IMG/VR virus record: IMGVR_UViG_3300020438_003185
Span: 322-64,321 of that record
Length of the DNA stretch: 64,000 nt
Source: a virus
Lineage: Duplodnaviria > Caudoviricetes
Strand: one strand, 5' to 3'
The translations under genes were made by a program, and so were the position numbers. The notes below the pieces were generated by a model. That model saw only the letters and a list, made by a program, of their open reading frames with translations. It was not told the origin of the DNA and did not search any database. Below, one piece after another: positions 1 to 64,000 of the stretch. Positions within the stretch are counted from its first letter, which is position 1. Each line of letters opens with the position of its first letter.

Positions 1-2
1 TC

Positions 3-647
3 AATAAAAACTGGTGGGAAAATACTCAAGCTATTTCTTTAAATGCTTCTGTATTTACATGTCCAACGGCAGTTCCTCCTGCTGGTGGTTATGCTAATAT
101 TGATGGGCCTACTAGAGATGATGATAGTGCTGCTATTAGTATGAATCCTAATAATCTTGGATATACAGACTATGAAACTTTTACAGGGGTTAAGAGCAAG
201 ATATTTCCTGCTGCTAGTGATCCTTATGCAGCGAAGGATCGTAACGAAGGATGTTTAATTAAAGATGCTGTTACTAGAGATGCTCATATTAGAGATGGGT
301 TTTCTAATACTTTTTTAATTATAGAGTGTGCAAGTAGACCTGATGTTTATAAAGCAAGTAATGGTAGATCGGCAACAGGTGATACTAACCAGTGCATTGG
401 TTGGGCTGATAGTGTTGGGCCATTTAAGTTAGATGGTATGGATAGTAATGGAGATAAGTGTAAAAATTGTGCTGGTAATATTCCTTTTAATGTTACTAAT
501 AATGGTGAAGCATACAGTATGCACCCCGGAGTAATGAATACAGTATATGCAGACGGTTCTACTAGAACCGTTAATGATAATGTAGACTTGAGAGTTTTCG
601 CTAGTGCTATTACCCGTGCTGGTGGAGAAGTAGGAACCATTGACTAA
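3..647 (+). CDS. DUF1559-family (prepilin-associated H-X9-DG) protein, 5'-truncated by the window edge
   Basis: Frame is open from nt 3 (NKNWWENTQ...VFTCPT). It contains DGFSNTFLIIE and YSMH-PGVMNTVYA-DG (H-X9-DG) and ends TRAGGE, all typical of DUF1559 C-termini. Confidence 0.88.
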   Translation, partial: NKNWWENTQAISLNASVFTCPTAVPPAGGYANIDGPTRDDDSAAISMNPNNLGYTDYETFTGVKSKIFPAASDPYAAKDRNEGCLIKDAVTRDAHIRDGFSNTFLIIECASRPDVYKASNGRSATGDTNQCIGWADSVGPFKLDGMDSNGDKCKNCAGNIPFNVTNNGEAYSMHPGVMNTVYADGSTRTVNDNVDLRVFASAITRAGGEVGTID

Positions 648-759
648 ACCTCTAAGCAAAGAGTATTTATTGAGCAGAGGTGTTTGTTGTGGTAGTGGAT
701 GCAAAAACTGCCCCTACGTGCCTAAAAACACTAGGGGCAGCAAGGAAGTTAAAAAATGA
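640..759 (+). CDS. Small Cys-rich protein, DUF5522-like (39 aa, not in the ORF track)
   Basis: TTG start overlapping the upstream stop, after purine-rich GGAG/AGGA. Translates MTKPLSKEYLLSRGVCCGSGCKNCPYVPKNTRGSKEVKK, with an RGxCCGxGCxxCPY motif. Confidence 0.8.
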   Translation: MTKPLSKEYLLSRGVCCGSGCKNCPYVPKNTRGSKEVKK

Positions 760-959
760 ATATAATTGGTATATTTGAAATTGCTGCTGGAGTTATTCTG
801 GCTAAACTTGTGATAGGAATATTGAATGAAAGTTATTGGTATAAATGGGAGAGAGTACGCTTGGAATTTAACAAGCTATTCAGTAGACGCAAACGACAAG
901 CGAAAGAGATCAAAGTTCCACGTTCGCGCAAGAAAACTCTTGAAGACTATTTACCATAG
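756..959 (+). CDS. Small hypothetical membrane protein
   Basis: ATGA-coupled to the upstream ORF; N-terminal hydrophobic helix then a basic tail; overlaps the next ORF by 134 nt. Confidence 0.5.
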   Translation: MNIIGIFEIAAGVILAKLVIGILNESYWYKWERVRLEFNKLFSRRKRQAKEIKVPRSRKKTLEDYLP

Positions 960-1251
960 TTATAGAATACTTGAAGAGGTGAAGCTACCGGGAAGCACAC
1001 CATCTCACAGAAAGGGCGTACTGTATTTAGACTTTTATATACCACAGATTATGCTAGCTGTAGAGGTGCATGGTCAGCAACATTATAAGTACACGCCATT
1101 CTTTCACAAAAATAAAGCAGACTTTGCTATTGCAAAAGCTAAGGATGAAGATAAAATAGAATGGTGTGAATTGAACAAGATTGATATAATAGTATTGAAG
1201 CACTCTGATACAGACGAACAATGGAGAGATCAAATTGAAAACGGCGAGTGA
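826..1251 (+). CDS. Vsr/DUF559-like endonuclease
   Basis: LYLDFYIP..LAVEVHGQQHY and D..K..WCELNKI motifs. Confidence 0.75.
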   Translation: MKVIGINGREYAWNLTSYSVDANDKRKRSKFHVRARKLLKTIYHSYRILEEVKLPGSTPSHRKGVLYLDFYIPQIMLAVEVHGQQHYKYTPFFHKNKADFAIAKAKDEDKIEWCELNKIDIIVLKHSDTDEQWRDQIENGE

Positions 1252-1699
1252 GCAGTTAGCCGACTTGAAGGCTATGGTTGACGACTTTTTAAATGCTAGT
1301 AACGCTAGGTTTAACAAGAAGTTTAGGGAGGATTGGCACAGATGCGCTAATGCTAGCAGGGAAACCATTTCGTCTCTTACTAAAGACGAGTTATTCGCTT
1401 GGGCTTATGAACTGTATAGCTTCTCTACACATCTGCAAGATGAATTAAATATGCAGAAAATTGCACTGAACTGGTGCAACGATAAGTTAGATAAAATGGT
1501 AGCAAAAAACCACGATCAATTCAGCACATACACTAAGTTTGAGCAACGTAGACCATTGATCATTGTAAACGATGAATACGCAGCAACAGTAGATCATTAC
1601 CGCGAGATTGCAGAATCAAGAGTACAGGCGCTTGATGGTAAAATATATGAACTAAAACGTAAAGCAGACATTCTAATGGAAAAGGGGAAAAGATCATGA
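1235..1699 (+). CDS. Hypothetical helical protein (possibly a UvsY-like recombination mediator)
   Basis: 154 aa, helical/coiled-coil character, upstream of the helicase. The function is a guess. Confidence 0.6.
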   Translation: MKTASEQLADLKAMVDDFLNASNARFNKKFREDWHRCANASRETISSLTKDELFAWAYELYSFSTHLQDELNMQKIALNWCNDKLDKMVAKNHDQFSTYTKFEQRRPLIIVNDEYAATVDHYREIAESRVQALDGKIYELKRKADILMEKGKRS

Positions 1700-2076
1700 G
1701 TATGGATGAATTTGTACAAACATTATCGGAAGAACAAAAGGCTGCATTAATAAAAGCATTGGGTGGTAACACAGAAGTTGAAACTAGGTGGCAACATGAA
1801 GAACCAGTTTCAGAGGCTGTTGATGGTAATTTTCAAATGAAAAAACCAACGGAACGTCCTCCCAGAAGAAGCACGGTTAGAGCAGGAAAAAACACTTGGG
1901 TAGATGAAGGAGAATTAAAAGATGTCAAGACTCCAGACATTAAACCTACCCCAAGGAATAGAAAAGCTCCTAAAAAAAAGGACGTAACATGCAAGGCGTG
2001 TGGTAAAACATTTAAAATAAATGCAAGCTTAGTATTTGGTGAATTTTATCGTTGCGAAAGATGTATTGGCGGTTAA
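1696..2076 (+). CDS. Hypothetical protein with C-terminal zinc ribbon
   Basis: CKAC...CERC at the C-terminus; ATGA coupling. Confidence 0.7.
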   Translation: MSMDEFVQTLSEEQKAALIKALGGNTEVETRWQHEEPVSEAVDGNFQMKKPTERPPRRSTVRAGKNTWVDEGELKDVKTPDIKPTPRNRKAPKKKDVTCKACGKTFKINASLVFGEFYRCERCIGG

Positions 2077-2079
2077 TAA

Positions 2080-3546
2080 ATGGAAGAAAAACTTTTAGAT
2101 ATAGGTGCAGAACGTGCTGTTCTGGCTGGACTTTTACAAAACGGTGTTGATACATACGTAAACATATCAGATCTACTATGTAGTGAGAGCTTTGTTAATC
2201 CTAATAATAAAATTATTTACAAATGCATAGAACATATTATAAGTAATGATCAAAAGCCAGATGTCGCCACGCTTTTAGCTGCTGCTGAACAGTTGAATTT
2301 CATAGAACAAATAAGTACTAAACAGGAGCTTAACTATATCAACTCTTTATATGAGTTTCCTGTTTCACAGGATAATATATTTAGCTTTGCCGTACAGATG
2401 AAGAAATTTGAGTTTGCACGTAAGATAAAAAACCTTACAGTAAAAGTTCATAAAGACATGGACGATGTTAATGGATCAGAAAGCATTAACGAAATCATAC
2501 AAAAGCTAGAAGATCCAGTAACAGATTTTTTGAGAGAAGACGATGGCGGTGAAAACCCAGAAAAAATAGGAGAAGGTATAGAAGATTATGTCACATTCCT
2601 CGAAGAAAATAAATGCGATATCATTGGTATACCCACGGGATTCTCTAGATATGACCAAGCCATTGGGGGTGGTCTTAGAAGAAAATGCGTTGACCTTGTA
2701 TCTGCAAGACCCAAAGTTGGTAAATCAGTGTTCGCTGATAATGTTGCCCTTAACGTATCTTCCACGGGAGTACCCGTATTAGTATTAGATACCGAGATGT
2801 CTAAAGAAGACCATCTTAATAGACTAATTGCTAACATAAGCGGTGTGCCTATCAACGAAGTCGCCACGGGACAGTTTATTGATGATCCTGTAAAGCACGA
2901 TAAAGTAAAAGAAGCTGTTGCTAAAATAGAATCAATCCCTTACAGCTATATAAGTGTGGCTGGCAAGCCATTTGAAAATATTGTGAATCTTATAAGAAGA
3001 TGGATAGTTCAGGAAGTTAAATCTGACGAGTCGGGTAAAACCAATGATTGTTTAATTATATATGATTATCTGAAGCTTATGTCTTCTTCATCTATAACAA
3101 ACAATATACAAGAGTATCAAGCTTTAGGGTTTCAAATCACTTCTTTGCATAACCTTTGTGTAAAGCTAGACATACCCTGTCTATCCTTTGTTCAATTAAA
3201 TCGTGACGGTATAACAAAAGAAAGCACTGACGCAGTTAGCGGGTCTGATAGACTTGTTTGGCTATGCACATCTTTTAGTATATTCAAATCTAAATCTACA
3301 GAAGAACTTGCTGAAGACGGTCCAAATGCTGGTAATAGAAAATTAGTACCTATTGTTTCTAGACACGGCGCTGGATTAGATGATGGAGATTATATTAATA
3401 TGCAAATGCAGGGCGCACACGCTAAACTTTTAGAACTGAAGACAAGAAATGAATTTAAAAATGCTCCTGTTGGCGACACTGGATTAATTTCAGACATAGA
3501 TAAGATTAAAGATGAACTTAAAGAAACTAAAGAAGACTCTGAATAA
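2080..3546 (+). CDS. dnaB: Replicative DNA helicase, DnaB family
   Basis: AERAVL N-terminus, GIPTGF, Walker A ARPKVGKS, TEMS, IIYDYL, QLNR. Confidence 0.95.
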   Translation: MEEKLLDIGAERAVLAGLLQNGVDTYVNISDLLCSESFVNPNNKIIYKCIEHIISNDQKPDVATLLAAAEQLNFIEQISTKQELNYINSLYEFPVSQDNIFSFAVQMKKFEFARKIKNLTVKVHKDMDDVNGSESINEIIQKLEDPVTDFLREDDGGENPEKIGEGIEDYVTFLEENKCDIIGIPTGFSRYDQAIGGGLRRKCVDLVSARPKVGKSVFADNVALNVSSTGVPVLVLDTEMSKEDHLNRLIANISGVPINEVATGQFIDDPVKHDKVKEAVAKIESIPYSYISVAGKPFENIVNLIRRWIVQEVKSDESGKTNDCLIIYDYLKLMSSSSITNNIQEYQALGFQITSLHNLCVKLDIPCLSFVQLNRDGITKESTDAVSGSDRLVWLCTSFSIFKSKSTEELAEDGPNAGNRKLVPIVSRHGAGLDDGDYINMQMQGAHAKLLELKTRNEFKNAPVGDTGLISDIDKIKDELKETKEDSE

Positions 3547-4534
3547 AAATATTGAAACTGTATTGCAGAAGCTTGGAATAGAATACGAAGCTTTTAGTGA
3601 TAATATATATTCAGTATGCCCATGTCACGAACATAGTGATAACCCAAGAGCTTTTTCTTATTCTATTGATAAAGGAATATGGAAATGTTGGACTAGAGAT
3701 TGTCAAAATGAATTTAACAATGACATATTTGGTTTAATAAAAGGTGCGTTATCGCAAAAAACTGGAACAGACCTTGAGTTTAAAGATGTATTAAAATGGG
3801 TATGTGAAGAATTTAAGATAGACAAAGGTAGTTACGAAGGATCTTCAACCCCTATAGAGCAAGAAGATGATTTTACAAATTTAATTAAATCAATATCTAT
3901 AAAGTCTAATACTAATTTTAATGACAAGGAAATAAATAATCCTTACTCAGTAGAATATCCCTCGGATTATTTCTTATCAAGAGGATTTAAAAAAACTACT
4001 TTAAAATATTTTAACGTGGGAGATTGTCATGATACAGGTATAATGAAAGAAAGGTCTATCATACCTATCCATGATGACTCTGGATATAAGCTAGTGGGAA
4101 TGATTGGTAGAACAATGAAGGCGTATAGAATGCCAAAATTTTTGATATATCCATCTGGCTTTAATAAGCGTCACTATTTTTATAATTATCATAGGGCAAT
4201 AGACAAAATCAAAGAAACTAATTGTTTATATATAGTAGAGGGTCAAGGAGACGTTTGGAAACTTCATGAGGCTGGAGTAAAGAATGCTGTTAGTATTTTT
4301 GGCAAAAGTATTTCCAAAGATCAAGAAAATAAGATAAAGAAATTACCCATAACAAGACTCGTAATACTCATGGACAATGATCAAGCCGGGAGAGAGGCTA
4401 GAGTCCAAATACAAAGACAGTTTGGAAGAATGTATAGGCTTACATTTCCACATTTAAGCGATAAAGATGTTGGAGACATGTCAGTATATAAGATTAAAAA
4501 AGATATTTTAAGCAATTTAAAAGGAACTTATTAA
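3512..4534 (+). CDS. dnaG: DNA primase (zinc finger + Toprim)
   Basis: CPCH...CWTRDC zinc finger; VEGQGD; MDNDQAG; KDVGD. Confidence 0.93.
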   Translation: MNLKKLKKTLNKNIETVLQKLGIEYEAFSDNIYSVCPCHEHSDNPRAFSYSIDKGIWKCWTRDCQNEFNNDIFGLIKGALSQKTGTDLEFKDVLKWVCEEFKIDKGSYEGSSTPIEQEDDFTNLIKSISIKSNTNFNDKEINNPYSVEYPSDYFLSRGFKKTTLKYFNVGDCHDTGIMKERSIIPIHDDSGYKLVGMIGRTMKAYRMPKFLIYPSGFNKRHYFYNYHRAIDKIKETNCLYIVEGQGDVWKLHEAGVKNAVSIFGKSISKDQENKIKKLPITRLVILMDNDQAGREARVQIQRQFGRMYRLTFPHLSDKDVGDMSVYKIKKDILSNLKGTY

Positions 4535-5259
4535 TGAAAATTATAGGTATAGCTGGCAGAAAACAATCTGGTAAAAACACTGTAGCTAATTACATTAACG
4601 GATCTATCTTACAGAGTTTAGATATGATATCTGATTTTGAGATTGGAAATAATGGAGAGCTTGAAATAAAAACTAAAGATAGCTCTGGCACTGATGGGTG
4701 GGGTGTTTTTGATGTGACTAGGAAAGATGAAGAATTTATAAGCTATGCGGAGAACTCTTTGTTTCCTTATGTAAAGGTATACCATTTTGCAGACCCTCTT
4801 AAGTTAATGGCTATAGATTTTTTTGATTTAGAACCACAGCAAGTTTATGGAACTGATAAAGATAAGAACACCTCAACGCCATACACTCAGAATGGTTGGA
4901 AGCATAAGATGACATCTAGAGAATTCTTACAGTACTTTGGCACAGAAGTTATGAGAAAGATAAAAGATACAGTGTGGGTGGACTACACTATAAAAAAGAT
5001 ACAACAAGAACAATCGTCTGTAGCAATCATACCTGACGTTAGATTTCCAAACGAGGTAGATGCAATTAAGAAAGCGGGAGGCGTAGTTATTAGATTAGAC
5101 AGGAATATCTATGACGACCAGCATGTTTGCGAAACCGCTTTAGATAAAGATAAATATGATTGGGATAATTTTGATTATATTATTAACAACAATGACTCTT
5201 CTCTGTCTGATTTATGTAAATCTTTAGGAAAGTTAAAACACTTTTGGAGTAACTTATGA
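4534..5259 (+). CDS. Deoxynucleoside monophosphate kinase (T4 gp1-like)
   Basis: IIGIAGRKQSGKNT, FADPLK, REFLQYFGTE, DVRFPNE, H..E. Confidence 0.9.
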   Translation: MKIIGIAGRKQSGKNTVANYINGSILQSLDMISDFEIGNNGELEIKTKDSSGTDGWGVFDVTRKDEEFISYAENSLFPYVKVYHFADPLKLMAIDFFDLEPQQVYGTDKDKNTSTPYTQNGWKHKMTSREFLQYFGTEVMRKIKDTVWVDYTIKKIQQEQSSVAIIPDVRFPNEVDAIKKAGGVVIRLDRNIYDDQHVCETALDKDKYDWDNFDYIINNNDSSLSDLCKSLGKLKHFWSNL

Positions 5260-6293
5260 TAATAACTTATGTCAGATCTTCTAGTTATAATAATTACTCC
5301 TATTGTGAGATGCAATATTTTATGACATATGTACTGGGCCACCAATCTAAAAGTGGCAAAAAGGCAGACATGGGTACAATGGTTCATAAAGTCATGGAAG
5401 TTTTAGCTGGATTAAAAAAGTATGAGCAAGACAAACCTAAAGTTAAATTCTTAAAAGTCGATGACGATGCTATTGGTAAGTTTAAATGTAGAAAAGAAGA
5501 ACTGCATACCGAGGAGTTAGTAAATCAATTAATTACTCTTAGTATAGATTCTTATGAAAAAAACTCTCCTCACAGCTTTAACGGTAAAGACAGAGGAGAA
5601 ATAGCTACAACGGCATGGTGCTTCCTAAAGCATAGCGACGGTCAATTCGACCCAAGGCTTAGAGACATACACTTTCCAGAGCCTCATTTTGATATACCGA
5701 TTGAAGAAGATTGGGCTAAGTTTGAGTATGAGATAGATGGAAAAATGATTCAAGGACAATTAGCAATCAAAGGCACGATAGACCTTGTTACCAAAATTAA
5801 TGATGACACAATCGAGGTAATTGATTGGAAAACTGGAAGAAGAATGGATTGGGCTACGGGAGAAGTAAAAGATTATAAAAAATTAGAAAATGACCCACAG
5901 TTATTGCTATATTATTATGCTATTTCTAAATTATATCCAGAGTTTCCTAACAGGATTATGAGTATATTCTTCTACAAGAACAAAGATGGAGATCCTGACC
6001 CATCACCCTTTAGTCTATGCTTTTCTCCAGAAGACGAAGAAAGGTTTTTAGAAATGTTAAAAAATAGGGTTGCAGAAATAAGGCAAAATATTACCCCTAA
6101 ACCACTAGATCCTAACAGAAAACACTGGAAATGTAAGAATTTGTGTCATTTTTGCAAGACTAAATGGGGTGATACAGACGACAATATGTGTATTTATATA
6201 GAGAAGCACTTAAAAGAACATGGAATGGACAAAACTATTGCAGATTGCAGTAGAGAAGGGTTTGACATAGGATATTATGAGGCTCCCGGCTAA
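5256..6293 (+). CDS. PD-(D/E)XK exonuclease, Cas4/RecB/AddB-like
   Basis: N-terminal YSYC, GTMVH, GTIDLV, IDWKTG, QLLLY and a C-terminal Cys cluster CKNLCHFC...C. Confidence 0.88.
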   Translation: MIITYVRSSSYNNYSYCEMQYFMTYVLGHQSKSGKKADMGTMVHKVMEVLAGLKKYEQDKPKVKFLKVDDDAIGKFKCRKEELHTEELVNQLITLSIDSYEKNSPHSFNGKDRGEIATTAWCFLKHSDGQFDPRLRDIHFPEPHFDIPIEEDWAKFEYEIDGKMIQGQLAIKGTIDLVTKINDDTIEVIDWKTGRRMDWATGEVKDYKKLENDPQLLLYYYAISKLYPEFPNRIMSIFFYKNKDGDPDPSPFSLCFSPEDEERFLEMLKNRVAEIRQNITPKPLDPNRKHWKCKNLCHFCKTKWGDTDDNMCIYIEKHLKEHGMDKTIADCSREGFDIGYYEAPG

Positions 6294-7147
6294 TGAAAAA
6301 AACTTTATCAATAGGAATGTGTACTCACGATGATATACATGGAGTGTATTTTTCTTTACAGGCTCTTAGATTATATCATCCAATAGTACAAACAGACGCT
6401 GTAGAATTAATAGTAGTAGATAATAATCCAGAATCTGTACATGGACAGGCTCTACAAAAATGGATTAAAGGCTGGTGTCAGGCAAAGGTTAAATACATAC
6501 CTTATACAGAAAAAAAATCTACATCATCAAGAAATCTAATATTTGAGAACGCAGAAGGAAAATACTGCATAAGCATGGATTGCCATGTAATGTTTCCTAC
6601 AGGATCTTTGGAATATCTTTTAGCCTATTATAAAGATAAACCAAACTGCAAAGATTTAGTTCAAGGACCATTAATGTATGATAATATACATGGATATTCC
6701 ACACATTTTAAACCAATGTGGGGAGGCGATATGTATGGTCAATGGGGAAAAAATACAGAGGAATGTGAAAAGGGTGTTCCTTTTGACATACCAATGCAAG
6801 GACTAGGAGTTTTTTCTTGTGAAACTAAAAACTGGCTAGGGTTCAACCCTCTTTTTAAAGGTTTTGGTGGAGAAGAAGGATACATACACGAAAAATTTAG
6901 GCAACATGGAGGAAGAGCAGTTTGTATACCTCAATTCAAATGGTTGCACAGATTTTTGAGACCAGACGGCGTTACCTATCCGTTGGTTTTAGAGGATAGA
7001 GTTTGGAATTATTTTGTTGGATGGTTAGAATTAAAAAAAGATCCTAGCCATCCAATGATTAAAGAAATATATGATAATTTTAGCAAGCGTATGAAAAAAG
7101 AAAAAATAGACGAGATATTGAGACTAGCAATTCAAACTATTACATAA
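6293..7147 (+). CDS. Glycosyltransferase family 2 (GT-A)
   Basis: LIVVDNN, SRN, MDCH (DxD-like), FKGFGGEE. Confidence 0.85.
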   Translation: MKKTLSIGMCTHDDIHGVYFSLQALRLYHPIVQTDAVELIVVDNNPESVHGQALQKWIKGWCQAKVKYIPYTEKKSTSSRNLIFENAEGKYCISMDCHVMFPTGSLEYLLAYYKDKPNCKDLVQGPLMYDNIHGYSTHFKPMWGGDMYGQWGKNTEECEKGVPFDIPMQGLGVFSCETKNWLGFNPLFKGFGGEEGYIHEKFRQHGGRAVCIPQFKWLHRFLRPDGVTYPLVLEDRVWNYFVGWLELKKDPSHPMIKEIYDNFSKRMKKEKIDEILRLAIQTIT

Positions 7148-7163
7148 ATAACAGGAGTGTAAA

Positions 7164-7757
7164 ATGTCAGATATAAATGAAGTTGATATTCAATATACAA
7201 CAGACACATATGGTTTTACTGAAGAGCTGACAGAAGAAAACTTCTATCTTCCAGCAGAAGCAGAATATGAGGATTTTGGCGAAGCTGAAGAAGAGCATGA
7301 CGCTGCTTCCTTGTGGGAAAATATTCGTAAGAAGAAGGAGCGCGAAGGCAAAAACTATAAACCCGCCAAGAAGGGTGATAAAGACAGGCCAGATCCAGAA
7401 GCTTGGAAAAAGGCACAGTCAGAACCTTCTGAAAAACAAAAGAAATCGCTTGATAAAAACAAAGATGGTAAAGTTACCAAAGAAGATTTTGAATTGCTAC
7501 GTAAGGGTAAAGGCGCTGAATACCAAGGTAAAAAAGTTAAACTTGGAAAGCCGTTTCTAACCCCGGACGGTCCTAAGAAAAGAAGCGTCTACGTAAAAAA
7601 TGGTTCTGGCAATGTTGTTAAAGTAAATTTTGGCGACCCCAACATGTCTATCAAAAAGGATAATCCAGCAAGAAGAAAGTCTTTTCGTGCTAGACACAAT
7701 TGCGAGAATCCGGGTCCAAAGTGGAAGGCTAGATACTGGTCATGCAAAGCTTGGTAA
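7164..7757 (+). CDS. Conserved phage hypothetical protein with an EF-hand-like loop
   Basis: AGGAG RBS; acidic N-terminus; DKNKDGKVTKED loop; C-terminal VNFGDPNM..RRKSFRARHNC..ARYWSC domain that I recall from aquatic phages. Confidence 0.75.
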   Translation: MSDINEVDIQYTTDTYGFTEELTEENFYLPAEAEYEDFGEAEEEHDAASLWENIRKKKEREGKNYKPAKKGDKDRPDPEAWKKAQSEPSEKQKKSLDKNKDGKVTKEDFELLRKGKGAEYQGKKVKLGKPFLTPDGPKKRSVYVKNGSGNVVKVNFGDPNMSIKKDNPARRKSFRARHNCENPGPKWKARYWSCKAW

Positions 7758-7969
7758 AAAAGTGGAAAGATCATCTAGGCCACAACAACATGACTTACTG
7801 GCAACATTTAAAGTTTGCCGTAGGTCATGGTGTATGTTGTATCAAGGCCGGTGTATATTTATGTATACATGGTTTACTACCATGTTTTAGACGCAGGGCT
7901 GGTGAAAGATTAGTTCATAGGCTAGATAAAGACTTCACAGAGCATAAGAAAAATGTCAATAATAAGTAA
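7742..7969 (+). CDS. DUF6356-like small protein
   Basis: HL....TY.QH..FA ... IHG..P.F pattern. Confidence 0.65.
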   Translation: MQSLVKKWKDHLGHNNMTYWQHLKFAVGHGVCCIKAGVYLCIHGLLPCFRRRAGERLVHRLDKDFTEHKKNVNNK

Positions 7970-8648
7970 CATAGACAAACTGATTAAATCAGAGCCAAAC
8001 ATAGATGATGTTGGTTATCTAAAAAACAAGATGACATATCAAGATGATATTAATAATAATATTGTTAAGATAGATTGGTTGAAAATTCTTGATGCTCCCC
8101 CTAAAAATAGTAATCCAAAGACTACTAGAGAACTACACGCTATTAGTAAGGCTACTGTGAACAGAACTTCCAAAGAAGTAGATTTAGTCATAAGGGTAGA
8201 CAGAGATCCAGTGGCTTTATTTGTTGATTTTTTGGAAAAGAAAAATTTGAAATTCCCAAAGAGTAAATTTTATACATTTTATGATTTCCTTGAGCCTTAT
8301 ATATATGGATTGAAATATCACTTTAATAGGGCTAGGCCAGAACAACTTGCCCACTATCATAATATAAACTTAAAAATTCTTTATACAGACAGTCATCACA
8401 CGCCGTCTTATCCTAGCGGTCACGCTATGTACGCTGAACTGGCAGCTAATATATTATCTGACGAATATCCAGAATACAAATCTAATTTTTTTGAAATAGC
8501 AAAATTTTGTGGATTGGCTAGAGTTCTACAGGGAGTACACTTTCCATCAGATAACGAAGCTAGCGTTAAAGCGGTTAGTGTATTATATCCTTTAATAAAG
8601 AAAGGTATAGAAAATGTCAAAACCAGTAAAGAGTTTCCCTTTAAGTAA
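7953..8648 (+). CDS. PAP2-superfamily phosphatase
   Basis: Three PAP2 motifs: KYHFNRARP, PSYPSGH, RVLQGVHFPSD. Confidence 0.9.
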   Translation: MSIISNIDKLIKSEPNIDDVGYLKNKMTYQDDINNNIVKIDWLKILDAPPKNSNPKTTRELHAISKATVNRTSKEVDLVIRVDRDPVALFVDFLEKKNLKFPKSKFYTFYDFLEPYIYGLKYHFNRARPEQLAHYHNINLKILYTDSHHTPSYPSGHAMYAELAANILSDEYPEYKSNFFEIAKFCGLARVLQGVHFPSDNEASVKAVSVLYPLIKKGIENVKTSKEFPFK

Positions 8649-8712
8649 TGTTCCTTCACCAAAAGAGCCAGTAAAAAGACCATTACCACCATTGCAAAAA
8701 CCTAAAAATTAA
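8614..8712 (+). CDS. Possible small Pro/Lys-rich peptide (32 aa)
   Basis: MSKPVKSFPLSNVPSPKEPVKRPLPPLQKPKN; AAAGG upstream; fills the gap before the dnaE promoter. Confidence 0.35.
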   Translation: MSKPVKSFPLSNVPSPKEPVKRPLPPLQKPKN

Positions 8713-8714
8713 CT

Positions 8715-8762
8715 TTGTGAAATATTGAACAGGATGGTACAATCCTATAGGATAGATTGTAC
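8715..8762 (+). promoter_or_regulatory. Sigma70-like promoter of dnaE with overlapping inverted repeat
   Basis: TTGTGA(8715)-N17-TACAAT(8738) with extended -10 TG; inverted repeat GTACAATC-N10-GATTGTAC at 8737-8762; AGGAG RBS follows. Confidence 0.6.
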
Positions 8763-8783
8763 ATTGACTTAGGAGATAGCTAA

Positions 8784-10349
8784 TTGAATTGGTTTCCATT
8801 GAAGAACTTTACGCATTATAGTTTATTAAAAGGCTTTTCCAAGCCACATGAATTAGCGAAGATGTGTGCTGATAAAGACTACCCAGCTTGTGGTATTACA
8901 GATTACAAGTCTATATCTGGAGCGGTGTCTTTTCATCAAGCCTGTAAAAAAGTTGGAATCAAACCTATCATTGGCTGTTCATTTGATAGCACAACTGTAT
9001 ATGCCAAAAACAAAGATGGTTGGCACGATCTAATTCAGATGGTATCTATGACAGACGAAAATGGTAATATGCCTAAAGACATAGCCAAGGATATAATTAG
9101 TAGAAATAACTTGGTTGCATTACAGAAGTCGAAAGATAATATCAAGCCTGCGTATTACGTAAAGAAAGAGCAGTCTGTTTTACATAGGGTATTATTATGC
9201 TCTGCCCTAAAAACTACTTTGCCTAAAATCAATACTAAAATTAGAAACAATAAGTTAGAGCCAGAAATTTTAGAATATTTTCAGAAAGATGACAAGTGTG
9301 TGATAGAAGGTAAAGTTACTAAAGAATTAGAGTATATATATAATTCGTGTGAAGAGTACGACATACTTAACCCTCCTATGCTTCCAAACTTTGTATGTCC
9401 CAACGGAATGTCTCAAGAAGATTATTTAACACATATGGCAAGAACTGGTTATACAGAATTACTTAAGCCAAAAGTAGGAAAAGATAAAGACAAGCAGAAA
9501 ATATACGGAGACAGGTTTCACAAAGAATTAGAAGTTATTAGAAATGCAGATCTATTTGGATACTTTTTAATTGTACAGGATATAATTAGACACATAGAAA
9601 AGGATATGGGATGTTTAGCTGGTCCGGGCAGAGGTTCTGCTGCTGGATGTTTAATATCATATCTAGTAGGTATTACCAAGATAGATCCAGTAGAACACGA
9701 TTTATTGTTTGAAAGATTTTATAATGCAGGACGCAATACTGGAGGTAATGTTTCTCTGCCAGATATAGACATGGATGTTCCGGGCAAGAGACGGGATGAT
9801 GTTATAGATTATTTAAAAGACACATATGGACATGAGCATGTCAGTCAAATGATTACATTTGGAAGACTACAGGGGCGTAGCGCAATAAAAGAAGTTCTTA
9901 GAATAAATGAGGCTTGTTCTTTTAGTGAGATGAATGCTATAACAAAGAGTATACCTAACGAGGCAGACGTTTCCGATCAGCTTGCAGAAATGGACGATGA
10001 AGACAGGTCTATCATAAGATGGTCTTTGATTAATAGGGCAGATGATTTAAGAGATTTCTGCTATATAACAGATGATGGAAAACTTGAAGGTGATTATGCA
10101 GAATATTTTCAGCAAGCTATTGACATGGAGGGTACATTTAAGACTCAAGGTAAACATGCTGCTGGCGTAGTCATATCTAAAGACAAGTTAAAAGATGTCT
10201 GCCCCATGATACAACAGAAAGGTTCTACAGAAAAAATAGCAGGATTAGAAATGTCTGATCTAGAAGCACTAGGTCATGTAAAATTTGACGTTCTAGGAAT
10301 TAATCTTCTAGATAAACTTATGAAAATAAAGGAACTAAAAAATGGCTAA
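8784..10349 (+). CDS. dnaE: DNA polymerase III alpha, N-terminal part (reduced PHP, palm, thumb)
   Basis: THYSLLKG, IKPIIG, GPGRGSAAG, LLFERF, PDIDMD, HAAGVVI, KFDVLG; TTG start with AGGAG. Confidence 0.93.
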   Translation: MNWFPLKNFTHYSLLKGFSKPHELAKMCADKDYPACGITDYKSISGAVSFHQACKKVGIKPIIGCSFDSTTVYAKNKDGWHDLIQMVSMTDENGNMPKDIAKDIISRNNLVALQKSKDNIKPAYYVKKEQSVLHRVLLCSALKTTLPKINTKIRNNKLEPEILEYFQKDDKCVIEGKVTKELEYIYNSCEEYDILNPPMLPNFVCPNGMSQEDYLTHMARTGYTELLKPKVGKDKDKQKIYGDRFHKELEVIRNADLFGYFLIVQDIIRHIEKDMGCLAGPGRGSAAGCLISYLVGITKIDPVEHDLLFERFYNAGRNTGGNVSLPDIDMDVPGKRRDDVIDYLKDTYGHEHVSQMITFGRLQGRSAIKEVLRINEACSFSEMNAITKSIPNEADVSDQLAEMDDEDRSIIRWSLINRADDLRDFCYITDDGKLEGDYAEYFQQAIDMEGTFKTQGKHAAGVVISKDKLKDVCPMIQQKGSTEKIAGLEMSDLEALGHVKFDVLGINLLDKLMKIKELKNG

Positions 10350-11022
10350 TAGAGACTATATTGTATTTGACTTTGAAACTGGGAGTAGAAATCCTAATAA
10401 AACCCAACCTACACAAATTGCAGCAATTGCGCTAGACGGTCGTAACCTAGCTATGAAGGGGTCTTTCAACAGCGAGATTAAACCTATACTAGATGACGAC
10501 AAAGCTATAGCCGCTGGACTAGATCCAATTGAAGATGGAGCTTTAAAAGTAACTGGTAAAAATAGAAAAGACTTAGCCAAAGCTCCAGCTCTAAAATCTG
10601 TATGGAAAAAGTTTTGTTCTTTTGTAGATCAATATAATTGGAAAAAAGATCCATTCTTTAATCCTATACCAGTAGGGTTTAACATCATTGGTTTTGACAT
10701 GATTATTATTAATCGTTTGTGTAAAGAATATGGACCTTTTGACGATGGTAGGCAACAGCAAAAGATCTTTAGTAAGATTCATAAATGTGATGTCATGGAC
10801 AATATGCACATGTGGACAGAGGGTGATCCTAGCATTAGATCAATTAGTATGGACACTCTACGTGAACGTATGGGATTGTCTACAGAAAATGCACATGATG
10901 CGCTGCAAGATGTTAAGGATACAGCTAATATATTCATAAAGCTATTGAAGACTCATAGAGCAGTATATCAAAACATTGAACTGGACAAGGCGTTTGCAAA
11001 CGGAAATTTGTATGTCAAATGA
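10342..11022 (+). CDS. DEDDh 3'-5' exonuclease (DnaQ/epsilon-like)
   Basis: ExoI VFDFETG, ExoII GFNIIGFD, ExoIII HDALQD. Confidence 0.9.
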   Translation: MANRDYIVFDFETGSRNPNKTQPTQIAAIALDGRNLAMKGSFNSEIKPILDDDKAIAAGLDPIEDGALKVTGKNRKDLAKAPALKSVWKKFCSFVDQYNWKKDPFFNPIPVGFNIIGFDMIIINRLCKEYGPFDDGRQQQKIFSKIHKCDVMDNMHMWTEGDPSIRSISMDTLRERMGLSTENAHDALQDVKDTANIFIKLLKTHRAVYQNIELDKAFANGNLYVK

Positions 11023-12577
11023 ATATGACGATAAAGAAACTTGGAAGCTATTTGAAGAAGGTAAAACCAAGGGTGTCTTCCAGCTAGAAAGCAACCTTGG
11101 TAAGTCTTGGTCAAAAAAACTTTCTCCTCATAATATTGAAGAGTTGTCTGCACTCATCGCTATTATTAGACCGGGATGCTTAAAAGCTTTGGTAGATGGT
11201 AAATCTATGACCCAGCACTTTATTGACAGAAAGCACGGAAGAGAAGAGGTTACATACCTGCATGAATCTTTAGAAGAGATTTTACTGCCCACATACGGAG
11301 TACTCGTATACCAAGAACAGTCTATGCGTATTGCACAAAAGGTGGCAGGATTTAACCTACAGGAAGCAGATGAGCTACGTAAAGCAATTGGCAAGAAAAA
11401 AGCGGACTTGATGGCTAAGGTTAAGACTAATTTTATCAAAGGTGTTAAAAAGGTAGGAATGGTTGATAAAGAAACAGGAGAAGAAATATTTAGTTGGATT
11501 GAAAAATCTTCTAGATATGCATTTAATAAGTCACATAGTATATCATATGCTGTATGTTCTTATTGGAGCGCTTACCAAAAGGCTCATAATACTAAAGAAT
11601 TTTTCTTATCTTATCTATATTATGCTAACGAAAAACAAGATCCCCACCAAGAAATATACGAATTAATTTCTGAAGCCAAGCTATTCGATATAGAACCAAG
11701 AACACCAAGCGTTGCAAACTTTGACGTAAAGTTTAATATAAAGAAAAACAAGGTGTACTTTGGTATTAAAGATATCAAATCTCTCACTGGTAAAACAGGG
11801 GACAAAGTGATAGATGCTATATCAGAAGCGGAAACTGAACTAAAGAAAAAGATAAATAAGTTTAATTGGATTGAAATATTATTATTTTTCGCACCAAAGA
11901 TGAGTTCTACCGCCTTCAAAGCTTTAGCATCTATAGGATTCTTTAGAGATTTTAACGGTAAGGTTTCTAGGAATAAAGCAATATATGATTATGATATATA
12001 TAGGACGCTGACTAAGGCAGAGCAAAGCTGGATACAAAAAAAATATGAATCTAAAAAGTGGACAGACTTTATTGACTGCCTAAAAGATCTCTCGCCTACA
12101 AAAAAGAATGGCGGCGGTACAAGCAGGGTAGAAAGGCAGCAAATTGTTGAAAATGAAATACAACTCTTGGCAAACCCACCGTATGATTTAAATGATGATC
12201 CATCTTGGATTATAGATCAAGAGACTAGGTATTTGGGATGTCCTATAACAATGTCCAAGATAGATACAGCTGATAAGTCCTCTGCCAATACTACATGTAA
12301 AGATATAGTCAATGGCAAGAACGGTAAAGGCATATGCGTGGTAGCAAATATACAACGCATGGCAGATTACACAATCAAAAAGGGCGACTCAAAGGGACAG
12401 GCCATGTCTTTTCTGACAATAGAAGATGACACATGTGTGCTAGACAGTGTGGTTATATTCCCCAAGGTTAAGCAAAAATACAAGTATGTATTATACGAAG
12501 GAAATAATCTTATGTTTTGCGGATCTGTAGGTAAAAAAGACTCTTCTTTGATTGTAGATAAAGTTCATGAAATTTAA
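11012..12577 (+). CDS. dnaE: DNA polymerase III alpha, C-terminal part (fingers, HhH, OB)
   Basis: GVFQLES, IRPG, TYGVLVYQEQ, ADELRKAIGKK, YAFNKSH, OB fold with MSFLTIEDDT. Start placed at ATG 11012 (MSNEYDD); the track uses TTG 10976. Confidence 0.93.
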   Translation: MSNEYDDKETWKLFEEGKTKGVFQLESNLGKSWSKKLSPHNIEELSALIAIIRPGCLKALVDGKSMTQHFIDRKHGREEVTYLHESLEEILLPTYGVLVYQEQSMRIAQKVAGFNLQEADELRKAIGKKKADLMAKVKTNFIKGVKKVGMVDKETGEEIFSWIEKSSRYAFNKSHSISYAVCSYWSAYQKAHNTKEFFLSYLYYANEKQDPHQEIYELISEAKLFDIEPRTPSVANFDVKFNIKKNKVYFGIKDIKSLTGKTGDKVIDAISEAETELKKKINKFNWIEILLFFAPKMSSTAFKALASIGFFRDFNGKVSRNKAIYDYDIYRTLTKAEQSWIQKKYESKKWTDFIDCLKDLSPTKKNGGGTSRVERQQIVENEIQLLANPPYDLNDDPSWIIDQETRYLGCPITMSKIDTADKSSANTTCKDIVNGKNGKGICVVANIQRMADYTIKKGDSKGQAMSFLTIEDDTCVLDSVVIFPKVKQKYKYVLYEGNNLMFCGSVGKKDSSLIVDKVHEI

Positions 12578-12581
12578 GTTG

Positions 12582-12610
12582 TTGTTTATAGTTGTACAAG
12601 CTAATATACT
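12582..12610 (+). promoter_or_regulatory. Sigma70-like promoter upstream of ssb and the glycosylation genes
   Basis: TTGTTT-N17-TATACT in the intergenic gap, TTGTACAA palindrome in the spacer, AGGAG RBS downstream. Confidence 0.45.
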
Positions 12611-12625
12611 AAGATAGGAGAAAAT

Positions 12626-12931
12626 ATGAATAATTGTTGTTTTACAGGATACTTTACAGAAAACCCACAGACCTCTGTGGTAGACAATGTAGTATTAGCA
12701 GAGTTCGTTATAGTTACTTATAGCTATAGAAAAACAAAAAGTACTGGGGAAAAAAGTAAAATGCCAACGTACTTACACTGTGAAGCATGGCACACGGGTG
12801 CAGAAACGCTAGAAAGATTTGCTACAAAAGGCACGAAGATAACATTTAATGCTACTGCTAAAAATATATCAAGAGACGACGAGAGTATAGTATTTAGAAT
12901 AAACGAATTCGATTTGTGCATGGAGGAATAG
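12626..12931 (+). CDS. ssb: Single-stranded DNA-binding protein (short OB fold)
   Basis: MNNCCFTG....P N-terminus, YLHCEAW..AE.....KG; no long acidic tail. Confidence 0.8.
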   Translation: MNNCCFTGYFTENPQTSVVDNVVLAEFVIVTYSYRKTKSTGEKSKMPTYLHCEAWHTGAETLERFATKGTKITFNATAKNISRDDESIVFRINEFDLCMEE

Positions 12932-12932
12932 G

Positions 12933-14588
12933 ATGAGAAAAAAAAGAATATTGTTTTGTAGTGAAGCAACTTTTTTAAATACAGGTTACGCCACGTATAC
13001 AAGAGAAATACTAAACTATTTAAGTAGCACAAACAAGTATGAAATAGCAGAACTGGCAGCTTATGGTCAACCAGATGACCCTAGAATATCAACAATACCT
13101 TGGAAATTTTATCCAGCAGCACTGCCAAAAAATTCTAGTCAGGAGCAACAACGAGCATTTGCTTCTAAAGCTACAAATCAATTTGGAGAATATGTATTTG
13201 AAAGCGTTTGCTTAGACTTTATGCCAGATATAGTTTGTGACATTAGAGATTTCTGGATGATGGATTTTATTGATAGATCTCCCTATAGAAAATTCTTTAA
13301 TTGGTGCATCATGCCAACCGTTGACGCAGAGCCTCAAGCTAGGCAGTGGATAGCTACTTATGAAACAGCGGATGCTTGTCTTAGTTATTCTAATTGGTCT
13401 GGAGATTTACTTCAGAAACAGTCTGGTAACAAAATTAATTACATCGGCTCTGCTCCTCCCTCTGCACATCCAGCGTATCGACCTGCTGATAATATTGATG
13501 AAATTAAAAATAGCATTGGCATAGATAAAAATTGGAAGATTGTTGGAACGGTTATGAGAAATCAACGTAGAAAATTATATCCAGATTTGTTTGAAGCATT
13601 TAAATTACTTTTAGAAAAAACTAAAGATCCTGACCTTAAATTATATTGTCACACCAGTTATCCAGACATGGGTTGGGATGTACCTGAATTGTTACAACAA
13701 TATAAGTTGTCTTCTAAAGTATTATTTACATACGTCTGCACTGAAACCAACATGCCCTTTGCTTCTTTGTTTAAGGGGGCAAAAGCAGAATCTCCATACA
13801 CTAAAAAACTTACAGGAGTTATGGCAAATGTAAAACAAGGTTTAACTTACGAGCAGTTGTCTGATATAATTAATACTTTTGATGTATACGTTCAATATGC
13901 AAACTCAGAGGGGTTTGGTCTGCCACAGGTAGAAGCTGCTGCCTGTGCAGTTCCAGTGATGAGCGTGGATTATTCTGCAATGTCAAGCGTTATAAGACAA
14001 CTGGGAGGCACTCCACTTCCTGTCAAAACGTTCTATAAAGAATTAGAAACTGGATGTCTTAGAGCAGTTCCAGACAATGATGCTACAGCAAGTTTGCTTC
14101 AAGAATTTTTTAAGATACCTAAAACAATGAGAAATAAAAAAGGTTTTGAATGTAGAAATAATTTTTTAAAACATTTTCAGTGGGATAAAAGTGGCGCTGA
14201 ATGGGAAAAATATTTTGATAGCGTAGAGTTAAGGGATGTGTCAGAAACTTGGAAGTCTCCACCCGACATACAGCAATCAGCACCTAAACCCGATAAGACT
14301 CCTGAAGTATCTTATCAAGAGATAGCATATTTTTTAATAAATCAAGTGTTAAAACTACCAGAAAAATGCAATGAATATATGTTTTCTAGAACAATAAGAG
14401 ATCTCATGTATGGTAATGTTACAAATATGACAGGGGGTATGTATATGAACGAGTGCGCTACAGCGTTTGAAAACACGCCTCATAGATATCCTTTTAATTT
14501 TGATATAGCTTATCAAAAGATGAAAGACATAAGAGACAATATAAATCAATGGGAACAACGTAGAATGGAGGTTATGAGTAACAGATGA
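12933..14588 (+). CDS. Glycosyltransferase family 4 (GT-B)
   Basis: TGYA, VMRNQRRK, EGFGLPQVEAAAC (EX7E), FQWD. Confidence 0.9.
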   Translation: MRKKRILFCSEATFLNTGYATYTREILNYLSSTNKYEIAELAAYGQPDDPRISTIPWKFYPAALPKNSSQEQQRAFASKATNQFGEYVFESVCLDFMPDIVCDIRDFWMMDFIDRSPYRKFFNWCIMPTVDAEPQARQWIATYETADACLSYSNWSGDLLQKQSGNKINYIGSAPPSAHPAYRPADNIDEIKNSIGIDKNWKIVGTVMRNQRRKLYPDLFEAFKLLLEKTKDPDLKLYCHTSYPDMGWDVPELLQQYKLSSKVLFTYVCTETNMPFASLFKGAKAESPYTKKLTGVMANVKQGLTYEQLSDIINTFDVYVQYANSEGFGLPQVEAAACAVPVMSVDYSAMSSVIRQLGGTPLPVKTFYKELETGCLRAVPDNDATASLLQEFFKIPKTMRNKKGFECRNNFLKHFQWDKSGAEWEKYFDSVELRDVSETWKSPPDIQQSAPKPDKTPEVSYQEIAYFLINQVLKLPEKCNEYMFSRTIRDLMYGNVTNMTGGMYMNECATAFENTPHRYPFNFDIAYQKMKDIRDNINQWEQRRMEVMSNR

Positions 14589-15694
14589 AAATTCTTTATA
14601 TAGCTCATTTTAGTGAAAATTCTAACTGGTCGGTATCTGCAATTCACAAAGTTCTTGCTTTGGTAAATAACGGTTTTGAAGTAGTGTGTAGAAACGCAAG
14701 ATTAAATGATGTATCACAAGTAGAATTGCCACCTCAAATACAAGATTGCTTAAAAAAAGATTTAAATAATATTGATGTGTGCATACAGCATGTGTTACCA
14801 ACAATGATAGTAGGAAGCAAAAAATTCAAGAAAAATATTGCATGTGTACATTTAGACACAGAGATTAACCAAGATCACTGTTGGATACACAACCTAAGCA
14901 TGGTCGATGAAGTGTGGGTTAACAACAAGGATAGCCTATCCAATCTGTTAGACCTGAATATAAATGCTAAGTATATTCCTAATTGTTTCCACATTGATAC
15001 TTATAAAAATCAATATAAACTCCTAGACTTTGGAGATATGAATAATAAGTTTAAATTTTATACAGTGTCTTCCGTAGGCGAAAAAAACAATTTAAATTCT
15101 GTTATTAGGTCATATTTTAGCACTTTTGATGTATCGGATAACGTATGTTTTATTTTTAACATCTATGACCATTCTAATAATGAGGACTCAATTAAAAATT
15201 ATTTTTCAGACTACATAAAGAAAAATAAAGAAATTATGAGAATTGGTAACGATGCTTATTTTCCTCCAGTGTTTCTTATTACGAGACCTTTGAATCCTAT
15301 GGAATTACAGAGTTTGCACACGACTTGTGATTGTTACGTAGAGTTAAGTAAGAGTGTTGATTTCTCTACTCCAGCTTTCGAGGCGATGTGTTATGGAAAA
15401 ACTCCTGTATGTAGCAATAATGGTAGCTACAAAGATTACATATCAGAAGATAAAAACTCTGGAACACTAATAAACGGTGTTAAGAATATATGTTTTGATC
15501 ATAGTCCTCCTTCTCCGCATTTGTTTACTGGAAAAGAATTATGGTTTTCATCAGACGAGAAAGAATCTAAACAAGCAATGGCTTGGTATTATGAAAATAG
15601 TAAGTCTATAGACAGGAACGTTGGAATACAAAACGCACAGAACTTTGACTACAAAGTAGTCGCTGAAAAGATGAAGGAAAGCTTTAATGAATAA
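14585..15694 (+). CDS. GT-B/GT4-like glycosyltransferase (divergent)
   Basis: MKILYI, DEVWV, CDCYV.LSKSVDFSTPAFEAMCYGKTPV; the first Glu of EX7E is not conserved. Confidence 0.78.
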   Translation: MKILYIAHFSENSNWSVSAIHKVLALVNNGFEVVCRNARLNDVSQVELPPQIQDCLKKDLNNIDVCIQHVLPTMIVGSKKFKKNIACVHLDTEINQDHCWIHNLSMVDEVWVNNKDSLSNLLDLNINAKYIPNCFHIDTYKNQYKLLDFGDMNNKFKFYTVSSVGEKNNLNSVIRSYFSTFDVSDNVCFIFNIYDHSNNEDSIKNYFSDYIKKNKEIMRIGNDAYFPPVFLITRPLNPMELQSLHTTCDCYVELSKSVDFSTPAFEAMCYGKTPVCSNNGSYKDYISEDKNSGTLINGVKNICFDHSPPSPHLFTGKELWFSSDEKESKQAMAWYYENSKSIDRNVGIQNAQNFDYKVVAEKMKESFNE

Positions 15695-16211
15695 AATAAA
15701 AAGTTGGATCGAAAAAAGCAACAGAAAAAAAAGCAAGTGCAACTGTATAATTTTTACAACAAACGAAGACTATGAAGTTAAGCTTGCTAAAACTGGACAT
15801 AATTTCTACGCCTTTAGTTCAGAAGAGTTGAAATCTTGGGACGATGAAGAACACAAAAGGCCAGATAACTATTTTGTATTGCCAAAAAACGAGATACCTA
15901 TATGGTTAAATTTTGATGTTATTATAGTTCAACACAAGATAGGTCAATATAGTAAGGGTAAGCAAATATCAGACTTGTTAAAGATACCCATGATTGTTGT
16001 AGAACATTCAATGCCTAGAGTGATTAGCAAAATGGAGCAACAGATAGACCAGCTAAAATCTATGCGAGGACATTTAAATATATTTACTAGCTCAGAATCC
16101 GCAGATGCTTGGGGGATAGAAGATAGCTATGTAATTAACAGCGATCCCGAAGAAGACTTTATCACACAATGGACAGTATTATTGGAACAATTTTATGAAA
16201 GGTTAACATGA
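15687..16211 (+). CDS. GT-B N-terminal-domain-like protein (apparently lacking the C-domain)
   Basis: FDVIIVQH, IPMIVVEH, NIFTS...W, followed directly by a terminal F..QW helix. Confidence 0.55.
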   Translation: MNKIKSWIEKSNRKKSKCNCIIFTTNEDYEVKLAKTGHNFYAFSSEELKSWDDEEHKRPDNYFVLPKNEIPIWLNFDVIIVQHKIGQYSKGKQISDLLKIPMIVVEHSMPRVISKMEQQIDQLKSMRGHLNIFTSSESADAWGIEDSYVINSDPEEDFITQWTVLLEQFYERLT

Positions 16212-16630
16212 ATCTACAAATTTTAGCAGACACAAAAGATTCCATAGAAGGATTCAATGTAGCACAGGTAGTTAACGGTGAGTGCAAAGATATCTTTAAT
16301 GTTATAGATAGTTCTTGTGAATCAGTAATTTTAGATGGCGCTATGGATCATTTAGAATACGATAAAGCGATTGAGTTGCTACATCAATCAATTAAAAAGG
16401 TAAGACTGCAAGGTAGTTTTGTTATACGAGGCGTTTGTCTCGAAAAAATGTATAGAGATTATGAATCTGAACAAACAAATATTGGGGTTATAAATTCAGT
16501 AATTAAAGATATAAAATCAATACAAAGTTATAAAGATATTGTAGCTTTATTATCTTCTTCTAAATTCACAATCGACACAATTTCTTTTTCTAATTTTTTC
16601 TATGAAGTTAAATGTTCAAGGATGGACTAA
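16208..16630 (+). CDS. Degenerate class I methyltransferase-like protein
   Basis: SCESVI...MDHL...LL....KKVRLQG.FVI resembles MTase motifs IV-VI; no GxG motif I. Confidence 0.5.
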   Translation: MNLQILADTKDSIEGFNVAQVVNGECKDIFNVIDSSCESVILDGAMDHLEYDKAIELLHQSIKKVRLQGSFVIRGVCLEKMYRDYESEQTNIGVINSVIKDIKSIQSYKDIVALLSSSKFTIDTISFSNFFYEVKCSRMD

Positions 16631-17367
16631 TGGCAAAAAGATTAAATCAAAGAGTAAAAATAGAAAAAAGACTTGTGAGCTTTGCTATACTCTATGATCA
16701 ACAATCAAGTAAAAGTAAAAACCAGCAGCTACAAATAGCTATGGTGGATCATCAATTAAAACTGTTGGACAAACAAATAAATTCTATAAATAAAAAGTAT
16801 GCAAAAAATGAGATTGTCATATGCGTAGGTTATCAATCTCACATAGTAATTAATCATTTGCATAAAAATCATAACGGTAAAAATATTAGAATTGTAGAAA
16901 ACCCAAATTATCTTGATAGTAATAGCTGCGAAAGTCTTCGCATAATAATGAACAATATACATAATAATAGGATTATAATTATAGATGGATCTATGTCAGT
17001 ACCAGAAAGAGTTTATAACAAGTTAACATTAGAGGGATGTCACGTTGTAGTGTCTAAAGAAAAAAATGATAATGCCAACATAGGAGCTAATATATCTAGC
17101 GAAGATAGGATAGAGTATCTGTCTTATGGGGGATGTCAAGAATGTAAAAATATATTGGTTTTATGCAACCCAAGAGCTATACATTATATAAAAAAAGTTA
17201 TGGCTACAGGAGAATATAAAAACAAATTTATATTTGAAATACTAAATGAATTAATAAGTTTAAAATATATAATCAAAGCAATACAGGTTAAGGACAAGAT
17301 TAGCCAGATATCAAACATGAAATTTATGAAAAGCAGAGGAAAGAAATATGAGATTTATAATAGATAA
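16630..17367 (+). CDS. Nucleotidyltransferase-like protein (LicC/NTP_transferase fold), degenerate
   Basis: EIVICVGYQ, IVENPNY..SNS.ESL, IIIDG; the LAAGxGxR loop is missing. Start at the TAATG overlap (16630). Confidence 0.65.
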   Translation: MAKRLNQRVKIEKRLVSFAILYDQQSSKSKNQQLQIAMVDHQLKLLDKQINSINKKYAKNEIVICVGYQSHIVINHLHKNHNGKNIRIVENPNYLDSNSCESLRIIMNNIHNNRIIIIDGSMSVPERVYNKLTLEGCHVVVSKEKNDNANIGANISSEDRIEYLSYGGCQECKNILVLCNPRAIHYIKKVMATGEYKNKFIFEILNELISLKYIIKAIQVKDKISQISNMKFMKSRGKKYEIYNR

Positions 17368-18202
17368 CTACACAACAGCATCAAGCTCTCAAGCTTTATA
17401 CTTTGCTGAACACTTAAATGAGATGGAAGAACATGAAGTACGCATGTTAAAGCAAGGACAGGAAAGTATATTTGACGCTTTTGATAGATTCAAACCAGAC
17501 TTTTATATAACTTCTACAGGCTTATTGTCTAAAGACGCTGTAGTTTATATTAGTCAAAGTAAAAATATTAAACTTATTATTTCTACTAACGATGCTAACA
17601 ATAGCGATGTAGTCGAAATAGAATCCGCTCTTTTAGATAGTAAGATTAATTGTCCCTTTTTTATCAGTAATTTGCGTGACGAAAAAAAGCCTATGACTAA
17701 AAAGACAAAGGTTATAAGGTTTATGGAATGTGTTGATCTCAATTTTGACGCAGATGTAGGGGTAGATTATTCTATTGATAAACTAGTTATGGTTGGTTCT
17801 AATACTGATAGCGTGAGAAACTATAACGGAACGTTTCATGTGGCAAGCCACAACCAAGACATGGCTAAAGTAGTCGATGTGTGCTTGCCTATAAATCTTA
17901 TGGTTTCCATAATTAGTAAATACAAAGAAGTAATCTTTCAAGAAATAGGTGATTACCTACCTCAATTATTTTTTCACTCTATAGCATCTGGCATACCAAC
18001 GTATTATGACTTAGAGGATAAAGAGAGATCAGATATAGTAGACACCATGTGTGACAAGGTTTTTGGAGTCGGAAATAAACTTAACTATACATCTTCAGAT
18101 AAAATAACAGATTTCGACAGTCTTAAAGAATTAGTGTTAGAAAAACACACTTCTACAAGAAGAGTCAAGTCTTTACTGTCTCAACTACCTACTAAAAAAT
18201 GA
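17348..18202 (+). CDS. Hypothetical protein, possibly a degenerate GT-B
   Basis: FDRFKPDFYI and a terminal HTS..RV..LL resembling CgeB-type GT ends; operon context. Confidence 0.55.
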   Translation: MRFIIDNYTTASSSQALYFAEHLNEMEEHEVRMLKQGQESIFDAFDRFKPDFYITSTGLLSKDAVVYISQSKNIKLIISTNDANNSDVVEIESALLDSKINCPFFISNLRDEKKPMTKKTKVIRFMECVDLNFDADVGVDYSIDKLVMVGSNTDSVRNYNGTFHVASHNQDMAKVVDVCLPINLMVSIISKYKEVIFQEIGDYLPQLFFHSIASGIPTYYDLEDKERSDIVDTMCDKVFGVGNKLNYTSSDKITDFDSLKELVLEKHTSTRRVKSLLSQLPTKK

Positions 18203-18927
18203 ATCAATTAAATAACATAACAATCGTTTCAATTTGTCACAACGATAAATTTAAATCAACCATACAAGCTATGGATTATTCTATGTCACAAATAGGCTTT
18301 GTAAAAAGTCTAATAATTACAGAAGATAAACTAGAACCAGCTTACCGCAGGATGTTAAGCCATAAATTATATCCAGATATTAATGTAAAAACAATCAATA
18401 AGACCATTGACTTAAGAGAATACAATAGAATGTGCATAGAAGATTTACACTCTTATATTGATACAGAATATTGCTTACTAATACAATGGGATGGGTTTGT
18501 AATAGATGCAAATAGATGGCAGGATAAATTTTTAGAATATGACTATGTAGGCGCACCTTGGAATGTTCCAAAAGGAGCAAGAAACAATATAGGGAATGGT
18601 GGGTTTTCACTGAGAAGTAAAAAGTTTTTAGAAGTAAGCTCACAATTACGATACGATCCAGACAACTGTGAATGGCTACACCCAAGTCAAAAATTAGCGC
18701 TACCTATAGCTCCAGAAGATTGGTATATGTGTTACAGTAATTACTCACACTTCGATAAAAATGAAATAAAATTTCCAGATACAAAAACAGCATACAGTTT
18801 TTCTGTAGAACACTCATCATCAATAAAACCTTACAATCCCTTTGATATAAAGACATATAAATCTTTTGGCTTTCACGGAGATTTTAACGAAGCAGGAATG
18901 GAGAAATTAATTGTTAGACAAGAATAA
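18199..18927 (+). CDS. DUF5672-family putative glycosyltransferase
   Basis: TEYCLLIQWDG, FLEYDYVGAPW, GNGGFSLRS, PED, FGFH. Confidence 0.85.
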   Translation: MNQLNNITIVSICHNDKFKSTIQAMDYSMSQIGFVKSLIITEDKLEPAYRRMLSHKLYPDINVKTINKTIDLREYNRMCIEDLHSYIDTEYCLLIQWDGFVIDANRWQDKFLEYDYVGAPWNVPKGARNNIGNGGFSLRSKKFLEVSSQLRYDPDNCEWLHPSQKLALPIAPEDWYMCYSNYSHFDKNEIKFPDTKTAYSFSVEHSSSIKPYNPFDIKTYKSFGFHGDFNEAGMEKLIVRQE

Positions 18928-19693
18928 AATATCTTTTCATGCGCATCTGTTTTATCTAGAACCATCTATATATTTATTAGATAAAATAAAAAATAAATTT
19001 GATGGAAATATCTATTTATCTATGAATAGTAACGGAAAAAATAATGCAAAAATATTAGAACACGCCCAATCAATATTCACCAATGTGAAACATGTAATTG
19101 TAGAAAATGTTGGTAATGACCAGTATGGGTTTTTCCACAGCTTTCCTTTAAATACAGACGAAACAGATTGGGTATTTTACTGTCACGACAAAACCATAAA
19201 AAGAATAGATTGGCTAGATGAAATCATTGATCCAGTTATAGAATGCGAAAAGTTAGACAATTTACTAGACAATGATAACATAGGATTAGTAACGGTTGGA
19301 AACACTAAGCATCACATGCAAATGCATACTGAAGATTGTCTCACAAAGCTATCTAAATCTAAAAATTATTCGCATAGGTTAAAGATTGTACAGGCAAGAC
19401 ATACTTTAACTTGGTATAGAGAACTCCAGTATATCCTTCTGACTGATACTGGATTGATAAATACTGATAACTTAAATCCAGACTTTACTGCGGGCAATAT
19501 GTTCTTGGCTAGAAAACAAGTTGTCAAACTAACTCACGATTGTATTCACGAAAGTTTTTTTGAAAACTATTACAGAGAAGATGGTAACGTGGAACATGCT
19601 CTAGAAAGATTTTATTTTTACGTAACTACGTGTTTAAAATATAATAATTTTTTTATAGGACTAAAGGAAGAAGAAGAGGAAGAAAATGATTAA
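18911..19693 (+). CDS. RgpF (rhamnan synthesis F)-like protein
   Basis: HAHLFY, VENVGND, CHDK, FTAGNMF.AR, EHALER. Confidence 0.78.
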   Translation: MLDKNKISFHAHLFYLEPSIYLLDKIKNKFDGNIYLSMNSNGKNNAKILEHAQSIFTNVKHVIVENVGNDQYGFFHSFPLNTDETDWVFYCHDKTIKRIDWLDEIIDPVIECEKLDNLLDNDNIGLVTVGNTKHHMQMHTEDCLTKLSKSKNYSHRLKIVQARHTLTWYRELQYILLTDTGLINTDNLNPDFTAGNMFLARKQVVKLTHDCIHESFFENYYREDGNVEHALERFYFYVTTCLKYNNFFIGLKEEEEEEND

Positions 19694-20144
19694 CTTTGGT
19701 GTTTATATGAATTCTCTTGGCGACCCTACTTTGTCTAAAGATATATTTACAGAAATCAGTAGAGGTCTTGATGAAAATCTAATAGAGGATGCTAGTATTT
19801 TTTATGATCAAATTGGACATCTAGAAGATCCTGCTCCTTGTGGGCTGTTTCATTCTTCTGATTTATGGAATTTTGAAGGACATCTATTAGTTTTGTCCAT
19901 TAGTTCTGCGTTAAGAATAGTTAATATAGCTAATCATATACAGATTATACTGGGTTATGGTTGGGGGCAAAAAAACACGCTGGCTACACTAAAAATATTA
20001 GAAGATAAAAAAGTAAATACAATATGTCTTTCAGAAGATTTAGCTAATGATTTCTACAGAATAAGCGGAAGGCGGGCTATAGGTTATTCGTCAAACTTTA
20101 AAAACACAATTAACATGATTACGGACCAATACAATGATAAATGA
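19686..20144 (+). CDS. Hypothetical protein
   Basis: Coupled ORF closing the glycosylation cluster; alpha/beta pattern. Confidence 0.65.
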   Translation: MINFGVYMNSLGDPTLSKDIFTEISRGLDENLIEDASIFYDQIGHLEDPAPCGLFHSSDLWNFEGHLLVLSISSALRIVNIANHIQIILGYGWGQKNTLATLKILEDKKVNTICLSEDLANDFYRISGRRAIGYSSNFKNTINMITDQYNDK

Positions 20145-20904
20145 AAAAGAAATAGTTAAATTATATACAGATAAAAATAAAAGCACTTACGATCTTGCAA
20201 AAATGTATAGTACATATCCTAATAAAATTAGACGCATACTTGTTAAGCATGGCGTACAATTAAAAACAAAAAGCGAAGCACAAAAAAACGCCCTTGTTAG
20301 TGGTAAATCTAAGCTACCAACAGAGGGTAAGCATAGGACTAAAGAAGAAAGACTAAAGATTAGTTCTGGCCTTCAAAAAAGATGGCAAAACATAGATAAA
20401 GAAACATATGAAGCACATGTTAATAGGGCTAAATTAAGATGGGTTAATATGTCTCAAGAAGAAAAAAATAACATGACTCAAGCTGCGATCAAAGCTATAC
20501 AAATAGCTGGTAAAGAGGGGTCTAAGTTAGAAAAGTTTCTAAGAAATGAGTTTATGAAAAATGGTTTCAATGTACAGGTTCACACTAAAAATATTATACC
20601 AAATGAAAACTTGGAGATAGACCTGTACTTTCCCAATTTAAAGACTATAATAGAAATAGATGGGCCGTCACACTTTCTTCCAATCTGGGGCGAAGAGAAG
20701 TTGCAGAAACAAATAAAATCAGATTCTCATAAAACAGGGTTGATATTAGGAAAGGGATTTGCTATAATAAGAGTAAAACACCTGTCAGATTCTTTGTCAC
20801 TAAGTAATAGAGAAAAATTGAAAGATAGGCTTATTCAGATGTTGCGTGACATCCAAACCAAGTTTCCAAAAAAATCTCAAAGGTATATTGAAATTGAGGC
20901 ATGA
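20134..20904 (+). CDS. HTH + DUF559/Vsr-like endonuclease (possible free-standing homing endonuclease)
   Basis: N-terminal HTH (STYDLAK..TYPNKIRRIL), basic linker, SKLE, EIDLYFP..IIEIDG.SH. Confidence 0.72.
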   Translation: MINEKEIVKLYTDKNKSTYDLAKMYSTYPNKIRRILVKHGVQLKTKSEAQKNALVSGKSKLPTEGKHRTKEERLKISSGLQKRWQNIDKETYEAHVNRAKLRWVNMSQEEKNNMTQAAIKAIQIAGKEGSKLEKFLRNEFMKNGFNVQVHTKNIIPNENLEIDLYFPNLKTIIEIDGPSHFLPIWGEEKLQKQIKSDSHKTGLILGKGFAIIRVKHLSDSLSLSNREKLKDRLIQMLRDIQTKFPKKSQRYIEIEA

Positions 20905-20914
20905 AAGGACTAAT

Positions 20915-21685
20915 ATGATTGAAACAGAAGAAAACCTTTTCGCGGGAGTAGAAGAATTGCAAACACCATCAAATACAGATACATCAGTTAAAAATGTGTT
21001 ACTAGAAGATGCTCCATCTATGCTCTCACCAGAGTGGCATGAGTACGCTATGACGCTTTTTCAGGAAGATGAGCTGGTCAATGGTCATCCCCTCGTAACA
21101 GGGCTTAGAAGGGTTTCTGAGCTTGTTCTGGGACCAATGGCTTTTAGTGGTCCAACATGGGTAAAACCAACAGATCGCGACGATCATCACGGTAGGGCTA
21201 CGGTCATATTTACTATAGAATTTGCTAGCGGTCTGAGGTGTTCAGAAGTAGCAGATTCATGGGAGGGTAATACGGACGATATGTTTTGCGCATTTGCTGT
21301 GGCTATTGCCAGTACTAGAGCAGAAGCTAGAGCTTTACGCAAAGTATTAAAGATTAAGGGCGTAGCAGCAGAAGAGCTAACAAAGAAAGATACTGCTAAG
21401 ATTGTACGTGATATATCAAAGCAGAATAATAGTAGTGCGGGCGATTATGATGATACTGGTAGAATGAGCGATGCTCAGTATAATTTTATCGACATAAAAT
21501 GCAAGCAACTCAATGTAGATGGAGGGAAGTTATTTAAGGATATATTTAAAGTAGATCAGAATCGTAAAATTTCTAAAAAAGTCGCAAGTGAAATCATTGA
21601 TGTTCTTAATGATTATCAAAAAGACAAAAGCACAATACCACATGAAATTGTGGGATATAACCAAGAATGGAGAGAGATTAAATGA
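20915..21685 (+). CDS. Putative single-strand annealing protein (Rad52/Sak-like)
   Basis: GLRR...ATV.FTI...ADS...ASTRAEARALRK core and a SDAQ.NFI C-terminal motif; AAGGA RBS before ATG 20915. Confidence 0.5.
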   Translation: MIETEENLFAGVEELQTPSNTDTSVKNVLLEDAPSMLSPEWHEYAMTLFQEDELVNGHPLVTGLRRVSELVLGPMAFSGPTWVKPTDRDDHHGRATVIFTIEFASGLRCSEVADSWEGNTDDMFCAFAVAIASTRAEARALRKVLKIKGVAAEELTKKDTAKIVRDISKQNNSSAGDYDDTGRMSDAQYNFIDIKCKQLNVDGGKLFKDIFKVDQNRKISKKVASEIIDVLNDYQKDKSTIPHEIVGYNQEWREIK

Positions 21686-22017
21686 AGTTAAATTATACAA
21701 CAGCAAATAAAAGAATCACAGCAGAGTTTGACGCAGACACTCACAGAGAGTTGTTTACTCAAATATCAAAATTTCAAGAAATATTTGAAGAGACCAAGTG
21801 TGGTAAATGTGGTTCTGAAAATCTTAGATTTGTAGTTAGAACTGTAGACGAAAATGAATACTACGAATTACGATGCGTGGACTGTGGAGCCAAGCTTGCG
21901 TTTGGTTCTATGAAGAAGGGTGGAGGCTTGTTCCCTAAACGCAAGGATGCTGATAATAATTGGCTACCAGACGGAGGTTGGCAGAAGTGGAATCCAAAGA
22001 CTAAGACTGTAGAATAA
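21682..22017 (+). CDS. Zinc-ribbon hypothetical protein
   Basis: CGKC...CVDC; ATGA-coupled to the previous gene. Confidence 0.75.
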   Translation: MKLNYTTANKRITAEFDADTHRELFTQISKFQEIFEETKCGKCGSENLRFVVRTVDENEYYELRCVDCGAKLAFGSMKKGGGLFPKRKDADNNWLPDGGWQKWNPKTKTVE

Positions 22018-22049
22018 AGATATAGGAAACTCTTTTATTCTTTCAGCAG

Positions 22050-22080
22050 GAGAGGGGTGAGAAATCACCCCTCTCTTCTT
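22050..22080. terminator. Hairpin terminator at the convergence of the two gene arms
   Basis: Perfect 11-bp stem GAGAGGGGTGA-GAAA-TCACCCCTCTC followed by TTCTT. Confidence 0.8.
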
Positions 22081-22840
22081 ATAGATACTCTACGCTAAAG
22101 TATAATGCATAATCTTCAGCGCTACCAATAGCAGTAGGCTTTGCGCTTATAGCAAGATACCAATCGTGTCGTAACGATCTATGCGTACTACCCTCTTGAT
22201 TGAAACCAGCGATTGCATTTAGCGATGCGTCATTTGAATTTGTGTTTAGACCGCTAACGCCCGGAGACTCAGTAAGATAAAAATCTTCAAGAGGTTTAAC
22301 ATCTAGCGCTTGATTTTCTGAATTGTTTGCATAACCCTTTTCAAAAACAAACCACTTGTCTTCACTCCACACGGTACTTCGATGAAGCATTTTGTTGCTA
22401 TTGCCAAAACTACCAGTTCTATTTCTCACATCGTATACATAAGTTGTAACACCTGATGCATGATTGTTAATATTATTTCTATCAAAAATTCTTAATTTTG
22501 GATTTTTAGTCATCACTTGTGTGTCGTGAGTAAATCTAATATTTAAAGGAGCTGCATATGAAGGCAAATCAGTGAGATCATAAGTTGCGCCGGGAGCTAG
22601 ATTAGATTGAACAGACCCCGGAGTAGCCACCTGAGAACCAGTAAATTTAGTATTATTAACAGCAGTGCCTTCAGCTGTTCCATTTTGATTTGTGACAAAT
22701 GTTGTATCTTGAGTGTTAGTAAGAGCAACAGAAATGCCATGAGCTGATCCATAAAATCCTAGACCACTACCAGTAGTGTGATTAATTAATGTAGATGTTT
22801 CTGCGGCATCAACATTAGCATAAAATTTTATCTCTGCCAT
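22079..22840 (-). CDS. Putative virion structural protein
   Basis: Start moved to MAEIKFY (22840) behind a CAGGAG RBS; beta-rich, T/N/G/S-rich. Confidence 0.7.
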   Translation of the reverse strand: MAEIKFYANVDAAETSTLINHTTGSGLGFYGSAHGISVALTNTQDTTFVTNQNGTAEGTAVNNTKFTGSQVATPGSVQSNLAPGATYDLTDLPSYAAPLNIRFTHDTQVMTKNPKLRIFDRNNINNHASGVTTYVYDVRNRTGSFGNSNKMLHRSTVWSEDKWFVFEKGYANNSENQALDVKPLEDFYLTESPGVSGLNTNSNDASLNAIAGFNQEGSTHRSLRHDWYLAISAKPTAIGSAEDYALYFSVEYL

Positions 22841-22871
22841 TATAAGAATCTCCTGTTTTTGGGGGCTGTCT

Positions 22872-22889
22872 GTAATATATACACGAAAA
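22872..22889 (-). promoter_or_regulatory. Candidate phage late promoter TTTTCGTGTATATATTAC
   Basis: Directly after the upstream stop codon; near copy at 57833-57848. Confidence 0.5.
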
Positions 22890-24398
22890 TCAGTTAATCT
22901 CAATCGTAATATGTCGAATTGCCTGCGTAACAGCTGTTTGCTGACCAAAACCTTGTTGTCGAGGATTTATGCCAGCGTCACTATGAAAGAAGAAAAATAT
23001 GTCATAAGCTCCCGGCAATGGAGCGTCCTCATTGGGAATAACTGCTAGATTAGAAGTTTTTGTACCCTCTCTAACGCCGGTTGTACCGTCTGCTCTAATA
23101 CTTAATCTCTTGATATACGCTCTTTGTATCGGACCTTCTAGAGTAACATTTTGATAAATCAAGCCTTCGTCCCAAGTTATTTTACAAGCTTTGCTTGCAG
23201 AGGGTGATCTGAAGTTAAGAGAAAATCCACCCTCTCCAGAAAAAACCAATGGGTCAAGTTTGCCTCTTTTTTCATCTATTATTTTAATATGACTGACTTC
23301 GCCCTCTCCTGACACACTGGTAACTTCTAGTTCTATGCCATACTCAGCGCTTGTTAGTTTATCTCCAACAACAAATCCTTTACCTCCTCTTGCTACATCA
23401 TAACCGTCGTTAATTCCGCAAGACTTAACTGCATTTGAATAACCACCAGTAACTAATTGTCCCCTTAATCCAGTATTTGTTGTTACTGAATCGGAGGTTT
23501 CTTTAGCATTTGAACTATTAACAACAAAACCTAGTTCTTTATTAACTTCTTCTACATCTAAATTTGTATTATCGAAATCTGGCGTAACATGCAATGGACA
23601 AAAATATTGCCCAAGCATAAGCGTACATGATTCGGGCCAAGCGTCCCAAACTTGAGAATGAAGACAGGCAGTTCCAAAGCTATGCAATCCGTTTTCTGAA
23701 GATCCCCAAGCAGGATAATATCTTGTTTGTGGTTGTACATAATTACTTGTGCCAATATTGAGGCCACCTATTGTACTGACAACAGATTGAGAAAAACCAA
23801 AACTAGTTATCGTACCAACCATTCCTATGCTTTCATCGGTTGTTACATTGATTGTTCCACCAGCAGGAACATAAACTCTTAGACGAGAAACAATAATTCC
23901 TACACAATTAGATCCATCACCAGCTGGTGATCCAGTGTTTTCAAAAGCAGACCAAACACCCATAGGGCTAGAAATAGCATCTTTAGTGCAGTACAAATCA
24001 TATTTATGCCCCGCTCCACCTTCGCCAGCCGTAGTGTATACGTTTCCCGCAGTGGGCGTTCCTAGTGTAGCCTCACTGCCATTTCTTGAACTAAAACCAG
24101 AAGATTTTGTGAAAGTACCTGTAGGCGTTCCGTAAGATTTGCCATCTACGGCTAACACTTGAGAGTGATCCTGAAAAAATCTACAAGTTAATACTCTATT
24201 AAAATAATTACCAGCTGCTGGCATATTTCCAGCAGTAGCATTGTTATCATGTATTCCAACAAACTCTGGACCAATTGGTATAAAACTCACCCTATTAGGA
24301 TTAGAAGGTCTATATCCAAATGTTGATGAAGATCGTCTATACGTTCCAGATATTAGTTCGCTGCCATCAGCCCATCTGGGATAAATTTTACTTGACAA
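22890..24398 (-). CDS. Putative tail-associated structural protein
   Basis: 502 aa, G/S/T-rich, TTG start with AAGGAG; GGKGFVVGDKL...VTSVSGEGEV beta motif of the kind seen in tail/baseplate proteins. Confidence 0.65.
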   Translation of the reverse strand: MSSKIYPRWADGSELISGTYRRSSSTFGYRPSNPNRVSFIPIGPEFVGIHDNNATAGNMPAAGNYFNRVLTCRFFQDHSQVLAVDGKSYGTPTGTFTKSSGFSSRNGSEATLGTPTAGNVYTTAGEGGAGHKYDLYCTKDAISSPMGVWSAFENTGSPAGDGSNCVGIIVSRLRVYVPAGGTINVTTDESIGMVGTITSFGFSQSVVSTIGGLNIGTSNYVQPQTRYYPAWGSSENGLHSFGTACLHSQVWDAWPESCTLMLGQYFCPLHVTPDFDNTNLDVEEVNKELGFVVNSSNAKETSDSVTTNTGLRGQLVTGGYSNAVKSCGINDGYDVARGGKGFVVGDKLTSAEYGIELEVTSVSGEGEVSHIKIIDEKRGKLDPLVFSGEGGFSLNFRSPSASKACKITWDEGLIYQNVTLEGPIQRAYIKRLSIRADGTTGVREGTKTSNLAVIPNEDAPLPGAYDIFFFFHSDAGINPRQQGFGQQTAVTQAIRHITIEIN

Positions 24399-24423
24399 TT
24401 TTTATCTCCTTTAATAATAATCT

Positions 24424-26526
24424 TTATGAACTTGGTGGGTGTGGTGTAGCTTGAGTTGGAGCTGGGGATGGACCAGACGTTGTTCCCACAACAGGCGTGA
24501 CGCTTGGTGGTCGCGGACCAACTGTTGGCAGAGTGGTAGGAGCCACGGTAGGTACAGTAGGAGCAGGCGATGGTGATGGTGATGGAGTTGGTGATACTGA
24601 TGGGGTTGGTGATGGTGATAGACTTGGAGTTGGTGATGGTGATGCACTTGGAGTTTGTGATGGTGATACACTTGGAGTTGGTGATGCTGATGGGGTTGGT
24701 GATGGTGATACACTTGGAGTTTGTGATGGTGATACACTTGGAGTTGGTGATGGTGATGCACTTGGAGTTGGTGGCGCTGAAGACGAAGTACCGGACTCGT
24801 AAGGAGCTTGCATACCCTGTATAAAAGAACCAGCACCACCATTAATGGAATCAGTCCAAAAAGAATATCCAAAAGCACTGCCTTCTGCTTCATCACCTCC
24901 ATCACCTGCGTTTCCCCCAAGATCTGACTTTTTCTTAATCCTACTTTCGACAATCTTAAGAAGTTTATTAGACATGGTAGAACCAGTATCATTACAAGCT
25001 TTAGCAATTGCTAATGTATTTTCTAGAGGTGATGTCCAAGAAGTAGTAGGGTCAGGATAGTCACCAGATATACCAATGTCTGCCGGTACGTTAAAACTTC
25101 CCGTCATAGTATTATAACCTTCAGGAAAAGATGGACCCCACCAAATTCCAAACTCATCAAAATCATCAAACCTGCTACCTCCTCCGGTATCATTAACTTC
25201 AATATTACATCTATGTATAAAGCCTTCGCTGCCTCCAAAACCTCCCCAACTAGATTTAGCCAAGTCAAAGCTAGAAAGTTGTACATAAGGATGAAATTTT
25301 ACATTCGCGCCAGATTCACTGTTCCATCTCTTTTTTATGTTAGCTAAAGCCATTGCAGGTGTCACTCTGCCATAGGGGGATTCTTTGTCTCGAAAAAATT
25401 CATCAGAACTTGCTGTATACATCCAAAATGTCCAAGATCCTAAACCTATAGCTCTTGTAGCCTGCACTGGTAGCTCTTCTTTTTCTAAGAACTTTTGTAT
25501 TATCCACTCTCCATCAATGTGTGTACATAAAACTAAAAGTCCGCTTTTAAAATCAATGTCACTTCTATTAACAACTCTTATAGCTTCTAGTTTCTTTTTT
25601 TGACTACTCTCAGTAACAGCTTCACCATCAGTCTCGTCAGTATTATTCTGTTGGGTTCCATCTATTTGAATTAAATTAGGACCAAAGGCATGTGGATTAC
25701 CAGACTTTACGCTAAACGGGACTGCCAACCCAGTTGTAAAAGAAGAGTTATAATAATCACCACTAGTTGCATAAAAATCGTTGTCATTGTAACCTGCTTC
25801 CAGTTCCGTTTCGCTAATATTAAAATCGTCAACAGCTGCTGCCTGAACGTCTGTTATTAGTCTAGCTAATATTGGAGCGTTACTTTCAAAGCAACCAATA
25901 GATTCATTATAATGTATTTTCAAGGGGGCTGTGACCGCATGTTTTTCATCAATGTGTCTATGCTGTATATCAATATAAGTTCCAACATTATTGCTACGAT
26001 GTTCGGATTCAGTATAACCATAAGAATACATACCACCAGTGCTTCTTCTAGGATTATCTGTTATTATAGGCGCTCCTTTTTCAGTTAAAATTCTAGAGTT
26101 ACTATGAGTTCCAATGTCAAAGACGTAGCACTTAACAGCTCCAAAGTCAACGCAACCTCCAACGCTTTTCATTATGTCGAGCAATTGTCCAAATTCTTGT
26201 TCGTTATCAAAAGTTTTACTATATGACTCAAAGTTTTTTAACATAGAAACTAAAGCAGAAGCACCGACAGTCCCATATACATATTCATCTCCATTCCAAT
26301 AGCTGTAAGACCCAGTAGAATTTCCACCAGCATAAGTGACAGGATTATTAGAACTAGAATTAGGCGCACCACACTGTTTAGAAAATGAAGTTGTTTTAAA
26401 TTCTGCAAAACCATCAACTGAAAAAGCACCAACTCCTTGACGAACAAGGCTTGCGTTTGAAAAAACAAACACATGATTATCGCCACTTTTTGAAAAAATA
26501 TTTCCTGAATTCACGACACCCTCCAA
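24424..26526 (-). CDS. Putative virion protein with a C-terminal Pro/Ser/Thr-rich tail
   Basis: 700 aa; the last ~120 aa are SPS(P/Q)TP repeats and P/T-rich sequence. Confidence 0.7.
24566..24775. repeat. Imperfect coding tandem repeat (24-nt and 18-nt units)
   Basis: Unit GATGGTGAT(A/G)CACTTGGAGTT(G/T)GT on +, encoding (P/Q)TPS(V/A)SPS on -. Confidence 0.9.
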
Positions 26527-29500
26527 TATGTAATTTGTTCCGTTGTGTAATCATCCTCAAACTCATAAAAATGTAAATTAGTTTTAAAGTTTGTAGGATT
26601 TTTACTAGCCATGTTTTTATGTGGCTCTAATGATGCTGGCTGTTTAAAATCTTCTAAAGAACACTGCACACTATTATAGTATTGACGAGATAAATTTTCA
26701 GTAGAATTTGCTAATTTTGGCAATCCAGCTTCTAAATCTTCACCACTTAAAACAGATGAGCTAAACTGAGTTCCATTAACAACGCTACCATCATCTGTAA
26801 GAACCCGAGTACTTGGATTAGCAGTAACCGTAAATTTATTAGGAGGCACAGCGCTAGCTTGACTTTCTGCATTAGAAAAGTCTTTACCCATAGACATATA
26901 AGTATCTCTAATAGTTTGTTGCATCTGGTGGTAATTCTGATTAGTTGAATTTTTGCCCATATCTTTTCTTTCTAAGGCATTCCTTTCATCTTCTAGTTTT
27001 TGCGTAAGTCTTCCTATTCTAGATATTTTTTCTTGTTTAGATTTTAACATCTTACCAAAAGATGCTGTAAACAAATCCATTTTGTAAATAGTCTGTATGC
27101 CACCCGTGCTAACATCTACATTTATGGAAGTAATTAAAGGACCGCCCTCACCCTCCAAGGGTTGTCCTAACATATATCCACCCAATGGACCACTAGCAAA
27201 AGTAACAGAGCCTCTTTCAGATGTAATTTGGTAAGAAGAGCCAAGGGTTGCTATAGTAGACCCAGCACTATTCATATTTTTATATCCACCATAATTCCAA
27301 GGCACTAGGCTTTCATCTTTTACAAATTCAACATTCCCACCAACATCACCATCTGGATTTGCGTTGGCATCGTTTGTTAACCAAGGACCATAAGAATGAT
27401 TGTGAGCCAAGGGTATAGATGTTCTATCTGGATAAACTGGAGATGGGGAAAATGTTCTTATTTTATTAGGGAGACTATATGTTAAATTTGACATACTTTT
27501 ATTTAAAGCTCCATCAAAATTATCATTATTTAAAACTTCTTCTGGAGCATCAGCAGAAACTCCAAAGTTTAACTTCTTTGTTGGCCCTGCTTGGGCGACA
27601 CCCGGATTTGCAAAAAGTGGAACAACATCTGCTTGTAAAGCATGTTTTAATCCTAAGTTGCTATGCTCTTCACAATTTTTATACGCACTACTTCTAGTTG
27701 CGGCAACTCTAGAAGGAAGCGTTATCAAAGCATATACGTAGTTAATATCATATTTAAAATTTGGCTGAACAGTCTCACCGGCATGTAAATAATCTAGGTC
27801 CATCGAGCTACAAAATATTGAACCTACGTTTTCTGTGGTAACAGAGTACACAGTTTCATTTGACGGTTGATAACTTTTTGTTTCACCCGTTTTCTTATCT
27901 ATATATTTTATCGGTCTTCTTTCGTAACTATTAGCAGAATAACCACCGTAATAATTTTTAATTACTTGCCCTGTAAACTTTGGGGGCATATAAAGTTTAT
28001 TGTCTAAAGTACATTTAACAAAGGCTGTACTGCTTGTACCGGATTTAGGGTTGGCAAATTTATTGGCCTTAGAACCACTAATAGTATTATTAATATCACT
28101 TGTATTATCAAATCCAACAAAATCAGATTCATATTCACCATTAGCATTATCAAAGATTTCTTGTGTAAAAGTATCTTTTGAAAAACCACTAAAATCTAAT
28201 TCTTGACTGTTATCAAATCTAGCATAACAAAGAATTCTACCACTACTACCCGATATAGCTTTAATGTCATTAGGCAACATGTGTGATTTACCTAAATTTA
28301 CCATCGAGTCCTGTGCAGGATAACCACCAAGGGGTTCTGGAGTATAATTATATTTAAATTGATTTGTTATAGGGTCTTTATTTACTTTTAACTTCTGATC
28401 TTCTCGGAAAGTAAAGTTTTTTGAAGACGCAATACCAAAAGATACAAAATCATTCTCTCTATCTTGAGCTTCAGTTTGCGGAAGGCGTATTAAAAACTTT
28501 TTACCTAAACAATCTCTGGCTATACTGTTAACAAAATTATAAACACGTTGAGCATTAGCTACTCCTCTCTTGCCTACTGCTTGAGCTTCAGCGTTATATG
28601 CTATTGCGGTTTCATTTGCGTGTTCTATAAAAGAAAAATTACCATTTTTTAGAGCTGCCTTTATCTTATCATAAAACGTTTTTTCTTCGTCGGTTAAAAA
28701 ACTAGTGTTCATATCTTCTAACCTGTCTAACGCAGCGTCTACTATTACAGAGGTTTCGCCAGTTTCTCCATCAGCGAAGCCTCCAGTTATACTTATAATT
28801 TTAGTGTTAAAAGCTTGAGACGACACAACGCTACCAGCAGCAAAACCTATAGAAGAAGCTCTTCTATAATATAGTGGAAATCCATAAGGTGGGTGGCAAG
28901 GGTTTTTCCCTATACCAGTATTAAATGCATTTTCTTTATTAATTGGTGGAATTGCACACCTTGGAACTGTTACTTTATACTCAGAGTCCCCTTCAGCATA
29001 AGACTTAACGTCGCCATCAGCTATTGGTTCCATCCATAGTTGTTCGTAATATACTAAAAAACTTCTCCAAGTTTGATAATCTTTTAAAGCGGCTCTCATT
29101 TCCATCTCTGTAGCAACGTAATAGTTACCAACACCTTCAGCATAAAAACCAGTTGCATCTAACATTATCTGTTGATAATCGCCATCACCTACTGGAACGG
29201 TAACACCTCTATTATTTATTAATCCATAATAAGGTATTATGTTGCTATGTAAAAGGTTGTTAGGCTTCCAAGTGGCTGTATTATCAATAGCGTTTCTTTC
29301 TTGAGATCCATGTTTAACGGGGTGATTTTCTACCACATTACCACCAACAACAAATTTATCGGTTGTGCTATTATTAACTTCATACCCTAAGTCGCTAGAT
29401 TTAACGGCTACACTTTTTGATTCTAAATATGTTATAAATCTTCTTATAGAACTTAAATTGTAAGGGGTGCTTCTGTCTTGTGTTATTACTTTTATTACTC

Positions 29501-30617
29501 CTGCTGGATCTCCATCAGTACCCATTTTACTAGTACCCGGATGATCTAAACACGGCAAAAGAACAACTAACATTTCATGATTTAATTCATCACATATTTC
29601 TTGAACAAAGTCTAATAATGATATACTATCGTAGTCTATATATTTAAGAGGAGGCAACAAAGGAACGTCACTAAGATCAACAGCATAATTCAAATTTCTA
29701 AATTTTACAGTTCCTCCGAAACCTTGTAGATTTTCAGGAATTGTTCCATAGTGTCCAAACAAAGCATTAATTCCTTGCGCTACTCTGTAAAAAGGTATAC
29801 CTCTTTCGTTTCTTCTGGAAAAACCAGTTCCCGTATAAGGTCTAGGACTAAGTGCGCCATTGCCATATTTGCTTGGTTTGCTAGAGTTGATTGAATTAAA
29901 TCTAAAACCAAAAATTTGTTCAAAAGAACCAGACTCAAACCCCGGTATTCCTTGCATATCGCAACCTTGTAAGTCACCAATTTCCACATCTGTTCCATCC
30001 GTATATATACTGTCGTTAGACTTTCGTAATCTATTTTCTCCCTTAAGATCATTATCAGTGTAATCATTAGTATTATGTTCAAGAAAGCCAAACACATTTA
30101 AAATATTTGATTGACCTTGACTAACGCCTGAGAAATTATTCAAGACCAACTTTACATTTGCAAGTATTTCTCTAGGATCTGTTAGTGCTACAGAAAATAA
30201 GGGCAGTCCGTCTGGGGATTTAGTTCTTACATAAGATTGTAATATACCGCCAAAAAGAAAATGATTTTTATCTACACTACTCGCCGTACTCCTTTTGTAA
30301 TAAACATCTAGCATATGTTTATAAACAGAAGTGATTGGTCTAAACTTACTACCCATAGAGAAAAATACAGGACTACCAGCAGGAGGTGGAGCAAAATCAT
30401 CCGCTGTGCCATTATGATAAACATCTTGACCACTTCCTTTTCCAGTGCCATCCCCTAAGTTATCTTTATCTACAACAAGCTCTACATTTAAAGTAGAAGA
30501 AGTATCGCCAAAACCAGCATTAGCAGAAAAAGATCTAACAGAAGCCCCTAGAAAGGTCTGTTGATCTATATGCATAGAGGGATAACTAGCAAATGATTCA
30601 AATTCATTAGTAGGCAT
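26511..30617 (-). CDS. Large tail tip/hub-like protein
   Basis: 1368 aa downstream of the tape measure; beta-rich N-terminus, C-terminal [15 protein letters not shown] strand motif and a coiled coil. Positional inference. Confidence 0.6.
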
Positions 30618-30631
30618 AATATTTTCCTATT

Positions 30632-31102
30632 TTAATATGAATAAGGAGAGTATGGATCAACGTCTCTCTTGTTTCTAGTCCACGGAACTTTTTTAGTTGC
30701 AAGTGTAGGATCATCATTTAGGGAAGTGGTTGTAGAACCAGTTACTGGGAGCAACGAACTTCCAGCCTCCGACGAGCCAGAATAATGTATATAATTACTG
30801 TGATTAAGATCTACTTTTGTTTCTTGATGCGCTGTAGATATTGTAGGATAATAACTTCTTATAAATCTACCACCATCGCCAAACTTTGTCACATCAAATA
30901 TAGTACCTCCAGCATGAGAACTGTCTTGCCTTCCACGTACATCTGGATTATATAATAAAGAATAATAAGGTGCTGATGATCTAGTAATCCCTATATTATA
31001 CTTATTTGAATCATTAATAACATTGAGATATTGCGAAGTATATGCAATTCCACCTAAAATATTATTAAGACTACCAAAAGTATTAGAAGTATATTCTGAC
31101 AT
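30632..31102 (-). CDS. Hypothetical protein (tail module)
   Basis: 156 aa, TAATG-coupled. Confidence 0.65.
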   Translation of the reverse strand: MSEYTSNTFGSLNNILGGIAYTSQYLNVINDSNKYNIGITRSSAPYYSLLYNPDVRGRQDSSHAGGTIFDVTKFGDGGRFIRSYYPTISTAHQETKVDLNHSNYIHYSGSSEAGSSLLPVTGSTTTSLNDDPTLATKKVPWTRNKRDVDPYSPYSY

Positions 31103-32637
31103 TATTTATATACCCACTCTAAACTTAAAGAATATCTGCCTTCTAATGGAGACCAGCTTTCTGAGGGAGGGCTTAGATACCAAGTTGAAGCACCATTGGT
31201 AGAAGGTTCATATGATTCTATTAGACCTCTTAAAGTAGATTTATAAGGCTCTGTTCTACTTGGAGATCCAACTAAACTATTTCCAGAATACCCAATGTTT
31301 TTAAAATCGAATTGAATATCTATACTTAAACTTCTTCTATATTCAGTTCTACCAAAAGTGAACTGCAAGATAGGGCCGGTGCTGCCGCCTATAACTGGTA
31401 TCACAGCGTATTGATCTCCGGGCGATGTGTCAGAAACTGTTACATTTTCTGAAATAGAATTTATGAAATATTTTGTAGGTCTATTGTCATAGCTAGCACT
31501 GTAAGTAACTTCGCCTGTAATTTCATTTGCTGATACACTAACTGATAAAGGTCTTGCATTTAAAGTTATACCAACAGCACTATTAGCTCTTCTATACATT
31601 TCACTAGCTATACCACAAGCACCGCCATTAGATATAGTATTCCACTTAGACTGAGCGTTTGATATGGGAGAGTCGCCCACGCTAGCGTCTGATGTATCCC
31701 ACTCGTTATCTTGTTCCCAATATGAAATTCCTTTTATAGTACCATTTACGGATGCTCCAACAAAGGGATTGCTTGCGTCATCGCTTGATGAAATTTCAAA
31801 AGTTTCTATAGCTTGCGTAAATCCTTTAAGTAATACAAACGTATCTGTATAAGTAGCAGATCCAGAAGCTTTATCTATTGATATTACTCTAGAGTGATCA
31901 GCTGCAAATTGATTTGTTGTTCCGACAGACGCAGACCCTAAGAAAGAACTAATCCCCTTATAAACATTTGCACCAGTACCTAAAAACTGATATATATAAT
32001 TATTAGCTTGTTCCCAAGCAGCTAAACCACTATTACGCTGGGCTGTATTAGAGGTGTCTACCATAGACCCAGTAGCCGTCACAGTTCTAACAAGTCTTTG
32101 TATTCTTGGAAAAGTGGCACTCCCCGCAGCATTTGTATAACCAAAACTTTCATCTGGAGTTATTTCAAAAGTTTCGTTAAAATCTTCTAGATTATAATTT
32201 GCGAGTGATGGAGATTGAGCTGATGTATCACCATCAAAATGCACCCCTCTCTCATCAGAATTTTCTTTAGTAGCATTTATTGTGATAGTATACGCACACG
32301 TATTTACATATACACCTTCTTGAAAATCTATAGACTGAACAGTTAGCCCACTATACACCATAGCGCCTACTGTTAATTGATTAGATTTATGAACTAATTT
32401 TGTAATTGCTTTTTGAATACTTATTATTTTAGATGCGCCTGCTCCACTTACATTTCCACCGCCAGCAATTATTGTGTCTTTGCTGCCCGCACCAACTAGT
32501 ATAGTTCCAACTAAAGTTATAGTGTGACTTTTTCCAAAGTGAATAAGTTTGTTTTCTAAAGGTGAACTAGATATAGAAACCAAAGGAACTGGATTATATA
32601 TTTGCCCTCCATCAAAAACTATTGCTGGTGTTGACAT
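31102..32637 (-). CDS. Putative distal tail/baseplate protein
   Basis: 511 aa of repeated beta units (ITLVGTI, VTATG, VNGTIKG), AAGGA RBS. Positional inference. Confidence 0.6.
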   Translation of the reverse strand: MSTPAIVFDGGQIYNPVPLVSISSSPLENKLIHFGKSHTITLVGTILVGAGSKDTIIAGGGNVSGAGASKIISIQKAITKLVHKSNQLTVGAMVYSGLTVQSIDFQEGVYVNTCAYTITINATKENSDERGVHFDGDTSAQSPSLANYNLEDFNETFEITPDESFGYTNAAGSATFPRIQRLVRTVTATGSMVDTSNTAQRNSGLAAWEQANNYIYQFLGTGANVYKGISSFLGSASVGTTNQFAADHSRVISIDKASGSATYTDTFVLLKGFTQAIETFEISSSDDASNPFVGASVNGTIKGISYWEQDNEWDTSDASVGDSPISNAQSKWNTISNGGACGIASEMYRRANSAVGITLNARPLSVSVSANEITGEVTYSASYDNRPTKYFINSISENVTVSDTSPGDQYAVIPVIGGSTGPILQFTFGRTEYRRSLSIDIQFDFKNIGYSGNSLVGSPSRTEPYKSTLRGLIESYEPSTNGASTWYLSPPSESWSPLEGRYSLSLEWVYK

Positions 32638-32671
32638 TTTTTTATTTTCCTTATGTATTTTATTAAAAGGG

Positions 32672-35600
32672 TTATACTTGGAAGTGACCCTTAGTATGTA
32701 AAATCATTTCATCTACGCCGGATGCTGAAGTTTCAACGTGCATATTTAATGGATCGCCAGAATTATTGATACTCTCCATTACACTTCCTGATATAGAAAG
32801 ATTAAAAATATCATCTCCAGAATTATCGGCTATTCCTAAAACGCCAAAGGTATTCAACCTTAGTTCTATATCATTATACACATTTCCTATACCGGAAGGC
32901 TTAATGAGATTCATACTAGAAGACGTAGAAGGAGGCTTTCCGCTTATGAATAATCTATTATATCCTGCCAAAAATGTTCCAAAGTAATAAGCTCCATGAA
33001 TTTGTTCGATAAATGGCCTGTGGGACACATATCCCTTTGGATTAGAATCTTGTCCTGAAGCTTCTACAAATATTTCACCCTTTTCGTTAGCATATACTAT
33101 ACCACCTTGATATAGATTGTTGTTTGTTTTTGTGCCGTTTTTGAAATCAAACAGAAGGTATTTTTCATGATCTTGTACGTTCATGCTTCCGAATATTCTG
33201 CCAGCTAAATTTGTGTCTGGATGAGAAAAGGAAGGAGCTTGTCTTCTAAGCATTGCGTCATAGTTGTAAACAGCTCCACCAGAAGATAGTATTTGAGACG
33301 AGATTCCAGAACCATAAGAATGAGAAGGACTACCTACTACCAATGTATAATCTTGATCGGATCTAGCGTTTCTGTCTAGAGCAATAGATCTTCCAAAGAA
33401 ATCATTTTCATTTACAGAGTTGTAACCTTGAGGTATAAGCTTCTGTATGTATACCCAATCTTGTCTCTTTGATCCCCAATCAGAAATTTTATTTTCATAA
33501 GTGTAAACTGCTCCTTGATTGCCTGAGCCACCAATAGCAAAATCGTTTTTATCTATTTGTGTTATATCAAATTGATCATTGAATTCTTTTCTAACAAATT
33601 CCCCAGAAGCTCCGACATCAGCCGTCTTTACTATGTTAGCAGTTCCATCATGAGATGGTGCTGAGATAACTAGAACATCACCATCAACATCAAAAGACAT
33701 GCCAAATTGATCGCCAGCATTTAATGTGTCTGGTCTAAATTTCCTAGTACACGACCAAGCCGTTTGAACTGACAAGTTGGTAACATTTGTTTGATTATAA
33801 TCTCTAGTAAATTTATAAACAGATCCAGCGCCACCATTAGATCCTAAATCAGCATTTAATAAAGGTGTGTTTGGAGAGTTATTTACAACTTCATCCCAAG
33901 ACGTAATGTTCTGTCCAGAGAAAGCAGCAAAAGGTGCAGAAACATAAACTTCACCTTTATGTATTTTTACCTTATATCCGAATAAGTCGCCCGGATAACC
34001 AGACATGTGAGGTTGCATTTCGTGGAAATCTAAAAAGTCATATCCAAATGTTTTCATTAAGGAGTTGCGACCTTCTCCATAGCCATTGTCTTCATATGTT
34101 ACGCCGTCAATATCAACCTTAAATCTACACCAAGTTCCCATAGAAACCATATCTCCAGAGAATGCAGATATTCTTCCAAGTCTGGCATTTTCTATGGCAA
34201 CATCATCAATTGGTGGCATTGGACTTTTAAATGTCTGGTAGCTTGGCGCATTAGCCCTTGCTGGTTCAAGTGGAGCAAGCCAAGGTCTGCCCGGATAAGT
34301 CAGGGAAGCTTCATCATTACCAAACCGGCTCGGATCTTTAATAGAATTCTGAGTATAACCTCCAAAGAGATTATTAAATCCACTATTAATTTCAGAACTC
34401 ATTAATTTAGCAGGACTAGTTTTTTCTGGAGAAACAATTTTCAACATACTTTCATATCTTAAAGTTCCTCCATATTCATCCTCGTAATAAACATCACTTT
34501 CTTCACTCCTATAATCCGCTGGATATAGACTTCTTAAGAACGATATAACATCTCCATTAATCCAATTCTCTCTGTCAGGAAGTCTAACATTACTTCCTTG
34601 AATTAGGCTGGCATCACTAATGACTGTAATTCTAGATTTTTCAGCACCAGTTAGGAAAGGTCTCTGATAATAAATTTCTTGTGCAGCTGTAACTGGTCCG
34701 TCTGCAAGCTCTGGGCCGGGAGTTCCAAAACCCTCTTCGCTACGACAAAAATCAGTTGGGCAATATTTACTGCTATCAGAACTAATTTCTTGTATTACTT
34801 CTCTAGTACTAATAGAAGCAGGAGTGCCTTCAGAAACTAACTCTGTTCTTGTGCTATAAATTGGTCGCTGTTGAGTTTTAGTGATAGTTCCTATCTTGAC
34901 TCCAGATATACCTATCAATCTTTGAGTGAATATTGATTCTGGGTCAATTGTTTCTACGCCATAATTATCACCTTGTATGTATACAGATATACCAGAAGCG
35001 CCAGATGGAACAGTAAAGTCGAAATGATGCGTATAGTTTATTCCTCCATAATTTCCTATAGGCCAAACATCTATAGTAGATGCTTCCTCTTGTGGCCCTT
35101 GTCGATACTGAGACTCACCTATGCTATATTTGGAGTCAATTGTGATATAACTATCTCCCCCGTAAACTAATGGATCTCTTAATTCTGACATTTCATTATT
35201 TAGCGGTGTTGTGATAATATTCGCAGCACCGTTGACATTGCTAACATAAACACCAAGAACTCGCTCTTCAGATCTACGTTCAGATGAAAAAGTTGTAAAC
35301 ATTCTATAAGTTTGTTCAGGTTCTACTGGGAAATCAATCCTCGCAGTACCTGTTCTCATAAAGGGGGTTCCAGTGTCAGCAGTTCTTTTATCAACAATTT
35401 TTGCATCGTAATATAGAAGAGTATTAACAGCGAAATTATTTTCAAAACAAACTGCCAAATATTTTTGAACAAACACATCGCTTACACTATTTAACTTAGA
35501 AAGTTCTCCTCTTTTACCTTCTATAAAGTTAGTATTAAAACGATTTATAACAAGGCCATCTATACGGCTACCTGTGCCACGAGGTATACTCTGTAGAGGC

Positions 35601-38600
35601 AAGCTTGGAAGTCCTGTATCCTCCAATGTTGCATACTTATGTTTACTGTCTAAATACAAAGGTCTAATATTTGATCCTAGTTTAGACAAGGTGGTTTGTA
35701 ACTTAGCTACTCTGCTGAAAATCTCTTCCCCCAAACTGTTATCCCAATTTTCATTGATGTCTCGACTCATACGTGGCCCAACAGTAATTACGATCTTTCT
35801 ATTCTCTGCGCCATTAAGCCACAGTTTTAACTGTGCTGCTTCTTGGTCACTAGGAATATTGTCAGTATTTGCTATCCATAAAACATCAAACTGAGAAGCT
35901 ACTTGATTTATCTGTGACATCTGTACATTTTCAAATACTTCATAGTTTAATACCCACTGGAACGTGCTGGCAAGTCTAGACTCATCATAACCATCAACAA
36001 AAGATGTTCGTTCCGTCCAACCACCCAGTTGTGCAACTCTAGTGTTTCCATTAGATGTTTTATCTAAAAGGTTCATATAGAAGATAACATTTGTGTCACC
36101 ACCAGAAGATAGAGACCGTGAAGATTCAAACTCAGTTGTGGTCATAACAACTATCTTGGCAGTAGTATTTAGCAATTGTTCTTCCACGCAAATTGGAAAT
36201 GTATCTTGAACTTCTACATTATAGTCTTCTGTTTCTTCCAATATTTCAGATCTTGCCATGAACAAGGCATTTTTATTATTTTGTTCTAAAATTGGATTAT
36301 CTTTATCAAAGAATAGACTATTAGATTCTGTTCCAAATTCATTATAATTCAAGTATGTATAGTTACCACTGTCATGCGTAATACCAAATTCTATTTCTGT
36401 ATGCACATTGTTATCATCAAACTCAGGAAAATCAACAACAGTCTCATATCCAGATATATATTTTACTTGTCTATAACGGGGTCCAGTAGCTGGTATAACC
36501 TTTGTAATAATTTTCTTTTCTGCTGCTGCTAAAATAGGAATAGGTTCATAATTTTTCTTTGGATATTCTGGGCAAGGTATAGCATCATCACAGCACCCAC
36601 AGTTATAAGTCTCTGGAAGATTATGAGTACCATAAACTAAAGCAAGGTTAACTTTGAAATTAACTTTATTATTACGACAATCAAAGCACTGATCTGACCA
36701 CTCTGCTCTAAGGTCTCCTTCGTGTTTAATGACATGATTACATCTGTTATTAAGTTCAAAATAACCTTGCTGCTTACCGGCAGCTATAAGAGAAGCAAGT
36801 TCATCTAACCCTTGAAGTATATTGTCTACTTTAGGTTTGCTACAGCTATAACTTCTATAGATGTTTTCATCATACAATCTGATATCAGCAACCCCAGAGC
36901 CTCGCATATTTCCACCCGACACATACGTATAAGTAGTATTTGATGGTACAAAGGATGGTATATTGTTATAATATATACCCGTGTCTTGATCTACCATAGA
37001 CTCATATCTACTAGCAGCTGGATATAACCTCATTCTAGAATCCAAGTTAGTCAAGAGCCTGTTAATAATAGAATTAGAATTAAAGTATGCTCCACTTCTT
37101 CCGTATTGATCAGTTTCAAATACGGGATCATCACCCACTAATACAAGGTGTCTATCACCTAGCCCCAACCAATTTTGAATGTTATCTATGTATTCTTTAC
37201 TAAGCCTATCTATCTCTGGAGTGATTATAAATAGTAACCCAACTTCTGGTGGAATTTCTGGATCTTCAAATCCACTTTCTACATATCGTTCACTGCCATA
37301 AGTAGCTTTAAATAATTCATCATAGTATCTATCCAAGTGATTGTCAGCATCTTCAATAGTTAAATCTTTATCTGTCAATAGATATTTACTTTTTTCTATA
37401 GATCTATGCAAGTTACCCCACGCTCCGAATTGCATAACTTTGTCATGCTCGAAATATTTTCTAGCCTGCAAAACTCTTACAGCACCAGCATTAACGTTAG
37501 AAAACCATTGTTGTGGATCACTAGCCATTCGTCCCGGCTTATACCATAAAAGCCCTGCGTCAGTAGCGCCAATACTATCAGTTGGAGACCCTATAGCAAG
37601 TAAGGTTCCATCCTCATTTAAGTCCACGCTATAACCTAGTCTTGGATTAGGCATATACTTAGAAGTTAGCCAATTCCAAGAGTGATTAGGATTTATTTGA
37701 GAATCATTTATTTCTGTGGACAAGGAGTACCCTGTATACACATCATTGTAAGCAAGTCTGTAAGTGTATTGACCGCTAGGAGATAGGTTGTCATATACTT
37801 CCACGGCGGCTTGTCTTCGACCCGTAGCATTAATGGCAGTGCGTTTTTTGAACAAGTAAGAAGTTTTAGCTTCTCTTAATTCTAAAACATCGCTGATTCC
37901 AACTCGTTGTACCCAATTTCCAAAATAATCGTAAAAATAATTGAAAGAACCATAACCATAAGATTGTTCATAAACTCTAACTTGAGAGGACATGTATGGA
38001 GAACCTATTACTAAAGCACTACCGTCTTCGCTAATCGCTACATCATGACCAAATCTATCCACAGCAACAGCGCTGCTAGTAGTAGGGGAATCAATTCTCT
38101 GTATAGTTTTCCAACCATCGTCAAATTTTTCAAATACAAACACAGCTCCACCACTAGGAGGAGCTATATTAAATCCGGGTGTTGAAGGATTAAATGTACC
38201 AAAGTTAGATCCAGCAAATAATTTAAAATCTAGTGTTTCTATCAACCTGTTTATATTTAAAGTAGAATCTAATAAACTTATAGCTTGACTAAACCAAACT
38301 TCTTTATTTTCAAAACGTCCTCCATCATCATCACTATCGGTTGTATCATCCCTGCCATCGTTACCGCCGATACTTGTAACTATAGAAGGTCTAGCGGGTT
38401 GATTTAAATGATTTACCAACCCATTATCATAAGCTTCTTGAGAAACCCAACTCATAAATCTTTCTAATCCACCATCGCCTTCAATGGAAGTGTTGTTAGT
38501 AGAACCAACAGCCCTTGTGCCGTAAGATAACGATGTGTCTACAAAGAATCCAACTATAGCGGGCTGATTACTATTTTGTTTAGATGAGTCTTGGTAATAA

Positions 38601-41600
38601 CGTTCATTATATATTTCCTTCAAGTCTGTAAATAATTGTTCATTTGTTCTTTCGATTTCAGAAGGAGTTGAGCCATATACTCTATGAACTTGTTTTTTAA
38701 ATATAAAATCTGGATCTTCAAGTTGAGCCTCTGACCAATCAGGACCAGCTGGTATATTAGTACCAAGTACTCCTTCGCATATTATAATTTCTACATTAAA
38801 ACGTATAGGAGGGTCGGAAAAGTATCTAAACATAAGATCTTTTTTCTCTATAACTGGCAATAAGTCATCAGGTATTGTACTTCTGTTACGCCCCGAAAAG
38901 CTTCTAGGAAACGGAGAGCAAGGAATAAACTCATCAGTAAATACAAACAAAACTATATTAACTGGTTCTGGTTCAGCTGTTTCAAACGTTCTATTCCATT
39001 TAGCTCCCGGCGCTCCAGCAACTACAATCTCCTTACCATTATGTTTTGATATTGAAACTGAATGCCCTAACTCTCTACCCTTTTGTCCGACAGACCAAAA
39101 TCTTTGGTATCCCGTTCCAAGAACTGTGTCAAACCTTCCTCCCGGCTCTCTATATTTTATTTCAATTGGTTCTTCTCTATATGAATCCACCAAATAACCA
39201 CTTGGTAAGGATAAATGTGACTCAAAGGACCAGCTAGATTGATCAGGCTGATCAGTCCAATCATTTCCGGTAGGAGCAGGATTTCTTCTGTATATGAAAA
39301 CACTACCAGCATTAGGAACAAGAGAACCGTCATGTTCTACTAAATCATAATTAGGAACACCAACAGCCATTAAGTCGTCTACTACATCTACAGAATATCC
39401 AAACTTATCATTCAATGCTCTATCTGGATCTGGAGGAACAATTTTAATACCAGAATAATCTACTTCATCATTAGTCCCATATCCCCATTCTGATATTTCT
39501 CTAGGTACATCTAATACTCCATCATCTCCAGTTTTAGCAGTTATAAATAAGCTGTAAGGACCGCCGGGGATAAGGTTTGTGTATTTTCTAACACCGTAAT
39601 AATTATTATCATAACCACTACTAATAGTGTTAAATGCTGTTACATTAGGGTTGTTGTATACACGCTTAGGTCTAATCACTCCACCGTTTACACAGTCTTG
39701 AGAGTACCACAGCGTATCGTGAGTAATAATGTCTGGTTCATCACAACCTTTATTGTTATCACATGATGAGTGACACATTGTGATAACGCCTCTAATTTCA
39801 TCATCAGCTTCTAACGAAAGCAAATCATTATCTGCTAATACAATCTCACTTCCAGTATTTTGATCGTTCCAATTAAATGTCTGTAAATAATTTTCCCAGC
39901 CAAGTTGACCCACATTTAACGTGTGCAAAGACATCTGCCCACTAGATGTTACTATGCTAGGATCATACGCATTAACATATAAATTAAATGTAGCATCAAC
40001 AATTTCACCACCATACTCTGTTTCAATTCTGTCAATTTCTACATATAGATTGAATTTTTCTTTTTTACTTTTCGTCCTTCTTTGTGATGGACCAATACTT
40101 CCAGTACTTGCGTAACGACTGCCACCTCCAAACAAGTAAAGGTTACAATCTTGATTAAGTTGATTAGATTCATTTCCAGTAGAATCTATTCCACGTAAGA
40201 AAAAGTCTAGTTCTGATTCTGAATGATCATGATAAAATCTATCTTTGTTTAATAAAAATAGTGTACATCCCGTATCTTTATAAAACGTAGGCGGCGGCGG
40301 CGGCGGTATAGTGGTAGATGTGGTTGCGTTTACCGATGGATCTGGTAAGCTGTATTCAATTGGGAACACTCCCTCTGGTGGAGTTGGCACAACTGTTTGC
40401 AAAATACCATCAACAAACGAAGATCTAGAAGCACCGAGTGTAACTCTTATATCATCTAGGTATATAGAATAATCTGGATCTGATGGGTCGTCGTTATTAT
40501 ACGAACCTGTTCTCATGTCTGGGCAAATTTTAAACTCAGGATATATTGTGCTATAATTTCTTTCAAGAGCTTGTGACAACAAGTAGTCTGGTTCTACAAG
40601 ACTCTCTATGTCGGGCCACCCAAAATATGTTCCTTCACCAACGATAGCTCCATCTAATATAATATATACTTTATCTTCAGTAGCTGAAATTGCTACATGA
40701 TGCCACTTATCATAATCAACAACTATGGGGGATACTATACGATGAGCGCGACATGTTTCCTCTAAATAATTATTAGAAAAATCATCATCTGTTCTTAAAG
40801 GAGCTTCTGGAAAAGTGCTAAAATAATCGAATGTAAACGAGTGCGTGTGCGATGGTACATAAGGTCCAGTAAATTCGATAGCATTAAGATTAGAAGAGTC
40901 TGTAGCATTGTAATTAATTGAAAAACTCATGCCAGTTTCTATGGTATTAAAACCAATATTGTCTGCTCTATATCCAGTACTATAGGACTGTTGATCTCTC
41001 AGTGTATACCAACGCTCTCGGGAGGATGATTTTTGATCACTTGAGTACAGGGCAGCACCAGCTGCACCAAACGTGTTGTAATTTCTACCAAAAATAGCTG
41101 AAGTAAACCAGTTTGTATTAGGTGCTGGTTTTGAAACTAATGATGATGGGTCTGGTATACGTAGGAAAAATTCTATAGTCCATTTAGAAGTCCAAAGTTT
41201 TGGATCTAAAGCTAAGGTCTTAAAGTTTGCTCCATAACGTGTTTGCGCTTCCCCTATGGTGGCGGCTGTTTGATCAAACACCCTAAGAGACCGTGTACCA
41301 AAATTACGATACAGATCACTAGTTGGTAATTTCTTTAAATAAGTTAATCCAGCAGCAGCAGCAAACCCTCCTCTAGTCATGTTGCTACTACCATTATTTT
41401 TGCCACTAAGATCTCTTGATCCGGCATTAGCGTCTTCAAAATCAAGTAGCAAATTTACATAACTGCCAAGGTCATCTGTCTCTACTTCAGACGAGCCAAA
41501 CAAAACAGGGTCGCTATTAAAAATAGCATTATCTTGTTGCTGCGGCGCACCAAAGAAACCTCCATTATTAGAACTAGAATTTCCAAACCAAGACATAATT

Positions 41601-44600
41601 CCAATAGTATGTAAATTAAATTGTTCTGGGGGTTCTACTTTAATTCCAGTGACTGAATGAAAATACAAACCAAGGTGTGGATCTGGTAGATCATAATCAT
41701 GGAAATCAGTTGAGTAAGTAGCTGAAGTATAAAGTGGTGGCCCGAAATAACCTACTCCACTTGAATCTATTTTTGTCCAAGGAAGACCAGCAGTATGTAA
41801 AGAAAGACCACTGGAAGGGGTATCAATTATTCCTTTCTCAGAGACAGAAAGATTCATCTGTCCAAAAGATATAGCTTCGCTAGTAACGTGAAGGTTAAAG
41901 TCGTCTATATAAGTAACGTCTTTTAGATGAAGAGCGTTTTCTAATCTTACGTGAGATGAGTGAATTCTAATTTTAGAGTCGTAAGACCCAGAAGGATATG
42001 CTAAGTCATATTGAACAAACATATCATTCATATCTTTAGAAGATAAATAGTGACCTCTTTGTTTTAAAATTTGTTGTCTATCAAAATTAGCCCAAGGTTC
42101 TGTCTCAGTGTCTCTATAGCTATCTATAGTAAACTCACTAATTATTTTTTGCCAACAATCTCTTGGTCCAATATAATGTATGTCCCTATTAAGCAGACCC
42201 CAATTCTCGCTGTCAAACAAGTCTGTTTCTTTTGTCTTGGTATACAAACTAACAATAAGTCTTGGTCCCACTTTTCCATCGGGCCACGTAATGTCATTAG
42301 TTGTTTCATGCTCAACAACCGTGTCTACCGCAATGGCATCTTTTGCAAAATTGTAGCCATTTGGCAAGGCTTTAGAAATTCTTGGAGCTACTGACAACAT
42401 CTTGTCTGAAGTGTCTGAGAGATGCATTCTGAACATATCGTTTTCAAGCTGGGTATGATATGCTAGTCCAGACGTAACAATATCGTTTGGAAGGGCGAGC
42501 TGAGTATTATCCTCGTAGCTGCCACCGTCAGTCTTGAAATTGTGAACAATATAATCGTTTCCTATTTTCCTTGTAAGCGTGTCATAATCTGGGCCAAATT
42601 CACAATATTTAAATGCTCCTATGTGCCACTTGTTAGAATCTTCATCTACAAAATCCCACAATTTATATCTATCATTTTTATATGATTCGCCATCATTCCA
42701 GAACTTAGATCTAAAAGAATCAAAGAATCTTTCAGCTGTGGTTTGTTGTTTAGACGCATCTGCAACATCTCCATTTACTAATATAGATCCGTAAGTAATA
42801 TCTTCAGAAACACCTACGTCTGTAACAAACGCATTCATACCAATGCCAGATCCGTATGAATGACCAAGTATTAAATCACTGTCTCCACTAGCCATTGTAA
42901 ATGGTTGTGAAGAACTTCTAAGTATATCAAAACTTCCACTGTTTATAATTTCATTATCTGTGTATAACCTTAAACGTTTAGAATCATTGTCATTATAAGT
43001 AAGCAATACTGGTACTGGGTATTGATAGTCTGTATAAGTTAATGTATCTTTAACTTCTATATTATTACCATTAATATCTCTAGCGTAACCAACAATATGA
43101 CCATCTTTATAACCAATTGCTAGTTCTAAATCTTTTCCAGAATCCCACTTAGATAAAATAACACCATTATTAAACAAGTTATAATCAGCGCCGCTAACGT
43201 CAACGTCTGGGGAAAATCTTGTGAATAAAGAAAAACCGCCAGAGCATTCTATGTTACCAAAATTAACATTGGCATTAGACTGTTTGACTCTTAAAGCGTT
43301 TTCAAAAGAGTCAGTTATCTTTCCATGTAATTCGTGACCAGAAGATGTCCAATCAATAGTAGTGTACGATCTTTCTTGAGAAGAGAACAGGTGGTCTGTT
43401 CTGAATCTAAAACCTACACTGTTAATAATATTATTAGAAAGCAGGCCATTAAATATTCCACTATTTGTTGTAGAACTATCATCAGGATATATAGTATTAT
43501 CTTCTGTATTTCTAAAGGTATAGTAACCATTAATGAAAGGTTTTTCCAACTGCGGATTATAAAAGCTTTCATCAAAAGCGGGAGGATCAAACGGTCCTGA
43601 TCTAGACACGCCATCTACACCTCTCCACCTCTTGGAATAATTAGTTTTGATTGTGTCAGGTGTTTTAAATCCATGAGGTATATTCTCAATTAAAGACAAA
43701 GGCTTTGAGCCTACAACAGCGTTTAACTTATGATCATACTCTCCCATAGCAGCTGCAAATAATCCATTGGACCTTCTAGAGATTTCTATACCTCCGTGTC
43801 CAAAGGTGTGTAACTGCATAGCTGCGGAAGGTCTATACTTTATTATCAGTTCTGCTTTTGCTATAACAGCGCCAACAGGAAGGGGATAAATATCAAGATG
43901 TAAAGCCTCGAAGAATGGAGATATATTATATGTATCTGGAGTTCCTAGCTCATTAAGCTTAGGACTAATTTGCAAAGGAACGATGTATTGACTGTACTCT
44001 GTACTGTCTACCATAGAAGGTGTTCTAACTTCATCTCCATTTTCGTCTTCACCAATTTTGAGTACTGAAGCTGTAATTAAATGATGATCACCTCCGGGGT
44101 TGTTAGCAACTAATCTGTTTTCAAAATATTCATCTCTAGAAGATATAGCTTCAGAAGATCTAGCTAGATAATTTGAATTATCAAAACCAGAAGAAACTGG
44201 TATAGTACCAACGCCAGTGGTAGAATTTTGCAAGAAACCATCAACAGCAGACGTAACGTTGAAAAGACCGTCATCGCAATATCCTACAACGTCCAAAGTA
44301 AAATCTCTTGTAGAAGTAGAAGATTTTTTAGCTAGAACTTTTAACTCTATAGATTCTATTGTATAGAATTCTTGTTCTACCTTTTCAACACTAGACTTAG
44401 CAAGATCTAAATTACTATCTAGTCTGAGCTTCCCAATACTGAATGCGCCACCTGATTTTTGCACAACTCTTGTAGATGGTTGATGAGAATATACAATTTG
44501 TAACTTACCAGAATCTGCAATTGGAGATGTCGAAATAAGCTCTATGGACCTAAAGCTAACAAAATCATTAAGCGATTTACTCAGTTGTTCTAAATCTTCT

Positions 44601-46243
44601 TTTACATTATTGTAATAAACTTTGCCATTATGAGCTGAAGATTTCCAAACACTATTAACTTCTGGAAGTATACCATTGCTAAATTCGTTAGGAAGAATTT
44701 TAGAAGGATACAACTTTCTTTCAAGAGATAAGCCTTCTTTAATAGACTCGGCGTGTAGATTAAAATAATTTTCTGAGAGACGACCATTAATTGAACCGCT
44801 TGCTGCAATCTCTATATTTGAAATTCTAATAGAAGCGTTGGGCGTAAACTCAAACCCTTGACTCTGAGCAGATATTGGAGCGCCATCCAGAGCTAAGTAA
44901 TCATTGTTTCCTCCAATCAACTCGTTAATTTCACATTGATTTTCATATGCCTTTTTGTCAAATTCTACACTAAATGGGTCATGACTACAAGTAGCTTTGA
45001 AATCCATATTCAAAGTGTATCCACTATTTTCTTCAAATATAGGACATAGTTCATCCCAGTTATGCCTGTTCGCATTGTTGTATTCTGGCTCTGTTACATA
45101 TGTTGCAAAATTATATTTTTCGTTTTGTTGATCAAAGTCTCCATCGCCTGTCAATGTGATGTCTTTGTATTTTGCAATTAAATTACCGGAGGGATCTTCC
45201 CATCTAATGTTATGTATTTTAAATTCTGGAGCATCTTCTGATTCAAAAACCGCCATAGGAGCTGACGCTCTAATGAACAAAAAGTTTTCTATAGGTTTAA
45301 TTGCTGGCGGTGTTAATTCACACTTATATGTAAAGTCGCCATCAGAATAAATAGATGATGGTTGGATAAAAGTATTTTGTTCGTCGTTTATCCTAATGCT
45401 TGTTTTATTATTTTTAGTATAATTGCCTGTAAATAATCCCTCATCAACACTCTTGTATAGACCACTAGGAGACAAATTTTTATCAACAAAGCCAACATTA
45501 TTTTTAAACGTCACTATGTCTCGTATAGGATAGAATTTTTGAGTAGCTGTAAAATTTTCTAACTTATTAATCTGATCAGTATGTCCACCTATTTTATCTG
45601 TATATGTATTATTTACTTTAGTTTTTATCTTTATATTTGCAAACAAAGATATTGGCACAGGCATACAATAATTTTCTGTACATAATTTCCAGAATCTTAT
45701 ACCGCCATTTTTAATCCTTACTGTGGACTTACTGCTTTCTACAATACCACCTGTTTCTACAGCGCCAAAGTTAGCAACAACGGTTGGCTGTGAAGCTATG
45801 TATCCTTGACCTTCCCAAGATATGAATGCAGGCACAGCAGTGCTATTACTAAGATTCGAGCCGCCAAGACCTGCTAATAAACCACCAATTATGCTGCTGC
45901 CAATAATTCTTGAAGTTGTAGCTTCTGTATCATTTATACTAAGCTTACCTTTGGATTTAAAACTAATACCATTTACAGCGTTGACAGGCTCTAAATGTGA
46001 AGATCCAAAATTATTGTTTGACTGTTGGTTATTAACAGAATTGGAAAACCCAACATTAACAAGAACAGACATCAAAGATCTTATCTTTGATTTAGATTTT
46101 AAGTCAGACTTATGCCTGAACTCAAGAGTGGCATTGGAGGCGGTCGCTTCTTTAGTGTTTCTAACGTGACCTATGTTTAACCCAACTTGCAGTTTGCTAG
46201 AACCTCTGCTAACACTTCGTTGAGTACTTACGAAACATTCCAT
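32672..46243 (-). CDS. Giant virion adhesin-like protein (LamG-like domains, 7 FG-GAP-type repeats, inserted alpha/beta domains)
   Basis: 4523 aa open frame; LamG motifs WTIEFF/WHHVAIS/LDDIRVT; seven FG.SV....L.VG(A/S)P...G.V repeats. Confidence 0.8.
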   Translation of the reverse strand: MECFVSTQRSVSRGSSKLQVGLNIGHVRNTKEATASNATLEFRHKSDLKSKSKIRSLMSVLVNVGFSNSVNNQQSNNNFGSSHLEPVNAVNGISFKSKGKLSINDTEATTSRIIGSSIIGGLLAGLGGSNLSNSTAVPAFISWEGQGYIASQPTVVANFGAVETGGIVESSKSTVRIKNGGIRFWKLCTENYCMPVPISLFANIKIKTKVNNTYTDKIGGHTDQINKLENFTATQKFYPIRDIVTFKNNVGFVDKNLSPSGLYKSVDEGLFTGNYTKNNKTSIRINDEQNTFIQPSSIYSDGDFTYKCELTPPAIKPIENFLFIRASAPMAVFESEDAPEFKIHNIRWEDPSGNLIAKYKDITLTGDGDFDQQNEKYNFATYVTEPEYNNANRHNWDELCPIFEENSGYTLNMDFKATCSHDPFSVEFDKKAYENQCEINELIGGNNDYLALDGAPISAQSQGFEFTPNASIRISNIEIAASGSINGRLSENYFNLHAESIKEGLSLERKLYPSKILPNEFSNGILPEVNSVWKSSAHNGKVYYNNVKEDLEQLSKSLNDFVSFRSIELISTSPIADSGKLQIVYSHQPSTRVVQKSGGAFSIGKLRLDSNLDLAKSSVEKVEQEFYTIESIELKVLAKKSSTSTRDFTLDVVGYCDDGLFNVTSAVDGFLQNSTTGVGTIPVSSGFDNSNYLARSSEAISSRDEYFENRLVANNPGGDHHLITASVLKIGEDENGDEVRTPSMVDSTEYSQYIVPLQISPKLNELGTPDTYNISPFFEALHLDIYPLPVGAVIAKAELIIKYRPSAAMQLHTFGHGGIEISRRSNGLFAAAMGEYDHKLNAVVGSKPLSLIENIPHGFKTPDTIKTNYSKRWRGVDGVSRSGPFDPPAFDESFYNPQLEKPFINGYYTFRNTEDNTIYPDDSSTTNSGIFNGLLSNNIINSVGFRFRTDHLFSSQERSYTTIDWTSSGHELHGKITDSFENALRVKQSNANVNFGNIECSGGFSLFTRFSPDVDVSGADYNLFNNGVILSKWDSGKDLELAIGYKDGHIVGYARDINGNNIEVKDTLTYTDYQYPVPVLLTYNDNDSKRLRLYTDNEIINSGSFDILRSSSQPFTMASGDSDLILGHSYGSGIGMNAFVTDVGVSEDITYGSILVNGDVADASKQQTTAERFFDSFRSKFWNDGESYKNDRYKLWDFVDEDSNKWHIGAFKYCEFGPDYDTLTRKIGNDYIVHNFKTDGGSYEDNTQLALPNDIVTSGLAYHTQLENDMFRMHLSDTSDKMLSVAPRISKALPNGYNFAKDAIAVDTVVEHETTNDITWPDGKVGPRLIVSLYTKTKETDLFDSENWGLLNRDIHYIGPRDCWQKIISEFTIDSYRDTETEPWANFDRQQILKQRGHYLSSKDMNDMFVQYDLAYPSGSYDSKIRIHSSHVRLENALHLKDVTYIDDFNLHVTSEAISFGQMNLSVSEKGIIDTPSSGLSLHTAGLPWTKIDSSGVGYFGPPLYTSATYSTDFHDYDLPDPHLGLYFHSVTGIKVEPPEQFNLHTIGIMSWFGNSSSNNGGFFGAPQQQDNAIFNSDPVLFGSSEVETDDLGSYVNLLLDFEDANAGSRDLSGKNNGSSNMTRGGFAAAAGLTYLKKLPTSDLYRNFGTRSLRVFDQTAATIGEAQTRYGANFKTLALDPKLWTSKWTIEFFLRIPDPSSLVSKPAPNTNWFTSAIFGRNYNTFGAAGAALYSSDQKSSSRERWYTLRDQQSYSTGYRADNIGFNTIETGMSFSINYNATDSSNLNAIEFTGPYVPSHTHSFTFDYFSTFPEAPLRTDDDFSNNYLEETCRAHRIVSPIVVDYDKWHHVAISATEDKVYIILDGAIVGEGTYFGWPDIESLVEPDYLLSQALERNYSTIYPEFKICPDMRTGSYNNDDPSDPDYSIYLDDIRVTLGASRSSFVDGILQTVVPTPPEGVFPIEYSLPDPSVNATTSTTIPPPPPPTFYKDTGCTLFLLNKDRFYHDHSESELDFFLRGIDSTGNESNQLNQDCNLYLFGGGSRYASTGSIGPSQRRTKSKKEKFNLYVEIDRIETEYGGEIVDATFNLYVNAYDPSIVTSSGQMSLHTLNVGQLGWENYLQTFNWNDQNTGSEIVLADNDLLSLEADDEIRGVITMCHSSCDNNKGCDEPDIITHDTLWYSQDCVNGGVIRPKRVYNNPNVTAFNTISSGYDNNYYGVRKYTNLIPGGPYSLFITAKTGDDGVLDVPREISEWGYGTNDEVDYSGIKIVPPDPDRALNDKFGYSVDVVDDLMAVGVPNYDLVEHDGSLVPNAGSVFIYRRNPAPTGNDWTDQPDQSSWSFESHLSLPSGYLVDSYREEPIEIKYREPGGRFDTVLGTGYQRFWSVGQKGRELGHSVSISKHNGKEIVVAGAPGAKWNRTFETAEPEPVNIVLFVFTDEFIPCSPFPRSFSGRNRSTIPDDLLPVIEKKDLMFRYFSDPPIRFNVEIIICEGVLGTNIPAGPDWSEAQLEDPDFIFKKQVHRVYGSTPSEIERTNEQLFTDLKEIYNERYYQDSSKQNSNQPAIVGFFVDTSLSYGTRAVGSTNNTSIEGDGGLERFMSWVSQEAYDNGLVNHLNQPARPSIVTSIGGNDGRDDTTDSDDDGGRFENKEVWFSQAISLLDSTLNINRLIETLDFKLFAGSNFGTFNPSTPGFNIAPPSGGAVFVFEKFDDGWKTIQRIDSPTTSSAVAVDRFGHDVAISEDGSALVIGSPYMSSQVRVYEQSYGYGSFNYFYDYFGNWVQRVGISDVLELREAKTSYLFKKRTAINATGRRQAAVEVYDNLSPSGQYTYRLAYNDVYTGYSLSTEINDSQINPNHSWNWLTSKYMPNPRLGYSVDLNEDGTLLAIGSPTDSIGATDAGLLWYKPGRMASDPQQWFSNVNAGAVRVLQARKYFEHDKVMQFGAWGNLHRSIEKSKYLLTDKDLTIEDADNHLDRYYDELFKATYGSERYVESGFEDPEIPPEVGLLFIITPEIDRLSKEYIDNIQNWLGLGDRHLVLVGDDPVFETDQYGRSGAYFNSNSIINRLLTNLDSRMRLYPAASRYESMVDQDTGIYYNNIPSFVPSNTTYTYVSGGNMRGSGVADIRLYDENIYRSYSCSKPKVDNILQGLDELASLIAAGKQQGYFELNNRCNHVIKHEGDLRAEWSDQCFDCRNNKVNFKVNLALVYGTHNLPETYNCGCCDDAIPCPEYPKKNYEPIPILAAAEKKIITKVIPATGPRYRQVKYISGYETVVDFPEFDDNNVHTEIEFGITHDSGNYTYLNYNEFGTESNSLFFDKDNPILEQNNKNALFMARSEILEETEDYNVEVQDTFPICVEEQLLNTTAKIVVMTTTEFESSRSLSSGGDTNVIFYMNLLDKTSNGNTRVAQLGGWTERTSFVDGYDESRLASTFQWVLNYEVFENVQMSQINQVASQFDVLWIANTDNIPSDQEAAQLKLWLNGAENRKIVITVGPRMSRDINENWDNSLGEEIFSRVAKLQTTLSKLGSNIRPLYLDSKHKYATLEDTGLPSLPLQSIPRGTGSRIDGLVINRFNTNFIEGKRGELSKLNSVSDVFVQKYLAVCFENNFAVNTLLYYDAKIVDKRTADTGTPFMRTGTARIDFPVEPEQTYRMFTTFSSERRSEERVLGVYVSNVNGAANIITTPLNNEMSELRDPLVYGGDSYITIDSKYSIGESQYRQGPQEEASTIDVWPIGNYGGINYTHHFDFTVPSGASGISVYIQGDNYGVETIDPESIFTQRLIGISGVKIGTITKTQQRPIYSTRTELVSEGTPASISTREVIQEISSDSSKYCPTDFCRSEEGFGTPGPELADGPVTAAQEIYYQRPFLTGAEKSRITVISDASLIQGSNVRLPDRENWINGDVISFLRSLYPADYRSEESDVYYEDEYGGTLRYESMLKIVSPEKTSPAKLMSSEINSGFNNLFGGYTQNSIKDPSRFGNDEASLTYPGRPWLAPLEPARANAPSYQTFKSPMPPIDDVAIENARLGRISAFSGDMVSMGTWCRFKVDIDGVTYEDNGYGEGRNSLMKTFGYDFLDFHEMQPHMSGYPGDLFGYKVKIHKGEVYVSAPFAAFSGQNITSWDEVVNNSPNTPLLNADLGSNGGAGSVYKFTRDYNQTNVTNLSVQTAWSCTRKFRPDTLNAGDQFGMSFDVDGDVLVISAPSHDGTANIVKTADVGASGEFVRKEFNDQFDITQIDKNDFAIGGSGNQGAVYTYENKISDWGSKRQDWVYIQKLIPQGYNSVNENDFFGRSIALDRNARSDQDYTLVVGSPSHSYGSGISSQILSSGGAVYNYDAMLRRQAPSFSHPDTNLAGRIFGSMNVQDHEKYLLFDFKNGTKTNNNLYQGGIVYANEKGEIFVEASGQDSNPKGYVSHRPFIEQIHGAYYFGTFLAGYNRLFISGKPPSTSSSMNLIKPSGIGNVYNDIELRLNTFGVLGIADNSGDDIFNLSISGSVMESINNSGDPLNMHVETSASGVDEMILHTKGHFQV

Positions 46244-46248
46244 ATTTA

Positions 46249-49200
46249 TTATCCCATCTTACTATCAGTTTGTCTTGGACTTCCATCAGGATTACGAGAT
46301 GTCTTGCTTAATTCTTCGACAACCTTCTGTTTGACGACATTTCCCATAAGGTTTTCTAAACGAGCTAGTATGCCACCGTCATTTATATTTACACTTACAT
46401 TAGTATTATCTAAAGTAATTTTTATTGAAGTATTTTCTAGTCTATCTATATTGGCAGATAAATCAGTGTTAAACTTACTAAGAGCAGAACTAAACCTTTC
46501 CATAACTTCTGGGTCTAATCCAGCTCCAGAAGCTACACCAGCTTGAGCTTCTGCTGCTCGTTGAGTTGGAGCAGCTACAGATGTACTAGTTGATGGACTT
46601 TTAGATTGTTGTTCTTTAACTTCTTTGGTTTCTTTAGCAACTTCCTTAGTAGCTTCAGCAGCTTGTTTTTGAGACTCAGCTTGGCTTTCTGTTGCACTGG
46701 TAGCTTCTGGCGTAGACGCTGCTTGATCTTTCTCGGCCTGTCTGATTGCTAATTGTTCTTTAACGCCCTTGTCAAAGTCACTTGATTCACCACTACCATA
46801 GAAGTAGCTCTCTCTATTTCTTGTGTCTTGTCTACCCTTAATGTCTGTATCAATCATTTGCTGTTCTTGCTCTTTAACATCTTTCATGCTAGCATCTTTG
46901 CCATAAGTATTGGTAAAGTCTTCTTCTGACATGCCAGTACTACTTAAGAATTTAGAACGATCTCCTCCAGCTGCATTCGCCTCATTCCTTCTGAAAAGCA
47001 TATTAGCTCTTTGGTTAGCTGCTGACTTATCTAATGCTCCTAACTTCTCAAAACTTTCTGTTCCACCCTCTAATCCAACAGCCGCTGCACGTTTATTAGA
47101 TGTTTCGCTCATGCTTGCAGAAGTTCTCTCTTCTGCTGCTGCAACGTCTAGCGAAGATTTTACAAGAGTTACCAAATCCCCAGCACCACCAACTATATTA
47201 TAGAAACCTTCTACAATTTTTCCTACAGGATTTAAGAATCCTTCTAGACCACCAAGAACTGTGGCAAGAGCAGCATCAAACTGAGTGCCAGTTTTTAAGA
47301 ATCCTACTCCCCAACTGTCCATCATACCGCCAAAGTCTCTTCCGGTCTTTTCCTTTTTATCTTCATGGTAAGCTTTAGGATCAGATATAAAGGAACCCGC
47401 TTCCATAATTCCATCAAGAGCAGTTCCAAGTCCCGGTATACCCTTGGCTCCACTAGAAGCCATCTTTCCAAGCATCGGAAGTTTTGACAGACTCTTCATA
47501 ATTGATGGACCAATTTTATCTAATCCGGGGATCTTCATCTTACTAAGATTACCCATTTTTGATCCCACGAATTCTGTTCCTTGTTGGAGCATTTTCTTTC
47601 CACTTTGTAGCATACCCGGAGCATTCTTTTGTAAATACTGTGATGAAGCATTCATCATTTGCGGAGCAGTATTTTGGAAGAAATTTTTACCCGCGCCAAT
47701 GGCATTGCGACCCTTTTGCATCAAGCCGGGAGCATTCTTTTCTGCCATTTCCATCAAGCCGCCACCCATATTGCCTGCCATATTTCTTGCACCACCTAAG
47801 AAATTAGATCCTTTCTGATAAAGATTAGAACCAAATTGAGCTGCTTTTTGTCCGAATTGACTTTGACCAACTTTTCTCATAGTTTGACCAGCAAAATTAC
47901 TGGCTCTATTCACAACCCCCGGTTTTCCACTACGAGACATACCTTCAAGACCATAGCCATGTTTACCAACTCCAAATGAAGTCGCCATGTCACCAAAGAA
48001 ACTACCAGCTTTATTCTTGCCAGCATTCAATAAATTTTGACCCCTTTTCATCATGCTAGGAGCAAAGTCATCTCCGTAAGAAGCTTGATTTAATCTTTCA
48101 AACATTCCTCCAGCTTTCTGCATAATACCAGCTGGTCTAGGAACATTGTCCACACCTCCCATAACACTTCTAGTTAAAGATCTACCAGCAGTAAAGTTTT
48201 TGCCTATTCCTGTTTGACCAATTCTTGAGCCAACTCTAGAAAGTATCTCTCCACCTTCTGTTCCTATCCTTGAAGCAAGGTTTCCAGCACCTCCACTTTG
48301 CACAAAGTTTTTGCCCATACCAATAGCATTCTTAGCCATGTTGCCAGCGTTTGCTACAGCGCCACCGCCCATGCCAAATATGCCCTTGATTGCACCTATG
48401 ATGCCACCACCGCCTGCACCACCCGCACCACCCGCACCGTCTTTAGCACCTGTACTAGCTGCGTCACCACTTTCAGAAACTTTATCAGTATTAATATTAG
48501 CAACTTTAGTATTAACTTCAGCAGTATTTTTAGCTTCTTCTCCTGCATTCATAGCTTCCTTAGTACGTAGTACCGCAGCGTCATATTGCTTTTGAGCTGC
48601 ATCTTCTTGTTTCTGAGCTATCTCAAGGTCTCTTGCCGCAGCATCAACCATAGCCTTGCCTAAGTCTGGTAGTACTCCCGCCAACTCTCTAATCTCAGAT
48701 TCTTTAGCAGCTTCTTCATTTGTTGATCCCGCAGCAATCTTAGCTAGATCAGGAGCATCGACTCCCATAGCTCCAAAAGATGCACCAAAGGATCTTTCAG
48801 TTAAGCCATCGGGACCGCTAAGTTTTTGACCATACAAACTATCTACGCCAGATTCTTGAAGCCTTCTGTTTTCTTGAGCCGCCATACCTAAAGCTTGAGG
48901 GCCGAACTGGTTCATTAAGCTCTTATCACCAGTAGCAATAGCGGCTTGAGCGCCAGCAGTACCCATCTTATCAAAGAACGCCTCATCATCTCCAGCAATC
49001 AAAGCGTCAGCAGCGGCCTTTTCGTTAGCATTCTTCTCTTTAATAATTGAAAGTTCTTGTTTTCTAATATCAATAGCGGCTTTAATACTGTTGTATTCTT
49101 CTTTTAGGGCCGAATCTATTCTGCCCAGCTCGTCACTCATCTCTACGCCAGATTTACCCCGTGCCTGTTCATTGCTCTTACCTTCAGCAAGATCAGTTCT

Positions 49201-52200
49201 AACGCTAGAAATTTCTGCCCTACGATTAGATAGTTGATCAATTCTACTCTTGAAGTCACCCGCCCCAATACCACTTTGAGAGCCGACACCCTTAATGCCT
49301 TCAACTCCCACATTAGATCTCTTTAACAATTGTTGTTGTTGAACTTCTGGTGTAAATGACGCACCACCAAACTCAGATTGTATTTTTAAAGCTTCTGTTT
49401 CTAAATCAATAGATCTTTGTTTTGTTTCAATTAATTTCTTCTCTAAATCAAGTCTTGCTTTAGTAAAGGTTAGTAATTTCTTTTGTGCTTCAGCCTGAGC
49501 CTTAAGTGCTGGCAACACTTGTTTCATAGCATTGTCGCCCACCTTTTGGATAACTTCTTCAAAAGCAGAGAAGTCGCCTTCAGACACACGTTTCATTTGG
49601 TCGTCACTTATATCGCTACCTTCAATTTGTTTCTTCAGACGTTCTACAGATTTCTCGTCAACCCCTTGCTTTGTAAGTGCATCACCTGTCGCGTTTGCAA
49701 ATGCCGATCTACGCTCGCCCATCGTTCCAGCGGCTTGTCTTCCTGACTTAAACGCTTCCTTCATAGATTTTTTAGTAGCCTCAAATATAGCAGGCATATT
49801 TGCCTGTGCAGCATTTACAGCTGTTAAATTTCCTCTAAATTTATCTATCTGTTCACTATTAGCTCCTAAGTTTTCAAGAGTTTTACTGGCATTGTCTAGA
49901 GAAGAATTGAATTGATCTGGTGATATACCTTGAGCAGCAGAAGTAATACTAGCTTCTAGTGTTGGAATAGTACTATCTAAAGTATTACTACCAAGCTCTT
50001 GGCTTCTGGTATAATTGTCAATAGCAAGAACACCAGCATTAGCAGCAGCTGTAGCAGATTGCATCGCAAGGTTCATAGCAGCAAATGATTCTCGTACTCT
50101 GTCTGCTTCTTTTTTAAGATTTTCAAAAGCCTCCATTTGTATAGAGTCTTTAGTCATCTCGCCGGTTTCAGGGTCTTCTCGTTTATCAAACTGTCCTTGA
50201 CGCTCCATAGCCTCTCGTGTATCTTTAGACAAGCTATTTTTATACTGCTCAAAAGAACCATTAGTATTAGCAGTTTGCCTCATCACGTTGTCAGTAAGAG
50301 GCTGTGAGCTTCTAAGGAAATCTTTGTCCACCTTGTCTTGATCTGCTTTAATTGCTTCCTGATCTTTTGACAGTCTTTCGTTTCTTTGCCCGCCGGACTC
50401 CATACCCATCATACCAGCAACGCCAAATGTAGCAACGCGAGCAAAGCCTCTTCCAAATCCACTTACAGGTCCAGACTTATCATTCTCTTCTATACTTTTT
50501 ACTCTGGCTGAAGACCTATCTGCACTTGCTTGCACTGTTGCTGCGTCTGGGTCAAGTCTTTTCATTGCATCTATAGCTGAAAGATTACCCTCTTTAAATT
50601 GTCGCATAGCTGCGGTAGCTTCTTTATTTGCATTAGTCAAAGCTTCTTGTGTTTTTACAGCCTGCGCCCTAGCTCCAGCTTCTAGTTTAATCGTAGTAAT
50701 ACTCTTACCACCCATCCAGTAACCTAGACTCATAGCGGTGGTTTTAATCATAGGTCCAAGAATAGGAAGCTCACTTCCCAATTTAATTGCAGCTGCCGTT
50801 AACCCAGCGAATATAGGGCCAATGCCGGGAATGAATGAGCCTATAGCAGCAAAACCAATAGCTAGCTTATTAACAGCAGAAGCACCTTCTTTTTCAAAGG
50901 CTATAGATTCTGCCGCAGCAGCATTACCGTCTTTAATTGCGTTGTCAAGCTTTGTAGCCCTATCAGTTAAACTGTCTATAACAGCGGTCAAGGCAAAAAT
51001 TGAACCAGTAGCTACAATAGCAGGACCAGCCATGCTAGCAACAGCTCTAGTTGCAACAACTACACCCTCTGCATTTGCTGCGCCCAGACCAGCTTTTGTA
51101 CCAACAGCGCGAGCAGCAGTTCCAGCGCGATTAACAAGTTTACCACCACCGCCAAGAAACTTACCCATATCTTTAAGATTTAATCCCTTAAACATATCAG
51201 CAATAATATTGCCCTTCATCTGGGTTTGTAGCAAGGAGAATGTGCCTGATAGTGCTAGAGATACGTTTGCTAATTGAGAGAAAGAGCTAATCATGTTAGC
51301 GCCAAATCGTTCAAGCGAAGAACTGTTCTCATCAATAACGGGAGTCATGAAGCTCAGAGCCATACTTGTGGCAATCAAGCCTTCGTTCATAGCACCAAAA
51401 CCAACAAGACCTTTCTTCCTAACATCAGTATTGTCTTTAACGGTCTTGGTTCCCTCATTAACCGCCTCATTCCAAGATTCAATACTTGTTGTTATCTGAG
51501 TAGAAGCCCCGCTAGGACCACTACTGACAGCTCCAGAGAAAGTAGCGGGTTTGCTAGCAGTTTTAGGTCCGTAAGTATTTCTGCGAGAAGTAACAATACC
51601 ACCAGCAGCATACTTGCCAACCTTATTCATTTGATTAAGATTGTCATAGCCAATACTTTGTGAAGTTTTCTTGTTTACTACAAACTCGCCGGGAGTCAGC
51701 ATTGCGGGAACTGTATCTGTTCCAGTGGCAGCACCTCCAGAAGCAAACTTTTGGAAAGTATATCCCGATTGATCGTTGGCATTAATATCATTTACTATTT
51801 TTTTAACAATACTTGCTATAGACTTTGGTGTATTACTTCTTTTTGCATCTGCTTTTAACATTCCACTAAAAGCAGAAGAATCAGACGCAAACATCTTGGA
51901 TAAACCTTCTTTCTTAGCCATCAAGTCGCCCTTGAAATCCCATCTGGATTTATCCCCTTGGAGTTTAGCTCCAGTAATTGCGTCAATAATACCTTCAAAT
52001 ACAAAACCACTAGTAGTAGCTAATGCGTTAGCGTCTTGAGAAATTCGATCAGCAGCAGCTTTAAGCATACCATCATTCAAATCAAATTCTGGTCTAACGT
52101 TATCAAGAGTTTTATTAACATCTATGGCGGCAGCATTAGTGGCTGATTTTAACGCTACGCTAGTTTGTTCATTCACCATACTAGCAACGCTTGAATTAAT

Positions 52201-54159
52201 ACTTCCAGAAGCTCCGGGGAAGAAACCTGCAATGGAGCCACTGATAGGTATAGTTCTTGCCATTCCTGTATTTTTAATTTTGCTAACCTTGTCTTTACTG
52301 TTTGCATAGTCTCTGTCAAAATTTTGAACAGCTGTTTGATCATTTTTATTAGTAGACTTTCTTTTCTCAGCAAGAAATCTCTTTTGATCTGCAACAGTCC
52401 CTTTTTGAGACATGTTATGTAAGAAAGTATTAGATTTTGTTCTTCCTAGCATATTAGCTTTTTGTGCTGGACTACTAGCAAAAAAGAAATCCTCGTCAGT
52501 TCCGCGATCAGGAGTTTGATATCCTAATTTTTTCAAAACATTAAGATTAGTTATTTCTCCTTTGCCTGATATTCCAATTGTCCTGTCTATACCTTGTGAT
52601 GGTTGTAGGAAAAATCCACCAACTTGATTTGGGTCAACAACAATACCACCTTTAGCGTATTTATTGCTATTCATCGCCGCCAAATTAGAAGCGCCCAATT
52701 TTCCAACACTACTCTTTTTAATAACAAACTCACCGGGAGTTAACATGGCTGGAACTGTGTCTGTATTACCAGAGCCGGGAACTATACCTCCACTGTTAAA
52801 ACCACGAATAGCACCACCGCCTCCACCACCTCCACCGCCCATTACTCCACCTAAAAATCCACTAAGACCTTTAGCTAGTCTAATTGTAGCAAGTGTAGCA
52901 AGTATGGGAAGAAGTGGCTTGACAGCTTCTGCTATCTTAATCATAGCACTAGCTAGGTTTAAAGCAGAGTTAGCCATAGTTTGGAATGTGCTGGTTTCGC
53001 TAATACCTCTGATAAGCGCTAAGAACTCTTCTTTAACTTTTACAATTCTAACTGCTAACGAAGCTTGAGCTTTCGCAGCATCACCAGCTAAAGAATTAGA
53101 CCCTTCTTGTGCAACCTTAAGAGCTTCTTGTGCAACGGCGTATTCTTTGATCAAAGGCAGGACTTTACCAATCTGCCTAAATCCACCCAACTGTTCAGCA
53201 ATTTCAACAAACGTAATATCACCTTCTTGAAGCCCAGCTAAAGCTCTATTAAGTTCTCCAACAGCTCTATATGGGCCAATAAATTTACCTTCTAAATCAA
53301 CAAGTTCAACGCCAAACTTTTTTAAGTATTCTATTGTTTGAGGTCTTTGAATACGAGTAAATATAGTACGTAAACCAGTAGCAATACTTTCAGCAGATTC
53401 TCTAGTAGTTGATCTAACACTTGTGAACAGCGCGATAAGTTCATTGAGATCACCGCCAGCCTGTTTAAACACACCACCAGTTCTACGAATAGTAGCGATC
53501 AAGTCACCAGACTCAACAGCAAACTGACCAGCGACAGCATTCAAAGAACCAAGCTGGCCTTCTAATGCTCCAGCTCCTTTTTTAAACTGATTGAAGATAG
53601 CAACAGCGCCTTCAGCAGTTTGTGTAATGTTGTCAAAGGTAGGAGCAAGTTCTGATTTTGCAAGAGCATCTAGTGCGATTTTAGTTTCTCTAGCGCTTAA
53701 ACCAGCCTGAGAGAGTATTCTACTGACACCCAAGATAGACTCAGACGCAACGCCAAAGCTTGTAGAAAGCCTAGTAATCTCTTGCGTAAGACCTTTTAGA
53801 TCTTGCATAGACTTTCCAGTAACCTGAGAAATTTTAATAAGTTCTCGTTCAAAGTCTATAGCAGACCTAACCGCATTACCAAGAGTGTTAGTGAATAAGC
53901 TAACAGCCCTAGTAGCCACAGCTAAAGCTGTAAATCTTCTTAAAGAAACATTAAAACTATTACCTAGTTTTTGAGCTGACTTATCAGCATCAGTTAATGC
54001 GCTAGAAAGATTGTTGACTTGTTGCTGTGCCTTTGCCGCAGTCTGTGCCTGTATATTTACATTAACTCCCTTTAGTTGGCTTTGTATTTGATTTACAACT
54101 TGACCAACGTTATTTGGAGCTTGTAATTGCAGTTGTGCAGTTAGTACGAATTTTGACAT
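46249..54159 (-). CDS. Phage tail tape measure protein (TP901-type N-terminal core)
   Basis: AIDFEREL.KISQVT, LSQAG, IATGLRTIFTRI; long Ala/Gly-rich helical body; DTVPAMLTPGEFV twice. Confidence 0.92.
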   Translation of the reverse strand: MSKFVLTAQLQLQAPNNVGQVVNQIQSQLKGVNVNIQAQTAAKAQQQVNNLSSALTDADKSAQKLGNSFNVSLRRFTALAVATRAVSLFTNTLGNAVRSAIDFERELIKISQVTGKSMQDLKGLTQEITRLSTSFGVASESILGVSRILSQAGLSARETKIALDALAKSELAPTFDNITQTAEGAVAIFNQFKKGAGALEGQLGSLNAVAGQFAVESGDLIATIRRTGGVFKQAGGDLNELIALFTSVRSTTRESAESIATGLRTIFTRIQRPQTIEYLKKFGVELVDLEGKFIGPYRAVGELNRALAGLQEGDITFVEIAEQLGGFRQIGKVLPLIKEYAVAQEALKVAQEGSNSLAGDAAKAQASLAVRIVKVKEEFLALIRGISETSTFQTMANSALNLASAMIKIAEAVKPLLPILATLATIRLAKGLSGFLGGVMGGGGGGGGGAIRGFNSGGIVPGSGNTDTVPAMLTPGEFVIKKSSVGKLGASNLAAMNSNKYAKGGIVVDPNQVGGFFLQPSQGIDRTIGISGKGEITNLNVLKKLGYQTPDRGTDEDFFFASSPAQKANMLGRTKSNTFLHNMSQKGTVADQKRFLAEKRKSTNKNDQTAVQNFDRDYANSKDKVSKIKNTGMARTIPISGSIAGFFPGASGSINSSVASMVNEQTSVALKSATNAAAIDVNKTLDNVRPEFDLNDGMLKAAADRISQDANALATTSGFVFEGIIDAITGAKLQGDKSRWDFKGDLMAKKEGLSKMFASDSSAFSGMLKADAKRSNTPKSIASIVKKIVNDINANDQSGYTFQKFASGGAATGTDTVPAMLTPGEFVVNKKTSQSIGYDNLNQMNKVGKYAAGGIVTSRRNTYGPKTASKPATFSGAVSSGPSGASTQITTSIESWNEAVNEGTKTVKDNTDVRKKGLVGFGAMNEGLIATSMALSFMTPVIDENSSSLERFGANMISSFSQLANVSLALSGTFSLLQTQMKGNIIADMFKGLNLKDMGKFLGGGGKLVNRAGTAARAVGTKAGLGAANAEGVVVATRAVASMAGPAIVATGSIFALTAVIDSLTDRATKLDNAIKDGNAAAAESIAFEKEGASAVNKLAIGFAAIGSFIPGIGPIFAGLTAAAIKLGSELPILGPMIKTTAMSLGYWMGGKSITTIKLEAGARAQAVKTQEALTNANKEATAAMRQFKEGNLSAIDAMKRLDPDAATVQASADRSSARVKSIEENDKSGPVSGFGRGFARVATFGVAGMMGMESGGQRNERLSKDQEAIKADQDKVDKDFLRSSQPLTDNVMRQTANTNGSFEQYKNSLSKDTREAMERQGQFDKREDPETGEMTKDSIQMEAFENLKKEADRVRESFAAMNLAMQSATAAANAGVLAIDNYTRSQELGSNTLDSTIPTLEASITSAAQGISPDQFNSSLDNASKTLENLGANSEQIDKFRGNLTAVNAAQANMPAIFEATKKSMKEAFKSGRQAAGTMGERRSAFANATGDALTKQGVDEKSVERLKKQIEGSDISDDQMKRVSEGDFSAFEEVIQKVGDNAMKQVLPALKAQAEAQKKLLTFTKARLDLEKKLIETKQRSIDLETEALKIQSEFGGASFTPEVQQQQLLKRSNVGVEGIKGVGSQSGIGAGDFKSRIDQLSNRRAEISSVRTDLAEGKSNEQARGKSGVEMSDELGRIDSALKEEYNSIKAAIDIRKQELSIIKEKNANEKAAADALIAGDDEAFFDKMGTAGAQAAIATGDKSLMNQFGPQALGMAAQENRRLQESGVDSLYGQKLSGPDGLTERSFGASFGAMGVDAPDLAKIAAGSTNEEAAKESEIRELAGVLPDLGKAMVDAAARDLEIAQKQEDAAQKQYDAAVLRTKEAMNAGEEAKNTAEVNTKVANINTDKVSESGDAASTGAKDGAGGAGGAGGGGIIGAIKGIFGMGGGAVANAGNMAKNAIGMGKNFVQSGGAGNLASRIGTEGGEILSRVGSRIGQTGIGKNFTAGRSLTRSVMGGVDNVPRPAGIMQKAGGMFERLNQASYGDDFAPSMMKRGQNLLNAGKNKAGSFFGDMATSFGVGKHGYGLEGMSRSGKPGVVNRASNFAGQTMRKVGQSQFGQKAAQFGSNLYQKGSNFLGGARNMAGNMGGGLMEMAEKNAPGLMQKGRNAIGAGKNFFQNTAPQMMNASSQYLQKNAPGMLQSGKKMLQQGTEFVGSKMGNLSKMKIPGLDKIGPSIMKSLSKLPMLGKMASSGAKGIPGLGTALDGIMEAGSFISDPKAYHEDKKEKTGRDFGGMMDSWGVGFLKTGTQFDAALATVLGGLEGFLNPVGKIVEGFYNIVGGAGDLVTLVKSSLDVAAAEERTSASMSETSNKRAAAVGLEGGTESFEKLGALDKSAANQRANMLFRRNEANAAGGDRSKFLSSTGMSEEDFTNTYGKDASMKDVKEQEQQMIDTDIKGRQDTRNRESYFYGSGESSDFDKGVKEQLAIRQAEKDQAASTPEATSATESQAESQKQAAEATKEVAKETKEVKEQQSKSPSTSTSVAAPTQRAAEAQAGVASGAGLDPEVMERFSSALSKFNTDLSANIDRLENTSIKITLDNTNVSVNINDGGILARLENLMGNVVKQKVVEELSKTSRNPDGSPRQTDSKMG

Positions 54160-54189
54160 ATGTTAAACTCACTAGCCACACTCTATCCG

Positions 54190-55083
54190 TTAGCTGTCCG
54201 CGCTTGCTTCTTTTTTCTTGGCTTTTGTTTTTCTTTTGGGCGTAACCTTCTCTTCTGTCTTTTTAACTTGCTTTCCAGTGTCGTCAACATACTTAAGGGG
54301 TGAAACATAATTTCCATCCTCATCAAGTTTATTTCCGTCTTTGTCTACCCTACCGCCATCGTTATCAACATACTGTCCCAAGCTGTTAATTCTGTTACCG
54401 TCTAAATCAACGGTCTCTCCCTTGTCATTAACAAGTGATAATTCATCATTAACAAAATTAAACTCCTTTAAGAATTTATTTTCTGGAAGATTAGCTTCAA
54501 AATCTTTATCTATAGAATACATCATTTGAGCTAAAGCGTTAGCAGCAGCAAAAGCGATCTCACTATCAGACTGTGAAGTATAATCATCTAATGTTTTATA
54601 CACCAATTCCCCATCAGCGTCATACGTGGAGTTAGCAACCAAAAAGTCAAAACGAGAGTTGTCTGAAAGCGAATCAGCAGTATTAGACTCTAGCGCCATT
54701 CTTTCAGAAATAAGCTCTCTTAGCTCTGATCTTTTCTGCCTCATCTCTATGGCTATGTCCTTAGCGTCAGAAGCTTTCATGGTTTTTTGAGAGTTCTTTC
54801 CAAGGTACAATTTTTTCTCTAGAGCTACAATGTCTTTAGTAATTTGATCTTGCTCTGAGTCTTTCTGCTTATCCCAGATACCTTGCTGTCGCATAAACTT
54901 GGCAAGTTCTTTCTTAGTCATAATGCCGTCCCTGACACAATCAGTCCAAGCCTTAGCTGCGACTCTTTGAGCTTTTGACATGAGATCACTAGGCGGTCTC
55001 TTAACAACAATCTTAACCGTCCTTTCTTCTCCTCCGTCTTCCTCAATTTTAACGTCTAGGTTTTTAGTTTTTTCCTTAATCAT
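54190..55083 (-). CDS. Hypothetical protein, possible tail assembly chaperone
   Basis: Immediately upstream of the tape measure; helical with a C-terminal D.DG repeat; AGGAG RBS. Confidence 0.6.
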   Translation of the reverse strand: MIKEKTKNLDVKIEEDGGEERTVKIVVKRPPSDLMSKAQRVAAKAWTDCVRDGIMTKKELAKFMRQQGIWDKQKDSEQDQITKDIVALEKKLYLGKNSQKTMKASDAKDIAIEMRQKRSELRELISERMALESNTADSLSDNSRFDFLVANSTYDADGELVYKTLDDYTSQSDSEIAFAAANALAQMMYSIDKDFEANLPENKFLKEFNFVNDELSLVNDKGETVDLDGNRINSLGQYVDNDGGRVDKDGNKLDEDGNYVSPLKYVDDTGKQVKKTEEKVTPKRKTKAKKKEASADS

Positions 55084-55086
55084 ATC

Positions 55087-55440
55087 CTACTCCTCTTTTT
55101 GTGTAACGGGCATTGTTATTTGATACTTTAACCACTTCACATCATATTGAGACAACTCAGCATCAATATTTCTAGCTTGGTGATTACCTTTGTCTAAAAT
55201 CTGTGATCTTACTTTATCATAAAGATCTTTCATCAACTGTTTTTGTTCTGCGGATTGATCGTCAGACTCCCAGAGGAAACCAAAGCTTTCCTCTATAGTA
55301 CTCAAAGCCCCAATCATAGTCGTCTGTATTTTCTTTTTAAGAATTTTAGAAAGTCTATCTTTAGAACCTTGGGCATATTTATCGTCCCTGTTCTTTTTAT
55401 AGCTTTCTCTGTTTCTTCTCATTTCCTCGAAATTTTCCAT
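55087..55440 (-). CDS. Hypothetical protein
   Basis: 117-aa helical ORF in the tube-to-TMP interval. Confidence 0.7.
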   Translation of the reverse strand: MENFEEMRRNRESYKKNRDDKYAQGSKDRLSKILKKKIQTTMIGALSTIEESFGFLWESDDQSAEQKQLMKDLYDKVRSQILDKGNHQARNIDAELSQYDVKWLKYQITMPVTQKEE

Positions 55441-55444
55441 AATA

Positions 55445-56470
55445 CTATTTCCTTTTCTTCATTTCTTCATACATCTGTTTAGTGAGATTTCTCTGCACAT
55501 CTGGAAGTTTTATTCTATCTACAGCTCCTTCTTTTCCTACATAAGACAATCTTTCGTCTCGTATGTAAACGCTTTGTTCATCATTCATATTAGTGATAGC
55601 TTTAACCTTTTCTTTATCTGTGGGGTTTGCCATTACAAACACTTCATCTTTTCCAGCATTAGAGCCAAGCGTTGAATCTACATCCTTTTCTTTTTTATCT
55701 TTTTCTCGTTTTTTAGTTTGTACTATAAACCAACCGTCTAACATGTCATCGTCTTTTATAACTTCTTCAGATGGAGCTTCCATATGTTCTTGTATGTTAT
55801 CGTAAAGCTTAGACCATATAACCAAATTCTTTTGGCTAAAGGTTAATTCTTTAAAGCCGTCTTGTATAAATAATGGGCAACTTGAAACATCTCTATTTGA
55901 CCAAATGGTTTTCCAAGGCTCATTTCTCGCCAAGTCTCTTATTTCAGATTCTTGTAAATTAAGATCTGACCAATAACCAATAGCATCGTTAAGAGAGTAT
56001 TCTTCAAAATTGTAAAGATGATTATCTTTATACGTGGTCTGACTAATTAGATAGGATGTCTTTTCTAGTCCTGATAATCCTTCACAAGTATTTGTAAAAT
56101 AACTAGTTTTAGTTGCGTTTTTACTGCCTAAAAGTTGTTTAGTAACTTGTAATATTTTTTTAAGACGACGTACTTCTTTTTTATCATAACGATTATTATA
56201 GATGTCTACTTTTGACTGATCTATTGCTTCTCTGAGTTTCTTTACCTCATCGTCGTCTGTTTTATGCCATAAGCCCTCCGATTTCATCCATCCTATCATA
56301 TCCCTTTCAGTCATAACGCCTTGTGATTTTAATTCATCAAAGCTTTCTTTATATACTGTAGCCGCTTCTAAACATTGTTCTATAGTTGGTGGTATTATCT
56401 TTAAACCATTTTTAACAATTATACCAGAACGTATAGTATAAATTAAAAGCTCCCGCATATGTTGTTCCAT
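55445..56470 (-). CDS. Hypothetical protein, possible tail assembly chaperone
   Basis: 341-aa helical ORF between the tube and TMP genes; P.EEVI.DD..LDGW motif. Confidence 0.65.
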   Translation of the reverse strand: MEQHMRELLIYTIRSGIIVKNGLKIIPPTIEQCLEAATVYKESFDELKSQGVMTERDMIGWMKSEGLWHKTDDDEVKKLREAIDQSKVDIYNNRYDKKEVRRLKKILQVTKQLLGSKNATKTSYFTNTCEGLSGLEKTSYLISQTTYKDNHLYNFEEYSLNDAIGYWSDLNLQESEIRDLARNEPWKTIWSNRDVSSCPLFIQDGFKELTFSQKNLVIWSKLYDNIQEHMEAPSEEVIKDDDMLDGWFIVQTKKREKDKKEKDVDSTLGSNAGKDEVFVMANPTDKEKVKAITNMNDEQSVYIRDERLSYVGKEGAVDRIKLPDVQRNLTKQMYEEMKKRK

Positions 56471-56498
56471 AACAAAACCTCATTTACGGGAGCTTCAT
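56447..56498 (-). promoter_or_regulatory. RBS/start-sequestering hairpin with an upstream mini-ORF (MKLP*)
   Basis: AAGCTCCCG (56447-55) and CGGGAGCTT (56487-95) form an inverted repeat enclosing GAGG and ATG 56470; uORF at 56498-56484. Confidence 0.55.
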
Positions 56499-56541
56499 AG
56501 AGTTGTTTCCTTTATCGTCCTGAATATTACTTATTCAGAAA

Positions 56542-56853
56542 CTATTCATCTTGTACATCAAGATTGTTAGCAACAAAGTCCAGATCAAAAGAGAACGTGT
56601 AGGTTCTTTTTAGGACATTGTTTGAAAGTGTTTGAGTTTGCGCGCTGCTTACTTTAGCAGAATCGCCGCTACCAATAACCTTATTGAAGTGATCACAAAG
56701 ATTAAAAATAATCTCCGAGCCGTCACCTGCCGTTACATCGGCTGATACCAAACCCGTATTATCTACAAGTACAGCACTAAGAGTGCTGCCCGCAGTAGAT
56801 TGATTAAAAACGCCGCTGCCACCAGATGCGTTAAATGCTTCGATTACTGACAT
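56542..56853 (-). CDS. Small putative structural protein
   Basis: 103 aa, AAGGAG RBS, follows the tube gene. Confidence 0.7.
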   Translation of the reverse strand: MSVIEAFNASGGSGVFNQSTAGSTLSAVLVDNTGLVSADVTAGDGSEIIFNLCDHFNKVIGSGDSAKVSSAQTQTLSNNVLKRTYTFSFDLDFVANNLDVQDE

Positions 56854-56884
56854 GTTTAATTCTCCTTATTTATTTTTGAGCTTA

Positions 56885-57796
56885 TTAAGCGTAGACAAAA
56901 TTATTGTATCCTGTGTATGAATAGGAAACTGTAGCGTTTCCACCAGAAGCGTCACCGCCACTGTAATTCATGCCAGTACATCGACCAGAAATACCAACGT
57001 TACCAGTGCTACCACCAGCGGTATATGAGATTTTAATGGCTGAATCAGCAGACTGAACATCAGTAGTCTGACCATCACTGAAATTCAAAAGACCGTGATT
57101 AAGATTAGCTGCAACAGCGTTATAACTAACTTCTGCGCTACACTCAACTGGAAAGCTAGCTGCTCTAAAGTAAGGAGTCTTACTGCCAAACTCTAGCAAA
57201 TCTTCTCTACCAAAGTCGATGCTAACTGTAGCACTTTGTACTTTACCTGATTGATTTGCAATACCAGCAGCAGAAAGAGATAAATTTTGCCTCTTAGCTA
57301 CAGTAGCAGTCCCTGCTGCTTTAGTCAGGGTGAGAGTCTCTGCTCCCCAAGCCTGATGATTACCAACAACAGTGATTGTATCACTAGATGTACCATCTGT
57401 AGAGAAGTTAGCACTGTAATTAGACATATAAACACCAGTGCATTCTACACCAATGGTCCCTGCGCCTGTTTCGTGAACACTTTTCGTGTCGTCTACAACA
57501 CAAAGAGTGACTGATTTTCTCAGTGTTGCTACCTCTGTAATGGACTTATTCGCACCAGCGTATAGGCCATAAAGGTTGCTCGCACTATCAAAAACCCTCT
57601 CAATAGTAAGCTCAACCTCTGGCGTACCTTCGATATTCTCATAAATTTCAATCTGACCAAGCTGGAAAACCTGTTCTAGACCAAACGTGGAATTCACGCC
57701 AACGGACTGAACGCCGGTTAGGGCTGCTGTTGCATTACCGTCTTTTGCACCAAAACCTACTGCTTGGCAAGCGTAAAATATTCTATTTGTTGCCAT
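56885..57796 (-). CDS. Putative major tail (tube) protein
   Basis: 303 aa, beta-rich with two similar halves (GVQSVG...EQVFQLG / VQSATVS...EDLLEFG); strong RBS; position before the chaperone-like genes and TMP. Confidence 0.65.
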   Translation of the reverse strand: MATNRIFYACQAVGFGAKDGNATAALTGVQSVGVNSTFGLEQVFQLGQIEIYENIEGTPEVELTIERVFDSASNLYGLYAGANKSITEVATLRKSVTLCVVDDTKSVHETGAGTIGVECTGVYMSNYSANFSTDGTSSDTITVVGNHQAWGAETLTLTKAAGTATVAKRQNLSLSAAGIANQSGKVQSATVSIDFGREDLLEFGSKTPYFRAASFPVECSAEVSYNAVAANLNHGLLNFSDGQTTDVQSADSAIKISYTAGGSTGNVGISGRCTGMNYSGGDASGGNATVSYSYTGYNNFVYA

Positions 57797-57832
57797 TATT
57801 TTTTCTCCTGTTATGATAAAGGAAACTCTAAA

Positions 57833-57848
57833 TACATATACACAAAAA
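57833..57848 (-). promoter_or_regulatory. Candidate phage late promoter TTTTTGTGTATATGTA
   Basis: Intergenic, upstream of the tube gene; matches 22872-22889. Confidence 0.5.
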
Positions 57849-57850
57849 CG

Positions 57851-58807
57851 CTAAATGTTTGTATTGATCGTCTCTAGCGTTGATCTGACGATTCCAGCGT
57901 AAAAATTAGTGTTTATCAGCTCCATGCCCTGCACGTTTGAGTTCTTAAACATAGCAGTTTTTGAAGTCCCATAATCTTCTAATATATCAGGATATCTCAA
58001 TGCTCCAGACACTGGAACGCCTCGATAATCCATTGGAAAAGCGCCACTTTCCGCTAACGTGTCGTTATCAAACAGTTGAAAAACTTTATCATTTTGGAAA
58101 GAAACTATGTCTACAAGGGTATTCCTCATAGTATCAGTCTCTGCCAAACAGTGAAATAACACATCAGTCATAATCCATTGACCACCACCAAACTGGTAGG
58201 GGGCCATAGTTCGTCTAGGAACCACTTCTATAGCAATAGCGGGTAGCTGCACCTTCATTTCGGAAGGAAGGGTAAAATCCGTATTATCTATAGCATTGAG
58301 GTCTAAACTCCTATATTGTATCTCTCTTAGCCAAGGTAAAGAATTAGCATATATAACATTTATATATTTATAACTATGTTCTGCCTGTACCTTACTATCC
58401 GTTGGTAAAGCGTTATCAAATACCACTCTACCATTAAAGTAATCTACATGATGAGCGTATGTACCAGTTGTATCTGAGGGGTAAAATGTATCATTTACAT
58501 AAACTCCAGAGACTCCCGGTATAGCATTGTCAGAGCCAACAAGTGGAGCTGGAGAATGATTTATCCCAGACTGCCAAACCCAGTTCTTCCTAAACCCCTC
58601 CCAAGCCCTGCCGCTGGCGTAGCTTTGAGTGTTGGATAAAGTAAGCTTACTGTAATCTTGACCGTTAGAAGAAGTCTCTCCCAACTCAGCGTTGAAGTAA
58701 TTGCCCTTTTCTAACAAACCCCAATCAAAGAACTCTACTAAATTATCTTGTAGTTCATTGTTTAGCGTCGTTTCAAAGACATCGTTAAATCCTTTTAAAT
58801 AACTCAC
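57851..58807 (-). CDS. Putative tail terminator/completion protein
   Basis: VQLPAIAIE...DVLFHCLAE...RNTLVD pattern; directly before the tube gene. Confidence 0.55.
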   Translation of the reverse strand: MSYLKGFNDVFETTLNNELQDNLVEFFDWGLLEKGNYFNAELGETSSNGQDYSKLTLSNTQSYASGRAWEGFRKNWVWQSGINHSPAPLVGSDNAIPGVSGVYVNDTFYPSDTTGTYAHHVDYFNGRVVFDNALPTDSKVQAEHSYKYINVIYANSLPWLREIQYRSLDLNAIDNTDFTLPSEMKVQLPAIAIEVVPRRTMAPYQFGGGQWIMTDVLFHCLAETDTMRNTLVDIVSFQNDKVFQLFDNDTLAESGAFPMDYRGVPVSGALRYPDILEDYGTSKTAMFKNSNVQGMELINTNFYAGIVRSTLETINTNI

Positions 58808-59421
58808 TGGAACACCTGCTGAAATATATTGGTAATAAACTGCTCAGACTCTTTACTAATTAAAGCTCTTGTAATAAAGTTATTATCTATTGTACCAGCA
58901 AATTCTGGTGGTACTCTAAAAGAAGCTCCCTTTTCCATTGTCCCCAAACCAGAACGACCTACGCCAGCTCCCGGTACATATTCATAGTTTATTACTATGG
59001 TTGTATCTCCTAAAGTAAGAAGCCACTTAAGCCAATGTAAATCTCCTTTTTCGTAAACCACATGGCCTTCTGGTAAAGATAAAATATCTGCCAGTTCATA
59101 AGGCTGAACATTTATATCTATACCACCACCTTTTAATTTATCATCATAAGTTTTAACACTAACTCTTACAGAATTAATTACGGATTGTCTAATAGCATCT
59201 ACGCTGTTGTTGGGGTCTACTAATCCAAAGGCTCCTCTAAGATAACCACCTACTAAAGATTGAACTTCAGGTTGATTCATAATAGCAGAAGACACAAAAG
59301 GAACTATTTGACTTTGAATCTTTGGGCCATAATTTCTGATTTTTTTGTTAACCTCTTCTGCCAATGCTTTGTTAATCTTTGATTCTATTTGGGCCGTACT
59401 ATCTAATAATTTAATATACAT
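58804..59421 (-). CDS. Putative neck/tail-completion protein
   Basis: Start MYIKLL at a TAATG overlap; GT..NNFITRAL C-terminus resembling HK97 gp10-type proteins. Confidence 0.5.
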   Translation of the reverse strand: MYIKLLDSTAQIESKINKALAEEVNKKIRNYGPKIQSQIVPFVSSAIMNQPEVQSLVGGYLRGAFGLVDPNNSVDAIRQSVINSVRVSVKTYDDKLKGGGIDINVQPYELADILSLPEGHVVYEKGDLHWLKWLLTLGDTTIVINYEYVPGAGVGRSGLGTMEKGASFRVPPEFAGTIDNNFITRALISKESEQFITNIFQQVFQ

Positions 59422-59903
59422 TATGACCGTTTCCAAATCATTCCAAAATATCTATCTTGTTTTAATCCTAGTGGAATGAATTCGCCATCTGGAACAAACC
59501 TAAGTTCTTTTTTATCCTTAATATCTTTGTGAACAATAAGTTCTTTAGCTCTTAGAACAGATGCTAAATCGGACATTTTGCCAACGATTTGTACAGCAGA
59601 GTCTGGAACCTGCATAGAATCTGTTACTCCAACCCATTGTTTCTGATCCCAATAAACTTTGAGTTTAATGTCTGTTAAGACTTCTACTTCTTTAATAGTC
59701 TTAGTGCCAACATTTCTGTCTCCACCGCCCCTTCTGTGATCATTAATTGTATTTACATCTGGTAGATTATTGTCAGGATTGTAAACGATTTCTTCTCTTT
59801 TTTCTATAGACACCAACTGACATGTGACACCAAAAATGTCAAAAGTAGAGTCGAGAACATCGTAGTATTTATCAAATACATCTTGGTTTATTGAAAGAGC
59901 CAT
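59421..59903 (-). CDS. Putative head closure (stopper) protein
   Basis: 160 aa, beta-rich; synteny. Confidence 0.5.
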   Translation of the reverse strand: MALSINQDVFDKYYDVLDSTFDIFGVTCQLVSIEKREEIVYNPDNNLPDVNTINDHRRGGGDRNVGTKTIKEVEVLTDIKLKVYWDQKQWVGVTDSMQVPDSAVQIVGKMSDLASVLRAKELIVHKDIKDKKELRFVPDGEFIPLGLKQDRYFGMIWKRS

Positions 59904-59904
59904 G

Positions 59905-61608
59905 TTATATCCTGTGTATACTAATTGTACTTGAGTCGAGAAAATTACCTGAAGCTTCTATATAAGCTTTGTCGCCAGAGGCCAGAGGAACGTGCCATAC
60001 TTTTCCAGCACTAGTAGGAAAATCAGTAGCACCAATATACTGCATATTACCAGTTGTCAAGACTTGATTGCCACTGGTAACTAATCTAAATTCAGCTAGT
60101 GGTGATAAAAGTTCTCCACCACTAGCAACTATGTTTGTACTAATAGTATATACTCCAGATTTAGGAGCTGAGTAGATATAAGTATTCGTATTAAAACTAG
60201 CAGGGTGAGAATTGGATTCTACAATATCAAAATTAAATGTAGAAAAAGAACTGTATTGTCTTGAAGAATTCATCGCCAAACTATTACCACTACCAACAGC
60301 GCTAAAATAAACAGGAGTATGATCTTCAACAAAATTGTCAAATTGATTATTAAGAACTTGAACTTTGTTGTCAAACACTCCACTAAAAGTGTCAACTTTA
60401 TTATCCGTCACCTCAAACTTATTATCGAACACGCCACTAAAGGTGTCAAATTGATTTTCCAGAGCTTGAAAATTATTATCCAAAACATTAAATTTGCTGT
60501 CTAGTGTATTGAATTTGTTATCAAATATACCGCTAAATGTATTAAACTGAGTGTCTAACCTTCCACTATGGTTAATAAAGAATTGGTCTGCTCTTCCAGA
60601 TTCAGCTATAAAGTGAGATACAATTCTTTCATTGTTATCACGATTCCAATCTATAAGATATCCAGAAAGAGCCACATACTTAGTATCCAATTCATCAGCC
60701 ACAACAGCATCTTTGGCATCCATAATCCCAATTAGATCTCCAGACGCTACTGCGAGTTTCGTAAGTGTAGCGTACTGATGGCTAAGATCAGGAATATCCG
60801 TAGCATACAACTGTCTGAATGAAGGGTAGTCTTCAGGACAAGCTCCATCACACACTCCAGTTGGAGCTGCAAAAACATAATTAACAGTTTGTTTTTTTAG
60901 CAGTGTGTATTCGTTGACAACACCGCTGTGTTCTATTACAAGTGAAGATTTAGAATTATTATCTGTCTGGTTGGGTAAGAAGTGTTTATACTGAATGCCG
61001 CCCACGTAGGAACTGTCATCTCCATTCGTAGCTCTGAATGTTACGCCACTTATACCTACGTAATAACCACTAGCTCTAACGGCAGATTGTTGAGAACCAT
61101 CACCACCAATGTCAATACCATAAACGGGGGTATTATTTTGTAATCCTAAAGATTTAAAATCTTGATTCCATATAAAATCAGAATCAGAATTAATCATATT
61201 GGCAGAGTTCCAGAAAGCAACAGAGTGTTGAGATGGAACAGAGAAATCAGCCAAACCAGAACCGCTATACACAGCATGAGTAGCTGGATAAGTAGCAAAT
61301 ATTTCTTTTGTACCAGTAGTAAAATTAACTAAGCCGTTTAAATTACTGCTGGAAAAAGGACTTCTAGTTATATAACTATATGAAACTGTTCCACCATTAG
61401 GTAAATCTCCTCCAGCTTTATAAAGGATACCGGAACCAATCTCATAATTTGTTCGATCAGCGATTGCGTAAAATACTGTATCTAAATGGTCAAAAGCATC
61501 TCCAAAAGAAGTGAAGCCAGCAACAGCACCAAGCAATCCAAAATTACCCTGACCAGTACTAGTGCTAGTTTCTTTTACTCTATCATGTATTTTAACTGTG
61601 TTTGACAC
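59905..61608 (-). CDS. Fibre protein: DRVKET N-terminus, coiled-coil stalk, C1q/TNF-like head
   Basis: DRVKETS.STG.G N-terminus; heptad repeats FDTFSGVFDNK; head PVYFSA...F...APKSGVYTIS...LASGDK.YI. Confidence 0.75.
   Translation of the reverse strand: MSNTVKIHDRVKETSTSTGQGNFGLLGAVAGFTSFGDAFDHLDTVFYAIADRTNYEIGSGILYKAGGDLPNGGTVSYSYITRSPFSSSNLNGLVNFTTGTKEIFATYPATHAVYSGSGLADFSVPSQHSVAFWNSANMINSDSDFIWNQDFKSLGLQNNTPVYGIDIGGDGSQQSAVRASGYYVGISGVTFRATNGDDSSYVGGIQYKHFLPNQTDNNSKSSLVIEHSGVVNEYTLLKKQTVNYVFAAPTGVCDGACPEDYPSFRQLYATDIPDLSHQYATLTKLAVASGDLIGIMDAKDAVVADELDTKYVALSGYLIDWNRDNNERIVSHFIAESGRADQFFINHSGRLDTQFNTFSGIFDNKFNTLDSKFNVLDNNFQALENQFDTFSGVFDNKFEVTDNKVDTFSGVFDNKVQVLNNQFDNFVEDHTPVYFSAVGSGNSLAMNSSRQYSSFSTFNFDIVESNSHPASFNTNTYIYSAPKSGVYTISTNIVASGGELLSPLAEFRLVTSGNQVLTTGNMQYIGATDFPTSAGKVWHVPLASGDKAYIEASGNFLDSSTISIHRI
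60340..60560. repeat. Coding repeats of the coiled-coil stalk
   Basis: TFSG(I/V)FDNK three times plus VLxNxF heptads. Confidence 0.75.
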
Positions 61609-61617
61609 TGTTTACTC

Positions 61618-62436
61618 CTATCTGATGCTTAGTATTACTAAATCATTATGTTTGGTGTTAGTATATTGGTTTTTTTTGTCTTGTACTACAAAAGTGCAAT
61701 GATCAGACTCTCTTATGCAGCAAGCGGCATTTATCATATTTACTTCTGAATCCGTTTCGTGACCATTGCTTGTGGTTATGGCGATGTAATCACCTTCTAA
61801 ATTTTCATTAAAAACTATTTTAAATTTTCCCTTACTTATTTTTTCTATTGAACTTACATTAAAGGATGTGTTAACTGTTATTGGGTTTGTAGTTGAATCA
61901 AAACTAATCCAAGCGTTTGCAGATCCAGCTACTGATGTTAATTTAGATTGATCTGAATCAAAAACTAAACTAGTATTACTAGCAAATAAAACATTTTCTT
62001 TTTGACTAGTATATCTTTTAAATGATATTCCATAATTATTTACACCTTGAGAGTTAACCCAAGCATCATTTAATCCTAAATTCCCCGTCATAAAATCGCC
62101 AGAGTTACTCAATAAATTATCATGAGCGTTTGGCGAGTCTAAATTTGTAAGATTATCATGCTCTACTGTGTTACTGCCCAAATAAGGAACTGTTTGAATA
62201 ACTTCTGGTGTAGAAGAATTAGGAAACTTTACTCCTGTGTCTAATTGTAAGTTAACGTTTTCTGATAAATATATGTTTTCTTTAAATTGAATGTTGGCAT
62301 TTTGTACTATTGGCATTACAGAATCTACTATATTCAAAGCCTGTAACAAAAAATCTACTTCTGTTAAGAAGTCTTCATTTACAAGCTTTGTTGATATTTC
62401 ATTTCTTAATATTGCAGGGTCTGTAAAAATTGTCAT
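61618..62436 (-). CDS. Short fibre/neck appendage protein (paralog B)
   Basis: QTVPY.G, SGD.MTG.LG and AWISFD...SFNVSSI....G.F...F motifs. Confidence 0.7.
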   Translation of the reverse strand: MTIFTDPAILRNEISTKLVNEDFLTEVDFLLQALNIVDSVMPIVQNANIQFKENIYLSENVNLQLDTGVKFPNSSTPEVIQTVPYLGSNTVEHDNLTNLDSPNAHDNLLSNSGDFMTGNLGLNDAWVNSQGVNNYGISFKRYTSQKENVLFASNTSLVFDSDQSKLTSVAGSANAWISFDSTTNPITVNTSFNVSSIEKISKGKFKIVFNENLEGDYIAITTSNGHETDSEVNMINAACCIRESDHCTFVVQDKKNQYTNTKHNDLVILSIR

Positions 62437-63425
62437 TACGTTACTACGGTTGCGAGGGTTGGCTTCTTTACTCCAGAAGGAACTCCATAAACTACTACAT
62501 CATTAATTTTAGCATCTACATATTGACTACCATCATTTTGCACTGCTAAAGTAAACACATCTCCACTACGAACAACAGCAGCCGCATTAACTAAGTCCAT
62601 ATCTCCAGCACTACCAGCGGCACTAGTACCATTGCAGTGAGCTACAACCACATAATTACCACTATCTAGCGGATCAAATACATGGCTAGCATCAAACCTA
62701 ATTGTATATTTACCTGAATCAATTCTCTCGATTGTATCAATACCCATAGAACTCTGTACTTCTACTCCAGTAGTTGGAGAAGAAGAAAACCTAATATATG
62801 CATGAGCTTGACCAATTGCTGAAGTCATGACAGAATGATCTCTATCAAATTCTAGATTACTGCCTGATCCGAGATGCACATGTTCTAGATTTGATTCTTT
62901 CCATTCAAAGTAAATACCTAGAGGTTCAGTTTCAAACGGCCCTCTAGAACTAATGCTATTAGCTGCAATATCAACTCCACCTATAGTTCTATAACCGCCC
63001 ATTCCGAGAGCGCCCGTCATGCTATCCCCAGATATTTGAACATACTGAGGGTGAGGATTTCCTACAGCTCTATTGGTTAAATCATTATGATTTATACTTT
63101 CTGGACCGGGATAAGGAACGGTTTGTAATTCGCTGCTACCGAACTGTATTCCAGAGTCTACAACGAGAATACCACCTCTAACCGCATCAGTCAGTGGGTC
63201 TAGGTTTTTTTGCAATCGCAAGCTTTCTTGAAAAGGATTGCCAGCAGTACTAAAGTCTCCACTAGCTACATTTTCTAAAATAGAATCAACAATATCTTCA
63301 AGATTAACTCTAATATCAGCAGCGCTAATACGACCGGAGTTATTGTCTGGTAAAAGCTGATTAATTCTACTTTTTATGCTGTCTTGCTGTCCAGCTGAAT
63401 CTTCTGTTAAATGTCTAATCGCCAT
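62436..63425 (-). CDS. Short fibre/neck appendage protein (paralog A)
   Basis: LPDNNSGRISAADIR, QTVPYPG, PHPQY, SGDSMTGALG, AYIRF...IERIDSGKYTIRF. Confidence 0.72.
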   Translation of the reverse strand: MAIRHLTEDSAGQQDSIKSRINQLLPDNNSGRISAADIRVNLEDIVDSILENVASGDFSTAGNPFQESLRLQKNLDPLTDAVRGGILVVDSGIQFGSSELQTVPYPGPESINHNDLTNRAVGNPHPQYVQISGDSMTGALGMGGYRTIGGVDIAANSISSRGPFETEPLGIYFEWKESNLEHVHLGSGSNLEFDRDHSVMTSAIGQAHAYIRFSSSPTTGVEVQSSMGIDTIERIDSGKYTIRFDASHVFDPLDSGNYVVVAHCNGTSAAGSAGDMDLVNAAAVVRSGDVFTLAVQNDGSQYVDAKINDVVVYGVPSGVKKPTLATVVT

Positions 63426-63437
63426 ATTTTTCTCCTT

Positions 63438-63959
63438 TTAATATCTAAAATATCCACCTCTAAGGTCAAGATCTGAATTAGACCTTTGAACAAAGTCACT
63501 ACCGGGACTATAAGGACCAAGGATGGCTTTGCCAGCAATGCTATTGCCAGCTTTGTAATCTAATAATAATTGATCGTATTTAGCACATATATCTTTATAC
63601 AGGCCCATTAAAGTGCCAGTAACATTTCGTAAATCTATTGAGCTTGGACCATCCTTGATAGCAATAGCATTTCCTGACTCTGCTTTAACTTCTCCTCCAA
63701 GAATTATACAAGCAGTTTTAAAGCTGACTAAAGCTATAAAATCATTATCTTTAGTTGCTTTTTCTGTAGGGTCGGGATCTAGTGTGCATGTTTCTACATT
63801 TATATCGTATGTTTGATTTAAATCAGTTTCTGTAGACAAGATGTTAGAAGCAACTAATATGGTCGTTTCTAATCTTCGAGATGAATATTTATAATTTGAT
63901 GGATCGACATCACTAATTAAATGCCTAACCATTGTAGAGATTTGACCTTGCCAAGACAT
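63438..63959 (-). CDS. Putative head-tail adaptor protein
   Basis: 173 aa; VRHLISD....YS...L N-terminus and IKDGPSSID beta hairpin; AGGTG RBS. Confidence 0.6.
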   Translation of the reverse strand: MSWQGQISTMVRHLISDVDPSNYKYSSRRLETTILVASNILSTETDLNQTYDINVETCTLDPDPTEKATKDNDFIALVSFKTACIILGGEVKAESGNAIAIKDGPSSIDLRNVTGTLMGLYKDICAKYDQLLLDYKAGNSIAGKAILGPYSPGSDFVQRSNSDLDLRGGYFRY

Positions 63960-64000
63960 ATATCACCTATAAATTGCAGTGTACTTTAAAAGAGTAAATA

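Follow-up and report, generated by a model that had tools for sequence, protein, structure and literature searches.

A DUF1559 prepilin-type gene of planctomycete origin carried by large uncultured marine phages

Introduction

The closest described counterparts of the gene reported here are pilins encoded by temperate viral elements. The archaeal provirus SNJ2, a haloarchaeal pleolipovirus, encodes the pilins PilA1 and PilA2, which hijack the host machinery, and a prophage-encoded FimU of Pseudomonas aeruginosa is cited in the Discussion of the same report (excerpts of PMC12426801). Lacking assembly machinery of its own, a viral pilin must use that of the host (excerpts of PMC12426801). The locus described here is alike in that a host-derived pilin-type subunit sits in a viral genome without assembly machinery. 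It differs in that SNJ2 and the FimU carrier are temperate elements with canonical pilins and demonstrated filaments, whereas the present carriers look lytic, and the protein is a DUF1559-type subunit of ~320 aa whose assembly is putative. With this locus, virus-encoded pilin-type subunits, so far described in temperate elements of archaea and Pseudomonas, are also seen in marine phages that appear lytic.

DUF1559 is among the largest unexplained paralogue families of planctomycetes. Excerpts of two reports document a large paralogous expansion: R. baltica has 74 such genes (PMC2754498), and P. limnophila has 68, of which two are essential (PMC10632474). The Planctomycetota proteins have the same domain set as the phage protein (N_methyl leader, DUF1559 and H-X9-DG end), all above cut-offs. 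They differ in number, since phage genomes hold one or two copies and cells hold dozens; G001, a genome labelled ‘uncultured Planctomycetaceae bacterium’, gives 25 matches to the phage protein, the best at 65% identity. The phage copy also differs in having phage codon composition and in being separated from the phytase-like partner of its cellular orthologue. Among the papers mentioning DUF1559 that were found in the literature searched, none was on phages, as far as the available portions of their texts go.

The phage protein also bears comparison with GspG, PilA and PilE, with which it shares a predicted class III leader, F+1, E+5, a hydrophobic alpha-1 helix and a predicted fold of a 52-residue helix plus beta-sheet; its globular part, however, has about twice the size of theirs, and its structural matches are weak (Z <= 4.5). 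Host-derived auxiliary genes are familiar from other marine phages, pstS and phoH of cyanophages being examples. Like these, the DUF1559 gene is host-derived, under purifying selection, adapted to phage composition and placed beside nucleotide-metabolism genes, whereas its link with phosphorus comes only through the phytase-like protein conserved next to the cellular orthologue.

Very little has been described of the phages of Planctomycetota. No paper on Planctomycetes phages was found in the literature searched, and in the available portion of a review on the phylum from 2025 the word ‘phage’ occurs once, for plasmids with phage genes, and ‘virus’ never (PMC12673574). The gene described below links at least 36 viral contigs, five of them phage genomes rated complete, to one marine planctomycete family. 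We favor a reading, to which we give a probability of roughly 0.55, in which the phage gene is of planctomycete origin, its host-processed product would substitute for or supplement the host orthologue, and planctomycetes are the probable hosts.

The gene and its family

The window analyzed here is a stretch of 64,000 nucleotides, bases 322–64,321 of a 64,321-base virus record (L001). It opens with a 5′-open ORF of 214 codons plus stop, which makes up the last two-thirds, on the 3′ side, of a DUF1559 / H-X9-DG gene (Table 1). The first-pass annotation had recognized this family from the motifs FTCP, DGxSNT and H-X9-DG; all three lie where it had placed them, on columns that are invariant or nearly invariant in a family alignment of 41 sequences (in the last motif, H281 and D291 are invariant). 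Both profiles that it named scored above cut-off: PF07596 (DUF1559, SBP_bac_10) gave 57.2 bits for the window part alone (E = 3.6e-15) and 133.4 bits for the full-length protein against a cut-off of 23.3, and TIGR04294 gave 27.1 and 26.4 bits, respectively, against 19. The full-length protein additionally matched PF07963 (31.8 bits, cut-off 21.2) and TIGR02532 (27.2 bits, cut-off 16.3). The prepilin site that the same annotation had proposed looking for upstream of the window is present in the record, where 321 bases carry the ORF back to position 3 and encode what are predicted to be a leader of the prepilin type and a transmembrane helix. The leader is followed by FTLIELLVVIAIIG, and position -1 is Ala instead of Gly. 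By comparison with L007, a viral locus that has the same leader together with a start codon, ~8 leader codons are missing from L001. The gene is thus confirmed as a DUF1559 / H-X9-DG prepilin-type gene.

Table 1. Features of the gene and its downstream neighborhood, in window coordinates unless stated otherwise.
Feature	Position	Strand	Details
Phage DUF1559 / H-X9-DG prepilin-type gene, 3′ part	3..647	+	Gene, less ~8 leader codons, at record (L001) positions 3-968; begins 321+ bases upstream of the window
FTCP motif	54-65	+	C127 invariant, P128 nearly invariant in family alignment
DGFSNT motif (DGxSNT)	294-311	+	D205, G206 invariant; S208, T210 nearly invariant
H-X9-DG motif (H, PGVMNTVYA, DG)	522-557	+	TIGR04294; H281, D291, G292 in alignment
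DUF5522 ORF, 39 codons, Cys-rich	640-759	+	PF17653, 37.5 bits vs cut-off 25, E = 2.5e-9
Homing-endonuclease-like ORF, 141 aa	826..1251	+	phrog_9084, E = 1.2e-12; phrog_559
Replication module (DnaB helicase, primase, dNMP kinase, exonuclease)	2080..6293	+	Downstream side of DUF1559 gene

A genuine phage gene in large marine phages

In L001 the gene lies at the extreme 5′ end, truncated by the contig boundary, as host chromosome beside a prophage or the product of an assembly chimera might be. Such an origin is contradicted by 36 other independent viral contigs with copies 71–93% identical to this one, many of them deep inside phage genomes of 90–195 kb with phage genes flanking for 8 kb on each side, and by five carrier genomes (157–195 kb) rated 100% complete by CheckV. 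Composition is also phage-like, GC at the third codon position being ~0.2 in phage copies and 0.32–0.45 in the nearest cellular copies. Furthermore, the gene is tied to downstream phage ORFs: the start of the DUF5522 ORF falls within its last codons, the stop of that ORF overlaps the ATG of the next, and every gene from DUF1559 to ~22 kb is on the + strand, including those for DnaB, primase, dNMP kinase, exonuclease and DNA polymerase. The co-orientation and coupling with phage genes first read from the sequence were therefore borne out. The neighbors of the cellular orthologues are different (a phytase-like protein, D-lactate dehydrogenase and a sulfatase). The suggestion that the gene is not phage DNA is almost certainly wrong; the gene truly belongs to the phages and is cellular in origin.

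The window’s gene arrangement was found in 13 of the 36 viral contigs, and the gene order of the replication module is identical in 13 related viral loci. A UvsX/RecA-like recombinase precedes the DUF1559 gene in all seven window-type loci that reach upstream, and in L010, the window-type locus whose upstream stretch was annotated, RNR, dUTPase and PhoH are encoded 3–6 kb upstream of it. On 20 other contigs the gene lies inside T4-like genomes, upstream of rIIA/rIIB; the five genomes rated complete belong to this set. L003, the T4-like locus whose flanks were annotated, has surface-glycan genes around the gene (epimerases, a glycosyltransferase and a sulfotransferase), and this neighborhood fits surface remodeling at least as well as substitution for a host function. 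The carrier phages look lytic: rIIA/rIIB and a clamp loader occur in their T4-like relatives, and the window’s annotation showed no integrase. They are a broad group of large (about 155–195 kb), low-GC, uncultured marine phages. The DUF1559 protein had no match among 50,697 GenBank phage records, and the window’s DnaB reached at most 29% identity to cultured phages.

Planctomycete origin

The closest cellular orthologues form a single-copy group in one planctomycete family, that of G001, with up to 65% identity to the phage protein. The orthologue occurs in 23 of 151 sampled genomes of this family, one copy each. In a phylum-wide sample, with only five candidates scored per genome, it was found in 1 of 401 genomes, G001 itself, and in none of the 400 others (E <= 1e-60). 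The nearest clusters in Atlas are commonest in Planctomycetota.

An IQ-TREE phylogeny of 47 rows placed all 23 phage rows in a single clade (support 100/99). This clade grouped with seven cellular rows (99/96), and the resulting group with G001 and G077 (100/100). A tree with all 21 cellular rows as one clade was kept by the AU test (p = 0.065, delta lnL 15.3); as this is no formal rejection, the nesting is a matter of branch support only. The phage clade sits among the orthologues of one planctomycete family. The planctomycete affinity proposed from the motifs therefore holds, and the phage gene derives from one DUF1559 orthologue group, present as a single copy in a marine planctomycete family.

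A possible exception, which would have placed a close homologue outside Planctomycetota, was the second-best genome match (54–57% identity), in a MAG labelled Rubritalea. Of the two contigs concerned, one matches a contig of G004, which belongs to G001’s family, at 99.5% identity along all of its 1660 bp, and the other is collinear with the same planctomycete locus at 76–80% identity. Within the Rubritalea family only this MAG had a match (1/151 genomes, E <= 1e-20). Rubritalea was consequently rejected as a carrier of the orthologue, the contig being mis-binned planctomycete DNA.

Host assignment

The donor lineage, G001’s family, is most likely the host of these phages; a donor lineage alone is no proof of the present host. 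Of the planctomycete host put forward in the first-pass annotation, the lineage stands as donor and most likely host, now narrowed to a family, and an independent link through a CRISPR spacer (window positions 1–20000) or a tRNA (whole window) was not found. Window positions 1–20000 were compared with all 176 genomes of G001’s family and, besides the orthologue, yielded two short matches, of 29 nt at 93% and 33 nt at 88%. Neither is surrounded by CRISPR-like repeats, so that both are taken as chance, and the search gave no spacer. There are no tRNAs in the window. GC content speaks against the assignment, since it is 31–42% in the phages, well below the 45–49% of the nearest cellular loci.

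The phages might instead infect another PVC bacterium, for example Rubritalea (Verrucomicrobiota), or might carry a planctomycete gene while now infecting something else. The Rubritalea-labelled match and the lack of a spacer in window 1–20000 or of a tRNA in the window speak for this, whereas the first of these points is undone by the mis-binning described above and by the confinement of the match to one MAG. In addition, a prepilin that needs host machinery is unlikely to be kept by purifying selection where the system is absent. DUF1559 genes were gained more than once: the replication module of the phage genome G305 holds a second, different DUF1559 paralogue, seen in four viral loci, and its best cellular matches (40–48%) are also in G001’s family, the sole family searched. 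Taken with these points, a host outside the planctomycetes is highly improbable, and the preferred reading keeps the donor family as the probable host.

Pilin-like features and selection

Judged from sequence and a structural model, nothing expected of a subunit resembling type IV pilins or pseudopilins appears to have been lost: the leader is short and basic, F+1 and E+5 are in place, and the N-terminal helix has 52 residues. The AF2 model (pLDDT 88) has a helix at 11–62 and five strands, forming a beta-sheet domain that ends in an H-X9-DG hairpin, in which strand 284–289 follows the His and the turn leading into strand 294–298 is made by the DG. Sequence matches in PDB were confined to the alpha-1 helix of type IV pilins (profile positions 7–72), with none for the globular part. 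A wide structural search returned 23 chains with Z >= 2, 19 of which were type IV pilins or pseudopilins, though the similarity was weak (best Z 4.5), and Foldseek gave no match in PDB at E <= 1e-3. The score against the GspG equivalog TIGR01710 was 33.3 bits, below the cut-off of 88.85, and the N-terminal 80 residues alone aligned.

Prepilin peptidase (PF01478) was found in all five candidate host genomes and in none of five phage records. Position -1 is Ala in the window’s gene and in eight other phage loci, while Gly occupies it in 20 of the 29 readable phage N-termini, the window counted. Ala at this position is partly tolerated by prepilin peptidases; given its presence in these nine phage loci, cleavage is not assured. 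Because two cellular orthologues have it as well, Ala at -1 was rejected as a phage-specific trait.

The phage copies are under purifying selection, with a median dN/dS of 0.146 over 372 phage–phage pairs against 0.20 for cellular pairs. When phage copies were compared with their nearest cellular relatives, 159 conserved columns were common to both and 10 were fixed differences, and the column comparison contained no phage-specific insertion.

These results bear on whether the phage protein could act as a dominant-negative plug, an overproduced prepilin that saturates the peptidase or the assembly platform and so turns off the pili or type II-like secretion of the host. The Ala-bearing leaders and the absence of a peptidase in the phages would suit such a jamming role. 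It is, however, very unlikely, considering that most readable phage copies have Gly at -1, that the cellular orthologues make Ala a natural variant, and that strong purifying selection on the globular domain would be needless for a mere plug. A subunit that is processed by the host and then works in its assemblies, as in the preferred reading, is the better account.

Exchange between phages

The gene is passed as a ~1 kb cassette between divergent phage backbones. At the nucleotide level, the two genome arrangements are homologous within the ORF only (80–87% over about 950–1130 nt), the DnaB and tape-measure-like proteins encoded by these phages being just 44–53% identical, and on a quick gene tree the arrangement label requires three changes. 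Neither a 567-aa structural protein of the window nor its tape-measure-like protein, compared over the C-terminal 583 aa, had a match in the five T4-like genomes, results that are uninformative by themselves.

Genes exchanged among co-occurring phage lineages, some accompanied by a second paralogue, are typical of competition accessory genes, which raises superinfection exclusion or receptor remodeling as a possible role: the phage subunit would join or cap host type IV-type filaments and so block adsorption by other phages that depend on such fibers, or by the same phage. Precedent exists in the prophage-encoded FimU of Pseudomonas and the pilin replacement of SNJ2 (excerpts of PMC12426801). 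The features required for assembly (F+1, E+5 and the long alpha-1 helix) are all kept, and in L003 the surrounding surface-glycan genes are in keeping with it. Nevertheless, an altered receptor surface should vary more than is seen here, where 159 conserved columns are shared, fixed differences number 10 and dN/dS is 0.15. We consider exclusion possible, if unlikely. Substitution for a host function is somewhat favored over it, because the phage copy is very conservative and the enzyme partner of the host orthologue is conserved.

A proposed role in infected cells

In the preferred reading, the gene would be expressed along with early/middle DNA-metabolism genes, and the preprotein would insert into the host inner membrane. 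There it would be cut by the host prepilin peptidase, since the phages have none of their own. Once processed, the protein may join an assembly of the pilus or pseudopilus type (type II secretion-like), replacing or supplementing the host orthologue there. In 18 cellular loci a PF13449 protein (~471 aa, an exported phytase-like esterase) is encoded directly 3′ of the orthologue. Since the orthologue is always followed by this esterase, the likeliest payoff would be to sustain or boost envelope export or uptake during infection, possibly for organophosphate scavenging. The logic would be that of an auxiliary host-function gene and not of an inhibitor. The PF13449 partner was found in none of five phage records. 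A complex prediction for the globular part of the phage protein with the host phytase-like protein scored 0.00 against a mark of 0.32, a result that informs neither way.

A more specific version, and a distinctly unlikely one, is that DUF1559 proteins are cargo-specific pseudopilins of a planctomycete envelope uptake or export apparatus (the fibers of crateriform structures), and that the phages captured the subunit that partners the exported phytase-like phosphoesterase. If this were true, the phage copy would represent a new class of auxiliary gene, one re-arming pilus-type organophosphate acquisition during infection, and the cassette would be swapped among co-infecting large phages. It would also open a first way into the function of a family that has dozens of paralogues in each planctomycete genome. 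The orthologue kept by phages under strong purifying selection and its phytase-like cellular partner make a tractable pair for experiments.

Neighboring reading frames and expression signals

A promoter/terminator scan around the gene in L010 returned 10 promoter-like sites, against 7.0 +/- 2.9 expected, a difference that carries no information, and RNA-library contigs on the gene were short ones only. The DUF5522 ORF is present in L001 and in 11 of 13 window-type loci; it was not found in L006, L014 or L031 and is absent from the other viral loci and from the cellular loci. Because of this confinement to window-type loci, the mini-ORF was rejected as part of the mobile cassette. The homing-endonuclease-like ORF is 91–99% identical among window-type loci.

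Gene and Encoded Protein

The three motifs that the first-pass annotation had located in the 5'-open ORF at the start of the window were confirmed by translation; in an alignment of 41 sequences, FTCP, DGFSNT and H-X9-DG coincide with columns that vary little or not at all. In an HMM search the window ORF scored above cut-off for both PF07596 (DUF1559; E = 3.6e-15, 57.2 bits, cut-off 23.3) and TIGR04294 (the H-X9-DG model; 27.1 bits, cut-off 19). The source record has 64,321 bases and is ~40% complete by CheckV; the window covers its bases 322-64321. With the 321 upstream bases the ORF reaches back to the opening bases of the record. They encode a helix and a prepilin-type leader, for which the first-pass annotation had proposed to look there; the leader has Ala rather than Gly at position -1. 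Judged by viral contig L007, which has the same leader, ~8 leader codons are lost at the contig end. The full-length protein lies above the cut-offs of PF07596 (133.4 bits), PF07963, TIGR02532 and TIGR04294.

Sequence matches to solved structures were limited to profile positions 7-72, where type IV pilins, the Geobacter pilin and PulG have their alpha-1 helix. An AF2 model from 41 sequences (pLDDT 88, pTM 0.83) comprises a helix (11-62), a loop-rich middle and five strands, the last hairpin being formed by the H-X9-DG stretch. Foldseek gave no match to it at E <= 1e-3, while a wide structural search returned 23 chains at Z >= 2, of which 19 were pilins or pseudopilins (best Z only 4.5). The protein also differs from GspG, scoring 33.3 bits with an equivalog model whose cut-off is 88.85. 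Given the helix-only matches, the weak structural scores and the unmatched GspG model, the protein is pilin-like, of DUF1559 type, and lies outside every characterized pilin family. The pilin assembly features F+1, E+5 and the long alpha-1 helix are kept, and the phages have no peptidase of their own: PF01478 (prepilin peptidase) was found in all five candidate host genomes and in none of five phage records, the window's own and four complete relatives.

Coordinates of the features discussed (window positions unless a locus is named)
Feature	Position	Strand	Remarks
DUF1559 gene, 3' part	3-647	+	5'-open ORF, 214 codons
FTCP motif	54-65	+	translation and family alignment
DGFSNT motif	294-311	+	translation and family alignment
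H-X9-DG motif	522-557	+	translation and family alignment
DUF5522 (PF17653) ORF	640-759	+	39 codons, Cys-rich; overlaps DUF1559 stop and next start codon
Homing-endonuclease-like ORF	826-1251	+	141 aa
Envelope/glycan genes	6293-8648 and 12933-19693	+	GT2, PAP2 phosphatase, DUF6356, two GT1, DUF5672, RgpF-like
DNA polymerase (phrog_405)	8784-12577	+	two pieces, 8784-10349 and 10976-12577
Giant ORF, FG-GAP repeat	32672-46243	-	4523 aa
Giant ORF, tape-measure-like	46249-54159	-	2636 aa
Second DUF1559 paralogue	L132:4724-5797 = G305:C1 ~90.7-91.8 kb	-	357 aa, Ala at -1
Single-copy DUF1559 orthologue, then PF13449 phytase-like protein	L038:2155-4641, L106-L113 and other cellular loci		conserved pair

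Phage Carriers

The remainder of the window is plainly phage DNA, encoding DnaB, a primase, a dNMP kinase, an exonuclease, SSB, a DNA polymerase in two pieces, glycosyltransferases, and the large tape-measure-like and 4523-aa proteins. Among the viral contigs scanned, 36 loci encode a DUF1559 copy 71-93% identical; ORF comparison divided these into 13 window-type, 20 T4-like and three other or cut loci (L007, L016 and L021). In the window-type loci the gene is followed by, usually, the DUF5522 mini-ORF, then the 141-aa homing-endonuclease-like ORF, two small ORFs, DnaB and primase; a UvsX/RecA-like gene lies immediately 5' of it in 7/7 loci extending upstream, and class II RNR, dUTPase and PhoH lie farther upstream in L010, where that stretch is annotated. 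The T4-like loci have an rIIA homologue 1.3-2.7 kb downstream. In L003, an annotated T4-like contig, nucleotide-sugar epimerases flank the gene, with rIIB and the clamp loader farther out downstream and GT2, sulfotransferase, thioredoxin and CAP-domain genes upstream. Five T4-like records (157-195 kb) are rated 100% complete.

Composition agrees with this location, GC being 37-44% in the gene vs 31-42% in the phage, and GC3 ~0.2; cellular orthologues have a GC3 of 0.32-0.45 when closest to the phage gene and of 0.6-0.9 when more distant. The copies in 36 viral loci, the five complete genomes and the phage-like composition thus rule out, in practice, that the gene is host flank or part of an assembly chimera; it is phage-borne, as first proposed.

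Cellular Relatives and Origin

A pattern scan of prokaryotic genomes, one for each species, returned two close matches and many distant ones. Locus L038 (63% identical), whose MAG bears the title 'uncultured Planctomycetaceae bacterium', has sulfatase, DUF72 and phytase-like genes as neighbors; L039 (54% identical) is from a MAG titled Rubritalea. The 64 distant matches, full length at ~28-35% identity or confined to the N-terminal part, came nearly all from Planctomycetota, with Lentisphaerota contributing some and other groups a few. The closest planctomycete MAG is G001; of 151 genomes sampled from its family, 23 carry a single strong match apiece (E <= 1e-60, 41-65% identity). G001 has 25 DUF1559-type matches in all, one at 65% identity and the second best at 36%. 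A phylum-wide even sample, with five candidates scored per genome so that weaker orthologues may escape, yielded the orthologue in 1 of 401 genomes, G001 itself.

Rubritalea is probably not a carrier of the orthologue. At E <= 1e-20 the original MAG alone matched among 151 genomes of its family, and its two short contigs (L114 and L115, in verrucomicrobial MAG G002) are loci of planctomycete type. One, 1660 bases long, aligns from end to end at 99.5% identity with a contig of G004, which belongs to G001's family, and the proteins are identical; the other is collinear with the same locus of that family (76-80%). Judged by these alignments, both were probably mis-binned.

A phylogeny was inferred with IQ-TREE (LG+C20+F+G4 by PMSF) from 23 distinct phage rows, 21 cellular orthologues and three distant G001 paralogues as outgroup. 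Left out were five exact phage duplicates (L020, L022, L027, L029, L036), L114 (identical to L107), partial rows L021 and L125, and 10 loci with an unreadable N-terminus (L014, L028, L030, L031, L033, L034, L035, L037, L117, L128). The phage rows form one clade (support 100/99; 100% of 200 bootstrap trees), with seven cellular rows as sister (99/96), and together these join G001 and cellular genome G077 (100/100), the other cellular orthologues falling outside. This pattern suggests that the gene was captured once, from within G001's family, a nesting well supported by branch values and not formally forced (AU test of all 21 cellular rows as one clade, p = 0.065, delta lnL 15.3). Nested or not, the phage gene is placed by sequence within an orthologue group specific to this planctomycete family, in line with the host phylum first proposed. 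The seven-member sister clade (L106-L111, L115) sits on a long branch (0.48) and lacks cysteines at the ECAS, NQC and DKCKNC positions, which phage copies and more distant cellular orthologues keep.

Selection and Exchange Among Phages

Median dN/dS among 372 phage pairs was 0.146 (range 0.01-0.32), vs 0.20 for cellular pairs. Against the nine nearest cellular rows, phage copies share 159 conserved, identical columns, show 10 fixed differences, carry no insertion and are short of only a few C-terminal residues.

The two arrangements have in common the order DnaB, primase, dNMP kinase, exonuclease; their DnaB proteins are 45-49% identical, and residues 1-520 of the tape-measure-like protein match, at 44-53% identity, the N-terminal part of giant ORFs of 2143-4561 aa from the five complete relatives. 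The arrangements thus come from phages that are related but divergent. The DUF1559 gene is 73-91% identical between arrangements, and nucleotide similarity (80-87% over ~950-1130 nt) is bounded by the ORF. Because similarity is confined to the ORF, the backbones are divergent and arrangement labels require three changes on a quick gene tree, we conclude from these comparisons that the gene moves among these phages as a small cassette. A second, different paralogue lies between dNMP kinase and exonuclease in G305, a complete 171-kb T4-like phage, and occurs in four viral loci at 82-100% identity; within G001's family its best matches reach 40-48% identity (10/151 genomes at E <= 1e-50). DUF1559 genes have thus entered these phages at least twice.

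Possible Function

The gene is phage-borne, host-derived, under purifying selection and cassette-exchanged. Close behind the orthologue in 18 cellular loci, 28 nt away in L038, is a gene for an exported ~471-aa PF13449 'phytase-like esterase' protein; it was absent from phage records (0/5). Sister clade loci have a D-lactate dehydrogenase gene upstream of the orthologue. The phage protein would be made during infection; in window-type phages its gene sits in a DNA-metabolism block and overlaps the next ORF. A host peptidase would cut the preprotein, and the subunit could then work in a host pilus- or pseudopilus-type apparatus, replacing or supplementing the host orthologue and sustaining an envelope function that involves the phytase-like enzyme. 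By itself this substitution or supplementation is a tentative reading, somewhat short of even odds; for the whole statement, with origin and host, we estimate a probability of about 0.55. Superinfection exclusion by fiber remodeling, to which the surface-glycan neighborhood in T4-like L003 and known precedents (PMC12426801) lend weight, is rather unlikely, and dominant-negative jamming of the apparatus quite improbable.

Four studies each contributed one marine RNA library with short contigs, at least 90% alike, that map to the gene, in runs chosen by this stretch; they show presence in RNA libraries, not transcription, with DNA carry-over possible.

Relation to Known Virus-Encoded Pilins

Direct phrases for planctomycete phages gave nothing in the literature searched; a broader search did. 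A chronic phage of a deep-sea planctomycete has reportedly been described (PMC10945688). Host predictions from metagenomes also exist (PMC6802176). In the literature searched, DUF1559 is named in four papers, among them PMC2754498 and PMC10632474, and none of the four deals with phages; the phage protein had no match among 50,697 GenBank phage records. Virus-encoded pilins are known from SNJ2, and Pseudomonas prophages encode pilins according to a citation in the same paper (PMC12426801). The DUF1559-type pilin-like subunit of these marine, apparently lytic phages is therefore a new form of a known kind of viral product, which can serve to mark the host and to open a way into the function of DUF1559.

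Other Features of the Window

The DUF5522 mini-ORF is conserved in the window's record as well as in 11 of 13 window-type loci; it was not found in L006, L014, L031, T4-like relatives or cellular loci. Window-type loci share the 141-aa homing-endonuclease-like ORF at 91-99% identity, more than its neighbors (two small ORFs 51-94%, DnaB 75-95%), and it may be mobile in its own right, next to the cassette. A 67-codon ORF (756-959) shares 134 nt with it, which makes one of these two ORF calls doubtful. Between the polymerase pieces, and overlapping both, is a 226-aa ORF (10342-11022) with an exonuclease-subunit annotation.

Follow-up and report, generated by a model that had tools for sequence, protein, structure and literature searches.

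In the window, a stretch of 64,000 nucleotides from an uncultured marine virus of the Caudoviricetes, DnaE is encoded by two genes with a DEDDh exonuclease gene at the break. We consider it quite probable that the two DnaE proteins form a non-covalent C-family replicase, with the exonuclease as its sole candidate proofreader and probably held in the same complex. The split of DnaE had been proposed in an earlier reading of this DNA, and it is confirmed as real and correct in every detail, down to the three open reading frames (8784-10349, 10342-11022 and 11012-12577) and their overlaps of 8 and 11 nt. The features concerned are the following.

8784..10349, + strand: dnaE-N, 521 aa, TTG start; shortened PHP (0/9 metal ligands), palm, thumb, three catalytic Asp
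10342..11022, + strand: DEDDh 3'-5' exonuclease gene, 226 aa; candidate proofreading subunit
11012..12577, + strand: dnaE-C, 521 aa from the ATG at 11012; fingers, HhH/beta-binding region, C-terminal OB fold
10342..10349, + strand: junction 1, overlap of 8 nt (ATGGCTAA) that includes the exonuclease ATG and the dnaE-N stop codon
11012..11022, + strand: junction 2, overlap of 11 nt that includes the dnaE-C ATG and the exonuclease stop codon
12626..12931, + strand: short SSB-family gene, downstream neighbour, conserved in relatives
2080..6293, + strand: upstream replication module of four genes
2080..3546, + strand: DnaB-like helicase of this module
3512..4534, + strand: primase of this module
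4534..5259, + strand: dNMP kinase of this module
5256..6293, + strand: PD-(D/E)XK nuclease of this module

Two starts, 10976 and 11012, are listed for the dnaE-C frame, which ends at 12577. AGGAG is located 8 nt upstream of the TTG of dnaE-N, and AGGA 8 nt upstream of the exonuclease ATG. Instead of one polypeptide, the polymerase occupies two open reading frames that are in different frames and have the exonuclease frame in between. This DEDDh gene is the only one found between the two pieces, with no homing endonuclease at the break.

Both halves are collinear with DnaE. In DnaE-N, Pfam finds a partial PHP domain at residues 10-106 (PF02811, profile positions 6-112 of 164, E 7.7e-17) and DNA_pol3_alpha at residues 214-505 (PF07733, E 2.7e-68), and residues 193-510 align with residues 271-563 of E. 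coli alpha. All three catalytic Asp are in this half, as had been claimed: D327, D329 and D502 are invariant in 58/58 N sequences. DnaE-C begins with DNA_pol3_finger (PF17657, residues 4-148, E 8e-49), its residues 5-273 align with residues 591-852 of E. coli alpha, and its structural model ends in an OB barrel at 438-520. Its HHH_6 match (20.3 bits) is under the 25.6 cut-off, and it has no tau-binding tail. The proposed succession of fingers, HhH and OB, collinear with bacterial DnaE, agrees with Pfam, with the alpha alignment and with the model. DnaE structures are the top matches of the N model (pLDDT 90.7), in which the PHP fold is present, as well as of the C model (pLDDT 88.7), the latter with about 535 aligned columns versus full-length DnaE chains. 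That each half is predicted to fold confidently alone onto DnaE structures was counted in favour of a two-protein polymerase. Catalytic residues of the two halves and of the exonuclease are invariant in 58-row alignments. The PHP domain, described in the original prediction as shortened and lacking the usual His/Asp ligands, is indeed so in the window: the nine ligand columns read HHDHEHCDH in bacterial DnaE and KFKYSSSPY here (0/9 kept), and the ligands are all lost in the subclade of the window. However, this degeneration is not tied to the split. A link between the two was rejected since 27 of the 58 split relatives retain all nine ligands.

The product of the middle gene is an RNase_T/DEDDh protein (Pfam, E 7.9e-13). 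The DEDDh gene announced at the DnaE break has its five catalytic residues intact, D10, E12, D119, H185 and D190, all of them invariant in 58/58 exonucleases. In PHROGs it belongs to phrog_192, annotated as 'DNA polymerase exonuclease subunit'. Among solved structures, its profile is matched best by 2p1j (E 8e-10), an exonuclease domain of PolC type, and 8h18, a chain with the name DnaQ, is matched at E 0.007 only; by profile comparison, this exonuclease shows no specific likeness to epsilon. With the PHP site dead, it is the only candidate proofreader in the phage of the window. At the level of the clade, it is not needed as sole proofreader, given the complete PHP metal site of the 27 split relatives. 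A complex prediction with full-length N, C 1-250 and the exonuclease as partner, based on the 58-row alignments, scored 0.00 in both runs, which is evidence neither way.

The exact position of the break could be defined by comparison with a one-piece relative (P0001), on which residue 521 of DnaE-N corresponds to residue 535 and residue 1 of DnaE-C to residue 536, with zero residues missing or extra. Such exact abutment leaves no room for an intein. The break falls in a short variable linker, right after the first helix past the third catalytic Asp (about 574/587 in E. coli alpha). A Pfam search detected no intein family in N or C of the window at E<=0.01, and the split-intein piece of relative L069, used as positive control, does match Hint (E 7e-6). 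No N-intein ends the first piece and no C-intein with its nucleophile opens the second. On these grounds an intein was rejected, in line with the original prediction that none occurs at the junctions. A group I or II intron was likewise rejected, with no Rfam match at E<=1 within 8600-12700, and no frameshift signal was found at the junctions. Assembly error was rejected as well, because independent contigs of three other studies run through the two junctions without indel (runs X2 and X5 for junction 1, X3 and X5 for junction 2). Indel errors fusing the frames, named beforehand as what would undo the split, are thus absent from these contigs. Run X5 also shows a joint skipping 1741 letters (9737 to 11479), with a 24-letter side and a likeness under 95%; it was treated as another strain or an artefact. 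The sole signal from RNA libraries consists of two 151-nt contigs inside dnaE-C (run X20), which may be DNA carry-over and are too little for a claim of transcription.

The same break point was looked for in the nearest protein clusters and found in most of them. Among the best 150 cluster representatives at 50% identity, 140 stop at the end of the N half and 7 continue into the fingers. From IMG/VR, where at least 528 stretches match, 158 loci were fetched, and 116 of these were informative, i.e. they contain the end of N together with a whole C. The gene order N-exonuclease-C is found in 115 of the 116, and also in an additional 33 metagenome loci, which partly represent the same contigs. 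The pS values of the three genes (0.62-0.81) compared with their pN values (0.02-0.17) point to strong purifying selection on each of them. The spacing of the genes is far less constant. Both junctions are tight in only 18/136 related loci; the gap exceeds 150 nt between N and exonuclease in 101/146 loci and between exonuclease and C in 43/136. In most relatives 155 nt to 6 kb separate the pieces, often whole genes, and in many the junctions contain, besides the exonuclease, Endo VII, FkbM methyltransferase, YopX or HNH-like ORFs. Tight co-translation is therefore not required in most relatives. With such insertions at the junctions, the translational coupling suggested from the overlaps is not a conserved feature. 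The records of five relatives, with a completeness of 94% or more in four, contain no PolA, no PolB and one DNA_pol3_alpha match each. As the record of the window itself is about 40% complete, the notion that DnaE is the only polymerase rests on these relatives. The beta-clamp C-terminal domain PF02768, the sole clamp family searched, was not found in the same five records. INPHARED yielded no close isolate: protein identities are all below 60%, and at most 39% among the matches listed.

One-piece relatives are nested and scattered among split ones. AU tests reject a single clade for all split forms (p 7e-5) and for all fused forms (p 4e-5), hence there were three or more changes of state. The context of the fused form comes from profile scans only, which gave loci L081 and L166 and did not cover P0001-P0003 and P0024; the exonuclease gene is upstream within 1.2 kb in 2/2. 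Scans of IMG/VR and metagenomes with single proteins or with three sequences returned no P0001-type or P0011-type loci. In L069-L071 the N gene is broken at GRG|SAAG and N- and C-intein pieces are present, with a free-standing endonuclease between the intein-split pieces in L070 and L071, and two other relatives (P0124 and P0219) terminate within the fingers, in a piece of an N-intein. Some relatives carry a true split intein in addition, at another site of the gene.

We propose a C-family replicase that would be made from two separately translated proteins. DnaE-N would bring the degenerate PHP, the palm with its Asp triad and the thumb. DnaE-C would add the fingers, whose motifs bind dNTP and template, as well as the HhH region and the OB fold. 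Both proteins would associate non-covalently into one active site, and the exonuclease would probably join them, as epsilon does in E. coli. Since there are two proteins and nothing to splice them, the enzyme is most likely a non-covalent assembly. Of the three-chain replicase originally put forward, the parts that stand are the two intein-less genes collinear with DnaE, the intact DEDDh gene at the break, their conservation and the purifying selection. We infer mutual binding of the three chains from the divided active-site parts, the one-piece homologues and synteny, and the exonuclease may be expected to associate and to proofread. In a more elaborate version, which we find rather doubtful, the exonuclease would be the obligate keystone of a heterotrimer, docking at the palm-fingers seam, without which the polymerase halves would not assemble, so that polymerase activity would be gated by proofreader occupancy; the two-piece form would be ancestral in this aquatic phage clade and the one-piece form regenerated from it several times. 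The exonuclease could also be an independent nuclease for repair, recombination or host-DNA degradation, and not a subunit of what would then be a two-chain polymerase. This is somewhat unlikely. Among solved structures it comes closest to generic DEDDh enzymes (PolC-type exonuclease, exonuclease I, entries named exodeoxyribonuclease III) and not to E. coli epsilon, the PHP site is intact in 27/58 relatives, and the unrelated Endo VII, FkbM methyltransferase and YopX genes are likewise found at junctions. However, the exonuclease is between the halves in 115/116 loci and at most 1.2 kb upstream in the two fused loci of known context, the DEDDh residues do not vary, its family phrog_192 is annotated as a polymerase exonuclease subunit, and the PHP ligands are gone throughout the subclade of the window.

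Two programmed +1 ribosomal frameshifts could yield an N-exonuclease-C polyprotein, PolC-like, with the exonuclease between palm and fingers; each gene is indeed in the +1 frame relative to the preceding one, and six consecutive A stand ahead of the ATG at junction 1. We judge this highly improbable: a TAA two codons ahead of the exonuclease ATG restricts the shift to 8 nt, the gaps above 150 nt (101/146 and 43/136 loci) often hold whole genes, and 0/150 of the best cluster representatives are an N-exonuclease fusion. An intein, intron or trans-splicing element that escaped recognition might link the halves at the protein or RNA level, as split inteins are used in this clade (L069-L071, P0124 and P0219). 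With zero residues to spare for an intein at the abutment of the halves, neither an intein family at E<=0.01 nor an Rfam family at E<=1, and the interval wholly occupied by a conserved exonuclease ORF, there is hardly any chance of this. Finally, the split genes could be decaying remnants in a phage replicated by the Pol III of its host, and the failure to find the PF02768 clamp domain in the records of five relatives would fit. Strong purifying selection on three genes, invariant catalytic residues, the same form in 140 of the 150 best clusters and a helicase, primase and SSB module encoded alongside make such decay very hard to believe.

Work on C-family replicases has so far dealt with alpha as a single chain, or with chains that an intein rejoins. 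A large group of phages, widespread in marine and fresh waters, appears to use one that is cut between palm and fingers. The one-piece, two-piece, intein-split and doubly split natural alleles of this single clade offer a ready-made comparison series, which bears on the assembly of the Pol III active site, on the recruitment of a proofreader with PHP dead or alive, and on the fracturing and re-fusing of essential genes by mobile nucleases and inteins. For annotation, it means that virome 'DnaE' calls of half length are not pseudogenes.

In E. coli, dnaE and dnaQ are not known to be linked. The Pol III core of this bacterium (alpha DnaE and epsilon DnaQ; 2HNH, 5FKU) resembles the phage system by its C-family polymerase, inactive PHP site, separate DEDDh gene and collinear domains. 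It differs in that alpha, a single chain there, is divided over two in the phage, whose exonuclease has no specific likeness to epsilon. The phage polymerase lacks a tau-binding tail, and no clamp gene (PF02768) was found in the records of five relatives. The exonuclease of PolC is a covalent insertion inside PHP. Firmicutes PolC (3F2B) and the window both have a DEDDh exonuclease encoded in the midst of the polymerase, but that of the window has its own ORF after the palm and is not inserted in PHP. According to Dassa et al. 2009 (PMC2677866), protein trans-splicing ligates the halves of cyanobacterial dnaE-n/dnaE-c, and likewise those of three DnaE loci from ocean metagenomes termed 'fractured'. 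Two genes are common to both situations, and relatives L069-L071 carry such a split intein; the break of the window is at a different site and has no intein residues. The same paper summarises T4-related phages with an intein-less split PolB gp43 (Aeromonas phages) and a split NrdA (Aeh1). There too a replication enzyme in two genes needs non-covalent reassembly, and homing-type nucleases are at the junctions in many relatives of our phage; family B and a selfish endonuclease are involved there, family C and a conserved candidate partner (115/116 loci) here. Group 2.2 jumbo phages encode a minimal split Pol III alpha module as two stand-alone intein-less proteins (Iyer et al. 2021, PMC7824862). 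That module is limited to the nucleotidyltransferase core and the parts that bind the template, with genes far apart, a break inside the catalytic domain and a family B polymerase alongside, whereas the window has a full-length DnaE that is the only polymerase found in the records of relatives. A search of the full text of openly accessible papers turned up no account of an N-exonuclease-C order, and passages of PMC2677866, PMC3919608, PMC7824862, PMC12926913, PMC3201878 and PMC11348598 do not mention it. Among cultured phages, Cellulophaga phage phiST (KC821604) also has DnaE annotated as two adjacent CDS without intein (gp044 and gp045, 525 and 673 aa). Its break is ahead of the LPDIDTD motif, the same as in relative L077, with no exonuclease gene between the pieces, and its identity to the proteins of the window is 25-48% in aligned segments.

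The interval 8784-12577 of the window is occupied by three ORFs, all on one strand, and a short SSB gene follows:

8784-10349, + strand: dnaE-N, the first DnaE piece (N), 521 aa, TTG start with AGGAG 8 nt upstream
10342-11022, + strand: exonuclease gene, 226 aa
11012-12577, + strand: dnaE-C, the second DnaE piece (C), 521 aa from the ATG at 11012
12626-12931, + strand: short SSB gene (Pfam), next after dnaE-C

The exonuclease gene overlaps dnaE-N by 8 nt (ATGGCTAA) and dnaE-C by 11 nt, and the reading frame shifts by +1 from each gene to the next. In Pfam searches the PHP domain of the N protein is partial (residues 10-106; positions 6-112 of the 164 in the profile) and its DNA_pol3_alpha domain full (214-505, E 2.7e-68), the middle protein is an RNase_T of the DEDDh family (E 7.9e-13), and the C protein carries DNA_pol3_finger (4-148, E 8.2e-49) with an HHH_6 match below threshold. 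With the solved E. coli alpha as reference, N 193-510 aligns with 271-563 and C 5-273 with 591-852, which places the cut somewhere from about 574 to 587, one helix past the KFD motif with its third catalytic Asp. Among one-piece relatives P0001 (1,052 aa) is closest, at 54% identity to N and 48% to C. N 1-515 aligns with its residues 1-529 and C 3-520 with 538-1051, which puts N521 opposite residue 535 and C1 opposite residue 536; taken together, N and C hold the single chain's residues exactly. The ORFs, the Pfam domains and both alignments thus confirm the original prediction of a DnaE in two collinear intein-less genes with an exonuclease gene at the break. The ends adjoining the break are the least conserved stretches of both alignments (consensus), as would be expected of a linker.

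AlphaFold models of N and of C, each alone, were computed from 58-row alignments, and each half was confidently predicted: N with pLDDT 90.7, pTM 0.87 and a terminal helix at 507-520, C with pLDDT 88.7, pTM 0.74 and a beta-barrel at 438-520. DnaE structures were the top Foldseek matches of both, with TM-scores up to 0.73 for N and, for C, about 535 aligned columns against full-length DnaE chains as well as matches to separate OB folds. In the 58-row alignments D327, D329 and D502 of N, D10, E12, D119, H185 and D190 of the exonuclease, and the blocks TKGVFQLES, RPG and YQEQ of C are invariant.

The split genes are real DNA under selection. Contigs from runs of three other studies (X2, X3 and X5) were compared with the window across both junctions, and an indel error fusing the frames is absent from each. 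At the first junction an X2 contig covers 10289-10530 with 0 differences and an X5 contig covers 10259-10379 without an indel at the junction; the second is likewise free of indels in contigs of X3 (10722-11181) and X5 (10689-12700). Indels are listed in one X5 contig only, as a compensating pair at 11472 and 11477 within dnaE-C. Between the window and four related loci (L002, L013, L016 and L017), pS is 0.62-0.81, near saturation, versus a pN of 0.02-0.17, and dN/dS is 0.015-0.115 where computable.

Nothing that would rejoin the halves was recognized. No intein-related Pfam family matched N or C of the window at E<=0.01, in line with the absence of inteins noted earlier at the junctions. Three related loci (L069-L071) served as a positive control; in them a split intein interrupts dnaE-N once more, at GRG|SAAG:

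L069:6001-7966 and L070:3950-6714 (also L071): second dnaE-N break with split intein

The first piece ends in an N-intein with Cys first and a TxxH block (Hint, Hom_end_hint and Intein_splicing matches, E 7e-6 to 5e-3), and the second opens with a 35-residue C-intein ending in HN, followed by Ser. Split inteins are thus in use and recognizable in the clade, but not at the palm/fingers break. The DnaE of these loci would initially exist as three pieces, and the intein would rejoin two of them. In L070 and L071 the intein halves are separated by a 291-aa ORF with DUF7487/TnsA-like endonuclease N-terminal matches, which is the 'fractured gene' layout of Dassa et al. 2009 (PMC2677866). Rfam gave no match at E<=1 within 8600-12700, and therefore no known intron. 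A double +1 frameshift as a conserved route was rejected: a stop stands in the exonuclease frame two codons upstream of the ATG, and in relatives the pieces are mostly far apart.

The same break point was found widely in a survey of other loci. A protein scan of IMG/VR gave 79 loci (identity 50-91%) and a profile scan at least 528 matching stretches, the best 80 of which were used. An N end and a complete C were present in 116 of 158 IMG/VR loci, and the split N-exonuclease-C order in 115 of these; in the remaining one (L081) DnaE is fused and directly preceded by the exonuclease. A further 33 N-exonuclease-C loci, some on contigs that duplicate IMG/VR ones, came from a metagenome scan, which also gave a second fused locus (L166) with the exonuclease 1.1 kb upstream, and 34 bacterial-type loci (identity 27-34%), single-frame and without such an exonuclease nearby. 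Among 1.84 billion cluster representatives searched, 4,381 proteins match N at E<=1e-30; 140 of the best 150 stop within 25 residues of the N-half end, 7 continue into the fingers, 1 is a fragment, 2 have other tails, and none is an N-exonuclease fusion. Five records (G001-G005) behind the related loci L004, L027, L033, L032 and L048 (four at least 94% complete, two with terminal repeats, 149-167 kb) each hold exactly one DNA_pol3_alpha match and none to PolA, PolB or the beta-clamp C-terminal domain. Processivity could there come from a host clamp or a divergent clamp, or there may be none.

Junction spacings were tallied over 146 loci, all of them for the first junction and 136 for the second.

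Spacing at the two junctions (number of loci)
Spacing; N to exonuclease; exonuclease to C
Overlap; 39; 43
0-30 nt; 3; 4
31-150 nt; 3; 46
151-1000 nt; 95; 40
Over 1 kb; 6; 3

Spacing as tight as that of the window at both junctions occurs in only 18 of 136 loci. The translational coupling predicted from the overlaps therefore belongs to this compact allele and not to the system. Both junctions are hot spots of insertion. Among the inserts are ORFs of the Endonuclease VII type, methyltransferases (FkbM and TylF), YopX, an HNH-like ORF with HTH, and a 163-aa ORF of no Pfam family (L001:7559-8050), which shows up in X3 as a variant, by a loose end at 10334. The latter ORF, between dnaE-N and the exonuclease gene, is a presence/absence polymorphism among near-identical marine phages. 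Small conserved ORFs of two families, 58 aa (39 loci) and about 77 aa (28 loci), occupy a 155-240-nt gap between the same two genes among L001-L159; they are absent from the window, match no known family, and could be further small subunits or unrelated.

In a length-restricted search, one-piece relatives were P0001-P0003 (1,052 aa) and about 20 more of 1,099-1,519 aa, some carrying inteins; the matches beyond these are bacterial DnaE, at 38% identity or less. Two trees, one from FastTree (140 rows, 1,024 columns) and one from IQ-TREE PMSF (44 rows, 925 columns, with six bacterial outgroups), agree that the phage clade is monophyletic, that split rows occur on either side of its basal fork, and that fused rows stand in three places, with three changes forced by the starred branches. 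The AU test, its hypotheses named after the FastTree tree had been seen, rejected both a single clade of all 26 split rows (delta lnL 204.6, p 7e-5) and a single clade of all 12 fused rows (delta lnL 192.2, p 3.7e-5); within-gene recombination is another possible source of distortion in the tree. If the outgroup root is used, the split state would be ancestral and all three changes re-fusions; whatever the root, at least two changes would have the same direction. That the forms interchange is an argument for an identical function of the two-piece and one-piece enzymes.

The nine PHP ligand columns read HHDHEHCDH in bacterial DnaE, HHDHEHHDH in 27 of 58 split relatives and KFKYSSSPY in the window, whose PHP is about 85 residues shorter; the shortened domain without the usual His/Asp ligands was thus correctly described. 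Since the ligands are intact in those 27 relatives, the split and the exonuclease gene predate PHP decay. The DEDDh protein is the only candidate proofreader in the window phage. Its profile is nearest a PolC-type exonuclease domain (2p1j, E 8e-10), not E. coli epsilon, and it belongs to phrog_192, 'DNA polymerase exonuclease subunit'. We propose that N and C would be translated separately and then associate into one active site, N supplying the palm Asp triad and C the fingers, duplex-binding and ssDNA-binding parts. The last helix of N, by alignment the start of the single-chain fingers domain, may pack onto C. The synteny, the intact catalytic residues and the dead PHP site make it probable that the exonuclease joins this complex as a mismatch editor. 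Of the three-chain non-covalent replicase first put forward, the gene structure and non-covalent design are supported by sequence, and binding of the third chain is what we infer.

Published cases of split DnaE are intein-mediated, both the cyanobacterial one and the three metagenomic 'fractured' loci with free-standing endonucleases (PMC2677866), whereas the window break is intein-less. Intein-less genes in pieces are described in the same paper for PolB gp43 and NrdA of T4-related phages. Iyer et al. (PMC7824862) report jumbo phages with a minimal Pol III alpha module as two distant genes, plus PolB. Full-text searches of the literature turned up no account of a full-length DnaE divided between palm and fingers and holding an exonuclease gene at the cut, and the arrangement appears to be a new variant of genes-in-pieces polymerases within the literature searched. 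The GenBank record of the cultured Cellulophaga phage phiST (L160, KC821604) holds two adjacent DnaE CDS, gp044 (525 aa) and gp045 (673 aa). In contrast to the palm/fingers break of the window, this DnaE is broken before LPDIDTD. The same second intein-less break, directly before LPDID(M/T)D, occurs in the metagenomic relative L077, where the frame changes and about 70 residues are extra (L077:5950-7963; phiST 3292-6892). It may be genuine, or reflect a programmed frameshift or an error. P0231 (762 aa) joins an N-half to a circularly permuted YpsA SLOG domain, and P0124 (891 aa) and P0219 (881 aa) are unbroken at the palm/fingers site and are ended later in the fingers by an N-intein piece; fractures of this one gene thus lie at several sites across the clade.

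The source viral record has 64,321 bases, is estimated to be about 40% complete and lies nearly whole in the window. Upstream of the split dnaE is a replication module with a DnaB-like helicase, a primase, a dNMP kinase and a PD-(D/E)XK nuclease. Other ORFs of the window are:

20134-20904, + strand: ORF matching PHROG 559 (HNH endonuclease), no Pfam match at E<=0.001
32672-46243, - strand: giant ORF, 4,523 aa
46249-54159, - strand: giant ORF, 2,636 aa

The PHROG 559 ORF sits amid unannotated genes downstream of a glycosyltransferase cluster. The 4,523-aa ORF has FG-GAP repeats near its C-terminus, without other family match. The 2,636-aa ORF is a tape-measure protein (PhageMin_Tail), whose length points to a long-tailed phage with a very long tail.
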